Of a stretch of 64,000 nucleotides of DNA, positions 1-64,000 are shown in pieces. This DNA is from a bacterium. GTDB taxonomy: Bacteria; UBA8248. Below the pieces are notes generated by a model, which worked only from the letters and a program-made list of their open reading frames with translations, did no database searches and was not told the DNA's origin. Location: NCBI GenBank assembly GCA_965203325.1, contig OZ241875.1, positions 2,560,001 to 2,624,000 on the forward strand. The letters run 5' to 3'. How positions within the stretch are numbered: position 1 is the first letter of the stretch; each line of letters opens with the position of its first letter. Both the position numbers and the translations under genes were made by a program.

Positions 1-603
1 AGCCGCGTGCGCCTCGTGCTGGAGGGTTCGCGCTCGCTCCGGTTGGGCGAAGGCCTGCTGACGCCCTCTCTGGAGATAGGGTTCCGGAACGATTCGGGCG
101 ACGCGGAGACGGGCGGCGGGGTGGAGGCCGGCGGCTCGGTCCGCTGGACCTCGGGGGCCCTGACGACGCAGGTGCGCGCGCGCGGCCTGCTCTCCCACGG
201 CGAGGGCGGTTATGAGGAATGGGGCGTGAGCGCCTCGGTGGCGTACGCTCCGGGCTCCGGGGGACGGGGTCTCACGCTTCGGGCGGGCTCCTCGTGGGGC
301 GCCTCCACGAGCGGTGCGGAGCGGCTCTGGTCGCAGGCGGCGGGCCTGGCGCCTGCCGGTGCGTTCGAGCCGGGCGCCGCGGGCTTCGAGGCCGAGGCGG
401 CCTGGGGCCTGGACGCCCCCCGGGGACTCCTGACGCCCTATACGGGCGTGGCGGTTTCGGGGAACGCGGAGACCTGGCGCGCGGGCGCGCGCTGGAAGCC
501 CGGGGCGGCCACGGAGGTGAGCCTCGAGGCGAGCCTCACCGAACAGGCGGGCGGCGGGAGACCCGAAGGCGGCCTCCTGCTCAGAGGCTCGAAGCGGTGG
601 TAG
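1..603 (+). CDS. C-terminal autotransporter-like outer-membrane beta-barrel of a large surface protein (5'-partial)
   Basis: Open frame from the window edge; Gly-rich alternating beta-strand pattern (LTPSLEIGFRNDSGDAETGGGVEAGG, LLTPYTG), ending in an aromatic residue (W). Confidence 0.7.
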   Translation, partial: SRVRLVLEGSRSLRLGEGLLTPSLEIGFRNDSGDAETGGGVEAGGSVRWTSGALTTQVRARGLLSHGEGGYEEWGVSASVAYAPGSGGRGLTLRAGSSWGASTSGAERLWSQAAGLAPAGAFEPGAAGFEAEAAWGLDAPRGLLTPYTGVAVSGNAETWRAGARWKPGAATEVSLEASLTEQAGGGRPEGGLLLRGSKRW

Positions 604-651
604 GGGCGGACCCGGGGGTAGCGCAGGCCGTCCCTCCCGGCCCGCTTCACC

Positions 652-682
652 GCGGTCCCCCTCCCGGCGGGAGGGGGACCGC
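652..682 (+). terminator. Perfect GC-rich hairpin after the autotransporter gene
   Basis: GCGGTCCCCCTCCC-ggc-GGGAGGGGGACCGC, 14-bp stem; no clear U-tract. Confidence 0.45.
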
Positions 683-1022
683 ATCCCGCTCTCCCGCGTG
701 GTTTCAGGCAGTGGGGGGTTTCCAGCAGGGGTGAAATCTTTGTAGTTTCTTGAAACTATTGTGAGTAATGGTTTTTGGAGGTTTCTTTCGGAATTCGATT
801 TCCGCAATCCGTAATCAACTCGGCAGCGGATGAATTATAACTCCTGCGTAGCTCGGAGATCCTCTGTCGGAGCACCCTCCAAAATTCGGCTCGTGTCGGC
901 TTAGTTGCGGTCATGATCCGTCACTCTGCAACGTTGGTTCAGAAACCACTGGTCCACGCCCAGATGAAATGCCAGCCTTGCTGACTTGTTTCATCAGCCT
1001 GTTGGACCCTTACGTGATAATA

Positions 1023-2123
1023 CTATAATCGATTAGGTTTCGGTGCTGCAAAAAACCAGAGAATTTTGTCGAAATAGTCGTGAAAGGCAAAAAGCCAATA
1101 TTCAGAACGGACAAAATGATGAAACCTAGACAATGCCTCGTGGCTGTCAAAGAATGACGTAATCACACCTTTTCCAAATCCATCCACTTTGATCTGTTCA
1201 ATTTCTTGAAGTTCACATCCGATCTTGTTGCAAATCCAACTGATAGATTCATCAGAAATTTTATTTTTATCAGATAATTCTTTTAGCTTTCGCCCGCAAA
1301 TTCCTTCTTTGATATCGAAATACAGCCAAAGGCATTCCTCTGGCGGTATCTGTTCATTTTGTGAAATCAATCCATCTAATCGATCGAAGTGCCGGTATCC
1401 ATGATACGCTGCCATCTCCTTGAATAGATGATATGGTATGTAGTTCTCCAACTCTCTTCCAACAGTAGTAATTCCTATCCCGATGAAACAACTTTGACCG
1501 GATATATTTCCGCAATTCCTTTTTCTATATATAGAAATCACCTTATTCGCCGTAGCCGATTTCTTGCCATTAGGTGCCAGGCTGTCATGATCGACGACGC
1601 AGACTACAACCCTCTGCTTATCTATTTCCTGCTCAAAAATACTAGCTATGCTCGAACCGCCACCATGTATTGGATCGAATTCATAGGAAGGAACGTGGGA
1701 AAGCTTTTTCGTTTCACATAGTATTTGCTTGTAAAGCTGGATATCCGAATCGCTATCCTCAACCACAAAACTCGTACACGTGGATAAATATTTACCGTTG
1801 AGCAGCGCCCTATGACCGATGACAAAAGTTTTCTTTCCATCGAAGGAAACCGACCCATCGCCCAGCACTACATTCACGTACACACGAGCTACGCGCAACA
1901 TATCCCCTCGAACTGCATACTTTTCATGAATTGAAGTAAGGTACGTCTTATCTCGCTGTGACAAGTGAAGATTCTCAACCGCCCATTTACATAGTTCTCT
2001 ACGCGATATAAAGAAATGTCTACCGGAGCGATCAGATTCGATAAGCTGCGCAAACACATCCTCTAGTTCACCGTTTTCGGTGTCCGAAAGTTCCTCAACA
2101 GTGCTTTGCAAACGAAAAATCAT
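1023..2123 (-). CDS. TOPRIM-like (OLD/AriB-type) putative nuclease, partner of the upstream ATPase
   Basis: Motifs FVVEDSDSD, PIHGGGS, VCVVDHD (DxD) and RELENYIP; start overlaps the ATPase stop (TAATG). Confidence 0.6.
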   Translation of the reverse strand: MIFRLQSTVEELSDTENGELEDVFAQLIESDRSGRHFFISRRELCKWAVENLHLSQRDKTYLTSIHEKYAVRGDMLRVARVYVNVVLGDGSVSFDGKKTFVIGHRALLNGKYLSTCTSFVVEDSDSDIQLYKQILCETKKLSHVPSYEFDPIHGGGSSIASIFEQEIDKQRVVVCVVDHDSLAPNGKKSATANKVISIYRKRNCGNISGQSCFIGIGITTVGRELENYIPYHLFKEMAAYHGYRHFDRLDGLISQNEQIPPEECLWLYFDIKEGICGRKLKELSDKNKISDESISWICNKIGCELQEIEQIKVDGFGKGVITSFFDSHEALSRFHHFVRSEYWLFAFHDYFDKILWFFAAPKPNRL

Positions 2124-3724
2124 TAGTCAGAATAATTGAAAAAACCAAATGGCCAATCGGTCAACGCGCCCGTATCATCAAATCTCGCTAGCGAAACCAC
2201 CGTAGGTGAACTTAAATCGTCCTGAGCCGAAAATATGACAATCTGGATTTCACTCGAACTAACCTTACCTTCCTCAACGAGTTCACCCAACCGATGGATC
2301 AATGCCTCGCTATGTGTTTCAATTACTAGTCTTATTCCCGGTTGGGTATCACCATCCACAATTGTTCGGTTTGCAGCAACAAACACATCTGCTAGCTTAG
2401 CCTGATGGGCTGGGTGCAAGTGTAACTCGGGTTGTTCAATCGCAAGTGTTTGCAAACTTGACCGTCGCTGCCGAGGCATTCTTGATATAGGACTTCGGTG
2501 CTGAGCCCACCATATCATCCCAAGTACGGGCAATATTTGGGACACGCCGTATCCAGTGTCGGTCACATTTACGGACCTTTTATCTGAAAGCACTTGGACA
2601 CTGATGTGGCCAGAGGTTTCATGCACCTTAACGCCATACCCAAATATTCCCTCTACCCACTTTGAGAATCTTTCGAGTTCTCTCGGTGCCAAAGACGCTA
2701 GAAACATGGGAAAGTTTGCCCCGTTCGGGGCAATCTCTGAGACTTCGAGCTCTTGTTTGCGGTAGAAACGCTCGCTCGCCGCCCTAACAGGCTCTAAGTA
2801 CCCCACGTTTAGGAAATATTCAGTCAATTGGTCCTCAAGAATCTCCAATACTGAAAACACACGTGCCAAGCGTTGAATGGAGAATACTTGAGTTTTAAAT
2901 TTACTTTTCTTTTTGGACAAAAGATGTTGATAAATCTTCTTGAAAGTCACAGTACTGGATGTATCTTGTAATTTGCTTATTGTCGATGAATCGAAGCGAT
3001 TTTCTGAAAGAACTCTCCTTGCTTCCCTCAGTAATGTTCTATTACTCAATGCTCTGTTTGCCTGATTGCTGAAGGCATTTACCAATACCTCAGCAAGAAC
3101 ACCAGCAGGTCTTAACAGCCTGTTCGCTCCCCCTTCCTTTTCCATCGTCTTCGATATGAAACGTGGTGGAGAAAAGAGATTTCTATTGATCCTTATCAGG
3201 TTATATGTATTTGGAAGGAAGTCAGCATGAGCACCGTTAATAATAATCTTGCCGTCGGATCCTTGATGTGATCGAAAATTAAAATGAATGTCTATATCTT
3301 CATCCGGAATCTTTACTTCTATGCTGTTCAAAACAGTCGTATCTTCTATTGCGCCAATCAAATAACGTATGGCAACACACTCTACCTGAACAACCCCTCG
3401 ATGTTGGTAGTATTCATCGTGATAATATAAATTCGCACGATTTAAGCCACGCACGTCAGATATTGTAAACCGGAATGCGGCTTGGCGTTCGTTTTCATTT
3501 TCTCCGACGGCCACATTTATGTCACCAAAATCAACCAAATCACCATACCAGAGAATAGGAGCACTACTTCGTGTTTCTAGTGACTGGCGAATGAGAGGGA
3601 GTGAACGCAAGAAGGTACTTTTCCCTGCGCTGTTTCTTCCCACCAGAACCGTAATTGGGCGCAATTCAATTTCAGGGAAATCCCGTATGCGTCTTATGTT
3701 CTCAATTGCATACGCTAGTTTCAT
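2123..3724 (-). CDS. ABC/AAA-family ATPase with DUF3696-like C-terminus
   Basis: Walker A GRNSAGKS, signature-like DTGYGVSQ, Walker B IEQPELHLHP, H-loop ETHSE, C-terminal DWPFGFF. Confidence 0.85.
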   Translation of the reverse strand: MKLAYAIENIRRIRDFPEIELRPITVLVGRNSAGKSTFLRSLPLIRQSLETRSSAPILWYGDLVDFGDINVAVGENENERQAAFRFTISDVRGLNRANLYYHDEYYQHRGVVQVECVAIRYLIGAIEDTTVLNSIEVKIPDEDIDIHFNFRSHQGSDGKIIINGAHADFLPNTYNLIRINRNLFSPPRFISKTMEKEGGANRLLRPAGVLAEVLVNAFSNQANRALSNRTLLREARRVLSENRFDSSTISKLQDTSSTVTFKKIYQHLLSKKKSKFKTQVFSIQRLARVFSVLEILEDQLTEYFLNVGYLEPVRAASERFYRKQELEVSEIAPNGANFPMFLASLAPRELERFSKWVEGIFGYGVKVHETSGHISVQVLSDKRSVNVTDTGYGVSQILPVLGMIWWAQHRSPISRMPRQRRSSLQTLAIEQPELHLHPAHQAKLADVFVAANRTIVDGDTQPGIRLVIETHSEALIHRLGELVEEGKVSSSEIQIVIFSAQDDLSSPTVVSLARFDDTGALTDWPFGFFNYSD

Positions 3725-4378
3725 TTTCTTGCCCTTATAGTGCTGCTACCCAAAACTGAGAACGTTGCGCTTGTTCGTACATAAGCAGCTCATTTGACCT
3801 TTCGTGCACATAGCATTCGAATCTCTTGCGCACCACCGAGAGATTGTTCCTAACGGGATAATGGCATCGGCGCTGAATCTTGATTAATGTTATCTCACCT
3901 GCGTTGACTGATAAAGGTCCCTCGTTGCTGCAAGCAGTTCCGACCCCCAGTGTTGCGGGAGACCTAAAAGTCATCGGCAAGCATGTGGTGAGAGACAACT
4001 TCTTAGTGAATTCCAAAACTATTCCATTATGAATTTTCCTGTGTGCTACCCGAGGTGGCCAATCAATTTCCGTATGCTTGCTAGTGATCGGTGAAAGCTA
4101 TACTGATGAAAGGGCTTCCTTGATAGATGCAAAAATCCTTCTGTGTACTATGGCCGTGTCAGCGCCGCTACGCAATTATCTCTTGACTACCTTATCACGC
4201 ATGCAGGATCCCGTACCGCATTGGAAGTTCGCTCGCCTTAAGTATATTTCTGCTACCGGAAATAGAACCATCATATTCTCGGCTATGCACGTCTCGCTCC
4301 CGGTGTACGTGCTGGACCCCTCATTGCTAATCAGGCCCGGCCAATCGAAGCCCTTCAATAGCGAGGGAAAACCACTCT

Positions 4379-7300
4379 TTAGTCTTCCCTTTTTTTACGC
4401 TGCAGCAATACAGCGTCCGCATGATGTTTGTACACGAACGGCATGTCATTCGTAAGTATGTTGTCCAACCATAGTGAATCCTCACAGTCGGTAAGTAGAT
4501 ACGGGTCTCCGGCTTCGAGGATTGCAACCAATAAACTCCAGCGTCGGTCTGGAGTAGCCATTGGGAAAGCCGCGAGAAGAGCGGCGACATTGGTTTCCCG
4601 TCGATGACGCTCAAGTGCCGCGAGCGCAGCATGCTTGACTTCGATGGCGCTGTCTTGCTCGGCGAGCCTGCCGACTGCATCCGAGATCGCTGATGTAGGC
4701 AGCCAGCCGGCAAGTTCTGCAGCTATCTTGCGTTCGGACACCAAGCCACTCATCCGCTCAACCAAGAGTTGCGAAACAACGCCAGAATCAAGCCGTCGCA
4801 ATGCCCGACCCACGGCCGGGCGAAAGGATTTCCGTTCGATGGAGACTGCAGCATCGACAAGCCGCCTCGCTGCGGACTCCGGCGCGATTCGTACGAGCAG
4901 CTTACATAACTCCCACTCAATTTTTGGGTGGAATTGGAACGCAAGCTCGATCGCCTCGACAGCTCGCATAACATCGAACTTTGCCAAACCCTCAATGGCC
5001 TTAAGCGGCTGCATTGTAGAGAAAGAACGAGCAGCAAACGCTTTGTCGAGAATTTGTTCCCTCAACGCAGCGTCACCCCCTTCGACAGCAATGTCATAGG
5101 GGCCGTCGCGCAATTCCTGTCCACGCCGACAACGTTTAACAGCTGTATCGATACTTAGCTTTCTAGTTGCAGGATTGTCATACAAGGCAGCAATTATCAG
5201 ATCCTCAAGATCATTTTGCTTCAAAGGGATCTCACTCTTCAAACAGTTCGCCAGTAAATTTGCTCCCTGGTTTCCCATACGGATCAGTACTTGCAGGCCA
5301 CATTTTGAATTCTCTTTAGTGTAGAGCAGGGAATGAGCAAGCTGTGCGAAATCATCCGAGGTATCACCAAGCGCTTGAAGTGTGGTGCAAGAAATTGCGG
5401 CAACTAGTCCCTCCTTATCAGCTTGCTTCAAGACAGAACGCACAGGTGGAATCAGATCCGCATCATCACTGAGCCAAGCAATCACCAGCGCGGTTAGCAG
5501 CAAATCCTCCGATGATTTCTCACTTTGAAGTGTTTCAAGCGTCTGCTCCGTGAGCGCTTTTGACATCGGACCTCGGTGAGCTCGAAGCTGAGCAAGATCG
5601 GGCGATACTATTTCCAAACCACTGTTATTCAGTATTTCGACCAAAGCCGTATCGGCGCCCAATGAAGCGAGTGCGGTCATCGACTGGCAGAACTCCTGAT
5701 AAAAGTGTGATTTTAAATTCTCGTCAGCATCTTGCGGCACGGGTCGGGACGCGATAGCCGTAAGCCTATTCACGATACCGTCATCGGCACGTACAGCGGC
5801 CCAATTCATACCGCCATGGCGAACCCAAAAATGCTCGGACTCCAGTTCGCGCTTGATCAGGGTGGCGATGCCATCGCCTCCCATGAGAATGAGGACACGT
5901 CGTGCATTTTCGAGGATGGTGTCGCGGGTATTACTGTTTGTGTGTAAGCGGTTGCAAGCAGCCGCTACGATCATGTTTTCCAATTCCCCGCCCGCTTCGG
6001 CTTCGAGAATGGTCAATAGCTCTAGGCGGGTAATGCGCCCAAGGAAGTCCAGCGGATGGTAGAGCCAGAGTTGGTCTCCTCCGAGTGCTCCTTGAGGATG
6101 CGTACGAAAATCATTCTCCAATGTGCGCAATATGAAACGAAGCATTGTGCCGTCCACCTCGTCTGGCCGCTCCCAGAAAAGATCTACTATGAATCGGAGT
6201 TTTGGGGGATCCGTTTCGGCGAGCTCAAGAATACGTCGGCGGGTCAGTTCCGGTTGGGCGCGCAGCAGAATCGGAAGCCAATGATTGCGAAAAACATAGA
6301 GTTCTGCATCGTCAACCTCGACAAGCCGGTCGATGGCTGCTGGCGGGTCAAGGACCGATAGGGCTGTGAGTGCCGCGCTGCTAGTGAAATCTTCGGAGCT
6401 TGACAGGTGGCGGTTCACAAAATCCAGTTTATCTCTATCTGCAAAGCGCGCGATGCAATACAGCAAGCAACGCGGCTTGTTGGCTGAAACTTTGGTCATC
6501 AATGCATACCCTGCCTCCTTCCAAATAGAAGGTGCATCTGGGTGTTCCAGCGCATTCAATAAGAATCCGAATTCAGAAAACTTTTCCTTTTTCGCATCTG
6601 CTGACAGGATACGGTCACGGAGCCATCCCGGGTCCAACTCAATTCCGGCACGTAGAGCTGTAAAACTGGTTTGATAATCACTATGCCTTGAGACATCTTT
6701 TTTCTCTTCCAATGCGTAAAGACGCTGCTGGTGGAGTTCCCAAACGCGGTCAAGATATTCTGTACTGGGCACTGCCGTAAGCATTTTTAAAGCGACGTTT
6801 TGCAAGTCATAGGAAGATTCGCTCAACAGAGAATCGATGGCTTCCTTCAACTCGCAATTTTCCTGCTGCATGAGGGATGTAAAAGCCTTACCGATGAACC
6901 CGAGCCAGTAGTCTCCGTCCGAGCCCATGGTGATTTCATTTAGTCGTTCTAAGAGAATCGGCACCACGCGCTGACCGAGAGTTGGCAGGAGATGAACATA
7001 CAGCGTCTCACCGTAGCTCCCGTATTCGCTTCTGTCCTCCATTCGCGCGATAAGCCGGCTAAGCATCCGGGAGTTCTGTTCGTCTTCCGCAAGTAACCAC
7101 AGCACATCCATGGGCACATAGTCGAGCCGGCTCGGTGCGCGTTGATCCTGTTTTCCGCGTTGGCTCGCGAGAATCTCCCCGAGAGCGTCGTCTGACAGTT
7201 CCCCGCGGTCGAATTGTTGTACCAACGACTTTGCGACCGCCCAATTCAGGAGACGGTCATGCGCGAACGCTACCTCGCCACTCTTCGTGCTTCGAAACCA

Positions 7301-8917
7301 GCCAGTGGCTACAAGTCGCGCAACGGCTTCTTCCTCGGTTAGGCCAATCTCGGGCCACTCCGGCCGTAAAAGAGGATAGAGCTTCCCTGCGAGAACATGA
7401 GCGGCAAGTGCTATCACGACTCCTTCGTCGCCGTGCCTGCCATTCGCTGCGATCCTCTGCCAAAACCGATCGAATATCTCATATTCGCTACGCGGAGCGC
7501 TTTGCACTGAACTATATGGGAGTTCAAGGAAAAGACCGGCAAGAATAGGCCTGCGCAGGAGTATCTTCAGATCTGACGGAAGTTCGGCCCAATTCCGACT
7601 GGTCCTTTTCAAGAGTGAATCAAGTTCCTGGATCGAAAAATCACCAACAGTATATTCGCAAACTGCATCGCTGTCGGTTACAGCAAGCGCCCGTGCCACT
7701 GTGGTCGGAACGGTCAATACCAGGCGAATGCCCCAATCAGTCCAATCTTGGCGGACAAGACCCCTGGCGAGATCGATGTCCTGAACGTCGTCGAGTGCGA
7801 CGACCAGCCCAGAAGTCGCCTTATGTGGCTCCAGTTCACGGAGGAAATTCGACACGGCACGGAGCGACTTTTCGGATGTTTCGCCAAGGCCTTGCTGCCA
7901 AAAATCCTGTGATGCTTGGTTCAGCAGGTCTTTACGAGTTTGGGCAGCACGTACCAAAGTGACGAAATTACGCTGCTGCCCAAGTGCTTCCAGCAATCGT
8001 CCCAACTGCCAAGTCTTGCCAACGCCACTTTCTCCCGCAATGAGCAATACAGGTTTTCCTGCGGGCCATTCGGGAACAGCTCGTACGTCTCGATCAGGCT
8101 GGTACTTAAGTCCGGCAAGACGGCGGCAAGTCAATTCACTCATGGTTTCAGGCAAAATTGCCAACCTATGCAGCCGGTCCGGGTTGAGGCCGACATCCCG
8201 GAATATGGCATCTATGGCAGAAGCGTCGAGCCGTGTTTCACCCTTGCTTAGCTTTTCAAACAGTACGCCGACCAGACGCTCCCGAATCCCACGTTCATCC
8301 CCGAGGTCGGGCGCGTAGCACCGCAAGAGCCTCTCAATTGCTGCCTCGTGCGCGCTACCACTGACGCAAAACTCCATTTCAAAACAAGACAATAGATGGA
8401 AGGTGGCAGCGCGATTCCCGACGGCCGACTGAGGAGTCCCGCGCCTTGTTACGTTGTTGATGCGATCGAAAAACTCGCGGTTGGTCGCAACAATGTCAGG
8501 GCTAATTTTTTTCTTTTCGTCATTATCAAGGTCATCAGGACCGTCAGCCGCCTTCACATCGGCAAGGAACGCCTTGAAGGTATCTAATTTGCCGGATCGG
8601 CCGTCAGTTACGAAACGGTAACGCGAATTCACCGGAAACGATGGCGGTATTGCCTTTTGGAGGTCGCACAGGACAGCTTCCATGTCGGAGAGAGACCACG
8701 TGCCGTCTGCACGGGTCTTGTATTGCTCTACAATATAAATGCCTGATGCCTCCGCACGGGCATCGCCGCCATTGCGAGGCTCCAATACCAAACATGCGTC
8801 ATCAACTACCTGACCGTCCAATTTACCCTTCAAGGTAACGCTGGACAGCCAGCCAATATGGTGAATTATCTGATAGAGAAAGCCATTGATCGCGGCTGGG
8901 CCACCAACTTGAGTCAT
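4379..8917 (-). CDS. STAND/NACHT-like NTPase with N-terminal Cap4/Mrr-like nuclease and C-terminal HEAT/ARM repeats (Avs-like)
   Basis: N-terminal GGxxAxxGFxYQ...D...EQYK; Walker A GESGVGKT; Walker B LVVALDD; FAHDRL; long Leu/Ala helical repeat tail; 1512 aa. Confidence 0.75.
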   Translation of the reverse strand: MTQVGGPAAINGFLYQIIHHIGWLSSVTLKGKLDGQVVDDACLVLEPRNGGDARAEASGIYIVEQYKTRADGTWSLSDMEAVLCDLQKAIPPSFPVNSRYRFVTDGRSGKLDTFKAFLADVKAADGPDDLDNDEKKKISPDIVATNREFFDRINNVTRRGTPQSAVGNRAATFHLLSCFEMEFCVSGSAHEAAIERLLRCYAPDLGDERGIRERLVGVLFEKLSKGETRLDASAIDAIFRDVGLNPDRLHRLAILPETMSELTCRRLAGLKYQPDRDVRAVPEWPAGKPVLLIAGESGVGKTWQLGRLLEALGQQRNFVTLVRAAQTRKDLLNQASQDFWQQGLGETSEKSLRAVSNFLRELEPHKATSGLVVALDDVQDIDLARGLVRQDWTDWGIRLVLTVPTTVARALAVTDSDAVCEYTVGDFSIQELDSLLKRTSRNWAELPSDLKILLRRPILAGLFLELPYSSVQSAPRSEYEIFDRFWQRIAANGRHGDEGVVIALAAHVLAGKLYPLLRPEWPEIGLTEEEAVARLVATGWFRSTKSGEVAFAHDRLLNWAVAKSLVQQFDRGELSDDALGEILASQRGKQDQRAPSRLDYVPMDVLWLLAEDEQNSRMLSRLIARMEDRSEYGSYGETLYVHLLPTLGQRVVPILLERLNEITMGSDGDYWLGFIGKAFTSLMQQENCELKEAIDSLLSESSYDLQNVALKMLTAVPSTEYLDRVWELHQQRLYALEEKKDVSRHSDYQTSFTALRAGIELDPGWLRDRILSADAKKEKFSEFGFLLNALEHPDAPSIWKEAGYALMTKVSANKPRCLLYCIARFADRDKLDFVNRHLSSSEDFTSSAALTALSVLDPPAAIDRLVEVDDAELYVFRNHWLPILLRAQPELTRRRILELAETDPPKLRFIVDLFWERPDEVDGTMLRFILRTLENDFRTHPQGALGGDQLWLYHPLDFLGRITRLELLTILEAEAGGELENMIVAAACNRLHTNSNTRDTILENARRVLILMGGDGIATLIKRELESEHFWVRHGGMNWAAVRADDGIVNRLTAIASRPVPQDADENLKSHFYQEFCQSMTALASLGADTALVEILNNSGLEIVSPDLAQLRAHRGPMSKALTEQTLETLQSEKSSEDLLLTALVIAWLSDDADLIPPVRSVLKQADKEGLVAAISCTTLQALGDTSDDFAQLAHSLLYTKENSKCGLQVLIRMGNQGANLLANCLKSEIPLKQNDLEDLIIAALYDNPATRKLSIDTAVKRCRRGQELRDGPYDIAVEGGDAALREQILDKAFAARSFSTMQPLKAIEGLAKFDVMRAVEAIELAFQFHPKIEWELCKLLVRIAPESAARRLVDAAVSIERKSFRPAVGRALRRLDSGVVSQLLVERMSGLVSERKIAAELAGWLPTSAISDAVGRLAEQDSAIEVKHAALAALERHRRETNVAALLAAFPMATPDRRWSLLVAILEAGDPYLLTDCEDSLWLDNILTNDMPFVYKHHADAVLLQRKKRED

Positions 8918-9818
8918 ATTTTCTCTTCGGGTTAATCTTCAAATGTATACATGAAGAATCGGAATTCCCTAGTTTAATGCCTTGAATTAACTCAACACCT
9001 TCTGCTGCTTAGAGCCATTAATATGTATTGTAACAGAAGAGGGGTCGCCAGACTCCTGTTGTGCATCTTGCCCGGGCGCCACCTATCCATCTTTTTATGA
9101 ACTTAATCTGGGCCGATCCACCGCGTCGTCCGTCTTCAGAACAGTTAGGGATTTTCAACAGTAATGAAATCTCATTATCCCGTTGATTTCATTGAAATAT
9201 GTTGAATATCCGTAATCTCGCTCGGGGTTCGCCTTTCGCAGAGCGCAATTAAAACGGAAACGAGGAGAATCAAACCCCCGGGCATCTCGGCGCGGGTCTG
9301 TCGGAGTCCTCCCAAACCTGGCTTACAACGGCTTGAGCACAGCCAGTCACCAGCGATCCACAGTCTTGGTTCAGCAGCCACCGCTCCGCGCACCATGATA
9401 GCGCCTGATTCGTCGCCAGCGGTCTGGCAACCGCCACACAGCCCGTTTAAAATCTTTGGGACCAAGGTGCCAGAGATAGAGCTCCAGCGGTTCGGGTTAT
9501 AGCGCCTTGGATGGATTCGAGGATAGTCGTTCGTATCTCTCGGTTAATTGTTGAGACGCAGAAGAAATTACATTAAGGTTGATCAGGGCTTCAATCAAAG
9601 GCACCGGGATTACCGGAAAACGCTCACCCTTCCAGACGCGCCCTGTATGATGGACATGAAGCGTTTCAACGACATGCAGGCCGATGTATTGTCTGAGCTT
9701 TGGCGCATATACCTGGATACCGACAAGTCTTGAAGTGCGGAAACCGCTTGATTCTTTCTCAAAGAGTGTTTTTGACTGCGCTTTCCCGGCCGGATGAAAA
9801 TGAGACGAAGAGATACCG

Positions 9819-11063
9819 ATGCTGACGCTGAGCAGGCTGAAATCCCCAAAAGTTCTTATAGTTTTGCTGATTGTTTTTCTTATTTGCTTGTTGGCCGCTT
9901 TTGCGGGCGTGATGATCACTGTAAAACCGGTGTGGGCCTTCAGACTCTTTGGAATATCCGACAAGTTCAGAATTCTGAACTTTCTGGGCGTCGCTATGGG
10001 CGGCATCCTGCTCGCCATCCAGGCCGTACTATCCTACAAACGCGCCAAGGCGATGGAGGATGCTGCGAATGCGCAGGCCGGAGCTACTGCGGAGCAAGCA
10101 AAAGCCAACCAGAACACCGAGAAGGGACTGCGGCAGGAACGCCTGAGAAACGCCATCGAGCATCTGGGGCACCATTCGGACTCCGTGCGCCTTGGCGGGG
10201 CCTATGAACTCTTCCATCTGGCGCAAGATACCGACGACCTTCGCCAAACCGTTCTGGATATTCTCTGCGCCTATATACGCCGCACGACGGGCGAAGACGA
10301 GTATCGGGAACAACACAAGTCGAAACCCTCTGAGGAAATTCAAGGTTTGCTGACTTTGCTTTTCGTGCAGGAGCATGAAGTCTTCAAAGGTCTTCACATC
10401 AACTTGCAGGGGAGTTGGCTGAATGGAGCGGATCTAGGGGGAGCACACCTTGCAGAGGCCAATCTGGCTGGTGCGCATATGCGAGCGACTGATCTTGGAG
10501 ATTCATATCTCCAAGGTTCGAATCTAAATGGAGCACAGATGCAAGCGATTGATCTCAGTAGATCCTGCTTGCAAAGTTCTACGGTGGCGAGAACACAGAT
10601 GCAAGGCGCTTATCTGCTGGGAACACGGATGCAATGCGCTTACCTATCAGAGACGCAAATGCAAGGGGCTTATCTTTGCAGGACCGAAATGCAGGGGACT
10701 CTCTTTGCCAAGGTGCATATGCAAGGAGCCGGAAATTCGGTATGGGATATCGATATGTCTTTTCCAGAGCGCATCAAGGAGGCTATCGGGAAGGAAACCG
10801 ATTTTTCCGAGGTCATATTGCGTGGTGGGTTAAGTCAGGAAAACGTGGATTTTCTTGCCAAGGGATTGTCCGATGTGAGAAAGGATTGTCCCGATACGGG
10901 CGTATCCTATTGTGGGGATGCGCAGATGTTACGCGAGATGCTCGAGCCGCACATTGACAAGCCGACTGATTGGAATCTGAGGGAAGGTATGGAGGTTTAT
11001 ACCGGATCTTATACAAAGGAAGAAGCCGAAGTATGGATTGCCGTGTACGATAGGGTTTCATAG
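9819..11063 (+). CDS. Membrane-anchored pentapeptide-repeat protein
   Basis: Two N-terminal hydrophobic segments, SVRLGGAYEL motif, then A(D/N/Y)LxG-type pentapeptide repeats. Confidence 0.85.
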   Translation: MLTLSRLKSPKVLIVLLIVFLICLLAAFAGVMITVKPVWAFRLFGISDKFRILNFLGVAMGGILLAIQAVLSYKRAKAMEDAANAQAGATAEQAKANQNTEKGLRQERLRNAIEHLGHHSDSVRLGGAYELFHLAQDTDDLRQTVLDILCAYIRRTTGEDEYREQHKSKPSEEIQGLLTLLFVQEHEVFKGLHINLQGSWLNGADLGGAHLAEANLAGAHMRATDLGDSYLQGSNLNGAQMQAIDLSRSCLQSSTVARTQMQGAYLLGTRMQCAYLSETQMQGAYLCRTEMQGTLFAKVHMQGAGNSVWDIDMSFPERIKEAIGKETDFSEVILRGGLSQENVDFLAKGLSDVRKDCPDTGVSYCGDAQMLREMLEPHIDKPTDWNLREGMEVYTGSYTKEEAEVWIAVYDRVS

Positions 11064-11324
11064 CGGGCATCGACGGGGAATAAAAAAGCCGGAAATGAAC
11101 ACGGATCATACCGACGCTGAGCTAGTTAAAGAGTGGCTGTGATTTCTTGCTCAACCTTCACGATTCCACTGGGCGTTTTACGTTAATGGGCAAAATGACT
11201 GAGAATATCCTGGTTTCAAAGGCAATTACATACAAATGCCAAAGTCCGTTGACGCTAGTACCGGCTTGATTTGGGCTGCGCCTCGCTTATCCAATCTAAA
11301 GCTGCAGAGAAGAAGGCGCGATCA

Positions 11325-12188
11325 ATGACGACCCATGATGAAGGTATACAAGCGAAACTCGACGCAGCGCGTCGCACATTAGATGTTCTACGCGCCGAGG
11401 TTCGGACGTTTGCCCAAACACAGCGCGATAAAGTAGAGGTGATCCAAACTGGAGAGAAGTCCTGGAGTCCTAGACTTACGGATAAATTCGATGCGCCTCC
11501 GACAAAATGGTCCATCTTGATAGGAGAGATAGCTTATCATCTCAGATCGTTGCTTGATCATTTGGTTTATAAACTTGTTTGTGAAAACGGTGGAAATCCG
11601 ACCAAACAAAACGAATTCCCCATCGTTTGGGAAATAGACAAAGTTATCCATAAAGTAATCTATTCAGAAAAAGGTTCTGAATACGTGAAGAAAGGACGTG
11701 AATATATAGACAAGAAAGCACTTAAAGGGGTCGATGAACAGAAAAAGGCCAAAATTTTATTGAACCAGGGGTTTATCGCTCATGTAGGTGAGTATGGTTC
11801 CTACGATCTCAACGCCAATCCATTTGAGTTTAGTCATTTGGCATACCTTTGTAATGTGGATAAACACAGACATTTAGTTTCGGTTGAACCCAAACTAGGT
11901 GGTCTTACAGACGATTATCGTGTCCGTCAGGATGAGACTATAAAAAAGGGTGAACTTCCACCAAGGCTTTGCAACACTGATTTCGAAATAGATGTCTGCT
12001 TTCGTTTTGAACAAGACGATGATCGACCATCCGATTTGGCCGGGTCGGTTGACGATGTTCTGACGGATATCATTTTGGCTGTTGAACATACGATTTGCTA
12101 CATATCGGGTAGTTCATCTCGGCCGTTCGCCGATCTTGCCAACGACGAAAAATATCAACTGCGCCGCAGAGACCAGATAATGCCGTAG
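11325..12188 (+). CDS. Hypothetical protein, possibly HEPN-like
   Basis: Long AT-rich ORF; HLRSLLDHL and CNVDKHR motifs resemble a degenerate HEPN RxxxxH. Confidence 0.5.
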   Translation: MTTHDEGIQAKLDAARRTLDVLRAEVRTFAQTQRDKVEVIQTGEKSWSPRLTDKFDAPPTKWSILIGEIAYHLRSLLDHLVYKLVCENGGNPTKQNEFPIVWEIDKVIHKVIYSEKGSEYVKKGREYIDKKALKGVDEQKKAKILLNQGFIAHVGEYGSYDLNANPFEFSHLAYLCNVDKHRHLVSVEPKLGGLTDDYRVRQDETIKKGELPPRLCNTDFEIDVCFRFEQDDDRPSDLAGSVDDVLTDIILAVEHTICYISGSSSRPFADLANDEKYQLRRRDQIMP

Positions 12189-12753
12189 TGATACTGAAAA
12201 CTGTTGTCAGATATTGCGGTAGGGTCCTCAAGCGATGAATGAAAGGAAATGGCTGGAGGAATCTCGTGAACATGACGGGCCTTGATAATCATTTTAGAAA
12301 CCAGGCAAAAACGGACCGGAATTTCAATGATTTTTTCATGGGCCCGGGATCTTGTTTCCCTGCGCCACGCGACTCTTGGTTTCGAGTTCACGCATTGTCG
12401 TCCGCAGAGTTCGATCGATTGGACTATTCAAGCTCCGGTTTCGCTGTTTTTTGCTGGCATTTGCGGCGCAACTTCGATGTTACGGCTGATTTCGCGCCCA
12501 AGTTCGGCCCTCTTGAGTCGAGGGCTATGGCAATGTTTGACGCCTAGGCCATATCCCGGGAGCGGAGGAGGAATCGTGTGTGGGTCTTGGCGGCGGACAT
12601 TCCTTTGACGTTGTGCAGGTCGTTGCGATCATTGTAGCATGTGGTGGCAGGAGGTGCAGACTAAATTTGTAATCTTGCGGGTGTGCCCTTCCGTGACACG
12701 CGGAATCCTGGATTGGCGGGATAATCTCAGGTTGTCCGTTCTCTTCCCGAGAG

Positions 12754-13200
12754 GTGAGTGAGATGAAGAACGTTCTTGATGACGTGACCGACGAAAAGGT
12801 CGACGCCCAGCATATCAGTCGGCGGGTCAACGACTGGATACAGCGCGTGAAGAACCTCTACACCGAAATTGGCGAGTGGCTGCCGGACGGCTGGACCGCG
12901 CAGGAGGGAGAGTCGGTGTGCATGCACGAAGAAATGATGCGCAGGTTCAATGTGGCGTCAAGGCAGATTCCAACGCTCCTGCTCGTCAATGGTTCGGGGA
13001 ACAGCGCACGGCTCGAACCGCGCGGACTTTGGATCATCGGCGCGAATGGCCGGATTGATATGAAGTTTGGGAGCCGTCACTACCTCATCGTTGACGTGGC
13101 CGGCAGTTTTGAAACGCCGGATTGGCAGGTTTCGGACGCCGAACTGCGGCTCGACCGGGAAGCCCTGACGGAAAGCTGGCTCAAGCGGACACTATCGTGA
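12754..13200 (+). CDS. Hypothetical protein translationally coupled to the HEPN gene
   Basis: 148-aa ORF with a GAGG RBS-like sequence; its TGA overlaps the GTG start of the next gene. Confidence 0.65.
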   Translation: MSEMKNVLDDVTDEKVDAQHISRRVNDWIQRVKNLYTEIGEWLPDGWTAQEGESVCMHEEMMRRFNVASRQIPTLLLVNGSGNSARLEPRGLWIIGANGRIDMKFGSRHYLIVDVAGSFETPDWQVSDAELRLDREALTESWLKRTLS

Positions 13201-13658
13201 AAGACCTTGAGGCCATCGCCGCAGTGTATGAGCAAATAGACAATTTTCTGGAAAGCTGCCGGGATACGGCAGGTGGGACTGGCGAGCGTGACGAGCAAAT
13301 CGCGCTAAAGCAACGAATCAACGATCAGGCGTATTTCGTGCTGGCCTGGGGACAACTCGAGGCGGAAATAGAGGAGGCATGTCGGCAGGCAATTCGCCGT
13401 GGGCAGGAACACGGAGACTGGAAGTACCGTCGGGCGTGGTCGCTATACAACCCAGAAGACCGAAGGCTGTCGGGTTTGAGTTTAGAGGACCGATTGACGC
13501 TAGTCCTCGAAAAAGGCACGGAGTACTGGAAACAGGCGATGCAACATTATAATGTTCGTAACCAGATCGCTCATGGTGCTCTGCGGTCGGAAAGAATCGA
13601 CGTATCGAGTATCATCCAGGACTTCTATCGCATTCAATCATCACTGACACGTTCGTAA
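13197..13658 (+). CDS. HEPN-domain protein (putative RNase toxin)
   Basis: Helical protein with AYFVLAWGQLE and the canonical RxxxxH motif RNQIAH; GTGA overlap start. Confidence 0.75.
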   Translation: MKDLEAIAAVYEQIDNFLESCRDTAGGTGERDEQIALKQRINDQAYFVLAWGQLEAEIEEACRQAIRRGQEHGDWKYRRAWSLYNPEDRRLSGLSLEDRLTLVLEKGTEYWKQAMQHYNVRNQIAHGALRSERIDVSSIIQDFYRIQSSLTRS

Positions 13659-13801
13659 CTTTCTATTTTGACCGATTTTGCCTTGAAAAGTTCATCCTTT
13701 TTCGTCTCGAACCCGAACTTTTAAAGTTGTCTTTTCATCGACTACATCACCATTCTAATCTGAAACTTACCCGCATCACCCGCAAAAATTTTGAAGCCAA
13801 C

Positions 13802-14107
13802 TCAATCCCGCCCCGATTTGCCCGGCAATTCCGGCGCGACCTCGGAGATATTTTTGCTGATTTGCTCGATCTCTGCCTCGCGTCCAGCCCTCTCCATGTC
13901 GCGAATGATGGCCTGCGCGGTGAACATGGTTGAGCGCAACAAGTGGATTTCCGCTTCGGTTCGGGGCCATTCGCGGCGCTCCAAGGCTTCCATCACGAAC
14001 TCTACCACCAGTCGGTTGGGCGACATTTCGCGCTTTTCGGCCTCATTTTCAATTCGTTTCCACTGTTCGGGCGTGACTCTGATGTTCTTCTGTATCGTCT
14101 GAACCAT
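13802..14107 (-). CDS. Ribbon-helix-helix DNA-binding protein (relaxosome accessory-like)
   Basis: IQKNIRVTPEQWKRIENEAEKREMSPNRLV fits a beta-helix-helix pattern; AAAGGAG RBS upstream of ATG 14107. Confidence 0.6.
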   Translation of the reverse strand: MVQTIQKNIRVTPEQWKRIENEAEKREMSPNRLVVEFVMEALERREWPRTEAEIHLLRSTMFTAQAIIRDMERAGREAEIEQISKNISEVAPELPGKSGRD

Positions 14108-14237
14108 CCGTTTCACCGCTCCTTTCGTGAAGATTTTCAGCCGTTCCGGTCGCAAAACGACCGCAAAATTCTCATTTCCTGCACCAAACACACCCGTATC
14201 GAGCCCAAAAACCATGCCCATGACGTCGTTTCATGAA

Positions 14238-14395
14238 CTACCATATTGGTAGCTATCATAACGCAGCGCGTGCCCGTGTACTACCAATCTGGTATCCCGC
14301 AGGAAGTCCCCGTATTACATCGTATTACAATGAGCATGCGCCCTTTTTAAGTGCAGAAATTTCAAAGAGATAGCGTAATACCAGATTGGTATTAC
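14238..14395. promoter_or_regulatory. Three TACCA-N3-TGGTA palindromes; candidate oriT or RHH operator region
   Basis: Palindromes at 14238-14252, 14282-14294 and 14375-14395; CGTATTACA direct repeat at 14311-14329; TATCCCGC at 14293-14300. Confidence 0.45.
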
Positions 14396-14785
14396 TTGTT
14401 TCGGCATGACAGAAGCCCGCGGGGGGATGAACTATAAAAGCAGGGAGCAGGAGATCGCAGTCATTCGCAGCCCACGCGACACCAGCATCAGCGATGCGTC
14501 CGGTGTGAAACCCGAAGCGCCGAAGGGCGTCAGATTGCCGGATTCGTGAGAACGAGAGATGGGGGAACTTGCGCCGGAGAGAATGGCGAGCGGAAGCCGC
14601 CGTGGCACTTGAGCGGACAGAGCGAGGGGCAAGAGGGATTAGAGTGCTGAACCTTGCGCCTGGATTCACGAGCGGCAGGCGAACAGGGCGCTGCAGCTCG
14701 CGCTTTTAATCACAAGCAGACGAACGACACGGGAAGCAACGGGCCGCGCCGCCGGGGTGGCGACGCGACCCGTTGAGCGTTCACG

Positions 14786-15745
14786 TCAGGCGGCGATTCT
14801 CTTCACGGGGATGCCCAGGGTGCGGGCCTTGTCGACGAGGTTATCGGTGATGCCCGAACCCGGGAACGCGATCACGCCCTTGGGGAGGAGTGAGAGCAGC
14901 TCGTCGTTGCGGCGGAAGGGAGCCGCCCTGCCGTGGGCGTCCCAGTCGGGCTTGCAGACGATCTGGTGGACGCCGTTCCGCTCGGCCCATCCCGCCGCGA
15001 CCTTCTCCGCGCCGGGGCCGCCGCCGTGGACGAGGACGACGTCGGCGTACTTGGCTTTCAGCTTGTCGAGCTGGCCGATGATCTTGCCGGCGTCGGTGGC
15101 TTCCTTGCCTCCCGCGACGGCGACGAGGGTTCCCTGGGGGAGGTGGGCCGTGTTCTCGCGGTCCTTTTTCGCGCGCTGGAAGTCACGCGCCTCGATCACC
15201 GCCGACGTGAGCTTGCCGGTCTGCGAGACGTGCGAGCCTCGCCTCGGACGCCAGACCTCGCCGGTCTCGACGCGGTAGGCCTCTGCGGCCGTGTCGCGCA
15301 GCCCCTCGAAGGCGTCGCGGCGGGCGGTGAGATTCTCGGCGCGGTCGGTGGCGAGTTCGAGTTCGCGGGAGCGGATCTCCGATCCGTCCTGCTCGCGCTG
15401 GAGTTCACGGATGCCGGGGATGAGCTTGTCGGCGGCGCGGTCGAGCCGCTGTGTCTGGGCGTCGAGGGTGTTGACGAAGCCCCAGAGGAGGTTTCTTCGC
15501 TCGTCGGCCAGCTGCGTGCCGTCGGGTGCTGCCTCGGCGAGCAGGTGGAATGCCTTGAGGACGGCGGCGGTGGACTCCGCCTCGCCCCAGACGGGCCGGT
15601 TGTCGAACTCGTCCGGTCCCGGGGTCGCGCCGAAAAGCTGGGCCTGTTCGCAGACCATGGCGGTGAAGGATTCGTTCTGCGCTTCGATGTTGTCGACCTC
15701 GTGCATGATCATCTCCTTGTGGTCGTGTGTCGCGGTGGCAGTCAT
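14786..15745 (-). CDS. DUF2493 / SLOG-family (YspA-like) protein of conjugative elements
   Basis: C-terminal VAVAGG...VLVHGGGPGAE...PDWDAHGRAAPFRRN...IAFPGSG; AAGGAG RBS. Confidence 0.85.
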   Translation of the reverse strand: MTATATHDHKEMIMHEVDNIEAQNESFTAMVCEQAQLFGATPGPDEFDNRPVWGEAESTAAVLKAFHLLAEAAPDGTQLADERRNLLWGFVNTLDAQTQRLDRAADKLIPGIRELQREQDGSEIRSRELELATDRAENLTARRDAFEGLRDTAAEAYRVETGEVWRPRRGSHVSQTGKLTSAVIEARDFQRAKKDRENTAHLPQGTLVAVAGGKEATDAGKIIGQLDKLKAKYADVVLVHGGGPGAEKVAAGWAERNGVHQIVCKPDWDAHGRAAPFRRNDELLSLLPKGVIAFPGSGITDNLVDKARTLGIPVKRIAA

Positions 15746-15766
15746 CGTTCACTCCTTTCGTTGCCC

Positions 15767-16141
15767 TCAAGCGAGGGGATGGTTGAATTCGGGAAGAGCG
15801 TAGCCACGCTCGTTGCGCCCCACTTCTTTCGGCATCTCGTCGAGATACCCGGCGGCCCACTCGGCGGCGCGCGCGAGGACGTCGCCGTGACACGGGAGGG
15901 GATGGCAGTGGCAGCCGAGTTCGCAGCCTTGCAGGTCGGCGAGTTCGTAGAGGTCCTGCTCCTCGCGCCGGATTCTTTCCCAGAGCCATCGCCGGTATTT
16001 TTCGATCACCTCGTCGCGCTCGCCGTCCTGGCCGATGCGGAAGGGGTTTCCCCACTTCGTCCTGCGGTCGATCCTGACCAGCAAGCCGCCGCCGAACTGG
16101 GGAGCAACGTAGTCGTTCAGGTTCACCACGGTGGTTTCCAT
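15767..16141 (-). CDS. DUF4326-domain protein
   Basis: IDRRTKWGNPF...LGCHCHPLPCHGDVL signature; AAGGAG RBS. Confidence 0.85.
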   Translation of the reverse strand: METTVVNLNDYVAPQFGGGLLVRIDRRTKWGNPFRIGQDGERDEVIEKYRRWLWERIRREEQDLYELADLQGCELGCHCHPLPCHGDVLARAAEWAAGYLDEMPKEVGRNERGYALPEFNHPLA

Positions 16142-16176
16142 GCCTTTCTCCTTTCCAGAGAGTTAACGGATGCGCT

Positions 16177-16372
16177 TCTTAGCGCCCCATTTTCAGCACG
16201 TAAGGGCATCGGGTTTTCGATGCCCGTAGGCGAGCGAATCAAGGGCTTGTCATTTTCCGGGGGGTTCCCGAAAAACACGGTTCATCGTTTTTTGGGGGGC
16301 ACCGGCAAATGATGGCCGCTTGCGGCCACCCTTTATTCGCTCGGCGTTCGTGCTAAAATGAGGACGCTAAGA
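16177..16372. promoter_or_regulatory. Long imperfect stem-loop upstream of DUF4326; Frpo/ssi-like single-strand promoter candidate
   Basis: Nested arm pairs TCTTAGCG..CATTTT.AGCACG / CGTGCT.AAAATG..CGCTAAGA, CGAGCGAAT.AAGGG / CCCTT.ATTCGCTCG and TCATTT.CCGG / CCGG.AAATGA. Confidence 0.55.
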
Positions 16373-16751
16373 GAGAGAGGGTAGTACCGCCACCGGGACA
16401 CAAGAGCCTCTGGTGTTTCACGATGAAGGCGAAGCTCATCGGGAAACAATCTCTCATGCTGCGGAAAGGGTCATTTCGGGCCGTCTTTTCCGGCCCGAAA
16501 TTCCGCAGCGGGGGGTGGACCGAGCCACTATCCAGGGGATGCGGTGATTGCAGGAGCATGCCGATCTTCCGGGAACACGGTTCATCGTTCACGGAACCGG
16601 AGATTTACCGGGTGTTCCCGGTAGAGGAGAGAGTCGGCAGGGCGGGAAAAGGCGTGAGAGACAGGAGAGGATGTTCGGGGCATAGCGGACTTCCTCGAGA
16701 TCCGGAGCAAAATGAAAGGGCTGACGCCGAAGCGCCAGCCCCTTGAAGCGC

Positions 16752-17204
16752 TCAAAATGGAATTTCTTCGCCCACAACGCCGGCGGGCACCGCCACGTCC
16801 GCCGTCTCGGCGTGCGCGCCGTTTCCGTTACCGTTGCCATTGCCGTTCCCGTTCGCCTTGTCGAGGAACTGGACGCGCCCGCCCGGGGCGATGAGGATCT
16901 CGGTCGAGAAGCGATCCGAGTCTTCCCCGTCCTTCTTCCAGCGGCGGGTCTGGAGCTTGCCCGCGACGTAGATCAGGCGGCCCTTCTTCGCGTGCTTTTC
17001 GAACATATCCACCAGCCCGGGCTGGAAGGTGACGACCCGGTGCCACTCGGTCTTGTCCACCCGCTCGCCGGACTGCTTATCGATGTAGCCCTCATCCGTC
17101 GCGATGGACAGGTTCGCGACGCGCCCCCCGCTCGTGAGATGGTTGATGGTGACGTCGGCGCCGAGACGCCCGATCAGTTCCGCTCTGTTGAGTCCGAATG
17201 CCAT
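16752..17204 (-). CDS. ssb: Single-stranded DNA-binding protein
   Basis: LNRAELIGRLGAD...TEWHRVV...GKLQTRRW; acidic C-terminus EEIPF; GN-repeat linker. Confidence 0.95.
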   Translation of the reverse strand: MAFGLNRAELIGRLGADVTINHLTSGGRVANLSIATDEGYIDKQSGERVDKTEWHRVVTFQPGLVDMFEKHAKKGRLIYVAGKLQTRRWKKDGEDSDRFSTEILIAPGGRVQFLDKANGNGNGNGNGNGAHAETADVAVPAGVVGEEIPF

Positions 17205-17281
17205 GATAATTCTCCTTCGTGGTGTGAGTGTGAAAAAGTGTTGGGAGGGAGAGAGCCTCTCTCTCCACCCCCCGGTTCGCC

Positions 17282-17428
17282 CTACACGCTACAAAACTCC
17301 TCCTCGCCCCCCGTCTCCGGGTGGAGCGCCTCGGCGCGCAGCTTGCGGATCGTGTACGCGTCGAGTCCGAGTTCTGCGAGCAGTTCGTCCGTGGTGGGAA
17401 CATCGACGTCGTAGTCGTTCTCGTACAT
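17282..17428 (-). CDS. Small acidic protein (48 aa), not in the ORF track
   Basis: MYENDYDVDVPTTDELLAELGLDAYTIRKLRAEALHPETGGEEEFCSV; GAGGAGG RBS; co-oriented with ssb. Confidence 0.55.
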   Translation of the reverse strand: MYENDYDVDVPTTDELLAELGLDAYTIRKLRAEALHPETGGEEEFCSV

Positions 17429-18122
17429 GGCCAAGCCTCCTCTGGGGTTGTCCCCGGCGGCGGGAGTTGGAGACCGTCTCCCTCTCCCCTGCCGGGCCTT
17501 TGCCCGGCTCCCCGCTTCGCTCCACCTCTGCCAGGGGGATCACGTCGGGTGAGGACCGCCCACAGAGCGTGAGCGGCCTCCGTCCCGACCGGGTAGTCCC
17601 GGAGGCGGAACGGGAGCGGGAACCAGGCGAGCACGCCCCTGGTACGGGGTTCGGATGGATGAGGGATGGGCGAACGGAGACGTATCGAGTGGGGTGGGAT
17701 CGGGGCGGCGGCGTTCCTGTCACCGCCGGTGAGGTTTATCGTCGGTGATCTCGTGCCGCAGACCGGGGTGTCGGTGTTGATGCTGCCGGAGCCGGCTGCC
17801 GGGTTAGCTCCGCGCCGCCTGGCGGGTCGGGATTGTGCTCGGCGCCTTCGTCACCGGCGGCAGGACTGCTCTGCCAGGTTGCGCCCGCCCCGTGTGGTCG
17901 TATCCGGACTCGCGGCCAGGCCCCCGCCCGCCGTCCTGCGCGGCGCGCCGGGGTCCGGTTGGCGGCGCAGCGGGGTGGCAATCTCTCCGCCCCCGGCGGG
18001 AAGGAACCCGGCCGGCTTCCGGCCGGCTGCGCAGCAGGGCGGTGTCAAGCCCTCCCTCCCCGGTCGGGTCCGACTCCCGCCGACGGTTGGCCGGCTGCAC
18101 GTGCAGGCGCGGCCGCCGAGGC

Positions 18123-18932
18123 TCACCCCCAGGCAGCGAGGCTGGACATGACGGGCTCATCCACCACGATCTCGACCTGATCCCGGGAGAGCTTCTCGAA
18201 GGCGAGGCACATGGCGACCTCCTCCCATGAGTCGAGAGGTCCGTGCTCCTCTCCCGTGGCGAGTTCTATCACGGTGTAGCGCGGCGGGTAGACGGGCAGG
18301 CCCTTGTGCTCTCCCGATGAGTGATACGATCGGCGCGCGCAGGGAGTACATCTCACCCCTGCATCCGCATGGGCGCCGCAGTCCACGCAAAGCGACCGTG
18401 CCCGCCTGTCGTGATAGCGTTTCCTGCTCGCGGCGTTCTTGCGCGGACGGCGTTTATCTTCTTTTGCGGCGCACGAAGCGCACGTCGAAGCCTCATCGAC
18501 GACTTCCGCACCGCACCTGCCGCAAAGCCCTTTCGCTCTCCTGGCGGCGTAGAGCTTCCGTTCTTCAGCGCGCCTCGCCTCCCGGCAGGGTTCGCAGACG
18601 GCGCCAGCCTCGACGGGCTCGCGTCCGCAGCGCGGGCACAAGCCGGCCTCCACCCGCTCGCGCCTGCGCTTCCTCGCCCTCTCGCGCGCCATGCGGCGGC
18701 GGCTCTCGGGGCAGCGGCCGCCATATGGGGCTCCCCCCGCTCGGGCTTCGGCGTATCGGGCGCGTCGGGTCTCCCGGTCCCTCTCGAGGCAGGGTTCGCA
18801 CAGACTGCGCCCCGGCGCGGGAGGAATCTTTCCGCACCGGGGGCACATGCCCCGCGCGCGTCGGTCGGCGGTGCGTTTGCGGTGGCGCTCGCGCTCATAC
18901 GCGCGGGCCTTTTCCAGGTCCTTGTAGGGCAT
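18123..18932 (-). CDS. Basic protein with tandem CxxCG...CxxC zinc-ribbon repeats
   Basis: GGAGG RBS before ATG 18932; four units of an Arg-rich helix followed by CxxCG-x8-10-CxxC. Confidence 0.7.
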   Translation of the reverse strand: MPYKDLEKARAYERERHRKRTADRRARGMCPRCGKIPPAPGRSLCEPCLERDRETRRARYAEARAGGAPYGGRCPESRRRMARERARKRRRERVEAGLCPRCGREPVEAGAVCEPCREARRAEERKLYAARRAKGLCGRCGAEVVDEASTCASCAAKEDKRRPRKNAASRKRYHDRRARSLCVDCGAHADAGVRCTPCARRSYHSSGEHKGLPVYPPRYTVIELATGEEHGPLDSWEEVAMCLAFEKLSRDQVEIVVDEPVMSSLAAWG

Positions 18933-19026
18933 CCCGCCTCCCTCCCCGGGGTGGATGGAATCCGTGCGGCCGGCGCCTGGCCGGCAAGACGTCTTGCGGG
19001 CGGAAGTCCTCCCCGGGGGGACTTCC

Positions 19027-19323
19027 TCACCGGGTGAGCATCCGGGCCCACACGAGGTGCTCGCCCCACAGCTGCAGGCCGCTGCCGGGGACCCGGATCC
19101 CCGTGCAGACGATGAGTTCGTCCCGTGCGGGACGCATCTCGCGTACGGCTTTCCGCGAGGCCGTAGCTCTCTTCTTCTTGCGCCTCCCGCTCTCCCTGTC
19201 GGGCACGGGCCTGATGTCGCCATCGGCGGACTTGTAGCGTTTCACTTCGTAGCGCTCGTCCTCGAGGCCTCGGCCGAACAGGTGGGTGAGGAAAGTACTC
19301 GCTTCGGGTCCGGGTTTCCGCAT
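19027..19323 (-). CDS. Hypothetical basic protein
   Basis: AAGGAGG RBS; co-oriented with neighbouring genes. Confidence 0.4.
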   Translation of the reverse strand: MRKPGPEASTFLTHLFGRGLEDERYEVKRYKSADGDIRPVPDRESGRRKKKRATASRKAVREMRPARDELIVCTGIRVPGSGLQLWGEHLVWARMLTR

Positions 19324-19512
19324 CGCGCGCCTCCTTGGGTGGGTGGATGATGGCGGCGGAGGCGAGCCTCGAACGCGAGAAGACTCCCTCCCGGCTCCCC
19401 TTCGCCGCCCCCTCCCGGCCGGACTCCGCCTCCCGGTGGCGCAGAGCCACCACCGGCGGGAAAGACGGCGGTCCGTTCGTTCAGGGTGGTCTTCGTTCGG
19501 TTTGGGGGCCTT

Positions 19513-19854
19513 CTAGGGGAAGGGGATGTCCGGGTCCTGGCCGAACAGCTCTTGTTCCTCCAGTTCGCGGCGCCAGGCGTAGCGTCCCGTCCGGGCGGAC
19601 CACTCGAAGTCCTCTTCTTTCCCGTCGGGCAGTTCGTAGCGAGCGAAGGCGGACCAGTCCCCGTGGCGGAACCCCCGCCACAGGGCGCAGGAGAGAGCCG
19701 TGAGGAGGCACCAGAGGGCCGCACAGGCCCAGACGGCCCCCAGGGGGCGGAGGCCGATGCCTGCCGTGAGAGAGAGGATTGTGTCGAGGAGGGCCAGGCC
19801 AAGTCCCGCGAGTACGAGGACCCTCGCGCGGCGGGACGGTTTCCGGTTACTCAT
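19513..19854 (-). CDS. Small membrane protein (two TM segments)
   Basis: GGAGG RBS; two hydrophobic segments then an acidic tail. Confidence 0.6.
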   Translation of the reverse strand: MSNRKPSRRARVLVLAGLGLALLDTILSLTAGIGLRPLGAVWACAALWCLLTALSCALWRGFRHGDWSAFARYELPDGKEEDFEWSARTGRYAWRRELEEQELFGQDPDIPFP

Positions 19855-20479
19855 GGGTCGCGCCTCCGGTGTTGCGGGTGAGAGGAATGCGGGGGCGCCC
19901 GGCCTCTCCGGCCCGGCTACCGCGCCCCCTCACGGCCAGGCTCCGCCTCTCGCCGGCGCGGGGCCTGGGGGAGGCGCGCGATGAACGCCCCGGCGCCCGG
20001 GCGCTGGAAACCGGATATCGAAAACCCTTGCAAACGGGCGGTTTTTCAGTTTATTTCCGTGCGGTGCGGACTACCGTATGCACCCGGGATGAGCAAACGG
20101 GACGAAAGGGGAGACGCGCATGGAGAAGAACGCCGGAAGTGGTTCGATCATGCCCCAGGCGGAGCGCCGGAGTATTGCCGCGATCAGGCTGTCCGGGCCG
20201 GCCGGAAGAGGGTGATGGCGCAATGATCCGGCAGGCACGCCCCGGGATGCGCAGGGGTTTGATTCCCCTCGTTTTCGTTATGATTGCTTTCTGCGGAAGG
20301 TGGATTCCGGACGAGACCCGGGGGAAACGAATGCTTCTCGATGATATCAACGGGATCAGGAGATTTTACAGCCGCCGGAAACCCCCCACCGTCTCTAAAC
20401 ACGCGGAAGAGCGGGATGTATACCCCCTCCTGCCCGGCTCCTCGAACGGGGAAAGCGCACCGGAGATACCGGGCATATG

Positions 20480-20601
20480 AGCGAAGCGGGGCCGCCCGTT
20501 GTTCCCCCTCCCGGCCCGAGGACTCGAAAATCCGGCAAAAGGAGTGGTACGGCTTGCCCTCTCACGAGGGAAGCAACCAACGGGCAGCCCCCTTTTTCGC
20601 T
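20480..20601 (-). ncRNA. Conserved ~120-nt structured element, copy 1 (3' of lipoprotein 1)
   Basis: Closing stem GGGGCCGCCCGTTG / CAACGGGCAGCCCC; aligns with the copy at 22921-23039. Confidence 0.5.
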
Positions 20602-20602
20602 G

Positions 20603-22750
20603 CTACTCCTGCCTGTTCGCGGCGAAGCCGCCGACCATCCGGCCCTCGTGGCCGTATTCCGCGGAGAATTGCCCGGTCACGGCCCCCGGAACGCCGCCCT
20701 CGTCGGGATTCCGGAATTTTCCGTTCCACTCCCCGCCGGCCTCGGCCGTATCCCCGCCGATGGTCCACTTCGTCTTGCGGGGCGGCAGGGCATCGAGGAA
20801 GGTTCCTAAACCCGGAACAGTGACCGCCGCGCCGACGCCGTCGCCCAGAATGTCACCATTGTCATAGATGCCCTGTTCCATCAGCTCGACGGACCAGTCC
20901 CGGGCCTCGCCGTCAGCGCCGACCTTGAACTGGTCGAGGGCGCCCGTGACCGTGCTCTCGTGGAAGTCGGCCTCCAGCACCGCCCGCGCGGTGAAGCGGC
21001 CGGACTCGTTGGCGCCGCCGGTGGTGCTGCTCGTAAGGGCGTAGAGGCCGGCCGCGCTGCCGCTGTAGCTCGCGGTCCCGCCCACGGACCTCAAGTCATT
21101 ACGCGTCTCCGCGCCATAATTTCCCCCACCTATTGCGCTTGCAATGTAGTCCCCCTCGGCCGGCTTGTAGAGCCACCAGCCGTAATAGCTGTAATGGGCC
21201 AGCGGCGCCGTCACCCGGGCGCCCGGGTCGTCGGGCTTGAAGGTCCACGCGGCGGCGGTGTGGTTGAACACATTGGCCGCACTCAGAAGGCCAAGCGTGA
21301 ATCCGGCGGTGACATCAGAAGCTCCTAGAGCGTCGGTGGGGTTGGGTTTGACGTCGAGGCGGACGGCGCAGGTGTTGCCGGCGGTGGGCGTGCAGCTGTA
21401 GGTGCCGGGCACCCCGTGGAAGCTGCCGTCGATCTTCACGGCGATGTGGTTCTCCGGCAGTTCGAACTTCTTGAACCCGGCGCGCTGGTCGAAGCTCGGG
21501 CTCTCAATCTTGTCCCGGTTCCGATCGAGTGCCACGATCGTGGAAGGCAGCACCCCGCCGGTCAGGTCATACACCTCATCGAGGGGAAGGCCCTGCTCGC
21601 GCTCTTCTTCGCGCGTGTAGACGTAGGCTTCCGCCGTGCCGCCGTCGGCGAATTCGTGCGTGTACCGCTTGCCCTCCCAGCCGCGGTTGCCGGGAACCAT
21701 GGTCTCCTTGTCTTCCGAAAGGGATTGTGGGGAACCATGGGTGGCGTCCGCCCCGGTGGTGGTTACTCCGGCGATGCGCAACGCGAAAGTGTTCCTGCCT
21801 ATTATTGCGATGCTGACATCTCCGGCCCTTGCCTGGGGCTTCAGGTCGATCCCCGCATACAGCTTCGCAGCCTCTGCCACCATCTCCGCATCCGCGGCCT
21901 TCTGCTCGTCTTCCATGGCCTTATCGAAGGCGGCTTGCGCCGTTTGGATCGGCGCCGCCGCATTGTCCGCCTCTCGCACATACGTAGCCTTTTCCGCGTC
22001 GGTCAGGTCCGCGCCATCCGCAATCGCGTCGTTCAGAGCGGTGAGGGCACTGTCGGCGGCGTCGAGCTGCGCCTGCGTTGGCGTCGAACCGAAAAGCGCC
22101 TCGAGGGCCGCCTGGAGCGCCGTGGAAGCATCCGACAGCGCCGTCCTCTGGTTCATCCGGCGCGTCGCGGTGTCGATACCGCCCTGCGCACCATCTACGG
22201 CAGCCACGGCGTCGTCGAGTTGCGTCATGTACATGGCCTTGTCTTCATCGCTCACGTCGTCCGCATCTTCCAATGCCTGCCTGAGAGCGCGGATGGCTTC
22301 GTTGGCGGCGTCAACCATCTCCTGCGTCGACAGGTCGGACGTGTCGATCATGCCGGCCGCGGCCGCCAGAGCCGTTTTCTGCGCATCGGCCCGAGCCATC
22401 GTCGCGAGCGCCGCCACGCGGGCATCGACCGCCGCCTGAAGCATCTCGCCCGCCGTGGCGGTAACGTCGTCCTTCACCGCATCGTAAGCCGCCTGGGCGG
22501 CTTCCGCCGTGGCGGCCGCCGCGATGTTCGCGAGCGCCGCATTAATCGCGACCTGTGCGGGCGTCAAGCATTCACCACCCACATATTGATTGCCCGCGGC
22601 CGTGCACGTCTCCTCCGGTGTCGGCATCGGGGGCGGTTCCTCAACTGCAGCCGTCCCGCCGCCGCCGCCGCAGCCGGCCAGCGCGATGGCGAACACGGCC
22701 GCCAGCGCGAAGGCGTAGAGCCTGGTTATCGGTTTCTCTTTGAACGTCAT
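20603..22750 (-). CDS. Surface lipoprotein with TbpB/fHbp-like C-terminal beta-barrel, paralog 1
   Basis: Signal peptide with lipobox LAGC then poly-Gly; Ala-rich helical N-half; C-terminal ASYSGSAAG...VTGQF...MVGGFAA. Confidence 0.8.
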   Translation of the reverse strand: MTFKEKPITRLYAFALAAVFAIALAGCGGGGGTAAVEEPPPMPTPEETCTAAGNQYVGGECLTPAQVAINAALANIAAAATAEAAQAAYDAVKDDVTATAGEMLQAAVDARVAALATMARADAQKTALAAAAGMIDTSDLSTQEMVDAANEAIRALRQALEDADDVSDEDKAMYMTQLDDAVAAVDGAQGGIDTATRRMNQRTALSDASTALQAALEALFGSTPTQAQLDAADSALTALNDAIADGADLTDAEKATYVREADNAAAPIQTAQAAFDKAMEDEQKAADAEMVAEAAKLYAGIDLKPQARAGDVSIAIIGRNTFALRIAGVTTTGADATHGSPQSLSEDKETMVPGNRGWEGKRYTHEFADGGTAEAYVYTREEEREQGLPLDEVYDLTGGVLPSTIVALDRNRDKIESPSFDQRAGFKKFELPENHIAVKIDGSFHGVPGTYSCTPTAGNTCAVRLDVKPNPTDALGASDVTAGFTLGLLSAANVFNHTAAAWTFKPDDPGARVTAPLAHYSYYGWWLYKPAEGDYIASAIGGGNYGAETRNDLRSVGGTASYSGSAAGLYALTSSTTGGANESGRFTARAVLEADFHESTVTGALDQFKVGADGEARDWSVELMEQGIYDNGDILGDGVGAAVTVPGLGTFLDALPPRKTKWTIGGDTAEAGGEWNGKFRNPDEGGVPGAVTGQFSAEYGHEGRMVGGFAANRQE

Positions 22751-22920
22751 TTAGCGAGTCCTCCTGAATACATGGAAAAAGGAATTCGGCCTGGCCAGAG
22801 AAAGGGCCGACACCCCTCAAAGGGCTGCTTTGAGGGGTTGAAAGAACCCCTGAAGATGGGAATTGCTGCGACACGATCCCCGAGGTGCAGGCCGAGTCGG
22901 GGTGCCGGCTGCTTTCATGA

Positions 22921-23039
22921 AGCGAAAACAGGGGCTGCCCGTTGTTCCCCCTCCCGGCTCGAGGACTCAAACTCACAACCGGGAGGGGTACAGTTTGCTC
23001 TCACGAGGGAAGCAACCAACGGACAACCCCCTTTTCGCT
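22921..23039 (-). ncRNA. Conserved ~120-nt structured element, copy 2 (3' of lipoprotein 2)
   Basis: Closing stem GGGGCTGCCCGTTG / CAACGGACAACCCC; shares blocks CCCGTTGTTCCCCCTCCCGGC and CTCTCACGAGGGAAGCAACCAACGG with copy 1. Confidence 0.5.
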
Positions 23040-23116
23040 CTGCTTGAGATTTGCTGCCCGCCCAAGGCCCCGGGGCCGTGAAGCCCCGGAAGCCTGAGGC
23101 GTCGTGCGCTTCGCTC

Positions 23117-25291
23117 CTACTGCTGCTTGTTCACGCCGAAGGCGCCGACCATCTTCCCGGACGAGCCGTACTCGGTGTAGAACGTGCCGGTCCCGACCTT
23201 CGGAACCCCGCTGGCGTCCGTTTCGGTGGCAGCGGTGTCGTAGAGCGTTCCCGCCCACCAGCCGGAGGCGGCAGCGGCCGTCCCGCCGATGGTCCAGACC
23301 GTATCGTCGAGCGCAGCGCGGCCAATGACACCCGAGGGGCCAACGTCAGCTTCCTTCAGCTCGACCGACCAATCCCGGTCCATGCCATCGGCGCCCTTGA
23401 ACATGTCGATGGTGCCAGTGATCTTGTTGTCGCTGAAGTCGGCGTTAAGCGTCGCCCGCGCGGTGAAGTGGCCGGCGTCGTTCGTGCCGCCGGTCGAACT
23501 CGAGAGAGCGTACTTGCCGGCCGCGCCGCCCATGTAGGTCGCCGTGCCCTGCAAGTTGTCGAGATCGGCGGCGGCCGGGACGGCGCCCTTGTTGTCCACG
23601 AATGCGCTCGCGGTGAAGGTGTTGCCGTCCTCGGACTTGTGGATCCACCAGCCGTAGGAGGCGTAGATGGCGTCCGGCATGCCCATGACCCTGGCGTTCG
23701 GGTCGGCCGGCTTGAAGGTCCAGGTGCCGCCGGTAGCGCCGGTCCCAGTCTGAGTGAACGCATTGTCGCCATCGGCTGTCTCGCCGAGTCGGAACCCGTT
23801 TGCGGCTAGCCGGACTGCGCAGGTGCTGGCGGTCCCAGCCACGCAGTAGAAGTTGCCGGGCACCCCGTGGTAGCTGCCGGGAATGATCACCCGCTCCCTA
23901 TTCTCCGGCAATGGGTACTCCTTCGTCCCGGCAGTCAGGTCGAAGCCCGGGATGGCGACGTTCGACGTAGGATAACGAGTCGGATTGGTGGTTTGGTCGA
24001 GCGCAAGTTCACCGTCGGCTAACAGGTACTCGAACTCGTCGCTGGTATCGGCCGCGCCGAACTTCTTGCCCTGCGTCGGCTCGCCGACGTTCGAGTAGAC
24101 CATCGCCTCGTAGGTGCCGTCGCCATCGGGCTCGGCCGTGTACCTCTTGCCTGCCCAGCCATGGAGCTTGGCGACCATCGTCTTCTTGTCTTCCGACAGG
24201 GGGACGGCTGCTGTGTGCGCGGTGTCGCTGCCGTCGCCGATGCTCACCATGATGAGCGTGTCGACGAGGGATTGGCCGGGGACGCCGTTGGCGGGGTCGT
24301 CGGCAGTGTTGGCCACGTTGTAAGAGGCGGTCCGGTCATCGACGGCGAAGGTGCTTCCTTCGCGGATGTCACCCTTCGGCTCGCTGATCCCCGCATACAG
24401 CTTCGCGGCCGTGGCGGCCATGGCTGCGGCCTCTTGCATGGCGGCCATATTGTCGGCATCGTCCTTGGCGTCTTTCGCCGTCTGGATCGGCGCCGCCGCG
24501 TTGTTGGCCTCACGCTGATACGGAGCCTTCTCATCGTCGGTCAGGTCCCCGCCGCCCGCAATCGCGTCGTTCAGAGCCATGAGGGCACTGTTGGCGGCGT
24601 CGAGCTGCGCCTGCGTTGGCGTCGAACCGGAAAGCGCCGCGAGGGCCGCCTGCAATCTCATGGAAGCGCCAGACAATGCATCCATCTGGTTCATCCGGCG
24701 CGTCGCGGTGTCGATACCGCCCTGCGCCATGTTCACGGCAGCCACGGCGTCGTCGAGCTGCGACATGTACATGGCCTTGTCGGCATCGCTCACGTCGTCC
24801 GCGTCGGCCAGCGCCCCTCGAAGCCCTTCGATGGCCATGCGTGCGGCGTCAACCGCTGCCTGCGTCGACAGGTCGGACGTGTCGATCATGCCGGCCGCGT
24901 CCGCCAGAGCCATTTTCTGCGCGTCCACGCGGGCCGCCATCTCGATGGCCATGATCCGGGCATTGACCGCCGCCTGAAGCATCTCGCCCGCCGTGGCGGT
25001 AACGTCGTCCTTCACCGCATCGTAAGCCGCCTGGGCGTCTTCCGCCGTGGTGGCCGCCGCGATGTTCGCGAGCGCCGTGTTAATCGTGACCTGTGCGGGC
25101 GTCAAGCATTCACCATTCACATATTGATTGCCCGCGGCCGTGCACATCTCCTCCGGTGTCGGCATCGGGGGCGGTTCCTCTTCAACTGCAGCCGTCCCGC
25201 CGCCGCCGCCGCAACCCGCCAGCGTCAGCGCGAAGACCGCCGCCAGCGCGAAAGCGTAAAACCTGTTAATATACTTGTCTTTGAACATCAT
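23117..25291 (-). CDS. Surface lipoprotein with TbpB/fHbp-like C-terminal beta-barrel, paralog 2
   Basis: Lipobox LAGC; N-half highly similar to 20603-22750; C-terminal ATYMGGAAGKY...MVGAFGV. Confidence 0.8.
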   Translation of the reverse strand: MMFKDKYINRFYAFALAAVFALTLAGCGGGGGTAAVEEEPPPMPTPEEMCTAAGNQYVNGECLTPAQVTINTALANIAAATTAEDAQAAYDAVKDDVTATAGEMLQAAVNARIMAIEMAARVDAQKMALADAAGMIDTSDLSTQAAVDAARMAIEGLRGALADADDVSDADKAMYMSQLDDAVAAVNMAQGGIDTATRRMNQMDALSGASMRLQAALAALSGSTPTQAQLDAANSALMALNDAIAGGGDLTDDEKAPYQREANNAAAPIQTAKDAKDDADNMAAMQEAAAMAATAAKLYAGISEPKGDIREGSTFAVDDRTASYNVANTADDPANGVPGQSLVDTLIMVSIGDGSDTAHTAAVPLSEDKKTMVAKLHGWAGKRYTAEPDGDGTYEAMVYSNVGEPTQGKKFGAADTSDEFEYLLADGELALDQTTNPTRYPTSNVAIPGFDLTAGTKEYPLPENRERVIIPGSYHGVPGNFYCVAGTASTCAVRLAANGFRLGETADGDNAFTQTGTGATGGTWTFKPADPNARVMGMPDAIYASYGWWIHKSEDGNTFTASAFVDNKGAVPAAADLDNLQGTATYMGGAAGKYALSSSTGGTNDAGHFTARATLNADFSDNKITGTIDMFKGADGMDRDWSVELKEADVGPSGVIGRAALDDTVWTIGGTAAAASGWWAGTLYDTAATETDASGVPKVGTGTFYTEYGSSGKMVGAFGVNKQQ

Positions 25292-25526
25292 TTAGTGAGT
25301 CCTCCTGAATACACAGTAGAAAAAGGGATTTTCCGTGAATTTCCGGCTTTCTCCGATTAACCTCCTTTCGTCAGCTTTTTTTTCGGGCCTTCACAAACTG
25401 GTGATTCGCATTTTGGGCCGCCTGAAACGCGGCGGACTTGAACCCTTTCATGCTCCGGGCCGGTAGTGAGTCTTTCCGCGAGAGGCGGATTCCTTCGGTA
25501 TGCGTCCACCTTTCCCGGCCTGGCCG

Positions 25527-25727
25527 CCGTTAATTGATGTTATCGGACTCCAGAAACCCCGTTTTCCGCCGAAAAACCCGTTTCGGGGCGCATTCGGGCC
25601 GCACATGAGCGAAACATGAGCGAAAATAGACGCAAAACGGCGCCCGAAACCCCTCTGGAGACGCCGGAATTGCGCTTGACATGGCCGTGAGAGGTGTTAT
25701 ATTTTCTGATAACATCAATTATCGGAC
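25527..25727. promoter_or_regulatory. Predicted invertible promoter segment bounded by inverted tyrosine-recombinase sites
   Basis: Site A CCGTTAA-TTGATG-TTATCGGAC (25527-25548); site B TCTGATAA-CATCAA-TTATCGGAC (25705-25727); the two 6-bp spacers are reverse complements. Confidence 0.7.
25676..25703 (+). promoter_or_regulatory. Sigma70-type promoter inside the predicted invertible segment
   Basis: TTGACA (25676-25681), 16-bp spacer, TGn-TATATT (-10 hexamer at 25698-25703) in otherwise GC-rich DNA. Confidence 0.7.
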
Positions 25728-25840
25728 TCCAGAAACCCGCCGTTTCGCCGGTATTCCCCTGCGAAACGGCTTTTTTTGTGGAAATTCCCCGCCGTCGTCT
25801 ATACTTGGTAATCGAGGAGGCGCTCGATCGGCCTCAGGGA

Positions 25841-26773
25841 ATGGAAACGGCCGCCGACCCGGAACAGAACATCGCTTTGACGAGGAGGCCGGCCCGACCG
25901 GCCCGTGCGGCCGCCTACCTGGCGAAGGCGTCGATGTCTGAGAACACGCGGCGAGTGTACGAGACGGCGCTCAGGAGGTTCGAGCGCTCGGGAAACCCCG
26001 AGACCGACGCCGGGATAGCGGCGTACCTGGGGGATCTCTACGAGGGGGGGCACTCGGCGGCCGTGGCCGCGATGGCGGTCGCGGCGCTTCGCTTCCGGGC
26101 GAAGCTGAACGACCGGCCCTCCCCGGTGGGGGCGGCCTCGGAGCGGGTGCTGGCCGGCTTCAGGCGCCTGGCCGCAGAGCGCGGCCGCGGCCAGGTGGCG
26201 GGGGTGCGCTGGGAGCAGGCGGACCGCGCGGCGGCGCTGGCCGAGGGGACGGGGACACTGGCCGGTCTGCGAGACGCGGCGATCGTGGCGGTGGCGAGCG
26301 ACGCCCTGCTCCGGGTGTCGGAGGTCGAGGCGCTCGACGTCGAGGACGTGGACCTGGACGAGCAGACGGTGCTGATCCGCCGCTCGAAGACCGACCAGGA
26401 GGCCGAGGGCGTCGTGCAGTTTCTGGGCGAGCCGACGGTGGCGCGCGTCCGGGCCTGGCTGGCGCGCGCGGGTCTCGGGGAGGGAGCGCTCTTCCGGGGC
26501 GTGTACAAGGGGGGACGACTTCGGCCCGGGCGCCTGACGGAGAGGAGCATCCGGAGCATCATCGCGCGGTGGGGGAAGGCCGCGGGCGTGGAGGGGCGCA
26601 TCAGCGGGCACAGCCTGCGCGTGGGGGGCGCGCAGAGCCTGGCCACGGCGGGGGCGTCGCTGGTCGAGATGCAGATTGCCGGGCGCTGGCAGTCGCCGGT
26701 CATGCCGGGGCGCTACGCGCAGGGACAACTCGCGAAACAGGGCGCGATGGCGAGGCTGCGCTACGGGCGGTGA
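25841..26773 (+). CDS. Cre-like tyrosine recombinase
   Basis: Catalytic set LLRVSE (R), RSKTDQ (K), GHSLR (HxxR), GRW (W), RYAQ (Y); start codon uncertain. Confidence 0.9.
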   Translation: METAADPEQNIALTRRPARPARAAAYLAKASMSENTRRVYETALRRFERSGNPETDAGIAAYLGDLYEGGHSAAVAAMAVAALRFRAKLNDRPSPVGAASERVLAGFRRLAAERGRGQVAGVRWEQADRAAALAEGTGTLAGLRDAAIVAVASDALLRVSEVEALDVEDVDLDEQTVLIRRSKTDQEAEGVVQFLGEPTVARVRAWLARAGLGEGALFRGVYKGGRLRPGRLTERSIRSIIARWGKAAGVEGRISGHSLRVGGAQSLATAGASLVEMQIAGRWQSPVMPGRYAQGQLAKQGAMARLRYGR

Positions 26774-26802
26774 AGTCCGTCCGTCTTCTCCCGAATATCT
26801 CC

Positions 26803-27522
26803 CTACCGCCTCTTCTTTCTCCGGGCGGCTCTCTCCTCGGACGTGGAAGTCCACCTCCGGGCGGAGGCCCACTTCTCGAGGTCTTCGAGCAGGTAGCGCA
26901 CCCGGTATCCGATGCGAAGAAAATCCGGCCCCTCGCCGCTCACGCGGTAGCGCTCCAGCGTCTTGGGCGAGAGGCCGAGCCAGGCGGCCGCCTCCCGCGT
27001 GTTCAGGTGGTTCACCTCCGCGAGTTCATCGACGTCTCCCGCGGCCCCGGGTTCCCCGGCGGCGTCCCACGTCCCGTCGAACGGGTCGGGCAAGTCCGCG
27101 AGCCTCTCGCGTATGGCGCGGACCTCCTCTCCCGTCGCGTTGGCCGCCATCCAGGCGCGCACCCGGTCGAAGGTCTTGAGATACGGCGAGGCGCCCCGGC
27201 GCAGCCTCCCCACGAAGGAGGGATTCCCCACGGTCTCCTCGCCCAGGATCGAGACCTTGGTCCCGCTCACCGCGAGAAACGCCTCGACCTCGGCCCGCAG
27301 GAGCGGTCTCAGGGGCGGGTACCCCATGAACGCGAGCACCCGGTCCGCCGTGTCGACCCGAAGGGGCCGCCCCCGGGCGTACAGTCCCACGAAGCCGGGA
27401 ATCCCCAGCGCGCCCACCCCGAAGCGCCTCGCGCTCATCCCTCGGCGCGCGCGCCAGAGCGCAATGCTCCGGCGCAGCCGCTCGTCCAGCGGGGTGCCGG
27501 TATCGTCGTCGAACGCGGTCAT
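26803..27522 (-). CDS. Multi-HTH protein: two Cro-like repeats plus a C-terminal excisionase-like HTH
   Basis: Repeats G.P.FVG...G......T.DRV.A.M; C-terminal LNTREAAAWLGLSPKTLERYR..GEGPDF.RIG.RVRY. Confidence 0.8.
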   Translation of the reverse strand: MTAFDDDTGTPLDERLRRSIALWRARRGMSARRFGVGALGIPGFVGLYARGRPLRVDTADRVLAFMGYPPLRPLLRAEVEAFLAVSGTKVSILGEETVGNPSFVGRLRRGASPYLKTFDRVRAWMAANATGEEVRAIRERLADLPDPFDGTWDAAGEPGAAGDVDELAEVNHLNTREAAAWLGLSPKTLERYRVSGEGPDFLRIGYRVRYLLEDLEKWASARRWTSTSEERAARRKKRR

Positions 27523-27760
27523 GGCGCGCGAACATAAGGAAAGTGCGAGCGCCCGTTCAATCGTTGTTTCTAGCGCGGAAGGTACACCCGGGAAGAGTCC
27601 GCGCCTGCGTCGGTGCGCGGATCGCTCATCGGTTCAGCCTGAAATCAAGGGGGTTTTCCCGAAAACGAGGGTCGCCGGAGAACGTGCAGCGAGACGCTGC
27701 GGAAAAAAAGGAAGGACGCCGCCCCCCGGGCGAGAGCTCGAAAGCCTCTTTCGTTCACGC

Positions 27761-27885
27761 CGCGGCGCTCTGTTTCGCGAGTCGTCCCTGCGCATGACCG
27801 GCGATTGGCGGCGCCCGGCGAGTTGCATCTCGACCGGAGAAGCCCCTGCCATGGCAAGGCGCTGCGCGCTGCCCGTCCGCAGGGC
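27761..27885 (-). pseudogene. Degenerate fragment of the recombinase 3' end in inverted orientation
   Basis: ALRTGSAQRLAMAGASPVEMQLAGRRQSPVM matches SLRVGGAQSLATAGASLVEMQIAGRWQSPVM; a short deletion removes the catalytic Tyr codon. Confidence 0.75.
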
Positions 27886-28098
27886 GAAACGGCGCCGATT
27901 CCCTTGTTTCATTCGTTTTTATCGCATCGTATGCTGATGTTCCGGGTCGTCCGCCAAATACAATACGGCCAAGCCGAAATAGGCGGACATTCCTTCGTGG
28001 ATTGTATGCCAACGGCCCGGATTCTGGAGGAAATAAAAAATATTCGGCCGGGTAGGCGGGGCGCAGCAATGCCTCCGCCTACCCGGCCTGCCACCCCA

Positions 28099-28336
28099 TC
28101 GTAATCGTTCAACCAAGCCGTGACGGATTAGGTCTCAGAGCTAAACAGAGACGAGTTGACGGTAACCTCTACGAGAAGAAAGTCGATGTCGGAATGCTAT
28201 CCATGAACCGAAATTGCCCAAATATTCTGCGGACTTGGGTGGTACCGAAGAATGAGGCCGGACCAGCTACGTTCAGACAGCCACCGAACTACCGCTATTT
28301 GGGTGCTTCCATCACGGCTTGGATGAACACTTACGA
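28099..28336. mobile_element. MITE-like element with ~29-bp imperfect terminal inverted repeats
   Basis: TCGTAATCGTTCAACCAAGCCGTGACGGA ... TCCATCACGGCTTGGATGAACACTTACGA; no transposase inside. Confidence 0.55.
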
Positions 28337-28880
28337 GCGCTCACGGACGCTCGCCCGCCGTGATGCGCTGGAGTTTGAATGAGTCCGCTTTCGGCTTGAT
28401 TACGGGTTGGGGAAGGCGAATTCCGGCAGATATGGACGAGACATATATCCGACATGATATCAATAGGTTATACGGATTCCATCGCCGATGAGAACGGCCC
28501 GGAATATCCGATGAGGCTAATTTATCGAAAAACCCCGTCAATTTATCGATATTTATCGAATTTTTCACATATTATTTTTCACATTTTTCGGGTTCTGCGC
28601 CTCGCCGGAGCGACCACCCGGATCCTTCGATCCGCGCCGCCGCCTGAAAAACCCCAGGGGGCCATCTTGGGAAACTCGATGACGGCCCGTGCGGCCGTCC
28701 GCGCGCGGGCCTTCACGGCGCCCGCATCGAAGGCAAGCGGCATCCCGCCGCCATCATGGGACGGGATGCCCGAAAAGTCGAATTTCGAGTGAAGCCGCCC
28801 CGGCCCGCAGATTTCTCCGGGGGCGCCCGGCTTGTTCCGCTCCCCGGCGGAGGGGCGGTTCCCGCTTCCTGCGGGGAGCG

Positions 28881-30203
28881 TCAGCGCACGATTGTCCCGG
28901 CGACATCCGGCTTTCGTATCTCGAGGCGATCCTTCATGCAGATGTCATGGGCGGCGTTGACGAACACGTGGGTGCCTTTGGTCAGATCATGAACCGATGC
29001 GTGCTCGCCCTCCTTCGGGTAGTAGCCCGTGCCGCCGCCGCTGGCGCGGCCCTGGGGGCCGTAGCAGATCGCCGGAATCCCGGCGCGGGTCAGCGGTGCG
29101 GTGTCGGCGTACCAGCCGTCCCAGGTGATCTCGGGGCGTTCGCCCCAGACGAGGTCGTGCGAGGCGGAGATGCTGCGCACGACGTATTCCTCGGGCGATA
29201 TTTCGGCCGCGTGCGCCGTCTGGATGACCTGTAGCTCGATCTCCATGGCGGGGTCCTTATCCCGCAACTGCCGGATCACTTGGCCCACTTCGGCGATGAT
29301 ATCGCCGTGCATCTGGCCTGGCATGATCCCGACTTCCAGATAGAGCCGGCAGAAGCACGGCAGCTTGCTCGCCCGGAAGGGATGCCCTCCTTCGATGGCG
29401 ATGATGTTGACGTTTCCGGCCGGCTCCCCCTTGTAGCGGGTCCTGCCCAGGTAGTCCTCGCCCCAGCTCTTGAGGGCGGGTATGGCGTTCAGCATCTTCT
29501 CGATGGCGTCTTCGCCGGGCTTGATCTGCACCGTGGAGCCGCCGCGGCTGTAGGTGGCGGCCGGGTTGCCCCGGGTCATGAGTTCCATGAACACGTATCC
29601 GCCCGAGGACACCGAAATCCGGTTGGATGTCGGCTCGGGTATGACCACCATGTCGGCGGTGATGCCGTTGTTGACCATGAAGCGGGCGCCGATTCCGCAG
29701 CCCCGGTAGCGGGCGCCCTGGTAACGCCCCACCGGCGTGTGGCAAGTCTCGCCGACGACGCCGGCGATCATCAGGTTGCCGCGCAGCTTTGCCTTGGAGC
29801 GGGCCATGGCCTCCACGGCGAGGATGGCCGACGCGTGACCGCTCTTCATGTTGTAGGTGCCCATGCCGTAGATCCACTCGCCCTCGCGCCAGGATTTCGG
29901 CTGGTACCCCGGCCCGAGATCGCGGATGCCCTCCTCGTCGCCGCCGTAGGTCGTGTCCAGGTGGCCGCAGTACATCAGGGTGGGGCCGTCACCCGTTCCA
30001 TCGAGCTGGCCGTAGACGTTGTACCGATCCGGCTCGACCTCCTGCATCCAGGTCCGCAGGCCCGCCGCCCGGAAGCGGTCGGCGAGATATTCGGCGAGCG
30101 CCTTCTCGCCGCCCTCGGGGCTCGGGATGTCGACCATCTCCATGGTCAACTGGGCGATAGCTTCCTCGTCGACGTATGCCAGTGCGTCTTCGACCATGCT
30201 CAT
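28881..30203 (-). CDS. M20/ArgE-DapE-family metallopeptidase/deacylase
   Basis: DIPSPEGGE, CGHLDT, IYGMGTYNMKSG, IPEPT, CYGP, EHAS. Confidence 0.85.
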   Translation of the reverse strand: MSMVEDALAYVDEEAIAQLTMEMVDIPSPEGGEKALAEYLADRFRAAGLRTWMQEVEPDRYNVYGQLDGTGDGPTLMYCGHLDTTYGGDEEGIRDLGPGYQPKSWREGEWIYGMGTYNMKSGHASAILAVEAMARSKAKLRGNLMIAGVVGETCHTPVGRYQGARYRGCGIGARFMVNNGITADMVVIPEPTSNRISVSSGGYVFMELMTRGNPAATYSRGGSTVQIKPGEDAIEKMLNAIPALKSWGEDYLGRTRYKGEPAGNVNIIAIEGGHPFRASKLPCFCRLYLEVGIMPGQMHGDIIAEVGQVIRQLRDKDPAMEIELQVIQTAHAAEISPEEYVVRSISASHDLVWGERPEITWDGWYADTAPLTRAGIPAICYGPQGRASGGGTGYYPKEGEHASVHDLTKGTHVFVNAAHDICMKDRLEIRKPDVAGTIVR

Positions 30204-30304
30204 CGTTCGTCCCTCCTCGGTTCGCGCGATCCATGGCTACACGGACGCCTCGGCCTCTCGTGGCGGGCGCCCCGATGGCTATATGCCAGGAAACAATTGT
30301 CAGA

Positions 30305-31024
30305 CTACATGCCAAGGTACATCTGGCGAATGTTCGGGTCAAGCAAAAGCTCCGCCGAGTCTCCCTCGCGACGGTTCCGGCCCATGTCCAGCACGTATCC
30401 CCGGTCGGAATTCTCCAGGGCCTTGGCCGAGTTCTGCTCCACGACCAGGATGGATACGCCGTCGCGGTGAATCCGTTCGATGCTCTCGAAGATGGTTTCC
30501 ATCACCGTGGGCGCAAGCCCGATCGTCGGCTCATCCAGCAGGATGAGGGTCGGCCTGGTGACCATGGCCATCCCGAAGCTGAGCATTTGCCGCTGGCCGC
30601 CGCTCAGGGTCCGGGCCTTGCTGCGCTCCTTTTCCTTCAGGACGGGGAACAGGCCGAATACCCCTTCGCGAGAGCGGCGCCGCTCCTCGGTGTCGGTCAC
30701 CGTCCAGGCGCCGAGGTTGAGATGCTCGCTCACCGTCATCTGGGGAAAGATGTTGCGCCCCTGGGGGCAATACGCGACCCCGTGCTGGATGATCAGGTGC
30801 GGCTCGATACCGGTGATGTCCTCTCCCTCGAGAACGACCTTTCCGTCCGTCGGCTTCAGGTATCCCAGGATGGTCAGCAGAACGGTCGACTTGCCGGCGC
30901 CGTTCGGCCCGATGAGGGCGATCGTCTCGCCGCGGCCGACTTCGAGCGAGACGCCGTGCAGGATTTGCTTCTTGCCGTAGCCCGAGACGATTCCCTCGAC
31001 TTTGAGCAGCGTATCCCCGGCCAT
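30305..31024 (-). CDS. livF: Branched-chain amino-acid-type ABC transporter ATPase (LivF-like)
   Basis: GPNGAGKST, LSGGQRQM, LLDEPTIGLAP, VEQN. Confidence 0.9.
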   Translation of the reverse strand: MAGDTLLKVEGIVSGYGKKQILHGVSLEVGRGETIALIGPNGAGKSTVLLTILGYLKPTDGKVVLEGEDITGIEPHLIIQHGVAYCPQGRNIFPQMTVSEHLNLGAWTVTDTEERRRSREGVFGLFPVLKEKERSKARTLSGGQRQMLSFGMAMVTRPTLILLDEPTIGLAPTVMETIFESIERIHRDGVSILVVEQNSAKALENSDRGYVLDMGRNRREGDSAELLLDPNIRQMYLGM

Positions 31025-31027
31025 GGC

Positions 31028-31735
31028 TCAAGCCCCGAAATAAGCGGTGAGTACCGCCTCGTCCCGCCGGACTTCGTCCGGCGTACCTTCGGCTATCTTC
31101 TCACCCATGCTCAGAACGACGACGCGTTCGCAGTTGTTCATGATCACGTCCATGTTGTGTTCGATGATCAGAAAGGTCCTGCCTTCCTCATTCAGATGAT
31201 GGATCAGCTCCAGCAATTTCTTCTGCATCATGGGACTGACGCCGGCGGCCGGCTCGTCGAGCAGGATCAGCCCCGGATCGAGCATCAGGACCTGGATGAT
31301 GGAGAGCAGGCGCTGCTGGCCGAAGGAGAGGTCGCTCGCGTATTCGTCCTGTAAGTCGGACAGGCCGACGAACTCGAGAAGTTCATGGGCCCTGTCGCTC
31401 GCGGTGGTGTTTCGCGTCGGCAGGGTGGCGTTCTCCAGCAGGGTCATCTTGGGGAAGATGCGCGTCACCTGGAACGTGCGGCCGATTCCCTTGCGGGCGA
31501 TCTGGTAGGGCGGCAGACCCGTCACGTTCTCTCCGCGATAGAGAATGCGCCCGCCGTCGAGCGGCAGATATCCCACGATGGTATTGAACAGGGTCGTCTT
31601 GCCGGAGCCGTTGGGACCGATCAGGCCGACGATCTCGCCCTCTCCGACGGAAAAACCGCAGCCGGCGAGCGCATGGACGCCACCGAAGCTTTTCCGGACG
31701 TCGTGGATCTCGAGGATCGGACTATCGGCGGTCAT
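31028..31735 (-). CDS. livG: ABC transporter ATPase (LivG-like)
   Basis: GPNGSGKTT, GRTFQ, LSFGQQR, LLDEPAAG. Confidence 0.9.
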   Translation of the reverse strand: MTADSPILEIHDVRKSFGGVHALAGCGFSVGEGEIVGLIGPNGSGKTTLFNTIVGYLPLDGGRILYRGENVTGLPPYQIARKGIGRTFQVTRIFPKMTLLENATLPTRNTTASDRAHELLEFVGLSDLQDEYASDLSFGQQRLLSIIQVLMLDPGLILLDEPAAGVSPMMQKKLLELIHHLNEEGRTFLIIEHNMDVIMNNCERVVVLSMGEKIAEGTPDEVRRDEAVLTAYFGA

Positions 31736-31796
31736 GCTCCTCCCCCCGGGTGGCTCGAACAGTGTCCCGTGGTGCTGCGGGTTTTCGCCTCCATCG

Positions 31797-32744
31797 TCAG
31801 ATCCACCTCGTTTTCGGCAGGATCCCCATCTCCTTGAGGCGGACCAGGATGCCGTCGGGCATCCAGATAACCAGGCAGACCATAACGAGACCGAAGATGG
31901 TGATGTTGGCCTGTCCGAGGTGCAGCCAGACGTAGTCGCTGATGAGCTGGAGCGTGAAGGCGCCGATCACCGCACCGAGAACGGTTCCCAGCCCACCGAA
32001 CATGGCCATCACGATGGACAGCATGGTGTACTTGATATCGAAAGCCGCGAACGGTTCGATGTAGTGCAGAAAGGTGGCATGGATGCCGCCCGCCGTTCCG
32101 GCGAAGAAGGCGCTGCCGACGAACACGCTGACCTTCACGGCGGTGGTATTGACCGCGAGACCGCTCGCCGCGGCCTCGTCTTCGCGAACGGCGATCAGCG
32201 ACAGGCCGAAGTACGAACGGGCGAAGAACATGGTCGCCAGCACGATGCAGACCGCGAGCGCGAAGATGGCGTAGTACTTCTGGTTCAGGTTTCCCGCGAG
32301 GACGGGCATGCCGGCGCCGCCGCGCGTGAGCGGCGTCAGGTACTTGGTGGATATGAGCACCCGGGCGCCCTCGGCCAGCGCCAGCATGGAGATGGCGAAA
32401 TAGGCCCCGCGAATGCGCAGCAGCGGATAGCCTATCACTGCCGCGACGAGGGCGGAGACGAGCCCGCCCGTCAGGTAGCCCGGGATTAGTCCCATTTTGA
32501 AGTCGACGAAGCCGATCACCGATGCGTACATGCCGAGCCCGACGAACAGGACGAAGCCGAAATTGATATAGCCGGAAAAGCCGGAGAAGAAGTTCCAGGC
32601 GCCGGCGAGGCAGGTGTAGTAGAGGATCAGGAACAGCAGGGAAATCGCCGCCGGGTCCAAAAAGAGCGGCGCAGTAGCCGCGAGGACCGCGTAGGCGATG
32701 AGGCCCACGGCGCCGACGATAGGAATCGCTCGTCTCCAGGTCAT
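31797..32744 (-). CDS. livM: ABC permease (LivM-like)
   Basis: WNFFSGFSGYINFG, LRIRGAYFAI, REDEAAA. Confidence 0.9.
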   Translation of the reverse strand: MTWRRAIPIVGAVGLIAYAVLAATAPLFLDPAAISLLFLILYYTCLAGAWNFFSGFSGYINFGFVLFVGLGMYASVIGFVDFKMGLIPGYLTGGLVSALVAAVIGYPLLRIRGAYFAISMLALAEGARVLISTKYLTPLTRGGAGMPVLAGNLNQKYYAIFALAVCIVLATMFFARSYFGLSLIAVREDEAAASGLAVNTTAVKVSVFVGSAFFAGTAGGIHATFLHYIEPFAAFDIKYTMLSIVMAMFGGLGTVLGAVIGAFTLQLISDYVWLHLGQANITIFGLVMVCLVIWMPDGILVRLKEMGILPKTRWI

Positions 32745-32751
32745 GGCCGGA

Positions 32752-33627
32752 TCAATCCTCCACGCCGTAGCCGAGCAACCCCCGCCGCCGGATGGCCAGG
32801 ATCAGCACGATGATCAGGTAGGGCAGCACCTGCGCCATGCGCGTCGTCAGGAAATAGGTGCCGACGCTCTCGACGATGCCGAAGATATAGGCCCCCAGAA
32901 ATGCGCCGGGCAGACTCCCGAGGCCGCCGATGACGACGATGGCGAAGGCCTTGGCCACGTAGATCAACCCCATTTGCGGATAAATCGTCCACACCATCGC
33001 CACCATGGTCCCGCAGGCGCCCGCGAGCGCGATGCCGAGGCTGAAGGTCACCGTCATGACTTGTTTGACGTTGATGCCGCAGGCTTGCGCCAGACTCCGG
33101 TTCTGCGCGGTGGCTCGGATGGCCTCGCCGTATGCCGTGAACCGGAGGAGGGCGAAGAAAGCGGCGAGCAGAAGCAGCGCCAGCACGAAGGCGACGAGAT
33201 ATATCTTGCTCGTGGTGAGGAACCCGACCGTGATCGGCTCGCCCAGATAGTCAACCGAGCGAAAGGTCGGCGTGAAGACCACCTCCGCCGTGTTCCAGAG
33301 GATCATGGAGATCCCGAAGGTCAGCATCATCGGCGGCATCAGCCCGCGGACGGCGACGACGTTGATCAGGAAATGCCCCAGTCCGAAGCCGATGGCGAAG
33401 AGCACCGCTATGGTGAGGGGCAGCGCCAGCAGCGGATTCATGCCGAGGAAAGCCCAGGCGCCGAAGGTGGTGAAGGCGCCGAGCATCACGAATTCGCCGT
33501 GGGCCGCGTTGACGACCCCGCAGACGCCGAAGATCAGGCTCAGACCGATGGCCACCAGCGCGTACATCGTCCCCAGGATGATCCCGAACGCGATCAGCTC
33601 GCCGAGGGCGCCGAGGGTTTCGAACAT
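32752..33627 (-). CDS. livH: ABC permease (LivH-like)
   Basis: GTMYALVAIGLSLIFG...NAAHGEF, GGLGSLPGA. Confidence 0.9.
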   Translation of the reverse strand: MFETLGALGELIAFGIILGTMYALVAIGLSLIFGVCGVVNAAHGEFVMLGAFTTFGAWAFLGMNPLLALPLTIAVLFAIGFGLGHFLINVVAVRGLMPPMMLTFGISMILWNTAEVVFTPTFRSVDYLGEPITVGFLTTSKIYLVAFVLALLLLAAFFALLRFTAYGEAIRATAQNRSLAQACGINVKQVMTVTFSLGIALAGACGTMVAMVWTIYPQMGLIYVAKAFAIVVIGGLGSLPGAFLGAYIFGIVESVGTYFLTTRMAQVLPYLIIVLILAIRRRGLLGYGVED

Positions 33628-33745
33628 GCCGGGTTTCCCTAACGAAGGGTGGTTGGCCGAAGCCGGCGACCCGGTGCAGCCGCCGGGAGCCCGCATCGTG
33701 GCGGACTCCCGGCGGTATGCAACGGTTCCGACGGGGCGCTTTCGC

Positions 33746-35032
33746 TTACATGGCTTCCCACTTGAAGGGGTGCACGAACTTGGCGGAGGCGATCTTGCTC
33801 GGGTAGATCACCTCGGGCACCACCTTGCCGTTCTTGATCTGGTTCTGCAAAGCGAGTCGCGTGCCGCCGACCTGCAACCCGGAGTCGGGATGACCCAACG
33901 GGTTCACCCGGAAGCGTCCGAACACGGTGGCGCGGTCGAGCGAGAACATGGCGTCGCGGATGGCCGAGCGATTCTCCACCGAGCCGGCCCGTTTGACCGC
34001 CTCCTCGAGAATCTGGCAGCCGCCGTATCCGGCCGCCGCGAGCCAGTCGGGCGCCTTGTTGTACTCCTTGGCAAAGGCGTCGACGAACTTCTTGTTGCCG
34101 GGCCAGTCGGCCGTCGGGAGCCATTCGGTGTCGCTGCAATGCCAGGCCGCGTTCTTCCCGAGCGCCTGATTGAAGTCCACGTGGCCGAGAGCGGACATGT
34201 ACCAGATCGCCTTGGGCGCCCATTTCAACGACAGGGCGGCCTTGGCAATCAGGATGGAGTCGGCCGAGTAGCCGCCCCCGCAGAGCACCTCGGCACCGGC
34301 GTCCCGGGCCTTGCGGACCAGCGGCACCATGTCCTGAATCCCGATGGGATAGGCTTCGTCGAGGACGAGGTCGAGGCCCGCGTCCAGTATCCGCTTCCGC
34401 ACGCCCTCCGCCGCGGCGATAGGCATCGCGTCGTCGATGTGCAGCAGGGCGACCTTCTTCATCCCGGCGTTCTTGCACATCACTTCCATGCCGGCGAAGC
34501 GGTCGCGGCTCGGTACCATGAGCTGCACCTGCCAGTTAAGCTTCTGGCCCAGCCATATCTTCTGGCTGGAGGCGGTGGCGCTGACGGTGGGAATCTTCGC
34601 CGCGGCGACGATGGGCCGCACCGCCAGGTTGATGGAGCTGGCGTAGGGGCCGAGCAGCAGGTCGACCTTCTGGTTGTGGATGAGATGAAGCATGAGCCGC
34701 GCGCCCTGGGTGGGGTCGCTCGTATCGTCGAGAACGGTCAGTTCGACCTTGCGCCCGTTGATGAGCCCGGGCTCGCTGTGCGGAAGCTTCTCGTTGCCGT
34801 AGCTGTAGCCCTTCTCGTTGATGTGCTTGGCCCAAAGCTTGTAGCCTTCGACGCAGTAGAGCGCCTCGCGGGAATACCGCCCGGTGAGCGGCATCGGGCA
34901 GCCGATCTTGATGGGCTTCGCGGCGCGGGCCGACGTCAGGATTCCCGGCGCCGCCAGGGAGCCCAGGCCGGCCAAAGAACCAGCGGTCGAATACTTCAGG
35001 AACTCGCGTCTCGTGATCGTGCTCTTGGACAT
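33746..35032 (-). CDS. Leu/Ile/Val-family substrate-binding protein with Tat signal
   Basis: TRREFLK twin-arginine motif; IKIGCPMPLTG, DDTSDP, LLGPY. Confidence 0.9.
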   Translation of the reverse strand: MSKSTITRREFLKYSTAGSLAGLGSLAAPGILTSARAAKPIKIGCPMPLTGRYSREALYCVEGYKLWAKHINEKGYSYGNEKLPHSEPGLINGRKVELTVLDDTSDPTQGARLMLHLIHNQKVDLLLGPYASSINLAVRPIVAAAKIPTVSATASSQKIWLGQKLNWQVQLMVPSRDRFAGMEVMCKNAGMKKVALLHIDDAMPIAAAEGVRKRILDAGLDLVLDEAYPIGIQDMVPLVRKARDAGAEVLCGGGYSADSILIAKAALSLKWAPKAIWYMSALGHVDFNQALGKNAAWHCSDTEWLPTADWPGNKKFVDAFAKEYNKAPDWLAAAGYGGCQILEEAVKRAGSVENRSAIRDAMFSLDRATVFGRFRVNPLGHPDSGLQVGGTRLALQNQIKNGKVVPEVIYPSKIASAKFVHPFKWEAM

Positions 35033-35244
35033 TTCCGTTCCTCCCTGATGGGTGCGATTGGACCGTTACGCTTTGCGGGACATCACCGATGGACGTTCGA
35101 ACAAGCGGCATCGTGAGCCGACGATCTCTCACGCCGCAATTCAAACGCCGGGCGGTTCGTTACGCCCCGCACGATGGATTAAAAAGCCGATATGGATACC
35201 TCATGCTACCACCGGGACCCCGCCGAAGCAAACGAAAGTGCAGG

Positions 35245-35539
35245 GGGGTTGTTGAAAAACCCCTATCCGCCTCATCCTGAGTAGCGGCCCCTCGACTTCG
35301 CTCGGGGCAGGCTCCGCCGTTCCCCGACACCCCTCATCCTGAGTAGGCGCGTAAGCGCCGTATCGAAGGTCAAACGCGATTGATGAATGAGCGTTTGCTC
35401 TCGTCCCCGCGCGAGTTCCTCGCCCTTCGATACAAACGCTCCTTTCTCAGTCGCGTTTTACCTTCGGCGGCTACTCAGGGTGAGGAAAGAGGCGTTGGCG
35501 GTTTGCAGGGGTCGCAGACGAGGCTTTTTCAACAGCCCC
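35245..35539. mobile_element. MITE/REP composite, copy 1
   Basis: TIRs GGGGTTGTTGAAAAA / TTTTTCAACAGCCCC; internal CTCATCCTGAGTAG / CTACTCAGGGTGAG and GTATCGAAGG / CCTTCGATAC inverted pairs. Confidence 0.7.
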
Positions 35540-35742
35540 GGCGCATACGAAATTTCCAATCTTGCGCTTCATTGGCGAATTAGGTAACATTTTTCCATAT
35601 CTTTTCTTCTTTATACCTGAAACAAATTCGAATATCTGAGAGCGGAGTTACGCGTCCGCGTTCAGCACGTCTCCGTATGGGGGTGAGTGCATATTCGTGG
35701 ATTTTCACTCACTAAAACGTAGTCAACAGGAGGACTTGCGAT

Positions 35743-36783
35743 ATGAGGTGCGCGTGGAAACGAATCAATATCATCATGCTCGTTGCGGTTGTGGCGGTCT
35801 GGGCCTTTGGCGCAGGCGTCTCGGAAGCGGCCAAGCACAAACTCGTCGTGGGATCGGGCGGCGGCAACATCGGGGCGCCCATCCACGTCGCCAAGGTGAA
35901 GGGGTACTTCACGCAAGAAGACCTTGCGATCGAACACAAGATATTCTCCTCCGGCGCGGCCATGGTCGAGGCGCTCGCGGCGGGCGGCGTCGAGTTGGGC
36001 CACTCGGGGGATCTGCCGTTTGTCTCGCTGGCTGCCGCCAACGTGCCCGCATGCATCATCGCCCAGAACGGGCAGGACAAGGATTATCTCGAGATTTTCG
36101 TCGGCAAGGACCTGGGCATGACGAAACCCACCGACTTCTACGGGAAAAAGGTCGGGTTGCGGTTTGCATCCGCGGCCCACATTCTGTGGATCAACTTTCT
36201 TCAAAAATACAACCTGGACGCCAAAAAGATCCGGGTGGTGAACCTGACGCCGAACGATCTCATCGCCGCCTACAAGAACAAGGACGTGGACGGCGGGGTG
36301 GTCTGGTATCCGCATCTGACGACCGCGGAGCAGGTCCGCCCGACGCATTTTGCGCATTCCCAGTTGCTCAACAAGTTCGGCAAAATGGCGAAGCCCGCCA
36401 ACATCCACCTTTCCTTCACCCTCATCAGCGCGCGGAAAGCGGCGCTCAAGAACAAGCCGGACGCCATGAAGGCGTATATGCGGGCGATGCTGAAGTCCTA
36501 CCGGTTCATGAACGATTCGGGAAATCGCGCAGAGTTTCTGAAAATCCTGGGCAAGGCATACAAAATGTCCGCTCCCGCGATGAAACCCATTCTTGACAAC
36601 ACTTTCTACAGGCTTGAGATTACGGATGAAATGGTGAACGCCGAACAAGCGGTGGCCAATAATATGAAACGGGTCGGCAGGAAGCTCAAAAGAACGCCGA
36701 ACATAAGAGAATTCGTCTATACGGATCTCCTGAAGTCGGTCGCGAAGGATCTGGCGAAGACCGAAGGGGCCTGCAAGCTTTAG
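35743..36783 (+). CDS. SsuA/TauA/NMT1-family ABC substrate-binding protein
   Basis: Signal peptide; GYFTQEDL..E...FSSGAAMVEAL, GKKVG, VDGGVVWYP. Confidence 0.85.
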   Translation: MRCAWKRINIIMLVAVVAVWAFGAGVSEAAKHKLVVGSGGGNIGAPIHVAKVKGYFTQEDLAIEHKIFSSGAAMVEALAAGGVELGHSGDLPFVSLAAANVPACIIAQNGQDKDYLEIFVGKDLGMTKPTDFYGKKVGLRFASAAHILWINFLQKYNLDAKKIRVVNLTPNDLIAAYKNKDVDGGVVWYPHLTTAEQVRPTHFAHSQLLNKFGKMAKPANIHLSFTLISARKAALKNKPDAMKAYMRAMLKSYRFMNDSGNRAEFLKILGKAYKMSAPAMKPILDNTFYRLEITDEMVNAEQAVANNMKRVGRKLKRTPNIREFVYTDLLKSVAKDLAKTEGACKL

Positions 36784-36835
36784 GGGGACAGTCTCACTTT
36801 ACCGGTTTGGGGTGTCTGTATCGTGAACTTCCGAT

Positions 36836-37648
36836 ATGACGGTTAATCTGCAGGTACATCGGGTCTCGAAAGAATTCGTCGACCGGCGCGCCAAGTCTAC
36901 GGTGCGGGCGCTGGATGAAATAAACCTCGAGGTCCAAAAAGGCGAAGTCATCTGCATCCTCGGTCCCAGCGGATGCGGAAAATCCACCCTCCTGAACATC
37001 GTCGCGGGATTCCTCCCCCCCTCGGGGGGGGAGGTTCGCGTCGACGGGCACCCGGTCATCGAGCCGGGGCCCGACCGGGGTTTCGTCTTCCAGGAATTCG
37101 CCCTTTTCCCCTGGCGGACGGTGCTCGAGAATATCGAATTCGGTCCTGTCCTGAAGGGGATGGAAAAGACCGGCCGCCACGCCCGCGCGCGGGAACTCAT
37201 CCAGCGCATCCACCTTACGGGATTCGAGGACAAATACCCCTTCGAGCTTTCGGGCGGAATGAAGCAGCGCGTCGGGATCGCCCGGGCGCTGGCGAACGAT
37301 CCCGAGGTGCTGCTGATGGACGAGCCTTTTGGGGCATTGGACGCCCAGACGCGCCGGGTGATGCAGGAAGAGCTCCTGAAGCTTCTCGGTGAAACGAAGA
37401 AAACCGTCCTCTTCGTGACCCACGCGATCGACGAGGCCATCGTTCTGGCCGACCGGGTGCTGATCATGACGGCCCGCCCCGGCCAGGTGAAGGCCCTTCT
37501 CGGCGTCGACCTCCCCCGTCCCCGGGAGAGGACTTCTCCTGAATTCAACGAACTGTACCGGACGATGGACGACCTCATCCGGGTCGAGGTGGAGAAGGCG
37601 TCGGAAGTGCAGGATTCGGATTCCGCGGCTCCGGGAGAGGGCGCATGA
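36836..37648 (+). CDS. SsuB/TauB-type ABC ATPase
   Basis: GPSGCGKST, LSGGMKQR, LLMDEPFGALDA. Confidence 0.92.
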   Translation: MTVNLQVHRVSKEFVDRRAKSTVRALDEINLEVQKGEVICILGPSGCGKSTLLNIVAGFLPPSGGEVRVDGHPVIEPGPDRGFVFQEFALFPWRTVLENIEFGPVLKGMEKTGRHARARELIQRIHLTGFEDKYPFELSGGMKQRVGIARALANDPEVLLMDEPFGALDAQTRRVMQEELLKLLGETKKTVLFVTHAIDEAIVLADRVLIMTARPGQVKALLGVDLPRPRERTSPEFNELYRTMDDLIRVEVEKASEVQDSDSAAPGEGA

Positions 37649-38415
37649 ACAGAAGAATGGCGACGCGCGCCGCCTCTATCGGCGGATTGGTTATCCTCTG
37701 GTTCGTGGTTACGCATTACAAACTGGTCAATCCGCTCTTCCTGCCGCCGCCCAGGGAAGTCTGGGAGGGAGCGGTCGATCTTATTCAGGCGGGTGAGTTG
37801 CGGGAACACATTGCCGCCAGCCTATGGCGGATGTTCATGGGTTTCGTCGTCGGCTCCTTCACCGGCGTAGTCATCGGAATCCTGATGGGCCAGTTCCGGT
37901 TCTTCCACGCGGCCGTGGGGCCATTGGTCGAGATCATCCGGCCCATTCCCGGTCTGGCCTGGATCCCGGTGGCCCTTATCTGGTTCGGTATCGAAGACGC
38001 CTCCAAGGTATTCATCATATCCATGGGCGTGTTCCTCGCCGTCGTCACCAATACCTTCGTGGGAGTCCGCTCGCTGGATCCCGTTCTGGTGCGCGCCGCG
38101 CGCAGCCTGGGAGCCAACCGCCGGGACGTTTTCTTCCGCGTGGTCCTTCCCGGAACCCTCCCTCACATCTTCACCGGTTTTCGGCTGGGCGTTCAGGTCT
38201 CCTTCGCCTTGCTGGTCGCGGCGGAGCTGGTGGGTTCCACGTCGGGCCTGGGATTCCTGATCCAGGACGCCCGGAATTATTTCCGCGGGGATTTGGTCAT
38301 CCTGGGCATGGCCGTCATCGGCGCCCTGGGATTCAGCATCACGCGCCTCGTGGAAATCGCGGAGAGGTGGTTTCTCCGCTGGCATTCCACGAGCCGGGAA
38401 GGCGCTTTCTACTAG
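37645..38415 (+). CDS. SsuC/TauC-type ABC permease 1
   Basis: IRPIPGLAWIP, AARSLGA, VAAEL. Confidence 0.9.
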   Translation: MNRRMATRAASIGGLVILWFVVTHYKLVNPLFLPPPREVWEGAVDLIQAGELREHIAASLWRMFMGFVVGSFTGVVIGILMGQFRFFHAAVGPLVEIIRPIPGLAWIPVALIWFGIEDASKVFIISMGVFLAVVTNTFVGVRSLDPVLVRAARSLGANRRDVFFRVVLPGTLPHIFTGFRLGVQVSFALLVAAELVGSTSGLGFLIQDARNYFRGDLVILGMAVIGALGFSITRLVEIAERWFLRWHSTSREGAFY

Positions 38416-38423
38416 GAGAGACC

Positions 38424-39197
38424 TTGCAAACGCAATCCGTTTCAGGCCGCTTCGGAATATCCGCCGTCTCGGTGGCGGGCTTCGTCGTCCTCTGGCAGCT
38501 CTCCGTCACCCTCGGGCTGGTGGACCCGCTCATCCTGCCCTCCCCCTGGATGGCCATCCAGTCCGGGATCAGGCGCGCCGAAGGTGGTGAGCTTCTCCGC
38601 CACATCATCGCCTCGGTGCTTCGTATCACCGAGGGGTTCTTCCTGGGCTCCGCCCTGGGCGTCCTGCTCGGTTTGCTCATGGGTCAGGTCCGAATCATCG
38701 GCGATGCGCTCGAACCGATCGTGGACATATTCCGGCAAATTCCCGAGGTTGCGTGGATTCCCCTCGCCATCCTGATGTTCCAGATGGGGGAGGGTTCCAA
38801 GGTTTTCATCATCACCTACGGCGCGTTGTTTCCCGCCATCATCTGCACCTTCGACGGCGTCAGGATGACCGAGCCCGCCATCATCCGCGCGGCGCGCTCC
38901 CTGGGCGCGAGCCGGAGCCAGCTTTTCTGGCGGGTCACGCTGCCCGCCACCCTCCCCCACATCATGACCGGGCTTTGGATCGGACTCGGCTATGCTTTCC
39001 GCGGGCTCATCGCGGCCGAGTTGGCGGGGGCGCAGGAGGGAATCGGGTTCATGATCATGCTGGCGCGCGAAGACAACCTGACCGCGGACGCTTTCATGGG
39101 CATGGCGCTCATCGGGGTGATTGGCTTTTGCGCCATTTACGGCCTGGGCGCTGTCCGCAACCACGTTCTCCGCTGGCACGAGAGCACGCAGGAGTAA
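38424..39197 (+). CDS. SsuC/TauC-type ABC permease 2
   Basis: TTG start after AGGAG; RQIPEVAWIP, AARSLGAS, IAAEL. Confidence 0.88.
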   Translation: MQTQSVSGRFGISAVSVAGFVVLWQLSVTLGLVDPLILPSPWMAIQSGIRRAEGGELLRHIIASVLRITEGFFLGSALGVLLGLLMGQVRIIGDALEPIVDIFRQIPEVAWIPLAILMFQMGEGSKVFIITYGALFPAIICTFDGVRMTEPAIIRAARSLGASRSQLFWRVTLPATLPHIMTGLWIGLGYAFRGLIAAELAGAQEGIGFMIMLAREDNLTADAFMGMALIGVIGFCAIYGLGAVRNHVLRWHESTQE

Positions 39198-39833
39198 GGT
39201 TTTTCATTCGGCCCGTCCTCTCCTTCGGTTCGGACGCAGCGGCAAGACCCCGTCGGGCGTTAGTCCTTGCCAGTCATACCGGGGCGATACGCGCAGGGCC
39301 GACTCGTGAAACAGGGGGAGGTAGCGGAATCTCACAGACGTAGGAAATCCCCTGGTGTCTGAAAACGGGCGTAAGCTGAAGCCAAATTGAATCATGGGCC
39401 TGAATGATTCATTTGTCATACGAAAGTTGAAAAAAGGATTACGGGCTTTGACGCCAAACCAAAGCTTTTTCGCCCGATTGACCTGCCATATTCTCAGTGT
39501 TACATTGAGAATTCTTTAATATCTTTATACTTTTGACCACGCCATCAACGGTCTACCTGCGCTTTCCGAACCGCGAAAAGAGGTTCTCGATGGACGCGAA
39601 ACATGCGTGGTTTTTCCCGGCCGCTCGCGCCGATGACGTTCCCGAATCCAATGATAAAAAACCCCGAGAGGGAAACCGCGCACGGATATCTTTCGGAGGG
39701 AAGAGTTTTCGATGCCCCGACGCGCCGCCGCTACGCCGGCGTATCGGCCTACGCATCCGGGAAGCCTGACAAAGACGCGGAAGGCGCTGTTGCGCTTTCA
39801 TTTTCTTAAACCGAGAAACAGGGGAGGTCGGCT

Positions 39834-40871
39834 ATGTGGCGTAATCGAAGAGATGGAAAGCGTCTCGTTGAAAACCGGACCGTGAGAATTAGCGGGTTGT
39901 TCCTGGTGCTGGCGATATTCGGCTTTGTCGCCGTTCTCTCGACCCCCGTATTCGCCATGGACAAGCAGCTTACCTTCATGTCGGGCGGTGCGAAGGGCTC
40001 CTGGTACCGCTACCTGACGGCGATGAGCGAATGTATGCGGAAAAACAGCGACATCAAGGTCACCGTCGTCCCGACCTCGGGCGGCATGGAAGCCTTCAGG
40101 AAGCTCCAGGCGGGCAAGGCCGACGTGGGCTTCACCTTCCAGACCGTGGCCTTTCCGGCCTGGGCCGGCAAGGGAAGCTGGAAGGGAAAGAAGCTCCGGG
40201 AACTGCGCGCGGTCGGTTTCGGGATTTCTTCTTCGATATTCCACTTCGTCGTCCTGAAAAGCTCCGGCATCGAGAAGCTGGCCGATTTGAGCGGGAAGAA
40301 GTTCTCGCCCTGCCCCATCGGCACCACCTGCTACGCATCCGTCGGCTCCTTTCTCAGGCACATCGGCTTGTACAACAAGATCAAGGTCAGCAACCTCTCG
40401 CACGGTGAGCAGGTCAGTTACCTGAAGGACGGCAAGATCGACGGCTACGCCCTGCAGGGCGGTCTGCCGAACCCCTCGGTCACCGAGGCGGCCCTGACCC
40501 GGCCCGTCCGGCTGATCAGCGTCGATCAGGGGGTGGATTTCAGCGGTTTCCTGAAGGAGTTTCCCGGCTTCGAACCCACGACGATTCCGAAGGGGACCTA
40601 CAAGGGCGTGGACTATGACGTGTCCACCATGGGCCTGAGCGGTGTTCTGGTGGCGAACAAAAACACCTCGCCCGATTTGATTTACGAGATGACGAAGACG
40701 CTCTGGGGCAAGTCCTGCGTCGGTTACCTGACGAAGAACAACCGCGGCCTGGCCGGCATGAAGAAAGCCAATCCGACCGAAGGGCTGGTGATTCCGGTTC
40801 ACGCGGGCGCCGCCCGGTACTGGAAGGAAAGAGGGATCAAGAATATGGCGCCCGCCGAGGGCTCGATGTAA
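39834..40871 (+). CDS. TAXI-family TRAP transporter solute receptor
   Basis: SGGAKGSWY, TSGGME, DGKIDG, IPVHAGAARYWKE; start uncertain. Confidence 0.9.
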   Translation: MWRNRRDGKRLVENRTVRISGLFLVLAIFGFVAVLSTPVFAMDKQLTFMSGGAKGSWYRYLTAMSECMRKNSDIKVTVVPTSGGMEAFRKLQAGKADVGFTFQTVAFPAWAGKGSWKGKKLRELRAVGFGISSSIFHFVVLKSSGIEKLADLSGKKFSPCPIGTTCYASVGSFLRHIGLYNKIKVSNLSHGEQVSYLKDGKIDGYALQGGLPNPSVTEAALTRPVRLISVDQGVDFSGFLKEFPGFEPTTIPKGTYKGVDYDVSTMGLSGVLVANKNTSPDLIYEMTKTLWGKSCVGYLTKNNRGLAGMKKANPTEGLVIPVHAGAARYWKERGIKNMAPAEGSM

Positions 40872-41039
40872 TTCCGGCGGGTGATTTTCGCGTTTCTATC
40901 CGGGGAAGCGTGGAGTTCGGGTAGCCTTCGTTATTCATTTGCGAAGGCGCCCGATTCCACCTCCTGAGATAATCAGCGATGGACATGAATCGGGGTTTCC
41001 CGATCCCGTGCGGGACCCAAGAGGGCGGAGCCGTGTGCG

Positions 41040-42134
41040 ATGAGTTTTGAGAGAAAGACACTCGGGGTCGCCGTGGTCGGCGCGGGGCGCATGGGGACCC
41101 ATCGCGCCCGAATGGCGTCCAAACACCCCGCGGTCCGGTTTCTGGCCATTTCGGATATCGACCCCTCCCGCGCCAAGGCGCTGGGCGAAGAGGTGGGAGC
41201 GCATTTCACCACAGGCGACAACGAGGAGGCGATATCCCACCCCGACGTCACCGCCGTCATCGTGTCCACCCCCGAACCCAGGCACGTCGAGCCGATTCTG
41301 CAGACCATCGAGCGCGGAAAACGCGTCGTGGTCGAGACGCCCCTGGCCTTGAGCCTTGACGATGCGGACAGGCTTATCGATGCTTCCGCGCGCAGTGGCG
41401 TGGAACTGCACGTGAACTACAGCAAGCGTTACTCGCGCCACTACTTCCTCGGCAAGGAGCAGGTCGTGGAGGGACGGCTGGGGCGGCTCCTGGGTGGAAC
41501 GGCCCGGGTGTACAATTCGCGCGCGCAGGCCTTCGAGATCCTGAAACGAACGGACGAGGTCACCCCGGTGGTCGACGTACTGGTCTACTCGGTGGATATG
41601 ATTTGCTGGCTCATGGAGGGAATCCGCCCCGTGGAGGTTTTCGCCCGCGGTCACGGGATCGTTTTCGAAGAAGCCGGCTACCCCGGCATCGACGATACGA
41701 CCTGGGCGATTCTCACGTTCGAGGACGGCGCCGTCTTCAGCCTGGGAATCTGCTACGCTCTGCCCTACAAATATCCCACGCTGGGGCAAGGCACCCGCCT
41801 GGAAGTCATCGGAAAGGAGGGAGTGCTTCTCTTCGACGAGGACAAGAAGGAGAACCTCCTCTATACGGAGAAGGGCTATCCCCACGTCTACGTCCCCGAT
41901 CACCACATCAACACCGCGTTCCTGGGAACCAACTCCGCCGGCGACTGGGCGCTCGATCATATGTTCGGGCCCGTCGCCCACGAGACGCGCGCCTGGCTCG
42001 ATTACCTTTCGACGGGGAACCCCTGCCTGCATCCGACCGCCAAAGAGGCGCGGCAGACTCTGGAAATCACGCTCGCGATCGACGAATCCGCCCGGACCGG
42101 AAGGGCGATCGAGTTGCCATCGAGAGTCATCTGA
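41040..42134 (+). CDS. Gfo/Idh/MocA-family oxidoreductase
   Basis: VVGAGRMG Rossmann motif, VIVSTPEPRH, VVETPLA. Confidence 0.88.
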   Translation: MSFERKTLGVAVVGAGRMGTHRARMASKHPAVRFLAISDIDPSRAKALGEEVGAHFTTGDNEEAISHPDVTAVIVSTPEPRHVEPILQTIERGKRVVVETPLALSLDDADRLIDASARSGVELHVNYSKRYSRHYFLGKEQVVEGRLGRLLGGTARVYNSRAQAFEILKRTDEVTPVVDVLVYSVDMICWLMEGIRPVEVFARGHGIVFEEAGYPGIDDTTWAILTFEDGAVFSLGICYALPYKYPTLGQGTRLEVIGKEGVLLFDEDKKENLLYTEKGYPHVYVPDHHINTAFLGTNSAGDWALDHMFGPVAHETRAWLDYLSTGNPCLHPTAKEARQTLEITLAIDESARTGRAIELPSRVI

Positions 42135-42198
42135 GAATCCCCCACCCTGCATATGACGCCCCTGACGCCATACGAGGCATGCCTGCGGAACGCAGGGG

Positions 42199-44148
42199 AT
42201 GGAGACAGTAGCCGTGCGCGATGACACCCGAAGTAACTGGCTCGACCGCTTCGTCACCCGGACCACGGCCATTCCGCTGCCCCGGGACTTGCGCTCGAAG
42301 GGACTCCGGGCCGTCGTAACGCTGGTTTCCGTCGCGTTTTCCCTGCTCTATATCTACTACGCCGGGTTCGGGTATTTCTCGCCCGAGAGCTTCATCTCGG
42401 GATACCTGGGTTTCACCTTCGTCCTGGTTTTCATCCTTTTTCCGGGGTCTGATAAATCGCCGCGCGACCGGATTACCACAGTCGACGGGATTTTGGTGTT
42501 GAGCACCATCGCGGTCACCTACCATTACAACGTCTACTTCCCCATCCGCTACATCGAGCGGTTCGGCGAGGCGCTCGCGCACGACGTGGTTTTCGGCATC
42601 ATGGCCATCGTTCTGGCCCTGGAGGCCTGCCGTCGCACGCTGGGCCCCGCCCTCCCGCTGATCTCGCTCGCCTTGATCGGGTATTCCCTTTTCGGCCCCT
42701 ACTTTCCGGGTCATCTGACGCACCAGGGGATCAGCGTCTGGGATACCGCGGCATGGCTTTACAGCAACCAGTCGATCTACGGCGTCATCACGCGGATTTT
42801 TGCGAGTTTCGTATTTCTCTTCATCGTGTTCGGCGCGATTCTGGAGATGTCGGGCGGCAAGGAGCTCTTCCTCAATCTCCCGCTCTCGATTATCGGGCGG
42901 ACGCGGGGAGGCTCGGCGAAGCTGAGCGCCGTGGCGAGCGCGCTCTTCGGCATGATATCCGGGAGTCCCACGGCGAACATCGTGGGCACCGGAACGCTCA
43001 CCATCCCGCTGATGAAGCGCTCCGGGTTCCCGCCGCACGTCTCGGCCGCTTTCGAGGCCACGGCCTCGACCATCGGGGTGACCATGCCCCCGCTGATGGG
43101 CGCGGCCATATTCCTCATGGCGGATTTCACGGGAATTCCCTATCTGGAAATCGTCAAGGTATCCATACTGCCCTCGCTGCTGTTCATGCTCTCCCTCCTG
43201 GCGGTGGCCCACGTGTACGCCCGGAAGGCGGGCATCGAGGGGTTGCCGCCCGAGGAGCTGGGGGATCCATGGGAGATACTCAAAAACTACTGGACCTTCG
43301 CGGTTCCCCTGGGTCTCATCTTCTACATGCTCGGATCGGGCTACAGCCCGGATTACGCCGTGTTCGTCGCTATTCTGGGAGTGGCGGGAGCGAGTCTCCT
43401 CTCCAGGCACACGCGCCTGACGATTCCCCAATGGGGCAAAATCCTGGAAGTCGGCGCCCGGAGGTCGCTCACCGTCGGCGGATTGGCCGGATGCCTGGGC
43501 ATCATCATCGGGATCGTGTTCCGAACGGGAATCGGGACCAAGCTCTCGATTCTGGTGGTCGACCTGTCCGGCGGATATCTCATTCTCGCTGTTTTGCTGA
43601 CCGCCCTGGTGACGTTCGTGCTGGGGATGGGCGTCTCCTCCATCACGGCAGACTACCTCCTCCTTTCGGTGCTGATCGCGCCGGCGCTGATTGAACTCGG
43701 CGCCACGCCCATGGCGGCCCACCTTTTGATCATCTGGTATTCGCAGACCTCGAACCTGACGCCTCCGGTCTGCGGCGGCGCCTTCACCGCGGCCGCCATC
43801 GCGGGCGCTCACCCCTGGAGGACGGGGTTTTTCGCCTTCCGGATCGGGCTGTTCATCTACCTCATCCCCATCGCCTTCGTTTTCGGCGACCTCCTGAATC
43901 CGGGGCTGAATTTTTCCTTCTTCTGGACGCTTCTGACGGCGGCCCTCTCGGCGATTTGCTTCGGCGGCGCCGTCATCGGCTACCTGACGGGCACCTTGAA
44001 TCTATGGCAGAGGTTCCTGCTCGCGGCGGCGACGATCGCCTTGTTCGAACCGCACCTGCTCCTGGATTTCATCGGGGTGGTCCTCCTGGCGCTGGTGATA
44101 GGGTGGCAAATTCTCGGGAGTAGGGGGGAGAATCAGGAGGCCGCATGA
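42199..44148 (+). CDS. TRAP fused permease (4TM/12TM)
   Basis: GGSAKLSAVASALFGMISGS..AN, TIPLMK, PPLMGAA, LGMG, TPPV. Confidence 0.92.
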   Translation: METVAVRDDTRSNWLDRFVTRTTAIPLPRDLRSKGLRAVVTLVSVAFSLLYIYYAGFGYFSPESFISGYLGFTFVLVFILFPGSDKSPRDRITTVDGILVLSTIAVTYHYNVYFPIRYIERFGEALAHDVVFGIMAIVLALEACRRTLGPALPLISLALIGYSLFGPYFPGHLTHQGISVWDTAAWLYSNQSIYGVITRIFASFVFLFIVFGAILEMSGGKELFLNLPLSIIGRTRGGSAKLSAVASALFGMISGSPTANIVGTGTLTIPLMKRSGFPPHVSAAFEATASTIGVTMPPLMGAAIFLMADFTGIPYLEIVKVSILPSLLFMLSLLAVAHVYARKAGIEGLPPEELGDPWEILKNYWTFAVPLGLIFYMLGSGYSPDYAVFVAILGVAGASLLSRHTRLTIPQWGKILEVGARRSLTVGGLAGCLGIIIGIVFRTGIGTKLSILVVDLSGGYLILAVLLTALVTFVLGMGVSSITADYLLLSVLIAPALIELGATPMAAHLLIIWYSQTSNLTPPVCGGAFTAAAIAGAHPWRTGFFAFRIGLFIYLIPIAFVFGDLLNPGLNFSFFWTLLTAALSAICFGGAVIGYLTGTLNLWQRFLLAAATIALFEPHLLLDFIGVVLLALVIGWQILGSRGENQEAA

Positions 44149-44185
44149 AGTTCCCGGATATGGCTGAACCAATGTTCCGTGGAGG

Positions 44186-46237
44186 GTGTATCGGTTGTTT
44201 ACGTTAGGCGTCGACATCGGTGGGACGTTTACCGATCTGGTGGCGGTCGATCCCGAGCGCGACGAGGTGCGGACGGGAAAGATCCCCTCGGTTTCGGATG
44301 AACCCGCAGGGGCCATCCTGGCGTGCCTGCGGGACCTCGGGCTCGAAGGCGAGGAACTGGAGCGGATGATCCATGGAACCACCGTCGCCACCAATGCGCT
44401 CCTGGAGCGGCGCGGCGCCGTGACGGCGCTGGTGACCACGCGCGGGTTCCGGGACGCCGTCGAAATCGGAAGGTGCCGACGGCTGGTCGAGGGCGGCATG
44501 TTCAACATCGGGTTCCGCCGCCCGCCGCCTCTGGTTCCCCGGAACCTCAGGGAAGAGGTGGACGAGCGCCTCCGGGCGAACGGAAGCGTCGAAGCCTCGC
44601 CCCGGCCGGAAGAGTTCCAGAAAGTAGTGGAAAATTTGAAGCGAGAAGGCGTCGAGGCGGTGGCGGTGTGTTTTCTTCACTCCTACGAGAACCCGGAGCA
44701 CGAGGAAGTCGTCGGGCGGTGGTTGCGGGACCGGTTGGGGCCTGAGGTCTACATCTCGCTTTCAAGCTCCGTGAACCCCCAGTACCGCGAGTTCGAGCGG
44801 TTCTCCACGACTGTGGTGAACGCCTATGTCGGTCCGGCGGTGGGGCGGTATCTCTCGAAACTCCGGGACGAAGATATCGGGAAGCTGGACAACCGGAGCA
44901 TTTACATCATGGGTTCGGCGGGCGGCGTGATGGATATCGACACGGCGGAGGACTTTCCGGTGCGGACCATCTTTTCGGGCCCCGCCGGCGGGGTCACCGC
45001 GGGGCGCTTTATCTCCGGGGAACTCGAACTGCCGAATCTCATCACCTGCGACATGGGCGGAACGAGCGCAGACGTCGCCCTGCTCCTCAGAGACCGGATT
45101 CTGTACGCCGGAGACGCCGTCATCTCGGGGGTACCCGTCCGCGCCGCCCAGCTCGAGATTAAAACCGTCGGCGCGGGAGCCGGTAGCATCGTGTGGGTCG
45201 ACGTCGACGGGGCGCTTTGCGTGGGACCCAGGAGCGCGGGCTCCTCGCCGGGTCCCGCCTGTTATGGATTCGGGGGAGTGGAGCCCACCGTCACCGACGC
45301 GAACGTCATCCTGAACCGGATCGGAGACGGCGCCCTTCTCGGCGGGAAAATACGGGTGGACGCCTCGCTGGCGCGAGAGGCAATGGCCCCGGTGCGGGAG
45401 GGGCTCGATTTCGGCTCGCCCGAAGAGCTGGCCGAAGGGGCGCTGAAAATTCTCGTGGCCCGGACGGTTCGGCTCATCCGCGAGATCTCGCTCGAACGGG
45501 GATTCGACCCGCGCGAATTCGCTTTCGCGGCCTTTGGCGGCGCAGGTCCCATGCACGCCGCGGCCATCGCGGATGAACTCGATATGGAAACGGTCGTGGT
45601 TCCGTCTCACCCGGGGAATTTTTCCGCCCTGGGACTCGTGATGGCGAAGATGCGCCGGGATGCGACCGCCACCTACCTCGAACGCTCCTCCACCCTCGAC
45701 TTGGCGGACCTGCGCGGCCGGCTCGGGGAGATGGCCAGGAGGGTCGAAAATCGCCTCCTTGCAGACGGCGTGCGGGAGGAGAGTATCTCCTTGTCGTGTT
45801 TTCTGGAGATGCGCTGTCTTGGGCAGGCTCACGAGATTCCCGTTCCCTTAGGATCGTCACCGGAGCGGGTGGATCTGCCGGCCATCGAGGGCGCCTTCGG
45901 CAAGATTTATGCCGAGCGCTACGGCCGCGACCCGGACCCCGCGACCGAATGGGAGGTGATCTCCATCCAGATCATCGGCGAGGGAGAAGTCCGGGCGTAT
46001 CCGGCGAATACCTGGCGGGCAAAGTGCGGAGGCGGCGAGAGTCCCAGGGAGATCAGGGAAGTCTGGTTTGAGGGGAAGTGGCGCGAAACTTCCGTATATG
46101 AGCGAAGCGAGGTTGGGCCTGGAGCGGTTGTGGAAGGTCCCGTCATCATCGAGGAGAGTGGAGCCACGACGGTAATTCCACCGGGGTGGCGCGCCACGAC
46201 CCACGAGAGCGGGCATCTTCTGCTGCAACGCCGGTAG
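44186..46237 (+). CDS. Hydantoinase/oxoprolinase subunit A
   Basis: GVDIGGTFTD, HGTTVATNALLER, DMGGTS, FGGAGPMH. Confidence 0.92.
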   Translation: MYRLFTLGVDIGGTFTDLVAVDPERDEVRTGKIPSVSDEPAGAILACLRDLGLEGEELERMIHGTTVATNALLERRGAVTALVTTRGFRDAVEIGRCRRLVEGGMFNIGFRRPPPLVPRNLREEVDERLRANGSVEASPRPEEFQKVVENLKREGVEAVAVCFLHSYENPEHEEVVGRWLRDRLGPEVYISLSSSVNPQYREFERFSTTVVNAYVGPAVGRYLSKLRDEDIGKLDNRSIYIMGSAGGVMDIDTAEDFPVRTIFSGPAGGVTAGRFISGELELPNLITCDMGGTSADVALLLRDRILYAGDAVISGVPVRAAQLEIKTVGAGAGSIVWVDVDGALCVGPRSAGSSPGPACYGFGGVEPTVTDANVILNRIGDGALLGGKIRVDASLAREAMAPVREGLDFGSPEELAEGALKILVARTVRLIREISLERGFDPREFAFAAFGGAGPMHAAAIADELDMETVVVPSHPGNFSALGLVMAKMRRDATATYLERSSTLDLADLRGRLGEMARRVENRLLADGVREESISLSCFLEMRCLGQAHEIPVPLGSSPERVDLPAIEGAFGKIYAERYGRDPDPATEWEVISIQIIGEGEVRAYPANTWRAKCGGGESPREIREVWFEGKWRETSVYERSEVGPGAVVEGPVIIEESGATTVIPPGWRATTHESGHLLLQRR

Positions 46238-46270
46238 GATGAGCAAAGGCGAGATTCACACCCCCTTGAG

Positions 46271-46482
46271 GGGGTTGTTGAAAAAGCCTCGATTGCGCAC
46301 TTCGGCGTATGGATGCCGAAGATTCGCCACCGACATTGTAGGTCGGACATATATGTCCAACATATTATGCGACCCGTGGTTTGTCGGCGAAAGACAGGGC
46401 CGCATATATGCGGCCCCTACGGGGCGAACCCGTTCAGTGCGAGAGGGTCAAACCCGACTGGGAGGGCTTTTCCAACAGCCCC
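46271..46482. mobile_element. MITE/REP composite, copy 2
   Basis: TIRs GGGGTTGTTGAAAAAG / CTTTTCCAACAGCCCC; internal GTAG-type REP palindromes (GGACATATATGTCC, GGGCCGCATATATGCGGCCC). Confidence 0.7.
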
Positions 46483-46566
46483 GCATGGAAGGATTTCAAA
46501 CATTTTCGAGGCCGGCCGGAAAATTTCGCTGGAATTGCGGCCTGCCATGAACGAAGAGGTGGAGAG

Positions 46567-47856
46567 ATGACTTCAAAAAAAGGGACGGACTTCCTCGAAA
46601 GGGCCCGTGCTTCACTACCTGGCGGCTGGCTCGGGGACCTGACGCTTCCAGAAGAGATGATGCTCATCGCTTCCCGCGGAGAAGGGAGCCGTCTGTATGA
46701 CGTGGATGGGCGCGGTTACCTCGATTTCACGATGGGCGGGGGGTCCCTGATTCTGGGCCACGCGCACCCGGCCATCCTCGAGGCGGTGCGAAGGCAGATG
46801 GAACTCGGCTCCACCTACTATACGCTGAGTGACCGCTCCATCGAGTTGGCCGAGGAACTGGTGAAGGCGATTCCCTGCGCGGAACTGGTGCGTTTCGCCT
46901 CAACGGGCGGGGAGGCCACGTTCTACGCGCTGCGGCTGGCGCGCGCCTTCACCGGCAAGGAGAAAATTCTGAAATTCGAAGGGAGCTACATCGGCCACAG
47001 CGACTACGGAATGATGAGCGTTTCCCCTCCGCGCCCGAACCTGTATCCGTCTCACCATCCCGATTCGGCCGGAATTCCCGCAGCGATTCAGGAACTGGTC
47101 ATCACGGCGCCCTTCAATAACGCCGATATCGCCTGCGGGCTGGTGGAAGAGCACGCCGGGGAACTTGCCGCCGTGATCGTCGAGCCCGTTCAGCGCGCCA
47201 TTCCCCCGGCCCCGGGTTTTCTCGAGCAGCTTCGACAGGTGACGGCCGAGCGCGGGGTGCTGCTCGTATATGATGAGGTGGTGACCGGATTCCGGCTGGC
47301 CTACGGCGGGGCGCAGGAGTATTTCGGCGTCGTTCCCGATCTGGCGGCTTACGGCAAAGCCGTCGCGTGCGGATTTCCCTTGTCGGCGGTCGCGGGACGG
47401 GCGGACGTGATGGAGCTGGCGGATCCCGCCCGAAAGGGGGAGCCCGAGTACGTCTACATCAGCGGTACGCTCTCGGGTAACCCGGTGTGCGCCGCCGCAG
47501 CGCTCGCCACCCTGGAAGAATTGTCCCGGCCCGGCGTCTACGACGGCTTGCGCGACATGGGGGACAGGTACCGCGGGGAGCTTGCGGCGTTGTTCGACGA
47601 ACACGGAGTTCCGGCCTGGGTGCAGGGAGTCGGGCCCTTTTTCCAGGTATTCTTCACGCCGAATCCGGTTACGGACTACCGGGGGCAGACGCAGGCGGAC
47701 AGGAAGCGGTTCGAATCATTCGTCCGAAAAATGTTCGCGCAGGGTATTTTCATGAGCCGCAGGGCCAAGAACTATCTTTCCACGGCCCACGGCGAACCGG
47801 ACCTTGGCGAGTTCCTCGAAGCGGCGCGAGCCGTATGCGCCGGAGGCCTCGATTGA
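46567..47856 (+). CDS. Class III PLP aminotransferase (glutamate-1-semialdehyde aminomutase-like)
   Basis: DVDGRGYLDF, ILGHAHP, FEGSYIG, YDEVVTGFR, YGKA (PLP lysine). Confidence 0.9.
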   Translation: MTSKKGTDFLERARASLPGGWLGDLTLPEEMMLIASRGEGSRLYDVDGRGYLDFTMGGGSLILGHAHPAILEAVRRQMELGSTYYTLSDRSIELAEELVKAIPCAELVRFASTGGEATFYALRLARAFTGKEKILKFEGSYIGHSDYGMMSVSPPRPNLYPSHHPDSAGIPAAIQELVITAPFNNADIACGLVEEHAGELAAVIVEPVQRAIPPAPGFLEQLRQVTAERGVLLVYDEVVTGFRLAYGGAQEYFGVVPDLAAYGKAVACGFPLSAVAGRADVMELADPARKGEPEYVYISGTLSGNPVCAAAALATLEELSRPGVYDGLRDMGDRYRGELAALFDEHGVPAWVQGVGPFFQVFFTPNPVTDYRGQTQADRKRFESFVRKMFAQGIFMSRRAKNYLSTAHGEPDLGEFLEAARAVCAGGLD

Positions 47857-47858
47857 TC

Positions 47859-49919
47859 ATGAGCGACAGCCGGACGATTCATGAGAACGCCTCGGCCGAC
47901 GCCGTCACCATCTCGGTCATTCAGGAACTCCTCGTCTCCGTGGTCCGCGAGATGCGGGTTACTTTTTCGAGAAGCGCCTTCTCGTCGATCATCAACGAAG
48001 GACACGATTTCTCCTGCGCCCTTCTTTCGCCGGAGGGAGATTTGGTCGCCCAGTCGGAAGATCATCCCGGCCACATCTTCCCGATCTCCTACGCCGCCAG
48101 AGCGGTTTTCGAGCGCTACGCCGGCGACGTTCATCCGGGCGACGTTTTTCTCCTGAACGACCCCTATATTTGCGGAACCCACATGAACGACATGGCGATG
48201 TTCTGCCCCCGGTTTCACGATGGCCGCGCGCTCGCCTTCCCGGCGCTCCGCGCGCATTGGGGGGATGTCGGCGGCTCGGTGGCCGGCAGTCTCTCCGGTG
48301 ACGCCTCCCACATCTTCATGGAGGGAATGATCGTCCCGCCCATCCGCCTCTATTCCCGGGGCGAGCTGAACCAGGAATGCTTGGAGGTCGTTCTCCGGAA
48401 CATGCGGGGCCGCGAAGACAGGCATGGCGACCTGATGGCCATGCTCGGCACCTGCCGGCTGGCGCAGCGGCGCCTGGACGAAATCGAGGAGCGGTACGGA
48501 CGCGAAACGCTCCAGGCGGTGAACGACAATCTCATAGGCAGGGCGGAGAAACGGATGCGGGCGGCCATCAGCGCGCTGCCGGACGGGATATTCCACTACG
48601 AGAATTATATCGACAACAGCGGGACGGGCGCCGAGCCGCTCAGAATTTCACTTCGCCTCCAGATTAAAGAAGATCAAATCCACTGTGATTTCAGCGGTAC
48701 TTCCGGGCAGGTGAAAGGGCCTACGAATGCAGGCCCCGCCACGGTGGCCACGTCATGCTTCATGGTGCTGAAATCGCTTCTGGATCCGGCGCTTAGCGTA
48801 AATGCGGGTTGTTTCCGCCCGCTCACGATGGAAGCCCCGGAAGGGTCTATCCTCAATGCGGAATTTCCCGCTCCGTTCGGCGGCGCTTCCGACGTGCGGC
48901 GCACGATTGAATCGTGCGTTCTGGGCGCGGCGGTTCAGGCGATGCCCGACCTTGCGGCGGGCGACACGAAGGGGGCGGCCAACCACTGCTACATCGCCGG
49001 CAGCCAACCCGACTCGGGCGAAGCCTTCCTCTACTATGAATATCCGGCGGGGGGCACGGGCGCACTCGCGGGAAGCGATGGGGACCACGCCATCCGAACC
49101 TACACCGAAGGGGACTTCAACGCCGTCCAGCCGGTAGAGAGCCTGGAAGCCACGCTTCCGGTCCTCGTGGAGGAGAGCGGCCTTCGGGTCGGCTCCTGCG
49201 GCCACGGGGAGCGGCGTGGCGGTCTCGGAATGGAGCGGAGGGTCCGCCTGGAGACCGGCGGCGCAGGCCTCACCGTTTTGACGGACCGCGTGATCATTCC
49301 GCCCTACGGAGTGGACGGCGGGACCTCGGGTGGAGGAAACCGGTTCACGGTGCACCGGGAGGGTTCAGAGGTGGAGCCTTCAGGCGTCCCGGGGAAGGCC
49401 ACGGCCTTTCCGCTCAGGGAAGGCGACGCTGTCGTGCTGCGCTCCGCGGGTGGAGGAGGCTGGGGAGATCCGATCGTCCGCACGCCTGAGGCGGTGCTCG
49501 CCGACCTCCGGCTGGGATACATCACCGTGGAGGATGCGCGGGATGTCTATGGCGTGGTCCTGAAGGACGGGGCGATCGATGTGGCCGCGACCTCCTCTGC
49601 GCGGGAGCGGCTCAGAGAATCCAGGATTTATCTCACCGTCCGCCTGAATGACGAGGACGCCTACGGCGGCGCCAGGCGGCTTTGCCCGATGTCTCCCGAG
49701 ACGGCGAGCGAAGGCGGATTTTCAGAGGGGATGCTCGTAGAGTATGTCCCGGCGCGGGGAGCGCCGCTCAGAGCCTGGGTGAAGATCACGCCGGGGCTGC
49801 CCACGGGGGAAACTCCCTTCGGACCCGTCGCGGCGAGCATCCTGAAACTACGGGAGGAGGAGCGAATATGGCTCCGGCCGGTCCTGACGCCCTATTCGCA
49901 CCCCCCGTTGGCCTCGTGA
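47859..49919 (+). CDS. Hydantoinase/oxoprolinase subunit B with C-terminal extension
   Basis: DFSCAL, NDPY..GTHMND, AHWGDVGG, GGGGWGDP. Confidence 0.92.
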   Translation: MSDSRTIHENASADAVTISVIQELLVSVVREMRVTFSRSAFSSIINEGHDFSCALLSPEGDLVAQSEDHPGHIFPISYAARAVFERYAGDVHPGDVFLLNDPYICGTHMNDMAMFCPRFHDGRALAFPALRAHWGDVGGSVAGSLSGDASHIFMEGMIVPPIRLYSRGELNQECLEVVLRNMRGREDRHGDLMAMLGTCRLAQRRLDEIEERYGRETLQAVNDNLIGRAEKRMRAAISALPDGIFHYENYIDNSGTGAEPLRISLRLQIKEDQIHCDFSGTSGQVKGPTNAGPATVATSCFMVLKSLLDPALSVNAGCFRPLTMEAPEGSILNAEFPAPFGGASDVRRTIESCVLGAAVQAMPDLAAGDTKGAANHCYIAGSQPDSGEAFLYYEYPAGGTGALAGSDGDHAIRTYTEGDFNAVQPVESLEATLPVLVEESGLRVGSCGHGERRGGLGMERRVRLETGGAGLTVLTDRVIIPPYGVDGGTSGGGNRFTVHREGSEVEPSGVPGKATAFPLREGDAVVLRSAGGGGWGDPIVRTPEAVLADLRLGYITVEDARDVYGVVLKDGAIDVAATSSARERLRESRIYLTVRLNDEDAYGGARRLCPMSPETASEGGFSEGMLVEYVPARGAPLRAWVKITPGLPTGETPFGPVAASILKLREEERIWLRPVLTPYSHPPLAS

Positions 49920-49977
49920 GCGGGCTGACAAACTTACCCCGTCTTCGGGCTTCCCCCTCGGGAAGCCCGACCTTCAA

Positions 49978-50234
49978 GGGGTTGTTGAAAAAGCCTGCTC
50001 CGGTCGGGGTTGCGGTTTTCCGCCGTCGTAGAGGGGACGCCCCTCTCGGCTTGAAAACCAACCCCCCCTACCCCCCCTTATCAGGGGGGTATGAAAAGGC
50101 GACGCCCGCCGCCGGCAGAGGGGCTTTTGTTTTTTCTTGCCCCCCTGATAAGGGGGGGTAGGGGGGGTGCCTTTATCCCCTGACAAGGGGGGTTTGGGAG
50201 TTACTCCCTTGACAAAGACTTTCTCAACACACCC
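49978..50234. mobile_element. MITE/REP composite, copy 3
   Basis: Left TIR GGGGTTGTTGAAAAAG, degenerate right TIR CTTTCTCAACACACCC; internal CCCCCTTATCAGGGGG / CCCCCTGATAAGGGGG palindromes. Confidence 0.65.
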
Positions 50235-50329
50235 CCCGGATCAAGGTTCCATGGCACTCCGTACACAATGAAGTACAATTCCTCCACACATCGAACCCAG
50301 CCAATAGAGACTTGATATTTCGGGAGGAA

Positions 50330-50558
50330 ATGAAGATGCCTCAGAAAGCGGATTATCTTGTAAGCGGGGGAACCGTTATCAAGGTGGACGAAGAGCGCCG
50401 TATTATTCGGGACGGGGCGGTCGCCATTCGAGGGGACCGAATCGCAGCCGTCGGGAAGGCGGAGGAGTTGAACCGGGAATTCACCGCTGGCCGCATGATT
50501 GACGCCAAGGGGAAACTCATCATGCCCGGTTTCGTGAATTCCCACATGCATTTTCATC
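50330..50558 (+). pseudogene. Truncated amidohydrolase/deaminase (N-terminus only)
   Basis: GGAGG RBS; GAVAIRGDRIAAVG...IDAKGKLIMPGFVNSHMH, after which similarity stops. Confidence 0.8.
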
Positions 50559-50819
50559 GATTCGAATGCGAACGGTGCAGAAGAACACGAAGCCGAAGCG
50601 AACCGGTGGGCTGCGGATTTCCTGATTCCGAGCGAGGATTGGGAGCGGTTCGTCGACATCGGTCCGAAAAGTGTCACTATTGTTCGGCGATTCGCGGAGG
50701 AACTAGGCATCGCTCCGGGCATCGTGGTCGGCAGGCTGCAGCATGAAGGCCGCCTGCCCTGGGGGCATCCTCTGAACAGGTTGAAGAGGCGCCTTAAATG
50801 GGCCAATGCTGATAGTTGA
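50553..50819 (+). pseudogene. C-terminal fragment of a HigA-ImmA/IrrE-type antitoxin-peptidase
   Basis: EAEANRWAADFLIP...FAEELGIAPGIVVGRLQHEG...LKRRLKW in a different frame with no start codon. Confidence 0.7.
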
Positions 50820-50866
50820 CCGAAGGTGGCGATAGGCGCGCACGGGATACAGGGTCACGGGAAGGT

Positions 50867-52253
50867 GAGTTACGCTCAAAACTTGTGTATGGGCTGAATT
50901 GAAGAAGGCGGCGCATCCTGCTGAAATAGGGTTTGCCAAATAGCCCGGTCATTCAGCACAAGGAGATGCGCCACCATGAGAGAAGATACGACGATTCCCA
51001 TGAAGAATCCAGCCCTACGGGACGAGTTGAGCGAACTGTTGCGCGCGGGCGCGCGACGAATCATCCGCCAGGCGGTGGAAGCGGAGTTGGCGGCGTTTCT
51101 CGAAGAATATGCGGGCGATCGTGACGCGCAGGGCCGCCGCGCGGTGGTTCGCAACGGGTATCTGCCGTCGCGGGAGGTGTTGACGGGAGTGGGTCCGGTG
51201 CGTGTCCAGGTGCCCCGGACGCGGGACAGGTCGGGGTCGGGGCGGCGTTTCCGCTCGGAGTTGCTGCCGCCGTATCTGCGCAAGACGCGGCGCGTGGAAG
51301 CGGTGATACCGTGGCTGTACCTGAAGGGGGTATCGACGAACGACTTCGGCGAGGCGCTCACGGCGCTGTTCGGCGAGTCGGTGGGGGGCTTGTCCCCGGC
51401 GAGCGTCTCGCGGCTCAAGGAGGGCTGGGAGCGCGAGTACGCGCAGTGGCGCGAGCGGGCGTGGCACGGGGAGGAGTTCGCGTATCTGTGGGCGGACGGC
51501 ATCTACGTGAACGTTCGCAGCGGGGAGCGGCGCTGCCTTCTGGTGGTCGTGGGCTGCGACGCGCGAGGCCGCAAGCGCTTCCTGGCCCTGGAGGCGGGGT
51601 TCCGTGAATCGAAGGAGAGCTGGAAGGCGGTTTTGTTGCGCCTGCGGGAGCGGGGCGTGAAGGCGGCGAAGCTCGCCGTGGGCGACGGGGGGCTGGGGTT
51701 GTGGTCGGCGCTGGCCGAGGTGTACCCCGGGACCCGGGCGCAGCGCTGCTGGGTGCACAAGACGGCGAACGTTCTCGACAAGCTGCCCAAGAGCGCTCAG
51801 GTCGAAGCGAGGCCGATGCTGTATGAGATGTGGAGGGCGGAGACCCGCGCGCATGCGGAGAAGGCGTTCGAACGCTTTCTCGCCACCTGGGAGGCGAAGT
51901 ATCCCAAGGCCGCCGCGTGCCTGTCGAGGGACCGCGAGGAGTTGTTCGCCTTCTACGACTTCCCGGCGGCGCACTGGCGGAGCATTCGGACGACGAACCC
52001 GATCGAGTCGACCTTCGCCACGATCCGGCTGCGAACGGCGAAGACGAGGAACTGCCTGAGCGAGAAGACGGCGCTGAGCCTGATTCACCAACTCGCCATG
52101 AGCGCCGAGAAGCGATGGGGGCGGCTGGGCGGCTTGCGCCAGCTGGCCGACGTGATCACCGACGTGAGGTTCATCGATGGGATGAACGAAAAACAAACCG
52201 GCAGGGAGGCCGCTGAACTCAAGACGGCCATACACAACATTTGACAGTAACTC
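50867..52253 (+). mobile_element. Complete IS256-family insertion sequence
   Basis: IRL GAGTTACGCTCAAAACTTGTGTATGG, IRR CCATACACAACATTTGACAGTAACTC; 9-bp target duplication CGGGAAGGT at 50858-50866 and 52254-52262. Confidence 0.92.
50976..52244 (+). CDS. IS256-family transposase
   Basis: RNGY, YLWADG, VGDGGLG, QRCWVHK, RTTNPIES. Confidence 0.95.
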   Translation: MREDTTIPMKNPALRDELSELLRAGARRIIRQAVEAELAAFLEEYAGDRDAQGRRAVVRNGYLPSREVLTGVGPVRVQVPRTRDRSGSGRRFRSELLPPYLRKTRRVEAVIPWLYLKGVSTNDFGEALTALFGESVGGLSPASVSRLKEGWEREYAQWRERAWHGEEFAYLWADGIYVNVRSGERRCLLVVVGCDARGRKRFLALEAGFRESKESWKAVLLRLRERGVKAAKLAVGDGGLGLWSALAEVYPGTRAQRCWVHKTANVLDKLPKSAQVEARPMLYEMWRAETRAHAEKAFERFLATWEAKYPKAAACLSRDREELFAFYDFPAAHWRSIRTTNPIESTFATIRLRTAKTRNCLSEKTALSLIHQLAMSAEKRWGRLGGLRQLADVITDVRFIDGMNEKQTGREAAELKTAIHNI

Positions 52254-52363
52254 CGGGAAGGTCTGCGCTCCCCACCCCATTGCCGCGGTGCGGACGGCGG
52301 TGCTATTTTCAGCGGACCGGAATCACTCGTTTTCAGAAGCAGCTTTCCAGGAGGATCACCCGC

Positions 52364-52723
52364 ATGAAAGTCCTCATCAAGAGTCCCTGGGGGTCGGACG
52401 AGTCCACCAAGGCGTCGTTCGCCTTTTTGCACGCGAACGCGTTTGCCGAAGCCGGCCACGAGGTGCGGCTGTTCCTGCTCGGCGAGGCGGCGAACCTGAT
52501 GAAGGACGAGGTGATGAGCGCGATTACGCCCGTCGGCTGGCCGCCTCTCAGGGAGACGTTCGCGCAGACGATGGCGCACGCGATTCCCGTCAACATATGA
52601 ACGGCGTGCGCGCGGGCCCGTGCGGTCACCGAAGCCGATCTCGAAGGCAAGAGCGCGCGTTTCGTGACGCCTCCGGACCTTGTGGCCCTCGTCGAATGGG
52701 CCGACAAGGTCCTGAGCGAGTAG
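52364..52723 (+). CDS. DsrE-family protein with in-frame TGA (probable selenocysteine, UxxC)
   Basis: AGGAGG RBS; GHEVRLFLLGEAA; TGA at 52598-52600 followed in frame by TACARAR...LVEWADKVLSE. Confidence 0.8.
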
Positions 52724-52765
52724 ATCGATTCCGTAATGCCTCCCAAGCCGGGAATGAGCTGCAAA

Positions 52766-52936
52766 GTCGTCATTCCGGCGCGAAACCATATTCGCCACTC
52801 GGAAAAAGTCGGGTCGCATATATGTCGGACATATATGTCCGACCTACACCAAAACCATGCGCGATGATTGTAGGGCCCGCATATATGCGGCCCATCTGTC
52901 TTGCCCGCCTCGGTCGGAATTAACACCGGAATGACG
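52766..52936. repeat. Nested REP cluster
   Basis: Outer CGTCATTCCGG / CCGGAATGACG pair enclosing GTCGGACATATATGTCCGAC-CTAC and GTAG-GGCCCGCATATATGCGGCCC. Confidence 0.7.
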
Positions 52937-53074
52937 AACAAAACCGCGCCACCCCTTGTAGTGGGTCGTTCTGGTGAACGGCCCAAGGCCGCGACCTGTC
53001 CCTGAAGGTTTCACCACGGCAAAAACTTGAACGGAGCCCGAAACGGGGGTAACCTGTCCGCGACTCGATAACGT

Positions 53075-54562
53075 ATGGAGGCGCGCATGGACACGGGGGC
53101 GGAGCCGCTCGCTCAGGCGGAGGGCGGGAGGCCTTTCGCGGGATACGATCTGGATTCGCGTTTTTATGACGAGATGTTCGACGCGGAGGGCGCTCCGCAC
53201 GATGCGTGCGGACGGCTGAAAGACGCGCTCTCGGAACTCACGCCCGAGGACCTGGAAAAACTCCAGGAGGGCGTCTACCGCCGTTTTCTCTACGAGGGCA
53301 TCACCTTCACGGTGCTCGACGCGGAGGAAGCCACCGAGCGAATCATCCCCATCGACTGCGTGCCCCGGCTGCTGACGGCGGCGGAGTGGGACCACATCGA
53401 ACGCGGCCTCAAGCAGCGCCTCGCCGCGCTCAACCTCTTCCTGAAAGACGTCTACGGCGAGGGCCGCTGCCTGCGCGAGGGGCTCGTGCCCGTCGACCTC
53501 GTACTCGGCTGTCCGCAATACCGCATGGAGATGCGCGGCCTCAAAGTCCCCCACGACGTCTACGTCGCCGTGTGCGGGACCGACATCGTCCGCACCCACG
53601 AGGGGTTCGCCGTCCTGGAGGACAACCTGCGCGTCCCCTCGGGCGTCTCCTACATGCTCGCCTGCCGGAACGCCATCAAGGACGTGCTGCCCGGGCTCTA
53701 CCGCGAGCACCGGGTGCGCGAGGTGGCCGACTACGCCGAGCATCTCCACTCGGCGCTCGTCTCCCTGGGCCACTCGCCGCGAGAGCCGAACGTGGCGGTG
53801 CTCACGCCCGGCATCTTCAACTCCGCCTACTACGAACACGCCTTCCTCGCCGGCGAGATGGGCGTCGACCTCGTGGAGGGGCAGGACCTGATCGTCCGCG
53901 ACGCCGCCCTCTACGCGCGAACGACGGCGGGGCTTCGGCGGATCGACGTGCTCTACCGCCGCGTGGACGATGATTTTCTCGATCCCCTCACGTTCCGGAG
54001 CGACTCGGCCCTGGGCGCGGCGGGGCTTTTCCACGCCTACCGCGCGGGGAACCTCGTGCTCGCCAACGCGCCCGGTACCGGCGTGGCCGACGACAAGAGC
54101 ATCTACGCCTACGTGCCGAAGATCATCCGCTATTTCCTGGGCGAGGAGCCGATACTCGCCAACGTCGAGACGCACCTGTGCCGCGAGCCCGAAGGGCTGG
54201 CCTACACGCTGGAGCACCTGGGCGAACTCGTGGTGAAGGAAGTGGGCGGCTCGGGCGGCTACGGGATGCTGGTCGGCCCCCACGCCACGTCGGCCGAGCG
54301 CGCGGAATTCGCCGGGCGGCTGCGCGCGGACCCGGCGAACTTCATCGCCCAGCCCACGCTCGCGCTCTCGCGCTCGCCGTGCTTCGTCGAGGGGGGCATC
54401 GAGCCGCGCCACGTGGACCTGCGCCCCTTCGTGCTCCAGGGGCGCGAGGAGCAGCACGTGGTTCCGGGCGGGCTGTGCCGCGTCGCGCTCCGGCGCGGCA
54501 GCCTCGTGGTGAACTCGAGCCAGGGCGGAGGCTGCAAGGACATCTGGGTGCTGGAGTCGTAG
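53075..54562 (+). CDS. Circularly permuted type 2 ATP-grasp protein
   Basis: YDEMF, VLEDNLRVPSGVSY, NSAYYEH, YRRVDD, VVNSSQGGGCKD. Confidence 0.92.
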   Translation: MEARMDTGAEPLAQAEGGRPFAGYDLDSRFYDEMFDAEGAPHDACGRLKDALSELTPEDLEKLQEGVYRRFLYEGITFTVLDAEEATERIIPIDCVPRLLTAAEWDHIERGLKQRLAALNLFLKDVYGEGRCLREGLVPVDLVLGCPQYRMEMRGLKVPHDVYVAVCGTDIVRTHEGFAVLEDNLRVPSGVSYMLACRNAIKDVLPGLYREHRVREVADYAEHLHSALVSLGHSPREPNVAVLTPGIFNSAYYEHAFLAGEMGVDLVEGQDLIVRDAALYARTTAGLRRIDVLYRRVDDDFLDPLTFRSDSALGAAGLFHAYRAGNLVLANAPGTGVADDKSIYAYVPKIIRYFLGEEPILANVETHLCREPEGLAYTLEHLGELVVKEVGGSGGYGMLVGPHATSAERAEFAGRLRADPANFIAQPTLALSRSPCFVEGGIEPRHVDLRPFVLQGREEQHVVPGGLCRVALRRGSLVVNSSQGGGCKDIWVLES

Positions 54563-54581
54563 CGTTCGATACCGATCGGAG

Positions 54582-54783
54582 CGTAGGGGAGGACCCGTGT
54601 GTTCTCCCGCTGAGTGTTGTTTTGATTGTCAACCCAGGTGTAGGGGCCGCATACATGCGGCCCATGTAGTGGGTTAAAAAAATCAGGGTCGCATATATGC
54701 GACCCCTACAGTCCAACGGCTCGGTTGACCCGGAATGACGGCCAAAACGGGAAACGGGAGGACACACGAGTTCTCCCCTACGG
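54582..54783. repeat. Nested REPIN (two GTAG-type REP doublets)
   Basis: CGTAGGGGAGGACCCGTGTGTTCTCCC ... GGGAGGACACACGAGTTCTCCCCTACG enclosing TGTAGGGGCCGCATACATGCGGCCC ... GGGTCGCATATATGCGACCCCTACA. Confidence 0.75.
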
Positions 54784-54813
54784 GCATCATCGGGTCGTAC
54801 AGGAGAGAGAATC

Positions 54814-55788
54814 ATGCTGGCTCGGGTCGCCGCCGATTTCTACTGGATGGGCCGCTACGTCGAGCGCGTCGAGCAGACGGCGCGTCTTCTCGAATACCAG
54901 CTCAACCGGCTCGTCGATCGCTCCGTCGATGAGCTGGCCGTCGGGTGGGCGGCGATATACCGGGCGCTGGGCCAGCCCCCGCCCGGAGCGGTTTCGGGCG
55001 CTGAAGAAGCGGAGGCGTATGTCATTCCCGACGCCTACACGCTCGCGGGCAACCTCGTGGAGGAGGGCGCGCACCCCGACTCCATCCTCTCGTGCTGGCG
55101 CCAGGCGCGCGAGAACGGCCAGCGCGTGCGGGCGCAGCTTCCGCTCGCGATATGGACGCGGCTCAACCAGGGCTACCTCTGGATGCGGGAGGTGAATTTC
55201 GCCAGGGAGTGGGAGCAGGCCCCGGCGCGGCTCGCGCTCGACATCATCGACCGCATGCGGCTTTTCGCGGGCGTCGTGCACTCGACGATGCCGCGCGACG
55301 ACGCCTGGCGCTTTCTCGAACTGGGCCGCTTCATCGAGCGGGCGCAGCACCAGGCCGCGCTCCTCGAGGCATGGGTCGAGTTCACGCGCGCAAGGGAGGG
55401 CGTCGCCGCGCTCTCGTGGGCGGATCTGCTTCACGTGTGCCGCGCGTACGAAACCTACTGCCGCCGCCATTCGATGAAGATTCAAAGAGAGAACGTGCTC
55501 GGTTTCCTCGCCCGCGACCCCGAGCTTCCCCGCTCGCTTCGCTTCTCCGTGCAGCGGATCGAGGAGGCGCTCGCCGGCATCGACCCGCTCGGCGCGCGCT
55601 ATCCGCTCGCGCCGCCGCACCGGATGGCGCTTCGCCTCACGGCGGCCATCGAGATGGATGCGGCGGGTTCGGCGGAGGTGGATCCGGGCGCGTTCTGCCG
55701 CGCGGTAGGGAGCGACACCCGCGCGCTCCACGACCTCGTGATGGCGTCCTACGTCAACCGCTCCCTGGCCGAGGAGGTTTCGGCGTGA
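54814..55788 (+). CDS. Alpha-E domain protein (DUF403)
   Basis: MLARVA..FYWMGRYVER, ARENG, LGRFIERA, PRSLRF. Confidence 0.9.
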   Translation: MLARVAADFYWMGRYVERVEQTARLLEYQLNRLVDRSVDELAVGWAAIYRALGQPPPGAVSGAEEAEAYVIPDAYTLAGNLVEEGAHPDSILSCWRQARENGQRVRAQLPLAIWTRLNQGYLWMREVNFAREWEQAPARLALDIIDRMRLFAGVVHSTMPRDDAWRFLELGRFIERAQHQAALLEAWVEFTRAREGVAALSWADLLHVCRAYETYCRRHSMKIQRENVLGFLARDPELPRSLRFSVQRIEEALAGIDPLGARYPLAPPHRMALRLTAAIEMDAAGSAEVDPGAFCRAVGSDTRALHDLVMASYVNRSLAEEVSA

Positions 55789-56648
55789 TAGTGAGCTACA
55801 CGGTCGAGCACGCCATGCGCTTCGATTACGCAGAGCCCGTGCAGGCTTCGGTGATGACGCTCTACCTGTGCCCGCTCCGCGACCGCGCCCAGACCCTGTG
55901 CGAGTTTTCGCTGCGCACCGACCCCGAGGGGCGGCTCTTCGAGTTCACCGACCCGTTCGGCAACACCGCGCACTTTCTGGACCGTCCCCGCTCGCACCCG
56001 CGCTTCGAAGTCAAGGCGCGCTCGCGCGTGGAAGTGGGTCCCCTGGTCTCCGCTCCCGAGCGGCTCGATCCCGGCGCGCCCGAAGCGCTTTCGAGCGCCG
56101 TCCGCACGCCCGAGCTCTGGCCGCTGGCGCACCCGAGCCGCTTCGTTCGCCCGAGTCCGGCGCTGGATGCGTTCGTGACGAAACACGGCATCGCTCCGGG
56201 GGACGACCCTCTCGTGAGCGTGCGCGCGCTTTGCGCGAAACTCCATGACGTCTTCGAGTACATTCCGGGCCATACCCGGGCGGATTCGCCCATCGAGGAC
56301 ATCCTGGAGACCGGGCGGGGGGTCTGCCAGGACTACGCGCACGTGATGGCCGCCATCGTGCGCGGCTGGGGGGTTCCGTGCCGCTACGTGTCGGGCTATC
56401 TGGGGCCCGAAACCGCGGGCGCGGCCACGGGCGAGAGCCACGCATGGGTGGAGTGCTGGTTTCCCGGCGTGGGGTGGACGGGCTTCGACCCGACGAACAA
56501 CACCGAGGGCGACGAGCGCCACGTCCGCGTGGCGGTGGGCCGCGACTACGCCGACGTGCCCCCGAGCCGGGGCGTTTTCCGGGGAAACGGCGGCTCGGAG
56601 CTCACCACCGAGGTGAAGATAGAGCGGCACCCGGGCGATCGGGGCTGA
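55785..56648 (+). CDS. Transglutaminase-family protein
   Basis: GTGA overlap start; GVCQDYAH, RYVSGYL, SHAWVE, FDPTN, GRDYADV. Confidence 0.92.
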   Translation: MIVSYTVEHAMRFDYAEPVQASVMTLYLCPLRDRAQTLCEFSLRTDPEGRLFEFTDPFGNTAHFLDRPRSHPRFEVKARSRVEVGPLVSAPERLDPGAPEALSSAVRTPELWPLAHPSRFVRPSPALDAFVTKHGIAPGDDPLVSVRALCAKLHDVFEYIPGHTRADSPIEDILETGRGVCQDYAHVMAAIVRGWGVPCRYVSGYLGPETAGAATGESHAWVECWFPGVGWTGFDPTNNTEGDERHVRVAVGRDYADVPPSRGVFRGNGGSELTTEVKIERHPGDRG

Positions 56649-56653
56649 CGCAC

Positions 56654-56850
56654 GGGGCGGTTGAAAAAGTCTCGCTTCTCAGGGGATAAAGGCACCCCCC
56701 CTACCCTCCTTGTCAGGGGTCAAAACCGACCGAAGAGGGAGGTTTTGCAAGACGATGTGTTTCTCGTCAATGGCTCATGCAAACGCTCGTTCATCACTCG
56801 CGTTTGACCCCTGTCAAGGGGGGGTAGGGGGGGTTGGTTTTCTGACGCAC
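56654..56850. mobile_element. MITE/REP composite, copy 4 (degenerate)
   Basis: GGGGCGGTTGAAAAAGTC left end; CCTTGTCAGGGG / CCCCTGTCAAGG palindromes as in copy 3; 31-nt module shared in inverted form with copy 1. Confidence 0.55.
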
Positions 56851-56922
56851 GGCGGCCGCCCCCCGAAGATTCGCTCATCGGGTTTCTGCGTCGAATTATC
56901 GAATCGTCGAATGGAGGAGAAA

Positions 56923-57801
56923 ATGCGATTTTCATTAAAAAAACTTTGTGCCGTCATGACCGCGCTGGCGGTATGCGCGATCTTGAGCATGGCGGGTACG
57001 AGCGCCGCCCAGGAGGCGAAGCCCACCGGCTGGTACGTGGGCGCGAGTGTTGGACTCAACAAGACTTCAGGAATCGAGCAGGCGGGCTGGAACCGCGACA
57101 ACGTCTGCTACCCCGGAGATGACTGCAGCCGCCTGGAAGGCGGCAGGCCCGGCGGCTACCGGTGGTATTACGATCTTGATGCGGACGAGGGCGCCGCGCT
57201 GGAGATTTCTGTCGGCCGCACCCTGGGCGCGTTCCGCCTGGAACTCGCGCTGGCCCAGCGGAAGAACGACCTCGATCAGAAATTCACCGGCATCACCTAT
57301 CTGGACGGCTCCTCCCGGACGCCCGCCGCAAGCAGCGACTACCAGAGCGACTCCGCCGCCGGGGTCGACGATCTGACGACGCGCACCCTCTCGCTGAACG
57401 CCTACTACGACTTCTCCCTCCCGGAGAGCCGCTTCACGCCTTATCTGGGCTTGGGCGCAGGCGTTTCTTTCGTCGAGGTCGGCGGGGTGTATTACGAGGG
57501 CCGATACTCGTGCAAGCCCTCCGCGCCCGACTGCGACAGGCCCGAACAGTACGACGGCCTCCAGGACGAGGACTTGACCGACACGGTCTTGTCCGCGCAC
57601 CTGCACGCCGGTCTCGACTACCGCGTGAGCGAGCGGGTGCTTCTCGGCGTGAAACTCACCTATTCCATGGTGAGTGACATGAAGGACGTCAAGGGCGAAT
57701 ATATCGAGCATGCCATTTCCGGCCTTCCCAACTTCACCACGATCAGCGGCATGAACCACTGGTCGGTGATGTTCGGCGTGAAATATTTTTTCGGGGAGTG
57801 A
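56923..57801 (+). CDS. Outer-membrane beta-barrel protein (opacity/P44-Msp2-like)
   Basis: Signal peptide; GWYVGASVG, LNAYYDF, TPYLGLGAG, C-terminal GVKYFF. Confidence 0.85.
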   Translation: MRFSLKKLCAVMTALAVCAILSMAGTSAAQEAKPTGWYVGASVGLNKTSGIEQAGWNRDNVCYPGDDCSRLEGGRPGGYRWYYDLDADEGAALEISVGRTLGAFRLELALAQRKNDLDQKFTGITYLDGSSRTPAASSDYQSDSAAGVDDLTTRTLSLNAYYDFSLPESRFTPYLGLGAGVSFVEVGGVYYEGRYSCKPSAPDCDRPEQYDGLQDEDLTDTVLSAHLHAGLDYRVSERVLLGVKLTYSMVSDMKDVKGEYIEHAISGLPNFTTISGMNHWSVMFGVKYFFGE

Positions 57802-57863
57802 TGGGGGGTCTCCCGGACCACGATAACGAGATAAGCGGCGCACACGAGTTGAGGATATGACTG

Positions 57864-58937
57864 ATGACCGGAATCTGGACGAATAGCGGCGAAAAATGGG
57901 AGTGGGGCAAACCTCGCGCATTCGAGGACGAGGCCACTTTGCATGAACTCATCAAAGAGAATCCGCAATTCCTGCCCTTAAGCGGTTCTCCTCGCCTCGT
58001 GGTTCTGGGTTCTGAAATCCAGTTGGGAAACGGATACGCGGACATCCTTGCGGTCGAATCCTCTGGTCGTCCCGCGATCATCGAAGTGAAGCTGGAGCGC
58101 AACCCCGAGGCGCGGAAAGCCATCGTGTCGCAGATTATCGCGTATGCGGCCTTTCTCCAGGGATTCAGTATTGAGGATCTTGAGCGGGGTCCTCTTCACA
58201 GGTTTCTTACAGATGCGGGCCATGTGTCCATATTCGACGCGGTGAAAGCCCAAGATCAGGAAGGGGCGGTGGATGCCGATTCGTTCACGGCCTCGTTGCA
58301 GGACTACCTTCAGCGAGGCAGCTTTAGATTGGTTCTTGTGTTGGACGACGTTCCAACCGAACTGGAAAGAGTCGTCGCTTATCTGGATGCAATCACCGTC
58401 CAGGCGTTGACGATCGATCTGATCACGCTCAAGGTCTATGAAGTAAATGGCGCGCAGGTCGCTCTGCCCCAGCGTGTCTCGCCCGATCTAAGTGCATCTG
58501 TCCCGTCTGAGGGCTCAAGACCTGCTGCGTCCCGAGGAAAGCTCACTGATGGTTCTGATGTATTTCGAGCATCAATCGAAGAGACTACCGGCGAGACCCG
58601 CAAGGCGTTCGATGAATTGATTGCATGGGCGGAAGGGTTGGACTCGTTACCGAACGTGCGTCTCTCCACTTATATGGGCGTCGAAGGCGAACGCTTCACC
58701 CTCCTGCCTCGCATCATGCCGGACAATGCCGGCTTCGTGACCATCTGGAATGACAAGCATCAGCCCTATATATCTGTGTGGCGGACGGTGTTCGAGCGAC
58801 GCGCTCCCAAGGCGCTCGAAACTGTGGAACAAGCCGTCCAGCCAGGCAGAATCGGGCAGGGAAATGTGCTTAAGGAAATCACGCCTGAAATCCTCGAAGC
58901 GTTGACGCAGGCGTATCAAGAGGCGAATGGGGACTAA
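57864..58937 (+). CDS. NucS/EndoMS-like PD-(D/E)xK domain protein
   Basis: EATLHELI...E.QLGNGYADILAV...IIEVKL...QIIAYA. Confidence 0.7.
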   Translation: MTGIWTNSGEKWEWGKPRAFEDEATLHELIKENPQFLPLSGSPRLVVLGSEIQLGNGYADILAVESSGRPAIIEVKLERNPEARKAIVSQIIAYAAFLQGFSIEDLERGPLHRFLTDAGHVSIFDAVKAQDQEGAVDADSFTASLQDYLQRGSFRLVLVLDDVPTELERVVAYLDAITVQALTIDLITLKVYEVNGAQVALPQRVSPDLSASVPSEGSRPAASRGKLTDGSDVFRASIEETTGETRKAFDELIAWAEGLDSLPNVRLSTYMGVEGERFTLLPRIMPDNAGFVTIWNDKHQPYISVWRTVFERRAPKALETVEQAVQPGRIGQGNVLKEITPEILEALTQAYQEANGD

Positions 58938-59044
58938 GCACACCCCCCACCCGCGTTGACATCCCTCAATCCAGCCTACAGAATGCGCTCGTGCGTCACC
59001 GGGCAGTTCGATTCTCCGATGAGACGAAAAACGGAAGGTGAACC

Positions 59045-60184
59045 ATGAGCCGCGACTTCATGCGCTCGCGCGTCCAGGGCGGCCCTCTGGGCGATATCCT
59101 CGAAAAGGTCGAGGCGGGGCTGCGTCTCACTTTCGAGGAGGGTGTGCGCCTCTACGAGGCCGAGGACATCAACGCCGTGGGCTATCTGGCGAACATCGCC
59201 CGCGAGCGGCTGCACGGGAACCGCACCTACTACAACGTGAACAGCCACATCAACTACTCGAACATCTGCGTGCTGTGGAAGGCGTGCAAGTTCTGCGCGT
59301 TCGGCAAAAAAGAAGGCCAGCAGGACGCATATGCGTATTCGCTGGAGGAAATCTTCAAGATGGCGGAGACGCTGGGCCGGGGCCGCACCGAGTTCCACAT
59401 GGTGGGCGGCCTGCATCCCGATCTCCCCTTCGACTACTATCTCGAAATGATACAGGGCATCAAGGAGATCCACCCCCAGCTGCACCTCAAGGTCTTCACG
59501 GCGACTGAGATCCGCTTTCTCGCCGATCACATCGCGAAGATGAGCGTCGAGGAGACGCTGGATCATCTCGTGCGCTCGGGGCTCGGTTCGCTCACGGGCG
59601 GCGGGGCGGAGATATTCGCCGAACCCACGCGCTCTAAAATCTGCAAGGGCAAGCACTCGGGCGAGGACTGGCTCGAGATCCACCGCATCGCCCACAACAA
59701 GGGCATCCGCAGCACGTGCACCATGCTCTACGGCCACGTGGAATCGAACGAGGACCGCGTGGACCACATGCTCAGGCTCCGGGAGTTGCAGGACGAGACC
59801 GGCGGCTTCACCACCTTCATCCCGCTCGCGTTCCATCCCGAAAACACGCAGATGGACGACATCCCCCCCACGGGCGGGATGCTCGACGTCCGGAACTACG
59901 CGGTCGGCCGCCTTCTGCTCGACAACATTCCCCACATCAAGGCCTACTGGATTATGGTGGGCCAGCCCGTCGCGCAGATATCGCAGCGCTTCGGCGTGGA
60001 CGATCTGGACGGCACCGTCGTTCAGGAGAAGATCTACCACATGGCGGGCGCCAAGACGCCGCACGAACTCACCGTGAACGACATCCGCCGCCTCATCCGT
60101 GAGGCGGGGCGCGAGCCCGTCGAGCGCGACACGCTCTACCGGGAAGTCACGCGCCAGGGAGATCAATGGGCAGTCCACGCCTGA
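59045..60184 (+). CDS. mqnE: Aminofutalosine synthase (radical SAM)
   Basis: NYSNIC...CKFCAF, VGGLHP, GGGAEIF, TMLYGHVE, HIKAYW, DGTVVQEKIYHMAGA; adjacent to mqnA. Confidence 0.92.
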   Translation: MSRDFMRSRVQGGPLGDILEKVEAGLRLTFEEGVRLYEAEDINAVGYLANIARERLHGNRTYYNVNSHINYSNICVLWKACKFCAFGKKEGQQDAYAYSLEEIFKMAETLGRGRTEFHMVGGLHPDLPFDYYLEMIQGIKEIHPQLHLKVFTATEIRFLADHIAKMSVEETLDHLVRSGLGSLTGGGAEIFAEPTRSKICKGKHSGEDWLEIHRIAHNKGIRSTCTMLYGHVESNEDRVDHMLRLRELQDETGGFTTFIPLAFHPENTQMDDIPPTGGMLDVRNYAVGRLLLDNIPHIKAYWIMVGQPVAQISQRFGVDDLDGTVVQEKIYHMAGAKTPHELTVNDIRRLIREAGREPVERDTLYREVTRQGDQWAVHA

Positions 60185-60192
60185 GCACCGCC

Positions 60193-62442
60193 ATGAAGCT
60201 CGGCACCGTTCCCTTCCTGAACGCCAGACCCCTCACGATTGCGCTGGAGGGAAACCCGGCGGTCGAACTCATCGTCGAACCCCCCTCGAAGCTGGCGGAA
60301 ATGCTGGCGCGCGGAGAACTCGACGGCGCGCTCGTCTCCTCGTTCGCCCTTTTCGGGATGCGCGGCGCGCGCTTCGCACCCGGCGTCGGCATCGCGAGCA
60401 AAGGCCCGGTGGAGAGCATCCGGCTCTATTGCCGGAAGCCTGCGGATTCGCTGCGCCGCGTGGGGCTGGACAGCTGGTCGCTCGCCGCGACGAACATGGC
60501 CCGCGTCTATCTCAAACACCGCTGGGGGGCGGAGCCCGAGTTCGTCCCCATCGACCCGACGCGCCCGCCGCGTGCGGACGAGTCGCTCGACGCCTTCTTG
60601 CTCATCGGCGACAACGCGCTCAGGGAGCCGCCGGGCGATCACTACGTGCTCGACCTGGGCGAGGAGTGGCAGAATTTCACCGGGCTTCCCTTCGTCTACG
60701 CGCTCTGGGTGTTCCGGCAGGGAGTTGGGAATTCCGAGGCCGCCGCGCTTCTGCAAAGCGCGAAAAAAGAGGGTGTGGGCCGGATAGAGGAGATCGTGAA
60801 CGGGGCGCTCCCGCCCGGCGTCGACAGGAACACGGCGTGGTGTTATCTCACCGAGTGCATCCGCTACGACGTGGGCGATGAGGAACTGGGAGGCCTGGGG
60901 CGTTATTATGAGCTTCTCGTCGAGGACGGCCTGGCGCCCGAAGGCTGGGAGCCCCGCCTCATCGATGAGCCGGGCGCCCGCGTGGAGGTAGTGGAAGAGA
61001 ACGCCTCAAAGGAGGACGACATGAGCGACGACCTTTGCTTCGCAAGCATACACGACCTCTCGGGGATGATCCGCAAGAAGGAAATCTCGCCCGTCGAGGT
61101 GGCGGAAGCGCACCTGCGCCGCATCGAGGCGCTGAACCCGAAGCTCTTCGCCTACCAGACGGTCACGGCGGAACTCGCCGTGGAAGCGGCGCGCGCCGCC
61201 GAGGCCGAGATCATGAGCGGCCGGTGGCGCGGCCCCATGCACGGGATTCCCTACGGGGCGAAGGACATCGTCGAGACGGCGGGCGTGCTCACCACGCACG
61301 GCTCTTCCTTTCACCGCGACAACGTGCCGCGTGCGGACGCGGAGATCATCAGGCGCTTGAAGGACGCGGGCGCCGTGATGCTCGGCAAGACGGTTACGCA
61401 CGAGTTCGCGGCCGCTGCGGTGAGCATCAACCCCCACTACGGCACGGTGCGGAACCCCTGGGATACGGAGCGCATCGTGGGCGGGTCGAGCGGCGGCTCG
61501 GGCGCGGCCTGCGCGGCGGGCCTGGCGCCTTGCGCCATCGGCACGGACACGGGCGGCTCCATCCGCAACCCCGCCTCCCTGTGCGGGGGCGTGGGCTTGA
61601 AGGCCACCCACGGCCGGGTGAGCATTCGGGGCATCTGCCCCAACGCCCTGAGCCTCGACCACGCGGGCCCCATGACGCGGGCGGCTCGTGATGCCGCGCT
61701 CATGCTTCAGGCGGTGGCGGGCTATGACGCGAAGGATTCCAAATCGCAGAACGTCCCCGTTCCCGACTACACCGCAGGCATAGAGGACGGCGTGCGCGGC
61801 AGCCGTATCCTCGTGTGTCCTGATTTTCACGGGGGCGTCGAGGTGGATTCCGAGATCACCGCGGCGTTCGAGGCGGCTGCCGAAGTGTTCCGCGCTTTGG
61901 GCGCCGAGGTGGAAGAAGTCTCCTTCGCGCACCATAAGAGGCTCATGGATTTCTTCCCGCTCATCTCGGGGCCGGAGTTCAGCGAGTTCCACAGGCCGTA
62001 TTTCGAGCAAAACCCGGCCGGCTACGGCGAGGACGTGCGCGAGCGCCTGGAGTGGTCGCTCGAGATCGCGCCTGATGATTACGTGCGTGCGCTCAGGGAA
62101 CGCGTTCTGGCCCAGCGCGAGGTCGCCGCGTTCTTTGAGGGCGCGGATGCCCTCATCCAGCCCGCCATGCCCTGCGTCGCCCCGCCGATTGCGACGCTCA
62201 CCGCCCGCATGAACGGGCGCGACGTATCTTACAAGAACATCCACAGGCCGTTTCTGGCGCCGCACAACGCCACGGGCTTCCCGGCGCTCGTCACGCCGAT
62301 GGGCCGGAACTCGGAAGGCATGCCGATGTCGCTCCAGATCGCGGGCGGCCCCTGGCGCGAGACCGACGTTCTGCGCGCCGCGCACGCGTATGAAGTGGCC
62401 ACGCCCGAACTCAGGAATGAGCGGCCGTCCGTGGGGGCGTGA
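60193..62442 (+). CDS. mqnA: Chorismate dehydratase MqnA in frame (no stop) with a downstream amidase
   Basis: LGTVPFLNARPL, GPVESI, LLIGDNAL, DLGEEW..FTGLPFVYALW; the frame continues into the amidase domain. Confidence 0.8.
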   Translation: MKLGTVPFLNARPLTIALEGNPAVELIVEPPSKLAEMLARGELDGALVSSFALFGMRGARFAPGVGIASKGPVESIRLYCRKPADSLRRVGLDSWSLAATNMARVYLKHRWGAEPEFVPIDPTRPPRADESLDAFLLIGDNALREPPGDHYVLDLGEEWQNFTGLPFVYALWVFRQGVGNSEAAALLQSAKKEGVGRIEEIVNGALPPGVDRNTAWCYLTECIRYDVGDEELGGLGRYYELLVEDGLAPEGWEPRLIDEPGARVEVVEENASKEDDMSDDLCFASIHDLSGMIRKKEISPVEVAEAHLRRIEALNPKLFAYQTVTAELAVEAARAAEAEIMSGRWRGPMHGIPYGAKDIVETAGVLTTHGSSFHRDNVPRADAEIIRRLKDAGAVMLGKTVTHEFAAAAVSINPHYGTVRNPWDTERIVGGSSGGSGAACAAGLAPCAIGTDTGGSIRNPASLCGGVGLKATHGRVSIRGICPNALSLDHAGPMTRAARDAALMLQAVAGYDAKDSKSQNVPVPDYTAGIEDGVRGSRILVCPDFHGGVEVDSEITAAFEAAAEVFRALGAEVEEVSFAHHKRLMDFFPLISGPEFSEFHRPYFEQNPAGYGEDVRERLEWSLEIAPDDYVRALRERVLAQREVAAFFEGADALIQPAMPCVAPPIATLTARMNGRDVSYKNIHRPFLAPHNATGFPALVTPMGRNSEGMPMSLQIAGGPWRETDVLRAAHAYEVATPELRNERPSVGA
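61021..62442 (+). CDS. Amidase-signature (GatA-like) protein, probably with its own start
   Basis: AAAGGAGG RBS before ATG 61021; KD, GGSSGGS, GTDTGGSIRNP. Confidence 0.85.
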   Translation: MSDDLCFASIHDLSGMIRKKEISPVEVAEAHLRRIEALNPKLFAYQTVTAELAVEAARAAEAEIMSGRWRGPMHGIPYGAKDIVETAGVLTTHGSSFHRDNVPRADAEIIRRLKDAGAVMLGKTVTHEFAAAAVSINPHYGTVRNPWDTERIVGGSSGGSGAACAAGLAPCAIGTDTGGSIRNPASLCGGVGLKATHGRVSIRGICPNALSLDHAGPMTRAARDAALMLQAVAGYDAKDSKSQNVPVPDYTAGIEDGVRGSRILVCPDFHGGVEVDSEITAAFEAAAEVFRALGAEVEEVSFAHHKRLMDFFPLISGPEFSEFHRPYFEQNPAGYGEDVRERLEWSLEIAPDDYVRALRERVLAQREVAAFFEGADALIQPAMPCVAPPIATLTARMNGRDVSYKNIHRPFLAPHNATGFPALVTPMGRNSEGMPMSLQIAGGPWRETDVLRAAHAYEVATPELRNERPSVGA

Positions 62443-62488
62443 AACATTGAAGCGTCTAAAGAACGACAGAGTCGATTATTAATGAGAC

Positions 62489-63304
62489 GTGGCGAAACAT
62501 AAGGAGAAAACCTTGCCGAAAGCGCATGTGAACGGAATCGACATCCACTACATCGAACGAGGCGAAGGAACGCCGCTCCTTGCGGTGCACGGGTTCCAGA
62601 ACTCGCACTTCAGCTTTACCCCTCTCTTCGACTGGCTGGCGGCGCGCTTCCATGTCTACGCGCTCGACTTGCGCGGCCACGGCGATTCGGACAAGCCGCG
62701 CGGCCCCTACACCATCCAGACCTTCGCGGACGACGTCGTGGGCTTTCTGGACGCGCTCGGCATCGAGCGAACCGATTATCTCGGACACAGCATGGGCGGA
62801 CGCACGGGCACCATGGTGGGGATACAGCATTCCGGGCGACTGAGCCGCCTCATGCTCTCCGCCTCGTCCGCAGGCCCGCCGTCCGGCGCGTACCGGCAAA
62901 TGTTCGAGGAGCACCTGAAAGTGGCCGAAGCAGAAGGCATGGAAGTGCTGCACGAATTCAAGCTGCGCCGCGACGAAGTCCCCGAAGGCCTGCGCGAAGG
63001 CCCCCTGGCCGAGGAATACAGGAAAAATTTCCTCAAGAACACGCCGCAGACGTTCGCCGATACCGCGCACGCGCTGTTCACGATGCCGGTGTTAAGGGAC
63101 GAGCTTCACAGAATCTCCGTCCCCACCTGGGTGTGCCACGGGGAGAACGACGCCGGCCCCATCGATTTCAGCGAGGTGTACGCGAAGCACGTGCCCGATT
63201 GCACGACTTCGATCATCCCCGATGCGGGCCACAGCTCCTTCTGGGATCAGCCCGAGGCCTTCATCGCGCAGATGGAGAAATTCCTGGAGAACAACCCCCT
63301 CTGA
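62489..63304 (+). CDS. Alpha/beta hydrolase
   Basis: VHGF, DLRGHGDS, GHSMGG, HGEND, AGHSS; start may be TTG at ~62513. Confidence 0.9.
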   Translation: MAKHKEKTLPKAHVNGIDIHYIERGEGTPLLAVHGFQNSHFSFTPLFDWLAARFHVYALDLRGHGDSDKPRGPYTIQTFADDVVGFLDALGIERTDYLGHSMGGRTGTMVGIQHSGRLSRLMLSASSAGPPSGAYRQMFEEHLKVAEAEGMEVLHEFKLRRDEVPEGLREGPLAEEYRKNFLKNTPQTFADTAHALFTMPVLRDELHRISVPTWVCHGENDAGPIDFSEVYAKHVPDCTTSIIPDAGHSSFWDQPEAFIAQMEKFLENNPL

Positions 63305-63328
63305 GCCGCCAGCCTGGAGATTGGTTTG

Positions 63329-64000
63329 ATGACCACGGAAGCGCCTGCCGCCGCCTCGAAAATCGAACACTGGCGCAGACGCATGAGTCTCGTGACCGGC
63401 TGCGTCCTTTTCCTCTTTCTCATCACGCATCTTGCAAATCACGCCCTGGGTCTGGCCTCGCTCGCCGCGATGGACGCGGGCAGGTTCTGGTTTCTGGGGT
63501 TCTGGCGAAGCGTTCCGGGTTCGGTGCTCTTTTACAGTTCGCTCATCCTGCATACGGCGCTCGCGATGTACGGCCTGTTCAACCGCCGCAGCCTCCGGAT
63601 GCCGCTCTGGGAGGCGGCCCAGATCGTCCTGGGTCTTTCCATCCCCCTGTTCATGATCTCACACGTCGTCGGCACGCGCCTGGCCCATGAGTGGTTCGGC
63701 ACGATCGATACCTATGAGCGCCTGATGTACCTCTACTGGGAGCGCTCGCCGGACGTGGGCCTCAAGCAGTCGATTTTTCTGCTCATCGCCTGGACGCACG
63801 CCTGCGTGGGCCTCCATTACTGGCTGAGGCTCAAGCCCTGGTACTCGAAATGGTTTCCGGCTTGTCTGTCCGTCATGGTGCTGGTGGCGGCCCTCTCGCT
63901 GGCGGGCTTCAGCCAGGGCGGGCGCGAGGCGGCGAGGCTGTCGGCGGATGCGGAGTGGCGGCGCGGGATGCTCAGCCGCTCCGGTTTGCCGAACCGCGCC
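63329..64000 (+). CDS. N-terminal His-containing membrane domain of a CyaC-type adenylate/guanylate cyclase (3'-partial)
   Basis: TGCVLFLFLITHLANHALGL...LILH...SHVVGTR...AWTHACVGLHYWLR; open to the window end, cyclase domain not visible. Confidence 0.7.
   Translation, partial: MTTEAPAAASKIEHWRRRMSLVTGCVLFLFLITHLANHALGLASLAAMDAGRFWFLGFWRSVPGSVLFYSSLILHTALAMYGLFNRRSLRMPLWEAAQIVLGLSIPLFMISHVVGTRLAHEWFGTIDTYERLMYLYWERSPDVGLKQSIFLLIAWTHACVGLHYWLRLKPWYSKWFPACLSVMVLVAALSLAGFSQGGREAARLSADAEWRRGMLSRSGLPNRA

Follow-up and report, generated by a model that had tools for sequence, protein, structure and literature searches.

Within the 64,000-nucleotide stretch of DNA that was analysed (hereafter the window), two paralogous genes on the minus strand encode proteins of 724 and 715 aa (lipoprotein 1, 23117-25291; lipoprotein 2, 20603-22750), each of which carries the lipobox LAGC followed by GGGG. 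A 235-nt leader (25292-25526, minus strand) separates the start of lipoprotein 1 from a short segment bounded by two lox-like sites, site A (25527-25548) and site B (25705-25727). On the far side of this segment an intact plus-strand open reading frame (25841-26773) encodes a Cre-like tyrosine recombinase of 310 aa, and convergent with it lies a minus-strand gene (26803-27522) for a 239-aa protein with a C-terminal HTH_17 (excisionase-type) domain. An earlier note on this DNA had described an intact Cre-like recombinase gene, a pair of lox-like sites with inverted 6-bp spacers and two lipoprotein genes lying divergently on the other side, and our analysis recovered each of these elements.

Both sites can be read directly in the DNA. 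Site A has the form CCGTTAA-TTGATG-TTATCGGAC, with the spacer TTGATG at 25534-25539 between the arms CCGTTAA and TTATCGGAC; site B, which is inverted relative to site A, has the form TCTGATAA-CATCAA-TTATCGGAC, with the spacer CATCAA at 25713-25718 between the arms TCTGATAA and TTATCGGAC. The two spacers are exact reverse complements, and neither the sites nor the segment that they enclose is assigned to a strand. Arm similarity at site A reaches approximately 14 bp per side (25520-25553), and a repeat search returned the inverted arms as a 28-nt pair (25520-25547 and 25705-25732) with 82% complementarity. The left arm of site B directly adjoins the -10 box of the promoter described below and for that reason is degenerate past 8 bp. 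Within the window the 14-mer site core TAATTGATGTTATC is present in two copies, one per strand, and the 20-mer arm TTATCGGACTCCAGAAACCC likewise in two, with 0.00 copies expected in each case from 100 shuffles. The repeat search also returned the right-hand arm as a direct repeat of 32 nt (25540-25571 and 25719-25750; 84%), a feature absent from the earlier note. This direct repeat of the strong arm suggested a one-way lock of the lox66/lox71 type, a candidate that we rejected: only one of the four arms, that on the promoter side, is degenerate, so that neither orientation yields a site with two weak arms.

Measured from spacer to spacer, the segment between the sites spans 185 bp (25534-25718). 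Its right end carries a plus-strand promoter (25676-25703) consisting of TTGACA (25676-25681), a 16-bp gap and TATATT (25698-25703), with a TG ahead of the -10 box. This promoter matches the sigma-70 consensus at 11 of 12 positions, and the promoter scan returned two overlapping matches where 0.2 were expected in shuffles. As the earlier note had it, the promoter lies between the sites and is directed towards the recombinase; in this assembly the segment is thus in the OFF orientation with respect to the lipoproteins. A minus-strand terminator was also sought at the opposite inner end of the segment (the Q end), where the fold is no better than that of shuffles (z 0.67).

Just outside site B lies an intrinsic terminator (25739-25777, plus strand), made up of a hairpin at 25739-25770 (dG -26.9 kcal/mol versus -11.5 for shuffles; z -5.7) and a run of seven T residues at 25771-25777. 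It sits between the segment promoter and the recombinase start, and the promoter in its OFF orientation would therefore fire into the terminator after approximately 70 nt. Directly behind the T-run is the motif GTGGAA-16-TATACT (25778-25805, plus strand), which is a plausible candidate for an independent recombinase promoter. Here it scored under the threshold of the promoter scan. Of 18 related loci that were inspected, 12 have kept the motif (T/G)TGGAA-16-TATACT after the terminator, despite variation in the hairpin itself, and its -35 element reads TTGGAA in most paralogues and relatives, compared with GTGGAA here.

The recombinase matches the Pfam family Phage_integrase (PF00589) with an E-value of 8.6e-19 and 68.4 bits (cut-off 27.1). 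Among solved structures Cre is the closest to it (E 4e-13 over residues 91-306), and Cre or its engineered derivative Tre accounts for 17 of the 18 PDB matches. All six catalytic residues are present (R158, K183, H257, R260, W283 and Y292); the Trp at the position of the second His and the C-terminal GAMxRL tail are Cre-like features. The Cre-like assignment follows from this nearest solved relative and from these features. Against the FimB and FimE families (NCBIfam PRK09871 and PRK09870) the protein scored 21 and 18.3 bits, compared with 222 and 221 for membership, and among XerC, XerD and XerA the best score was that of XerA_Arch (64.6 bits versus 220; XerC gave 48.5 versus 335), also below membership. 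The genome contains six intact paralogues of this recombinase, the five others being 77-96% identical.

Assignment of the lipoproteins is less direct. No Pfam family matched them, and NF041636 aligned with the C-terminal domain of lipoprotein 1 at 19.3 bits (cut-off 80) with an E-value of 0.0011. An Atlas feature search placed the lipoprotein with TbpB_B_D clusters at 0.92-0.93, and a homologue of the SlipAM/Slam translocon is encoded elsewhere in the genome (95.5 bits). A profile built from eight lipoprotein paralogues gave 0 matches to PDB sequences, and structural models of the C-terminal domain were poor, with pLDDT values of 39.2 from the single sequence and 41.7 from the eight paralogues. 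That these proteins are surface lipoproteins is therefore likely without being established, and the signals for the TbpB/Slam type in particular are weak. Across positions 19800-25600 of the minus strand neither a consensus promoter nor a terminator was found. With respect to the two genes themselves, this suggests that lipoprotein 2 is probably co-transcribed with lipoprotein 1. It also agrees with the expectation, set out in the earlier note, that inversion would aim the segment promoter at the lipoprotein genes, for which we found no other consensus promoter.

A search with the site core across the whole 4.39-Mb genome identified 16 switch loci, each of which has two sites. The distance from the start of site A to the start of site B is 179 bp at all 16, and the segment promoter is kept at every one of them and is also seen in other genera. 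The outer flanks are conserved at all 16 loci, such that a leader and then a surface-protein gene follow on the O1 side, and the O2 flank reads TCGGACTCCAGAAACCC followed by the hairpin and the T-run and, at most loci, by a recombinase. Both inner ends of the segment, the promoter end and the Q end, are conserved too. Seven of the loci precede lipoproteins of the family encoded at 23117-25291 and 20603-22750. The other nine stand ahead of genes for large, autotransporter-like proteins, which are 1000-1800 aa long and contain Calx-beta, cadherin-like and FN3 domains; in the C-terminal 332 aa of these proteins Pfam gave no autotransporter beta-domain, even at an E-value of 1, and it is the Atlas feature search alone that groups their C-terminus with such domains (0.98; 25 of 30 matches). 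A leader motif, CATACCGCAGGAAT..TCTCGCGGAA, is kept in both target classes and across genera. No RNA structure was predicted for the leader (z +1.2), nor did a consensus structure emerge when 25 distinct leaders were folded with alifold. Likewise, Rfam searches over 20000-29000 placed no family in the leader or the switch, all matches being sub-threshold (sRNA-Xcc1, 28.8 bits versus 53; beta_tmRNA, 14.5 versus 84).

At 15 of the 16 loci a run of at least five T residues lies no more than 75 nt into the O2 flank, and the O1 flank has no such run; the hairpin sequence varies in diverged copies and the T-run persists, as it does at the recombinase-less loci at genome positions 2672538 and 2765584. 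A full-length, open recombinase gene is present at six loci, an internally deleted or truncated remnant at seven (six detected by tblastn and one by DNA alignment), and none at three. The HTH_17 gene stands beside the recombinase in full at ten of the 16 loci and in part at one. As a candidate for a core partner of the switch it was rejected: among 53 related loci in other genomes it is present only in the five of the sister genome, and it is therefore better regarded as a genus-specific part of the module.

Eight spacer types are distributed over the 16 loci, and the two sites of a locus match at 15 of them, compared with approximately 2.6 matches expected, as calculated from the observed counts, if the right-hand spacers were dealt randomly. 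The single locus with mismatched spacers is at genome position 3371529. Some spacers are common to several loci (TTGACG at four, TTGCCG at four, and TTGATG here and at 1308424), so that the loci are not fully isolated from one another by their spacers, and the arms are near-identical at all loci. Since the paralogues are related by duplication, matching spacers must in part have been inherited together; each spacer type would nonetheless have had to change at both sites.

Orientation was called relative to the conserved flanks. Thirteen of the loci are OFF, with the promoter directed towards O2, and three (genome positions 2078030, 2672538 and 3869516) are ON, with the promoter directed towards the surface gene. 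We also compared this genome (G000) with a sister genome of the same genus (G012), which contains 15 switch loci, one of them with its promoter towards the surface gene. Both are metagenome assemblies, so that each orientation given here is a consensus call. Unique flanking DNA allowed five of the sister loci to be mapped onto loci of the present genome; three of these orthologous pairs have the same orientation and two are opposite (2672538 with L073, and 4230850 with the first switch of L066). In blastn alignments of the opposite pairs, the flanks run +/+ at 86-97% identity and a central block of approximately 200 bp is reversed, with the alignments overlapping at the sites. Because the flanks of these loci are 92-97% identical between the genomes, we regard the inversions as recent. 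Neither pair has an intact recombinase in either genome, and the 3.2-kb O2 flank is collinear, which indicates that the same recombinase deletion is common to both genomes; a difference in orientation at loci of this kind implies a recombinase acting in trans. Both orientations thus occur among homologous loci, as the earlier note had asked to be checked, and its description of the segment as an invertible promoter is borne out by the paralogous and the orthologous comparison alike.

At the locus in the window itself, a flipped copy was not seen, the public contigs that cover the switch being pieces of approximately 100 bp that are too fragmented to show one. Part of the window is present, as Logan contigs, in 20 of 21 public runs listed, none of them an RNA run; in the four that were examined no piece covered a site together with sufficient flank and no joint with a change of strand appeared, which counts neither for nor against inversion. 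In the sister genome the closest locus encodes a recombinase 97% identical to the one here and also carries the TTGATG spacer; its segment lies the same way round. Metagenome contigs were also scanned with an 18-mer comprising the core of site A and its flank; all nine matches proved unrelated, and from their GC content of 26-53% and the lack of a second site we consider them chance matches. Among the Latescibacterota loci L039-L041 and L061 no inversion was found, three being collinear and the fourth losing similarity at the site.

Relatives of the recombinase occur in other genomes together with comparable repeats. A perfect inverted repeat, defined as at least 12 bp with copies 78-263 bp apart and lying within 900 bp upstream of the recombinase relative, was found at 24 of 53 such loci, compared with three of 51 control regions and 17 of 1060 shuffles. 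Most of the 18 related loci inspected have a TTGACA-type promoter at one end of the element, and in most the promoter is directed towards the recombinase; it is directed away in L028 and L039-L041. Going by the labels on the metagenome-assembled genomes concerned, the relatives with upstream inverted sites belong to Poribacteria, Latescibacterota, Binatia, Entotheonella, Nitrospinota and others. Public runs containing part of the present sequence are labelled as sponge, coral or marine metagenomes, and the host bacterium is apparently sponge-associated and uncultured.

Taken together, these observations make it probable that 25534-25718 is a reversible phase-variation switch with lox-like sites that are flipped by a Cre-like recombinase, that its OFF state is insulated by a terminator, and that it is one of 16 paralogous switches in this genome. 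In such a mechanism the segment would carry a single outward-facing sigma-70 promoter between two inverted sites, and a Cre-like tyrosine recombinase would exchange strands within the spacers and so flip the segment; the acting enzyme may be the product of the neighbouring gene or of any of the five other intact paralogues. With the segment in the OFF orientation, transcription from the promoter would run into the intrinsic terminator approximately 70 nt downstream, with an efficiency of termination that we infer, and the lipoprotein genes, lacking any promoter of their own, would stay silent. Inversion to ON would send transcription from the segment promoter across site A and the 235-nt leader into both lipoprotein genes. 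The recombinase would probably be expressed from its own weak promoter behind the terminator, in which case switching should be reversible rather than self-locking, presumably also at the present locus. Matched spacers within loci and differing spacers between them would confine recombination mainly to partner sites.

The earlier note had proposed a different outcome, in which the segment promoter drives the recombinase and inversion removes that promoter, producing a self-locking switch. This part of its interpretation found no support in our analysis, given the terminator between the promoter and the gene, the conserved motif that follows it, the five other intact paralogues and the loci without an intact recombinase that differ in orientation. 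Spelled out as a coupled, self-limiting switch, in which the OFF promoter is the principal source of recombinase expression by read-through of the terminator and the ON orientation starves the locus of its own recombinase, thereby biasing or locking it, this model seems unlikely to us, although it has some points in its favour. At 13 of the 16 loci the promoter is directed towards the recombinase, only 137 bp lie between the -10 box and the recombinase ATG, and the -35 element of the candidate independent promoter is poor (GTGGAA), with a score for that candidate under the scan threshold; a predominance of OFF loci is also what would be expected if the OFF state keeps the recombinase supplied. 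Against this stand the strong hairpin and T7 run in between, and the retention of the terminator flank at 2672538 and 2765584, loci with no recombinase to feed. Furthermore, five intact paralogues with near-identical sites could act in trans, and the orientation varies from one genome to the other at loci whose recombinase is absent or truncated. The locus at 2078030 is ON despite having an intact recombinase, an observation that tells neither way on this question. As judged from the genomes compared, the six intact paralogues, the near-identical arms and the pairs of differing orientation that have no intact recombinase argue for a reversible switch served by a shared pool of recombinases.

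We regard as improbable a fossil switch, in which inversion has ceased at this locus or throughout the family in this strain and the differences in orientation are old, frozen events. Such fixation would be consistent with the loss of an intact recombinase at ten of the 16 loci, with the mismatched spacers at 3371529, and with the public contig pieces of approximately 100 bp, from which no heterogeneity within a sample could be demonstrated. The present locus, however, still has two intact sites with matching spacers, an intact promoter and a recombinase with all six catalytic residues; six recombinase copies have been kept open; and the two orthologous loci that differ between genomes do so within highly identical flanks, which points to recent inversions. 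Least probable of all, to the extent that we give it very little credence, is a MITE-like mobile insertion with terminal inverted repeats that landed either way round and never inverted in place. A short repeated element with inverted-repeat ends, in many copies and in many phyla, has that general appearance, but at every locus both outer flanks have been retained along with the element, with a site spacing that is always 179 bp, and the orthologous loci differ only in the orientation of what lies between the sites. The repeats, moreover, have the anatomy of arms around an asymmetric spacer and are linked to a tyrosine recombinase.

Beyond the reversible switch itself, a wider and distinctly more tentative possibility is that the leader, switch, terminator and recombinase constitute a portable cassette that has spread horizontally among unrelated bacterial phyla associated with sponges and corals, multiplying within a genome and capturing new genes for surface proteins, with spacer 'barcodes' that let interchangeable recombinases switch 16 genes independently. 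Were the barcodes read in this way, switching could be independent without scrambling the chromosome, and the family as a whole would amount to a programmable multi-channel antigenic-variation network, possibly one that escapes recognition by phagocytic cells of the host. Much is known of promoter inversion in gut bacteria and pathogens, and a literature search at the level of listings and abstracts returned nothing on invertible promoters in sponge symbionts. From a family of 16 switches that act on lipoproteins and autotransporter-like adhesins, it would seem that surface variation is important to the symbiosis between sponges and microbes, and the switch loci provide concrete targets to follow in metagenomic long reads. 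They also offer a natural set of near-identical, small Cre-like recombinases with differing spacers, which would lend itself to experiments on the way in which spacer identity limits recombination.

Functionally, the switch is of the invertible-promoter type known from fimS, Bacteroides and RecV. In the fimS/FimB/FimE system of E. coli type 1 fimbriae, as here, a tyrosine recombinase gene adjoins a short invertible promoter segment for a surface structure. The recombinase gene probably has its own promoter, a further likeness, so that the layout appears closer to the fim arrangement, with its independent recombinase promoter, than the earlier note had claimed in setting the two apart. A terminator takes part in the orientation-dependent transcription of fimE, which is again reminiscent of the switch described here. 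The sites of fimS, on the other hand, are 9-bp inverted repeats rather than lox-like sites with an asymmetric 6-bp spacer, there is one fimS per genome compared with 16 loci here, the targets here are lipoproteins and autotransporter-like proteins, and the recombinase does not belong to the FimB/FimE family.

Cre/loxP of phage P1 provides the nearest solved relative of the enzyme. The two recombinases have the same catalytic residues, Trp again occupying the position of the second His, and in both systems a site is built from two inverted arms of approximately 13-14 bp, with directionality set by the asymmetric spacer between them. The loxP spacer is 8 bp, compared with 6 bp as read here, the similarity to Cre in sequence is low, and the role of Cre is plasmid-dimer resolution or cyclisation, whereas the role proposed here is inversion of a chromosomal promoter. 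The mpl genes of Mycoplasma penetrans (the P35 family) resemble the present family at the level of the targets: they are paralogous lipoprotein genes, each with a private invertible promoter, and are switched independently. The two recombinases of M. penetrans are encoded elsewhere in the genome, unlike the recombinase copied with the module here, and both the recombinases and the repeats are unrelated.

Work on Bacteroides describes invertible promoters at capsule, S-layer and SusC/D-like loci, served by Mpi and by local Tsr recombinases (PMC10403206, PMC4611039). The likenesses are the many promoter inversions per genome, the combinatorial surface variation, the host-associated symbiotic lifestyle and, for some loci, an adjoining tyrosine recombinase; the differences are that the recombinase here is of another lineage (with Cre as its nearest solved relative), that the whole module has been duplicated as a unit and that the spacers vary. 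The host bacteria also differ, being in our case uncultured and drawn from sponge and coral metagenomes. In Clostridioides difficile, RecV is reported to be a tyrosine recombinase that acts in trans on several switches (PMC7446863, PMC9286219), at least one of which is said to be kept OFF in part by Rho termination (PMC7446863). RecV is a single gene that acts on dissimilar repeats, compared with six intact paralogues and near-identical sites in the genome studied here. Set beside these systems, what is unusual about the present one is the 16-fold duplication of the module, the variation of the spacers from locus to locus, the terminator-insulated OFF state and the occurrence of recombinase relatives across many phyla.

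Several of the switch loci in this genome retain only remnants of the recombinase gene. The same internal deletion is common to the remnants at genome positions 1029515, 3371529, 3869516 and 4230850, and the remnant at 1262093 probably carries it too; the deletion joint, which falls at a repeated GCGATGGCG, connects approximately residue 70 with the final 8 codons. Because several loci share this one internal deletion, copying of the recombinase-deleted module seems to postdate the deletion. Beside the switch in the window, a fragment (27758-27888, minus strand) resembles the last 48 residues at the recombinase C-terminus, with ~70% identity. This fragment lies ~1 kb past the intact recombinase gene and on the opposite strand, and may be the leftover of a second recombinase copy. 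Similar fragments are also found close to two further switch loci. A switch of the same family, in the OFF state (promoter facing the recombinase side) and with a truncated recombinase, is located at genome position 2556928, ~3 kb before the start of the window; it serves a large autotransporter-like gene whose 3' end occupies window positions 1-603 (plus strand).

At the switch in the window, the inner arm opposite the promoter end (25540-25559) and the outer arm on the recombinase side (25719-25738) share the same 20-nt sequence; at the other switch loci of this genome, this inner arm is instead GGCCCCCAGAAGCCC or a near variant. This identity may be a gene-conversion footprint. Adjoining site A, at ~25455-25500 and with its sense on the minus strand, is a motif, CATACCGCAGGAAT...TCTCGCGGAA, which is kept in both target classes (lipoproteins and autotransporter-like proteins) and in other genera. 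No RNA structure was predicted for this motif, which may serve as the site of an accessory protein or as a signal in the 5' UTR.

The DNA surrounding the switch loci is often rearranged between this genome and a sister genome of the same genus (loci L066-L079). At one sister locus (L067) the flank matches window positions 18168-20167, yet the neighbouring switch is of the autotransporter type. The switch modules may be hot spots of chromosomal rearrangement. Elsewhere in the window, a block at ~1000-14000 has a GC content of 41-55%, versus ~60-70% in its surroundings, and encodes an AAA_15/AAA_21 ATPase (2123-3724, minus strand), a 1512-residue AAA/HEAT protein (4379-8917, minus strand) and a pentapeptide-repeat protein (9819-11063, plus strand). 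The block resembles an acquired island of the defence type.

Finally, a homologue of SlipAM/Slam (PF04575; 95.5 bits) is found at genome positions 1776843-1777712 (locus L094), within a 500-residue open frame, and may serve the phase-variable lipoproteins as their translocon.
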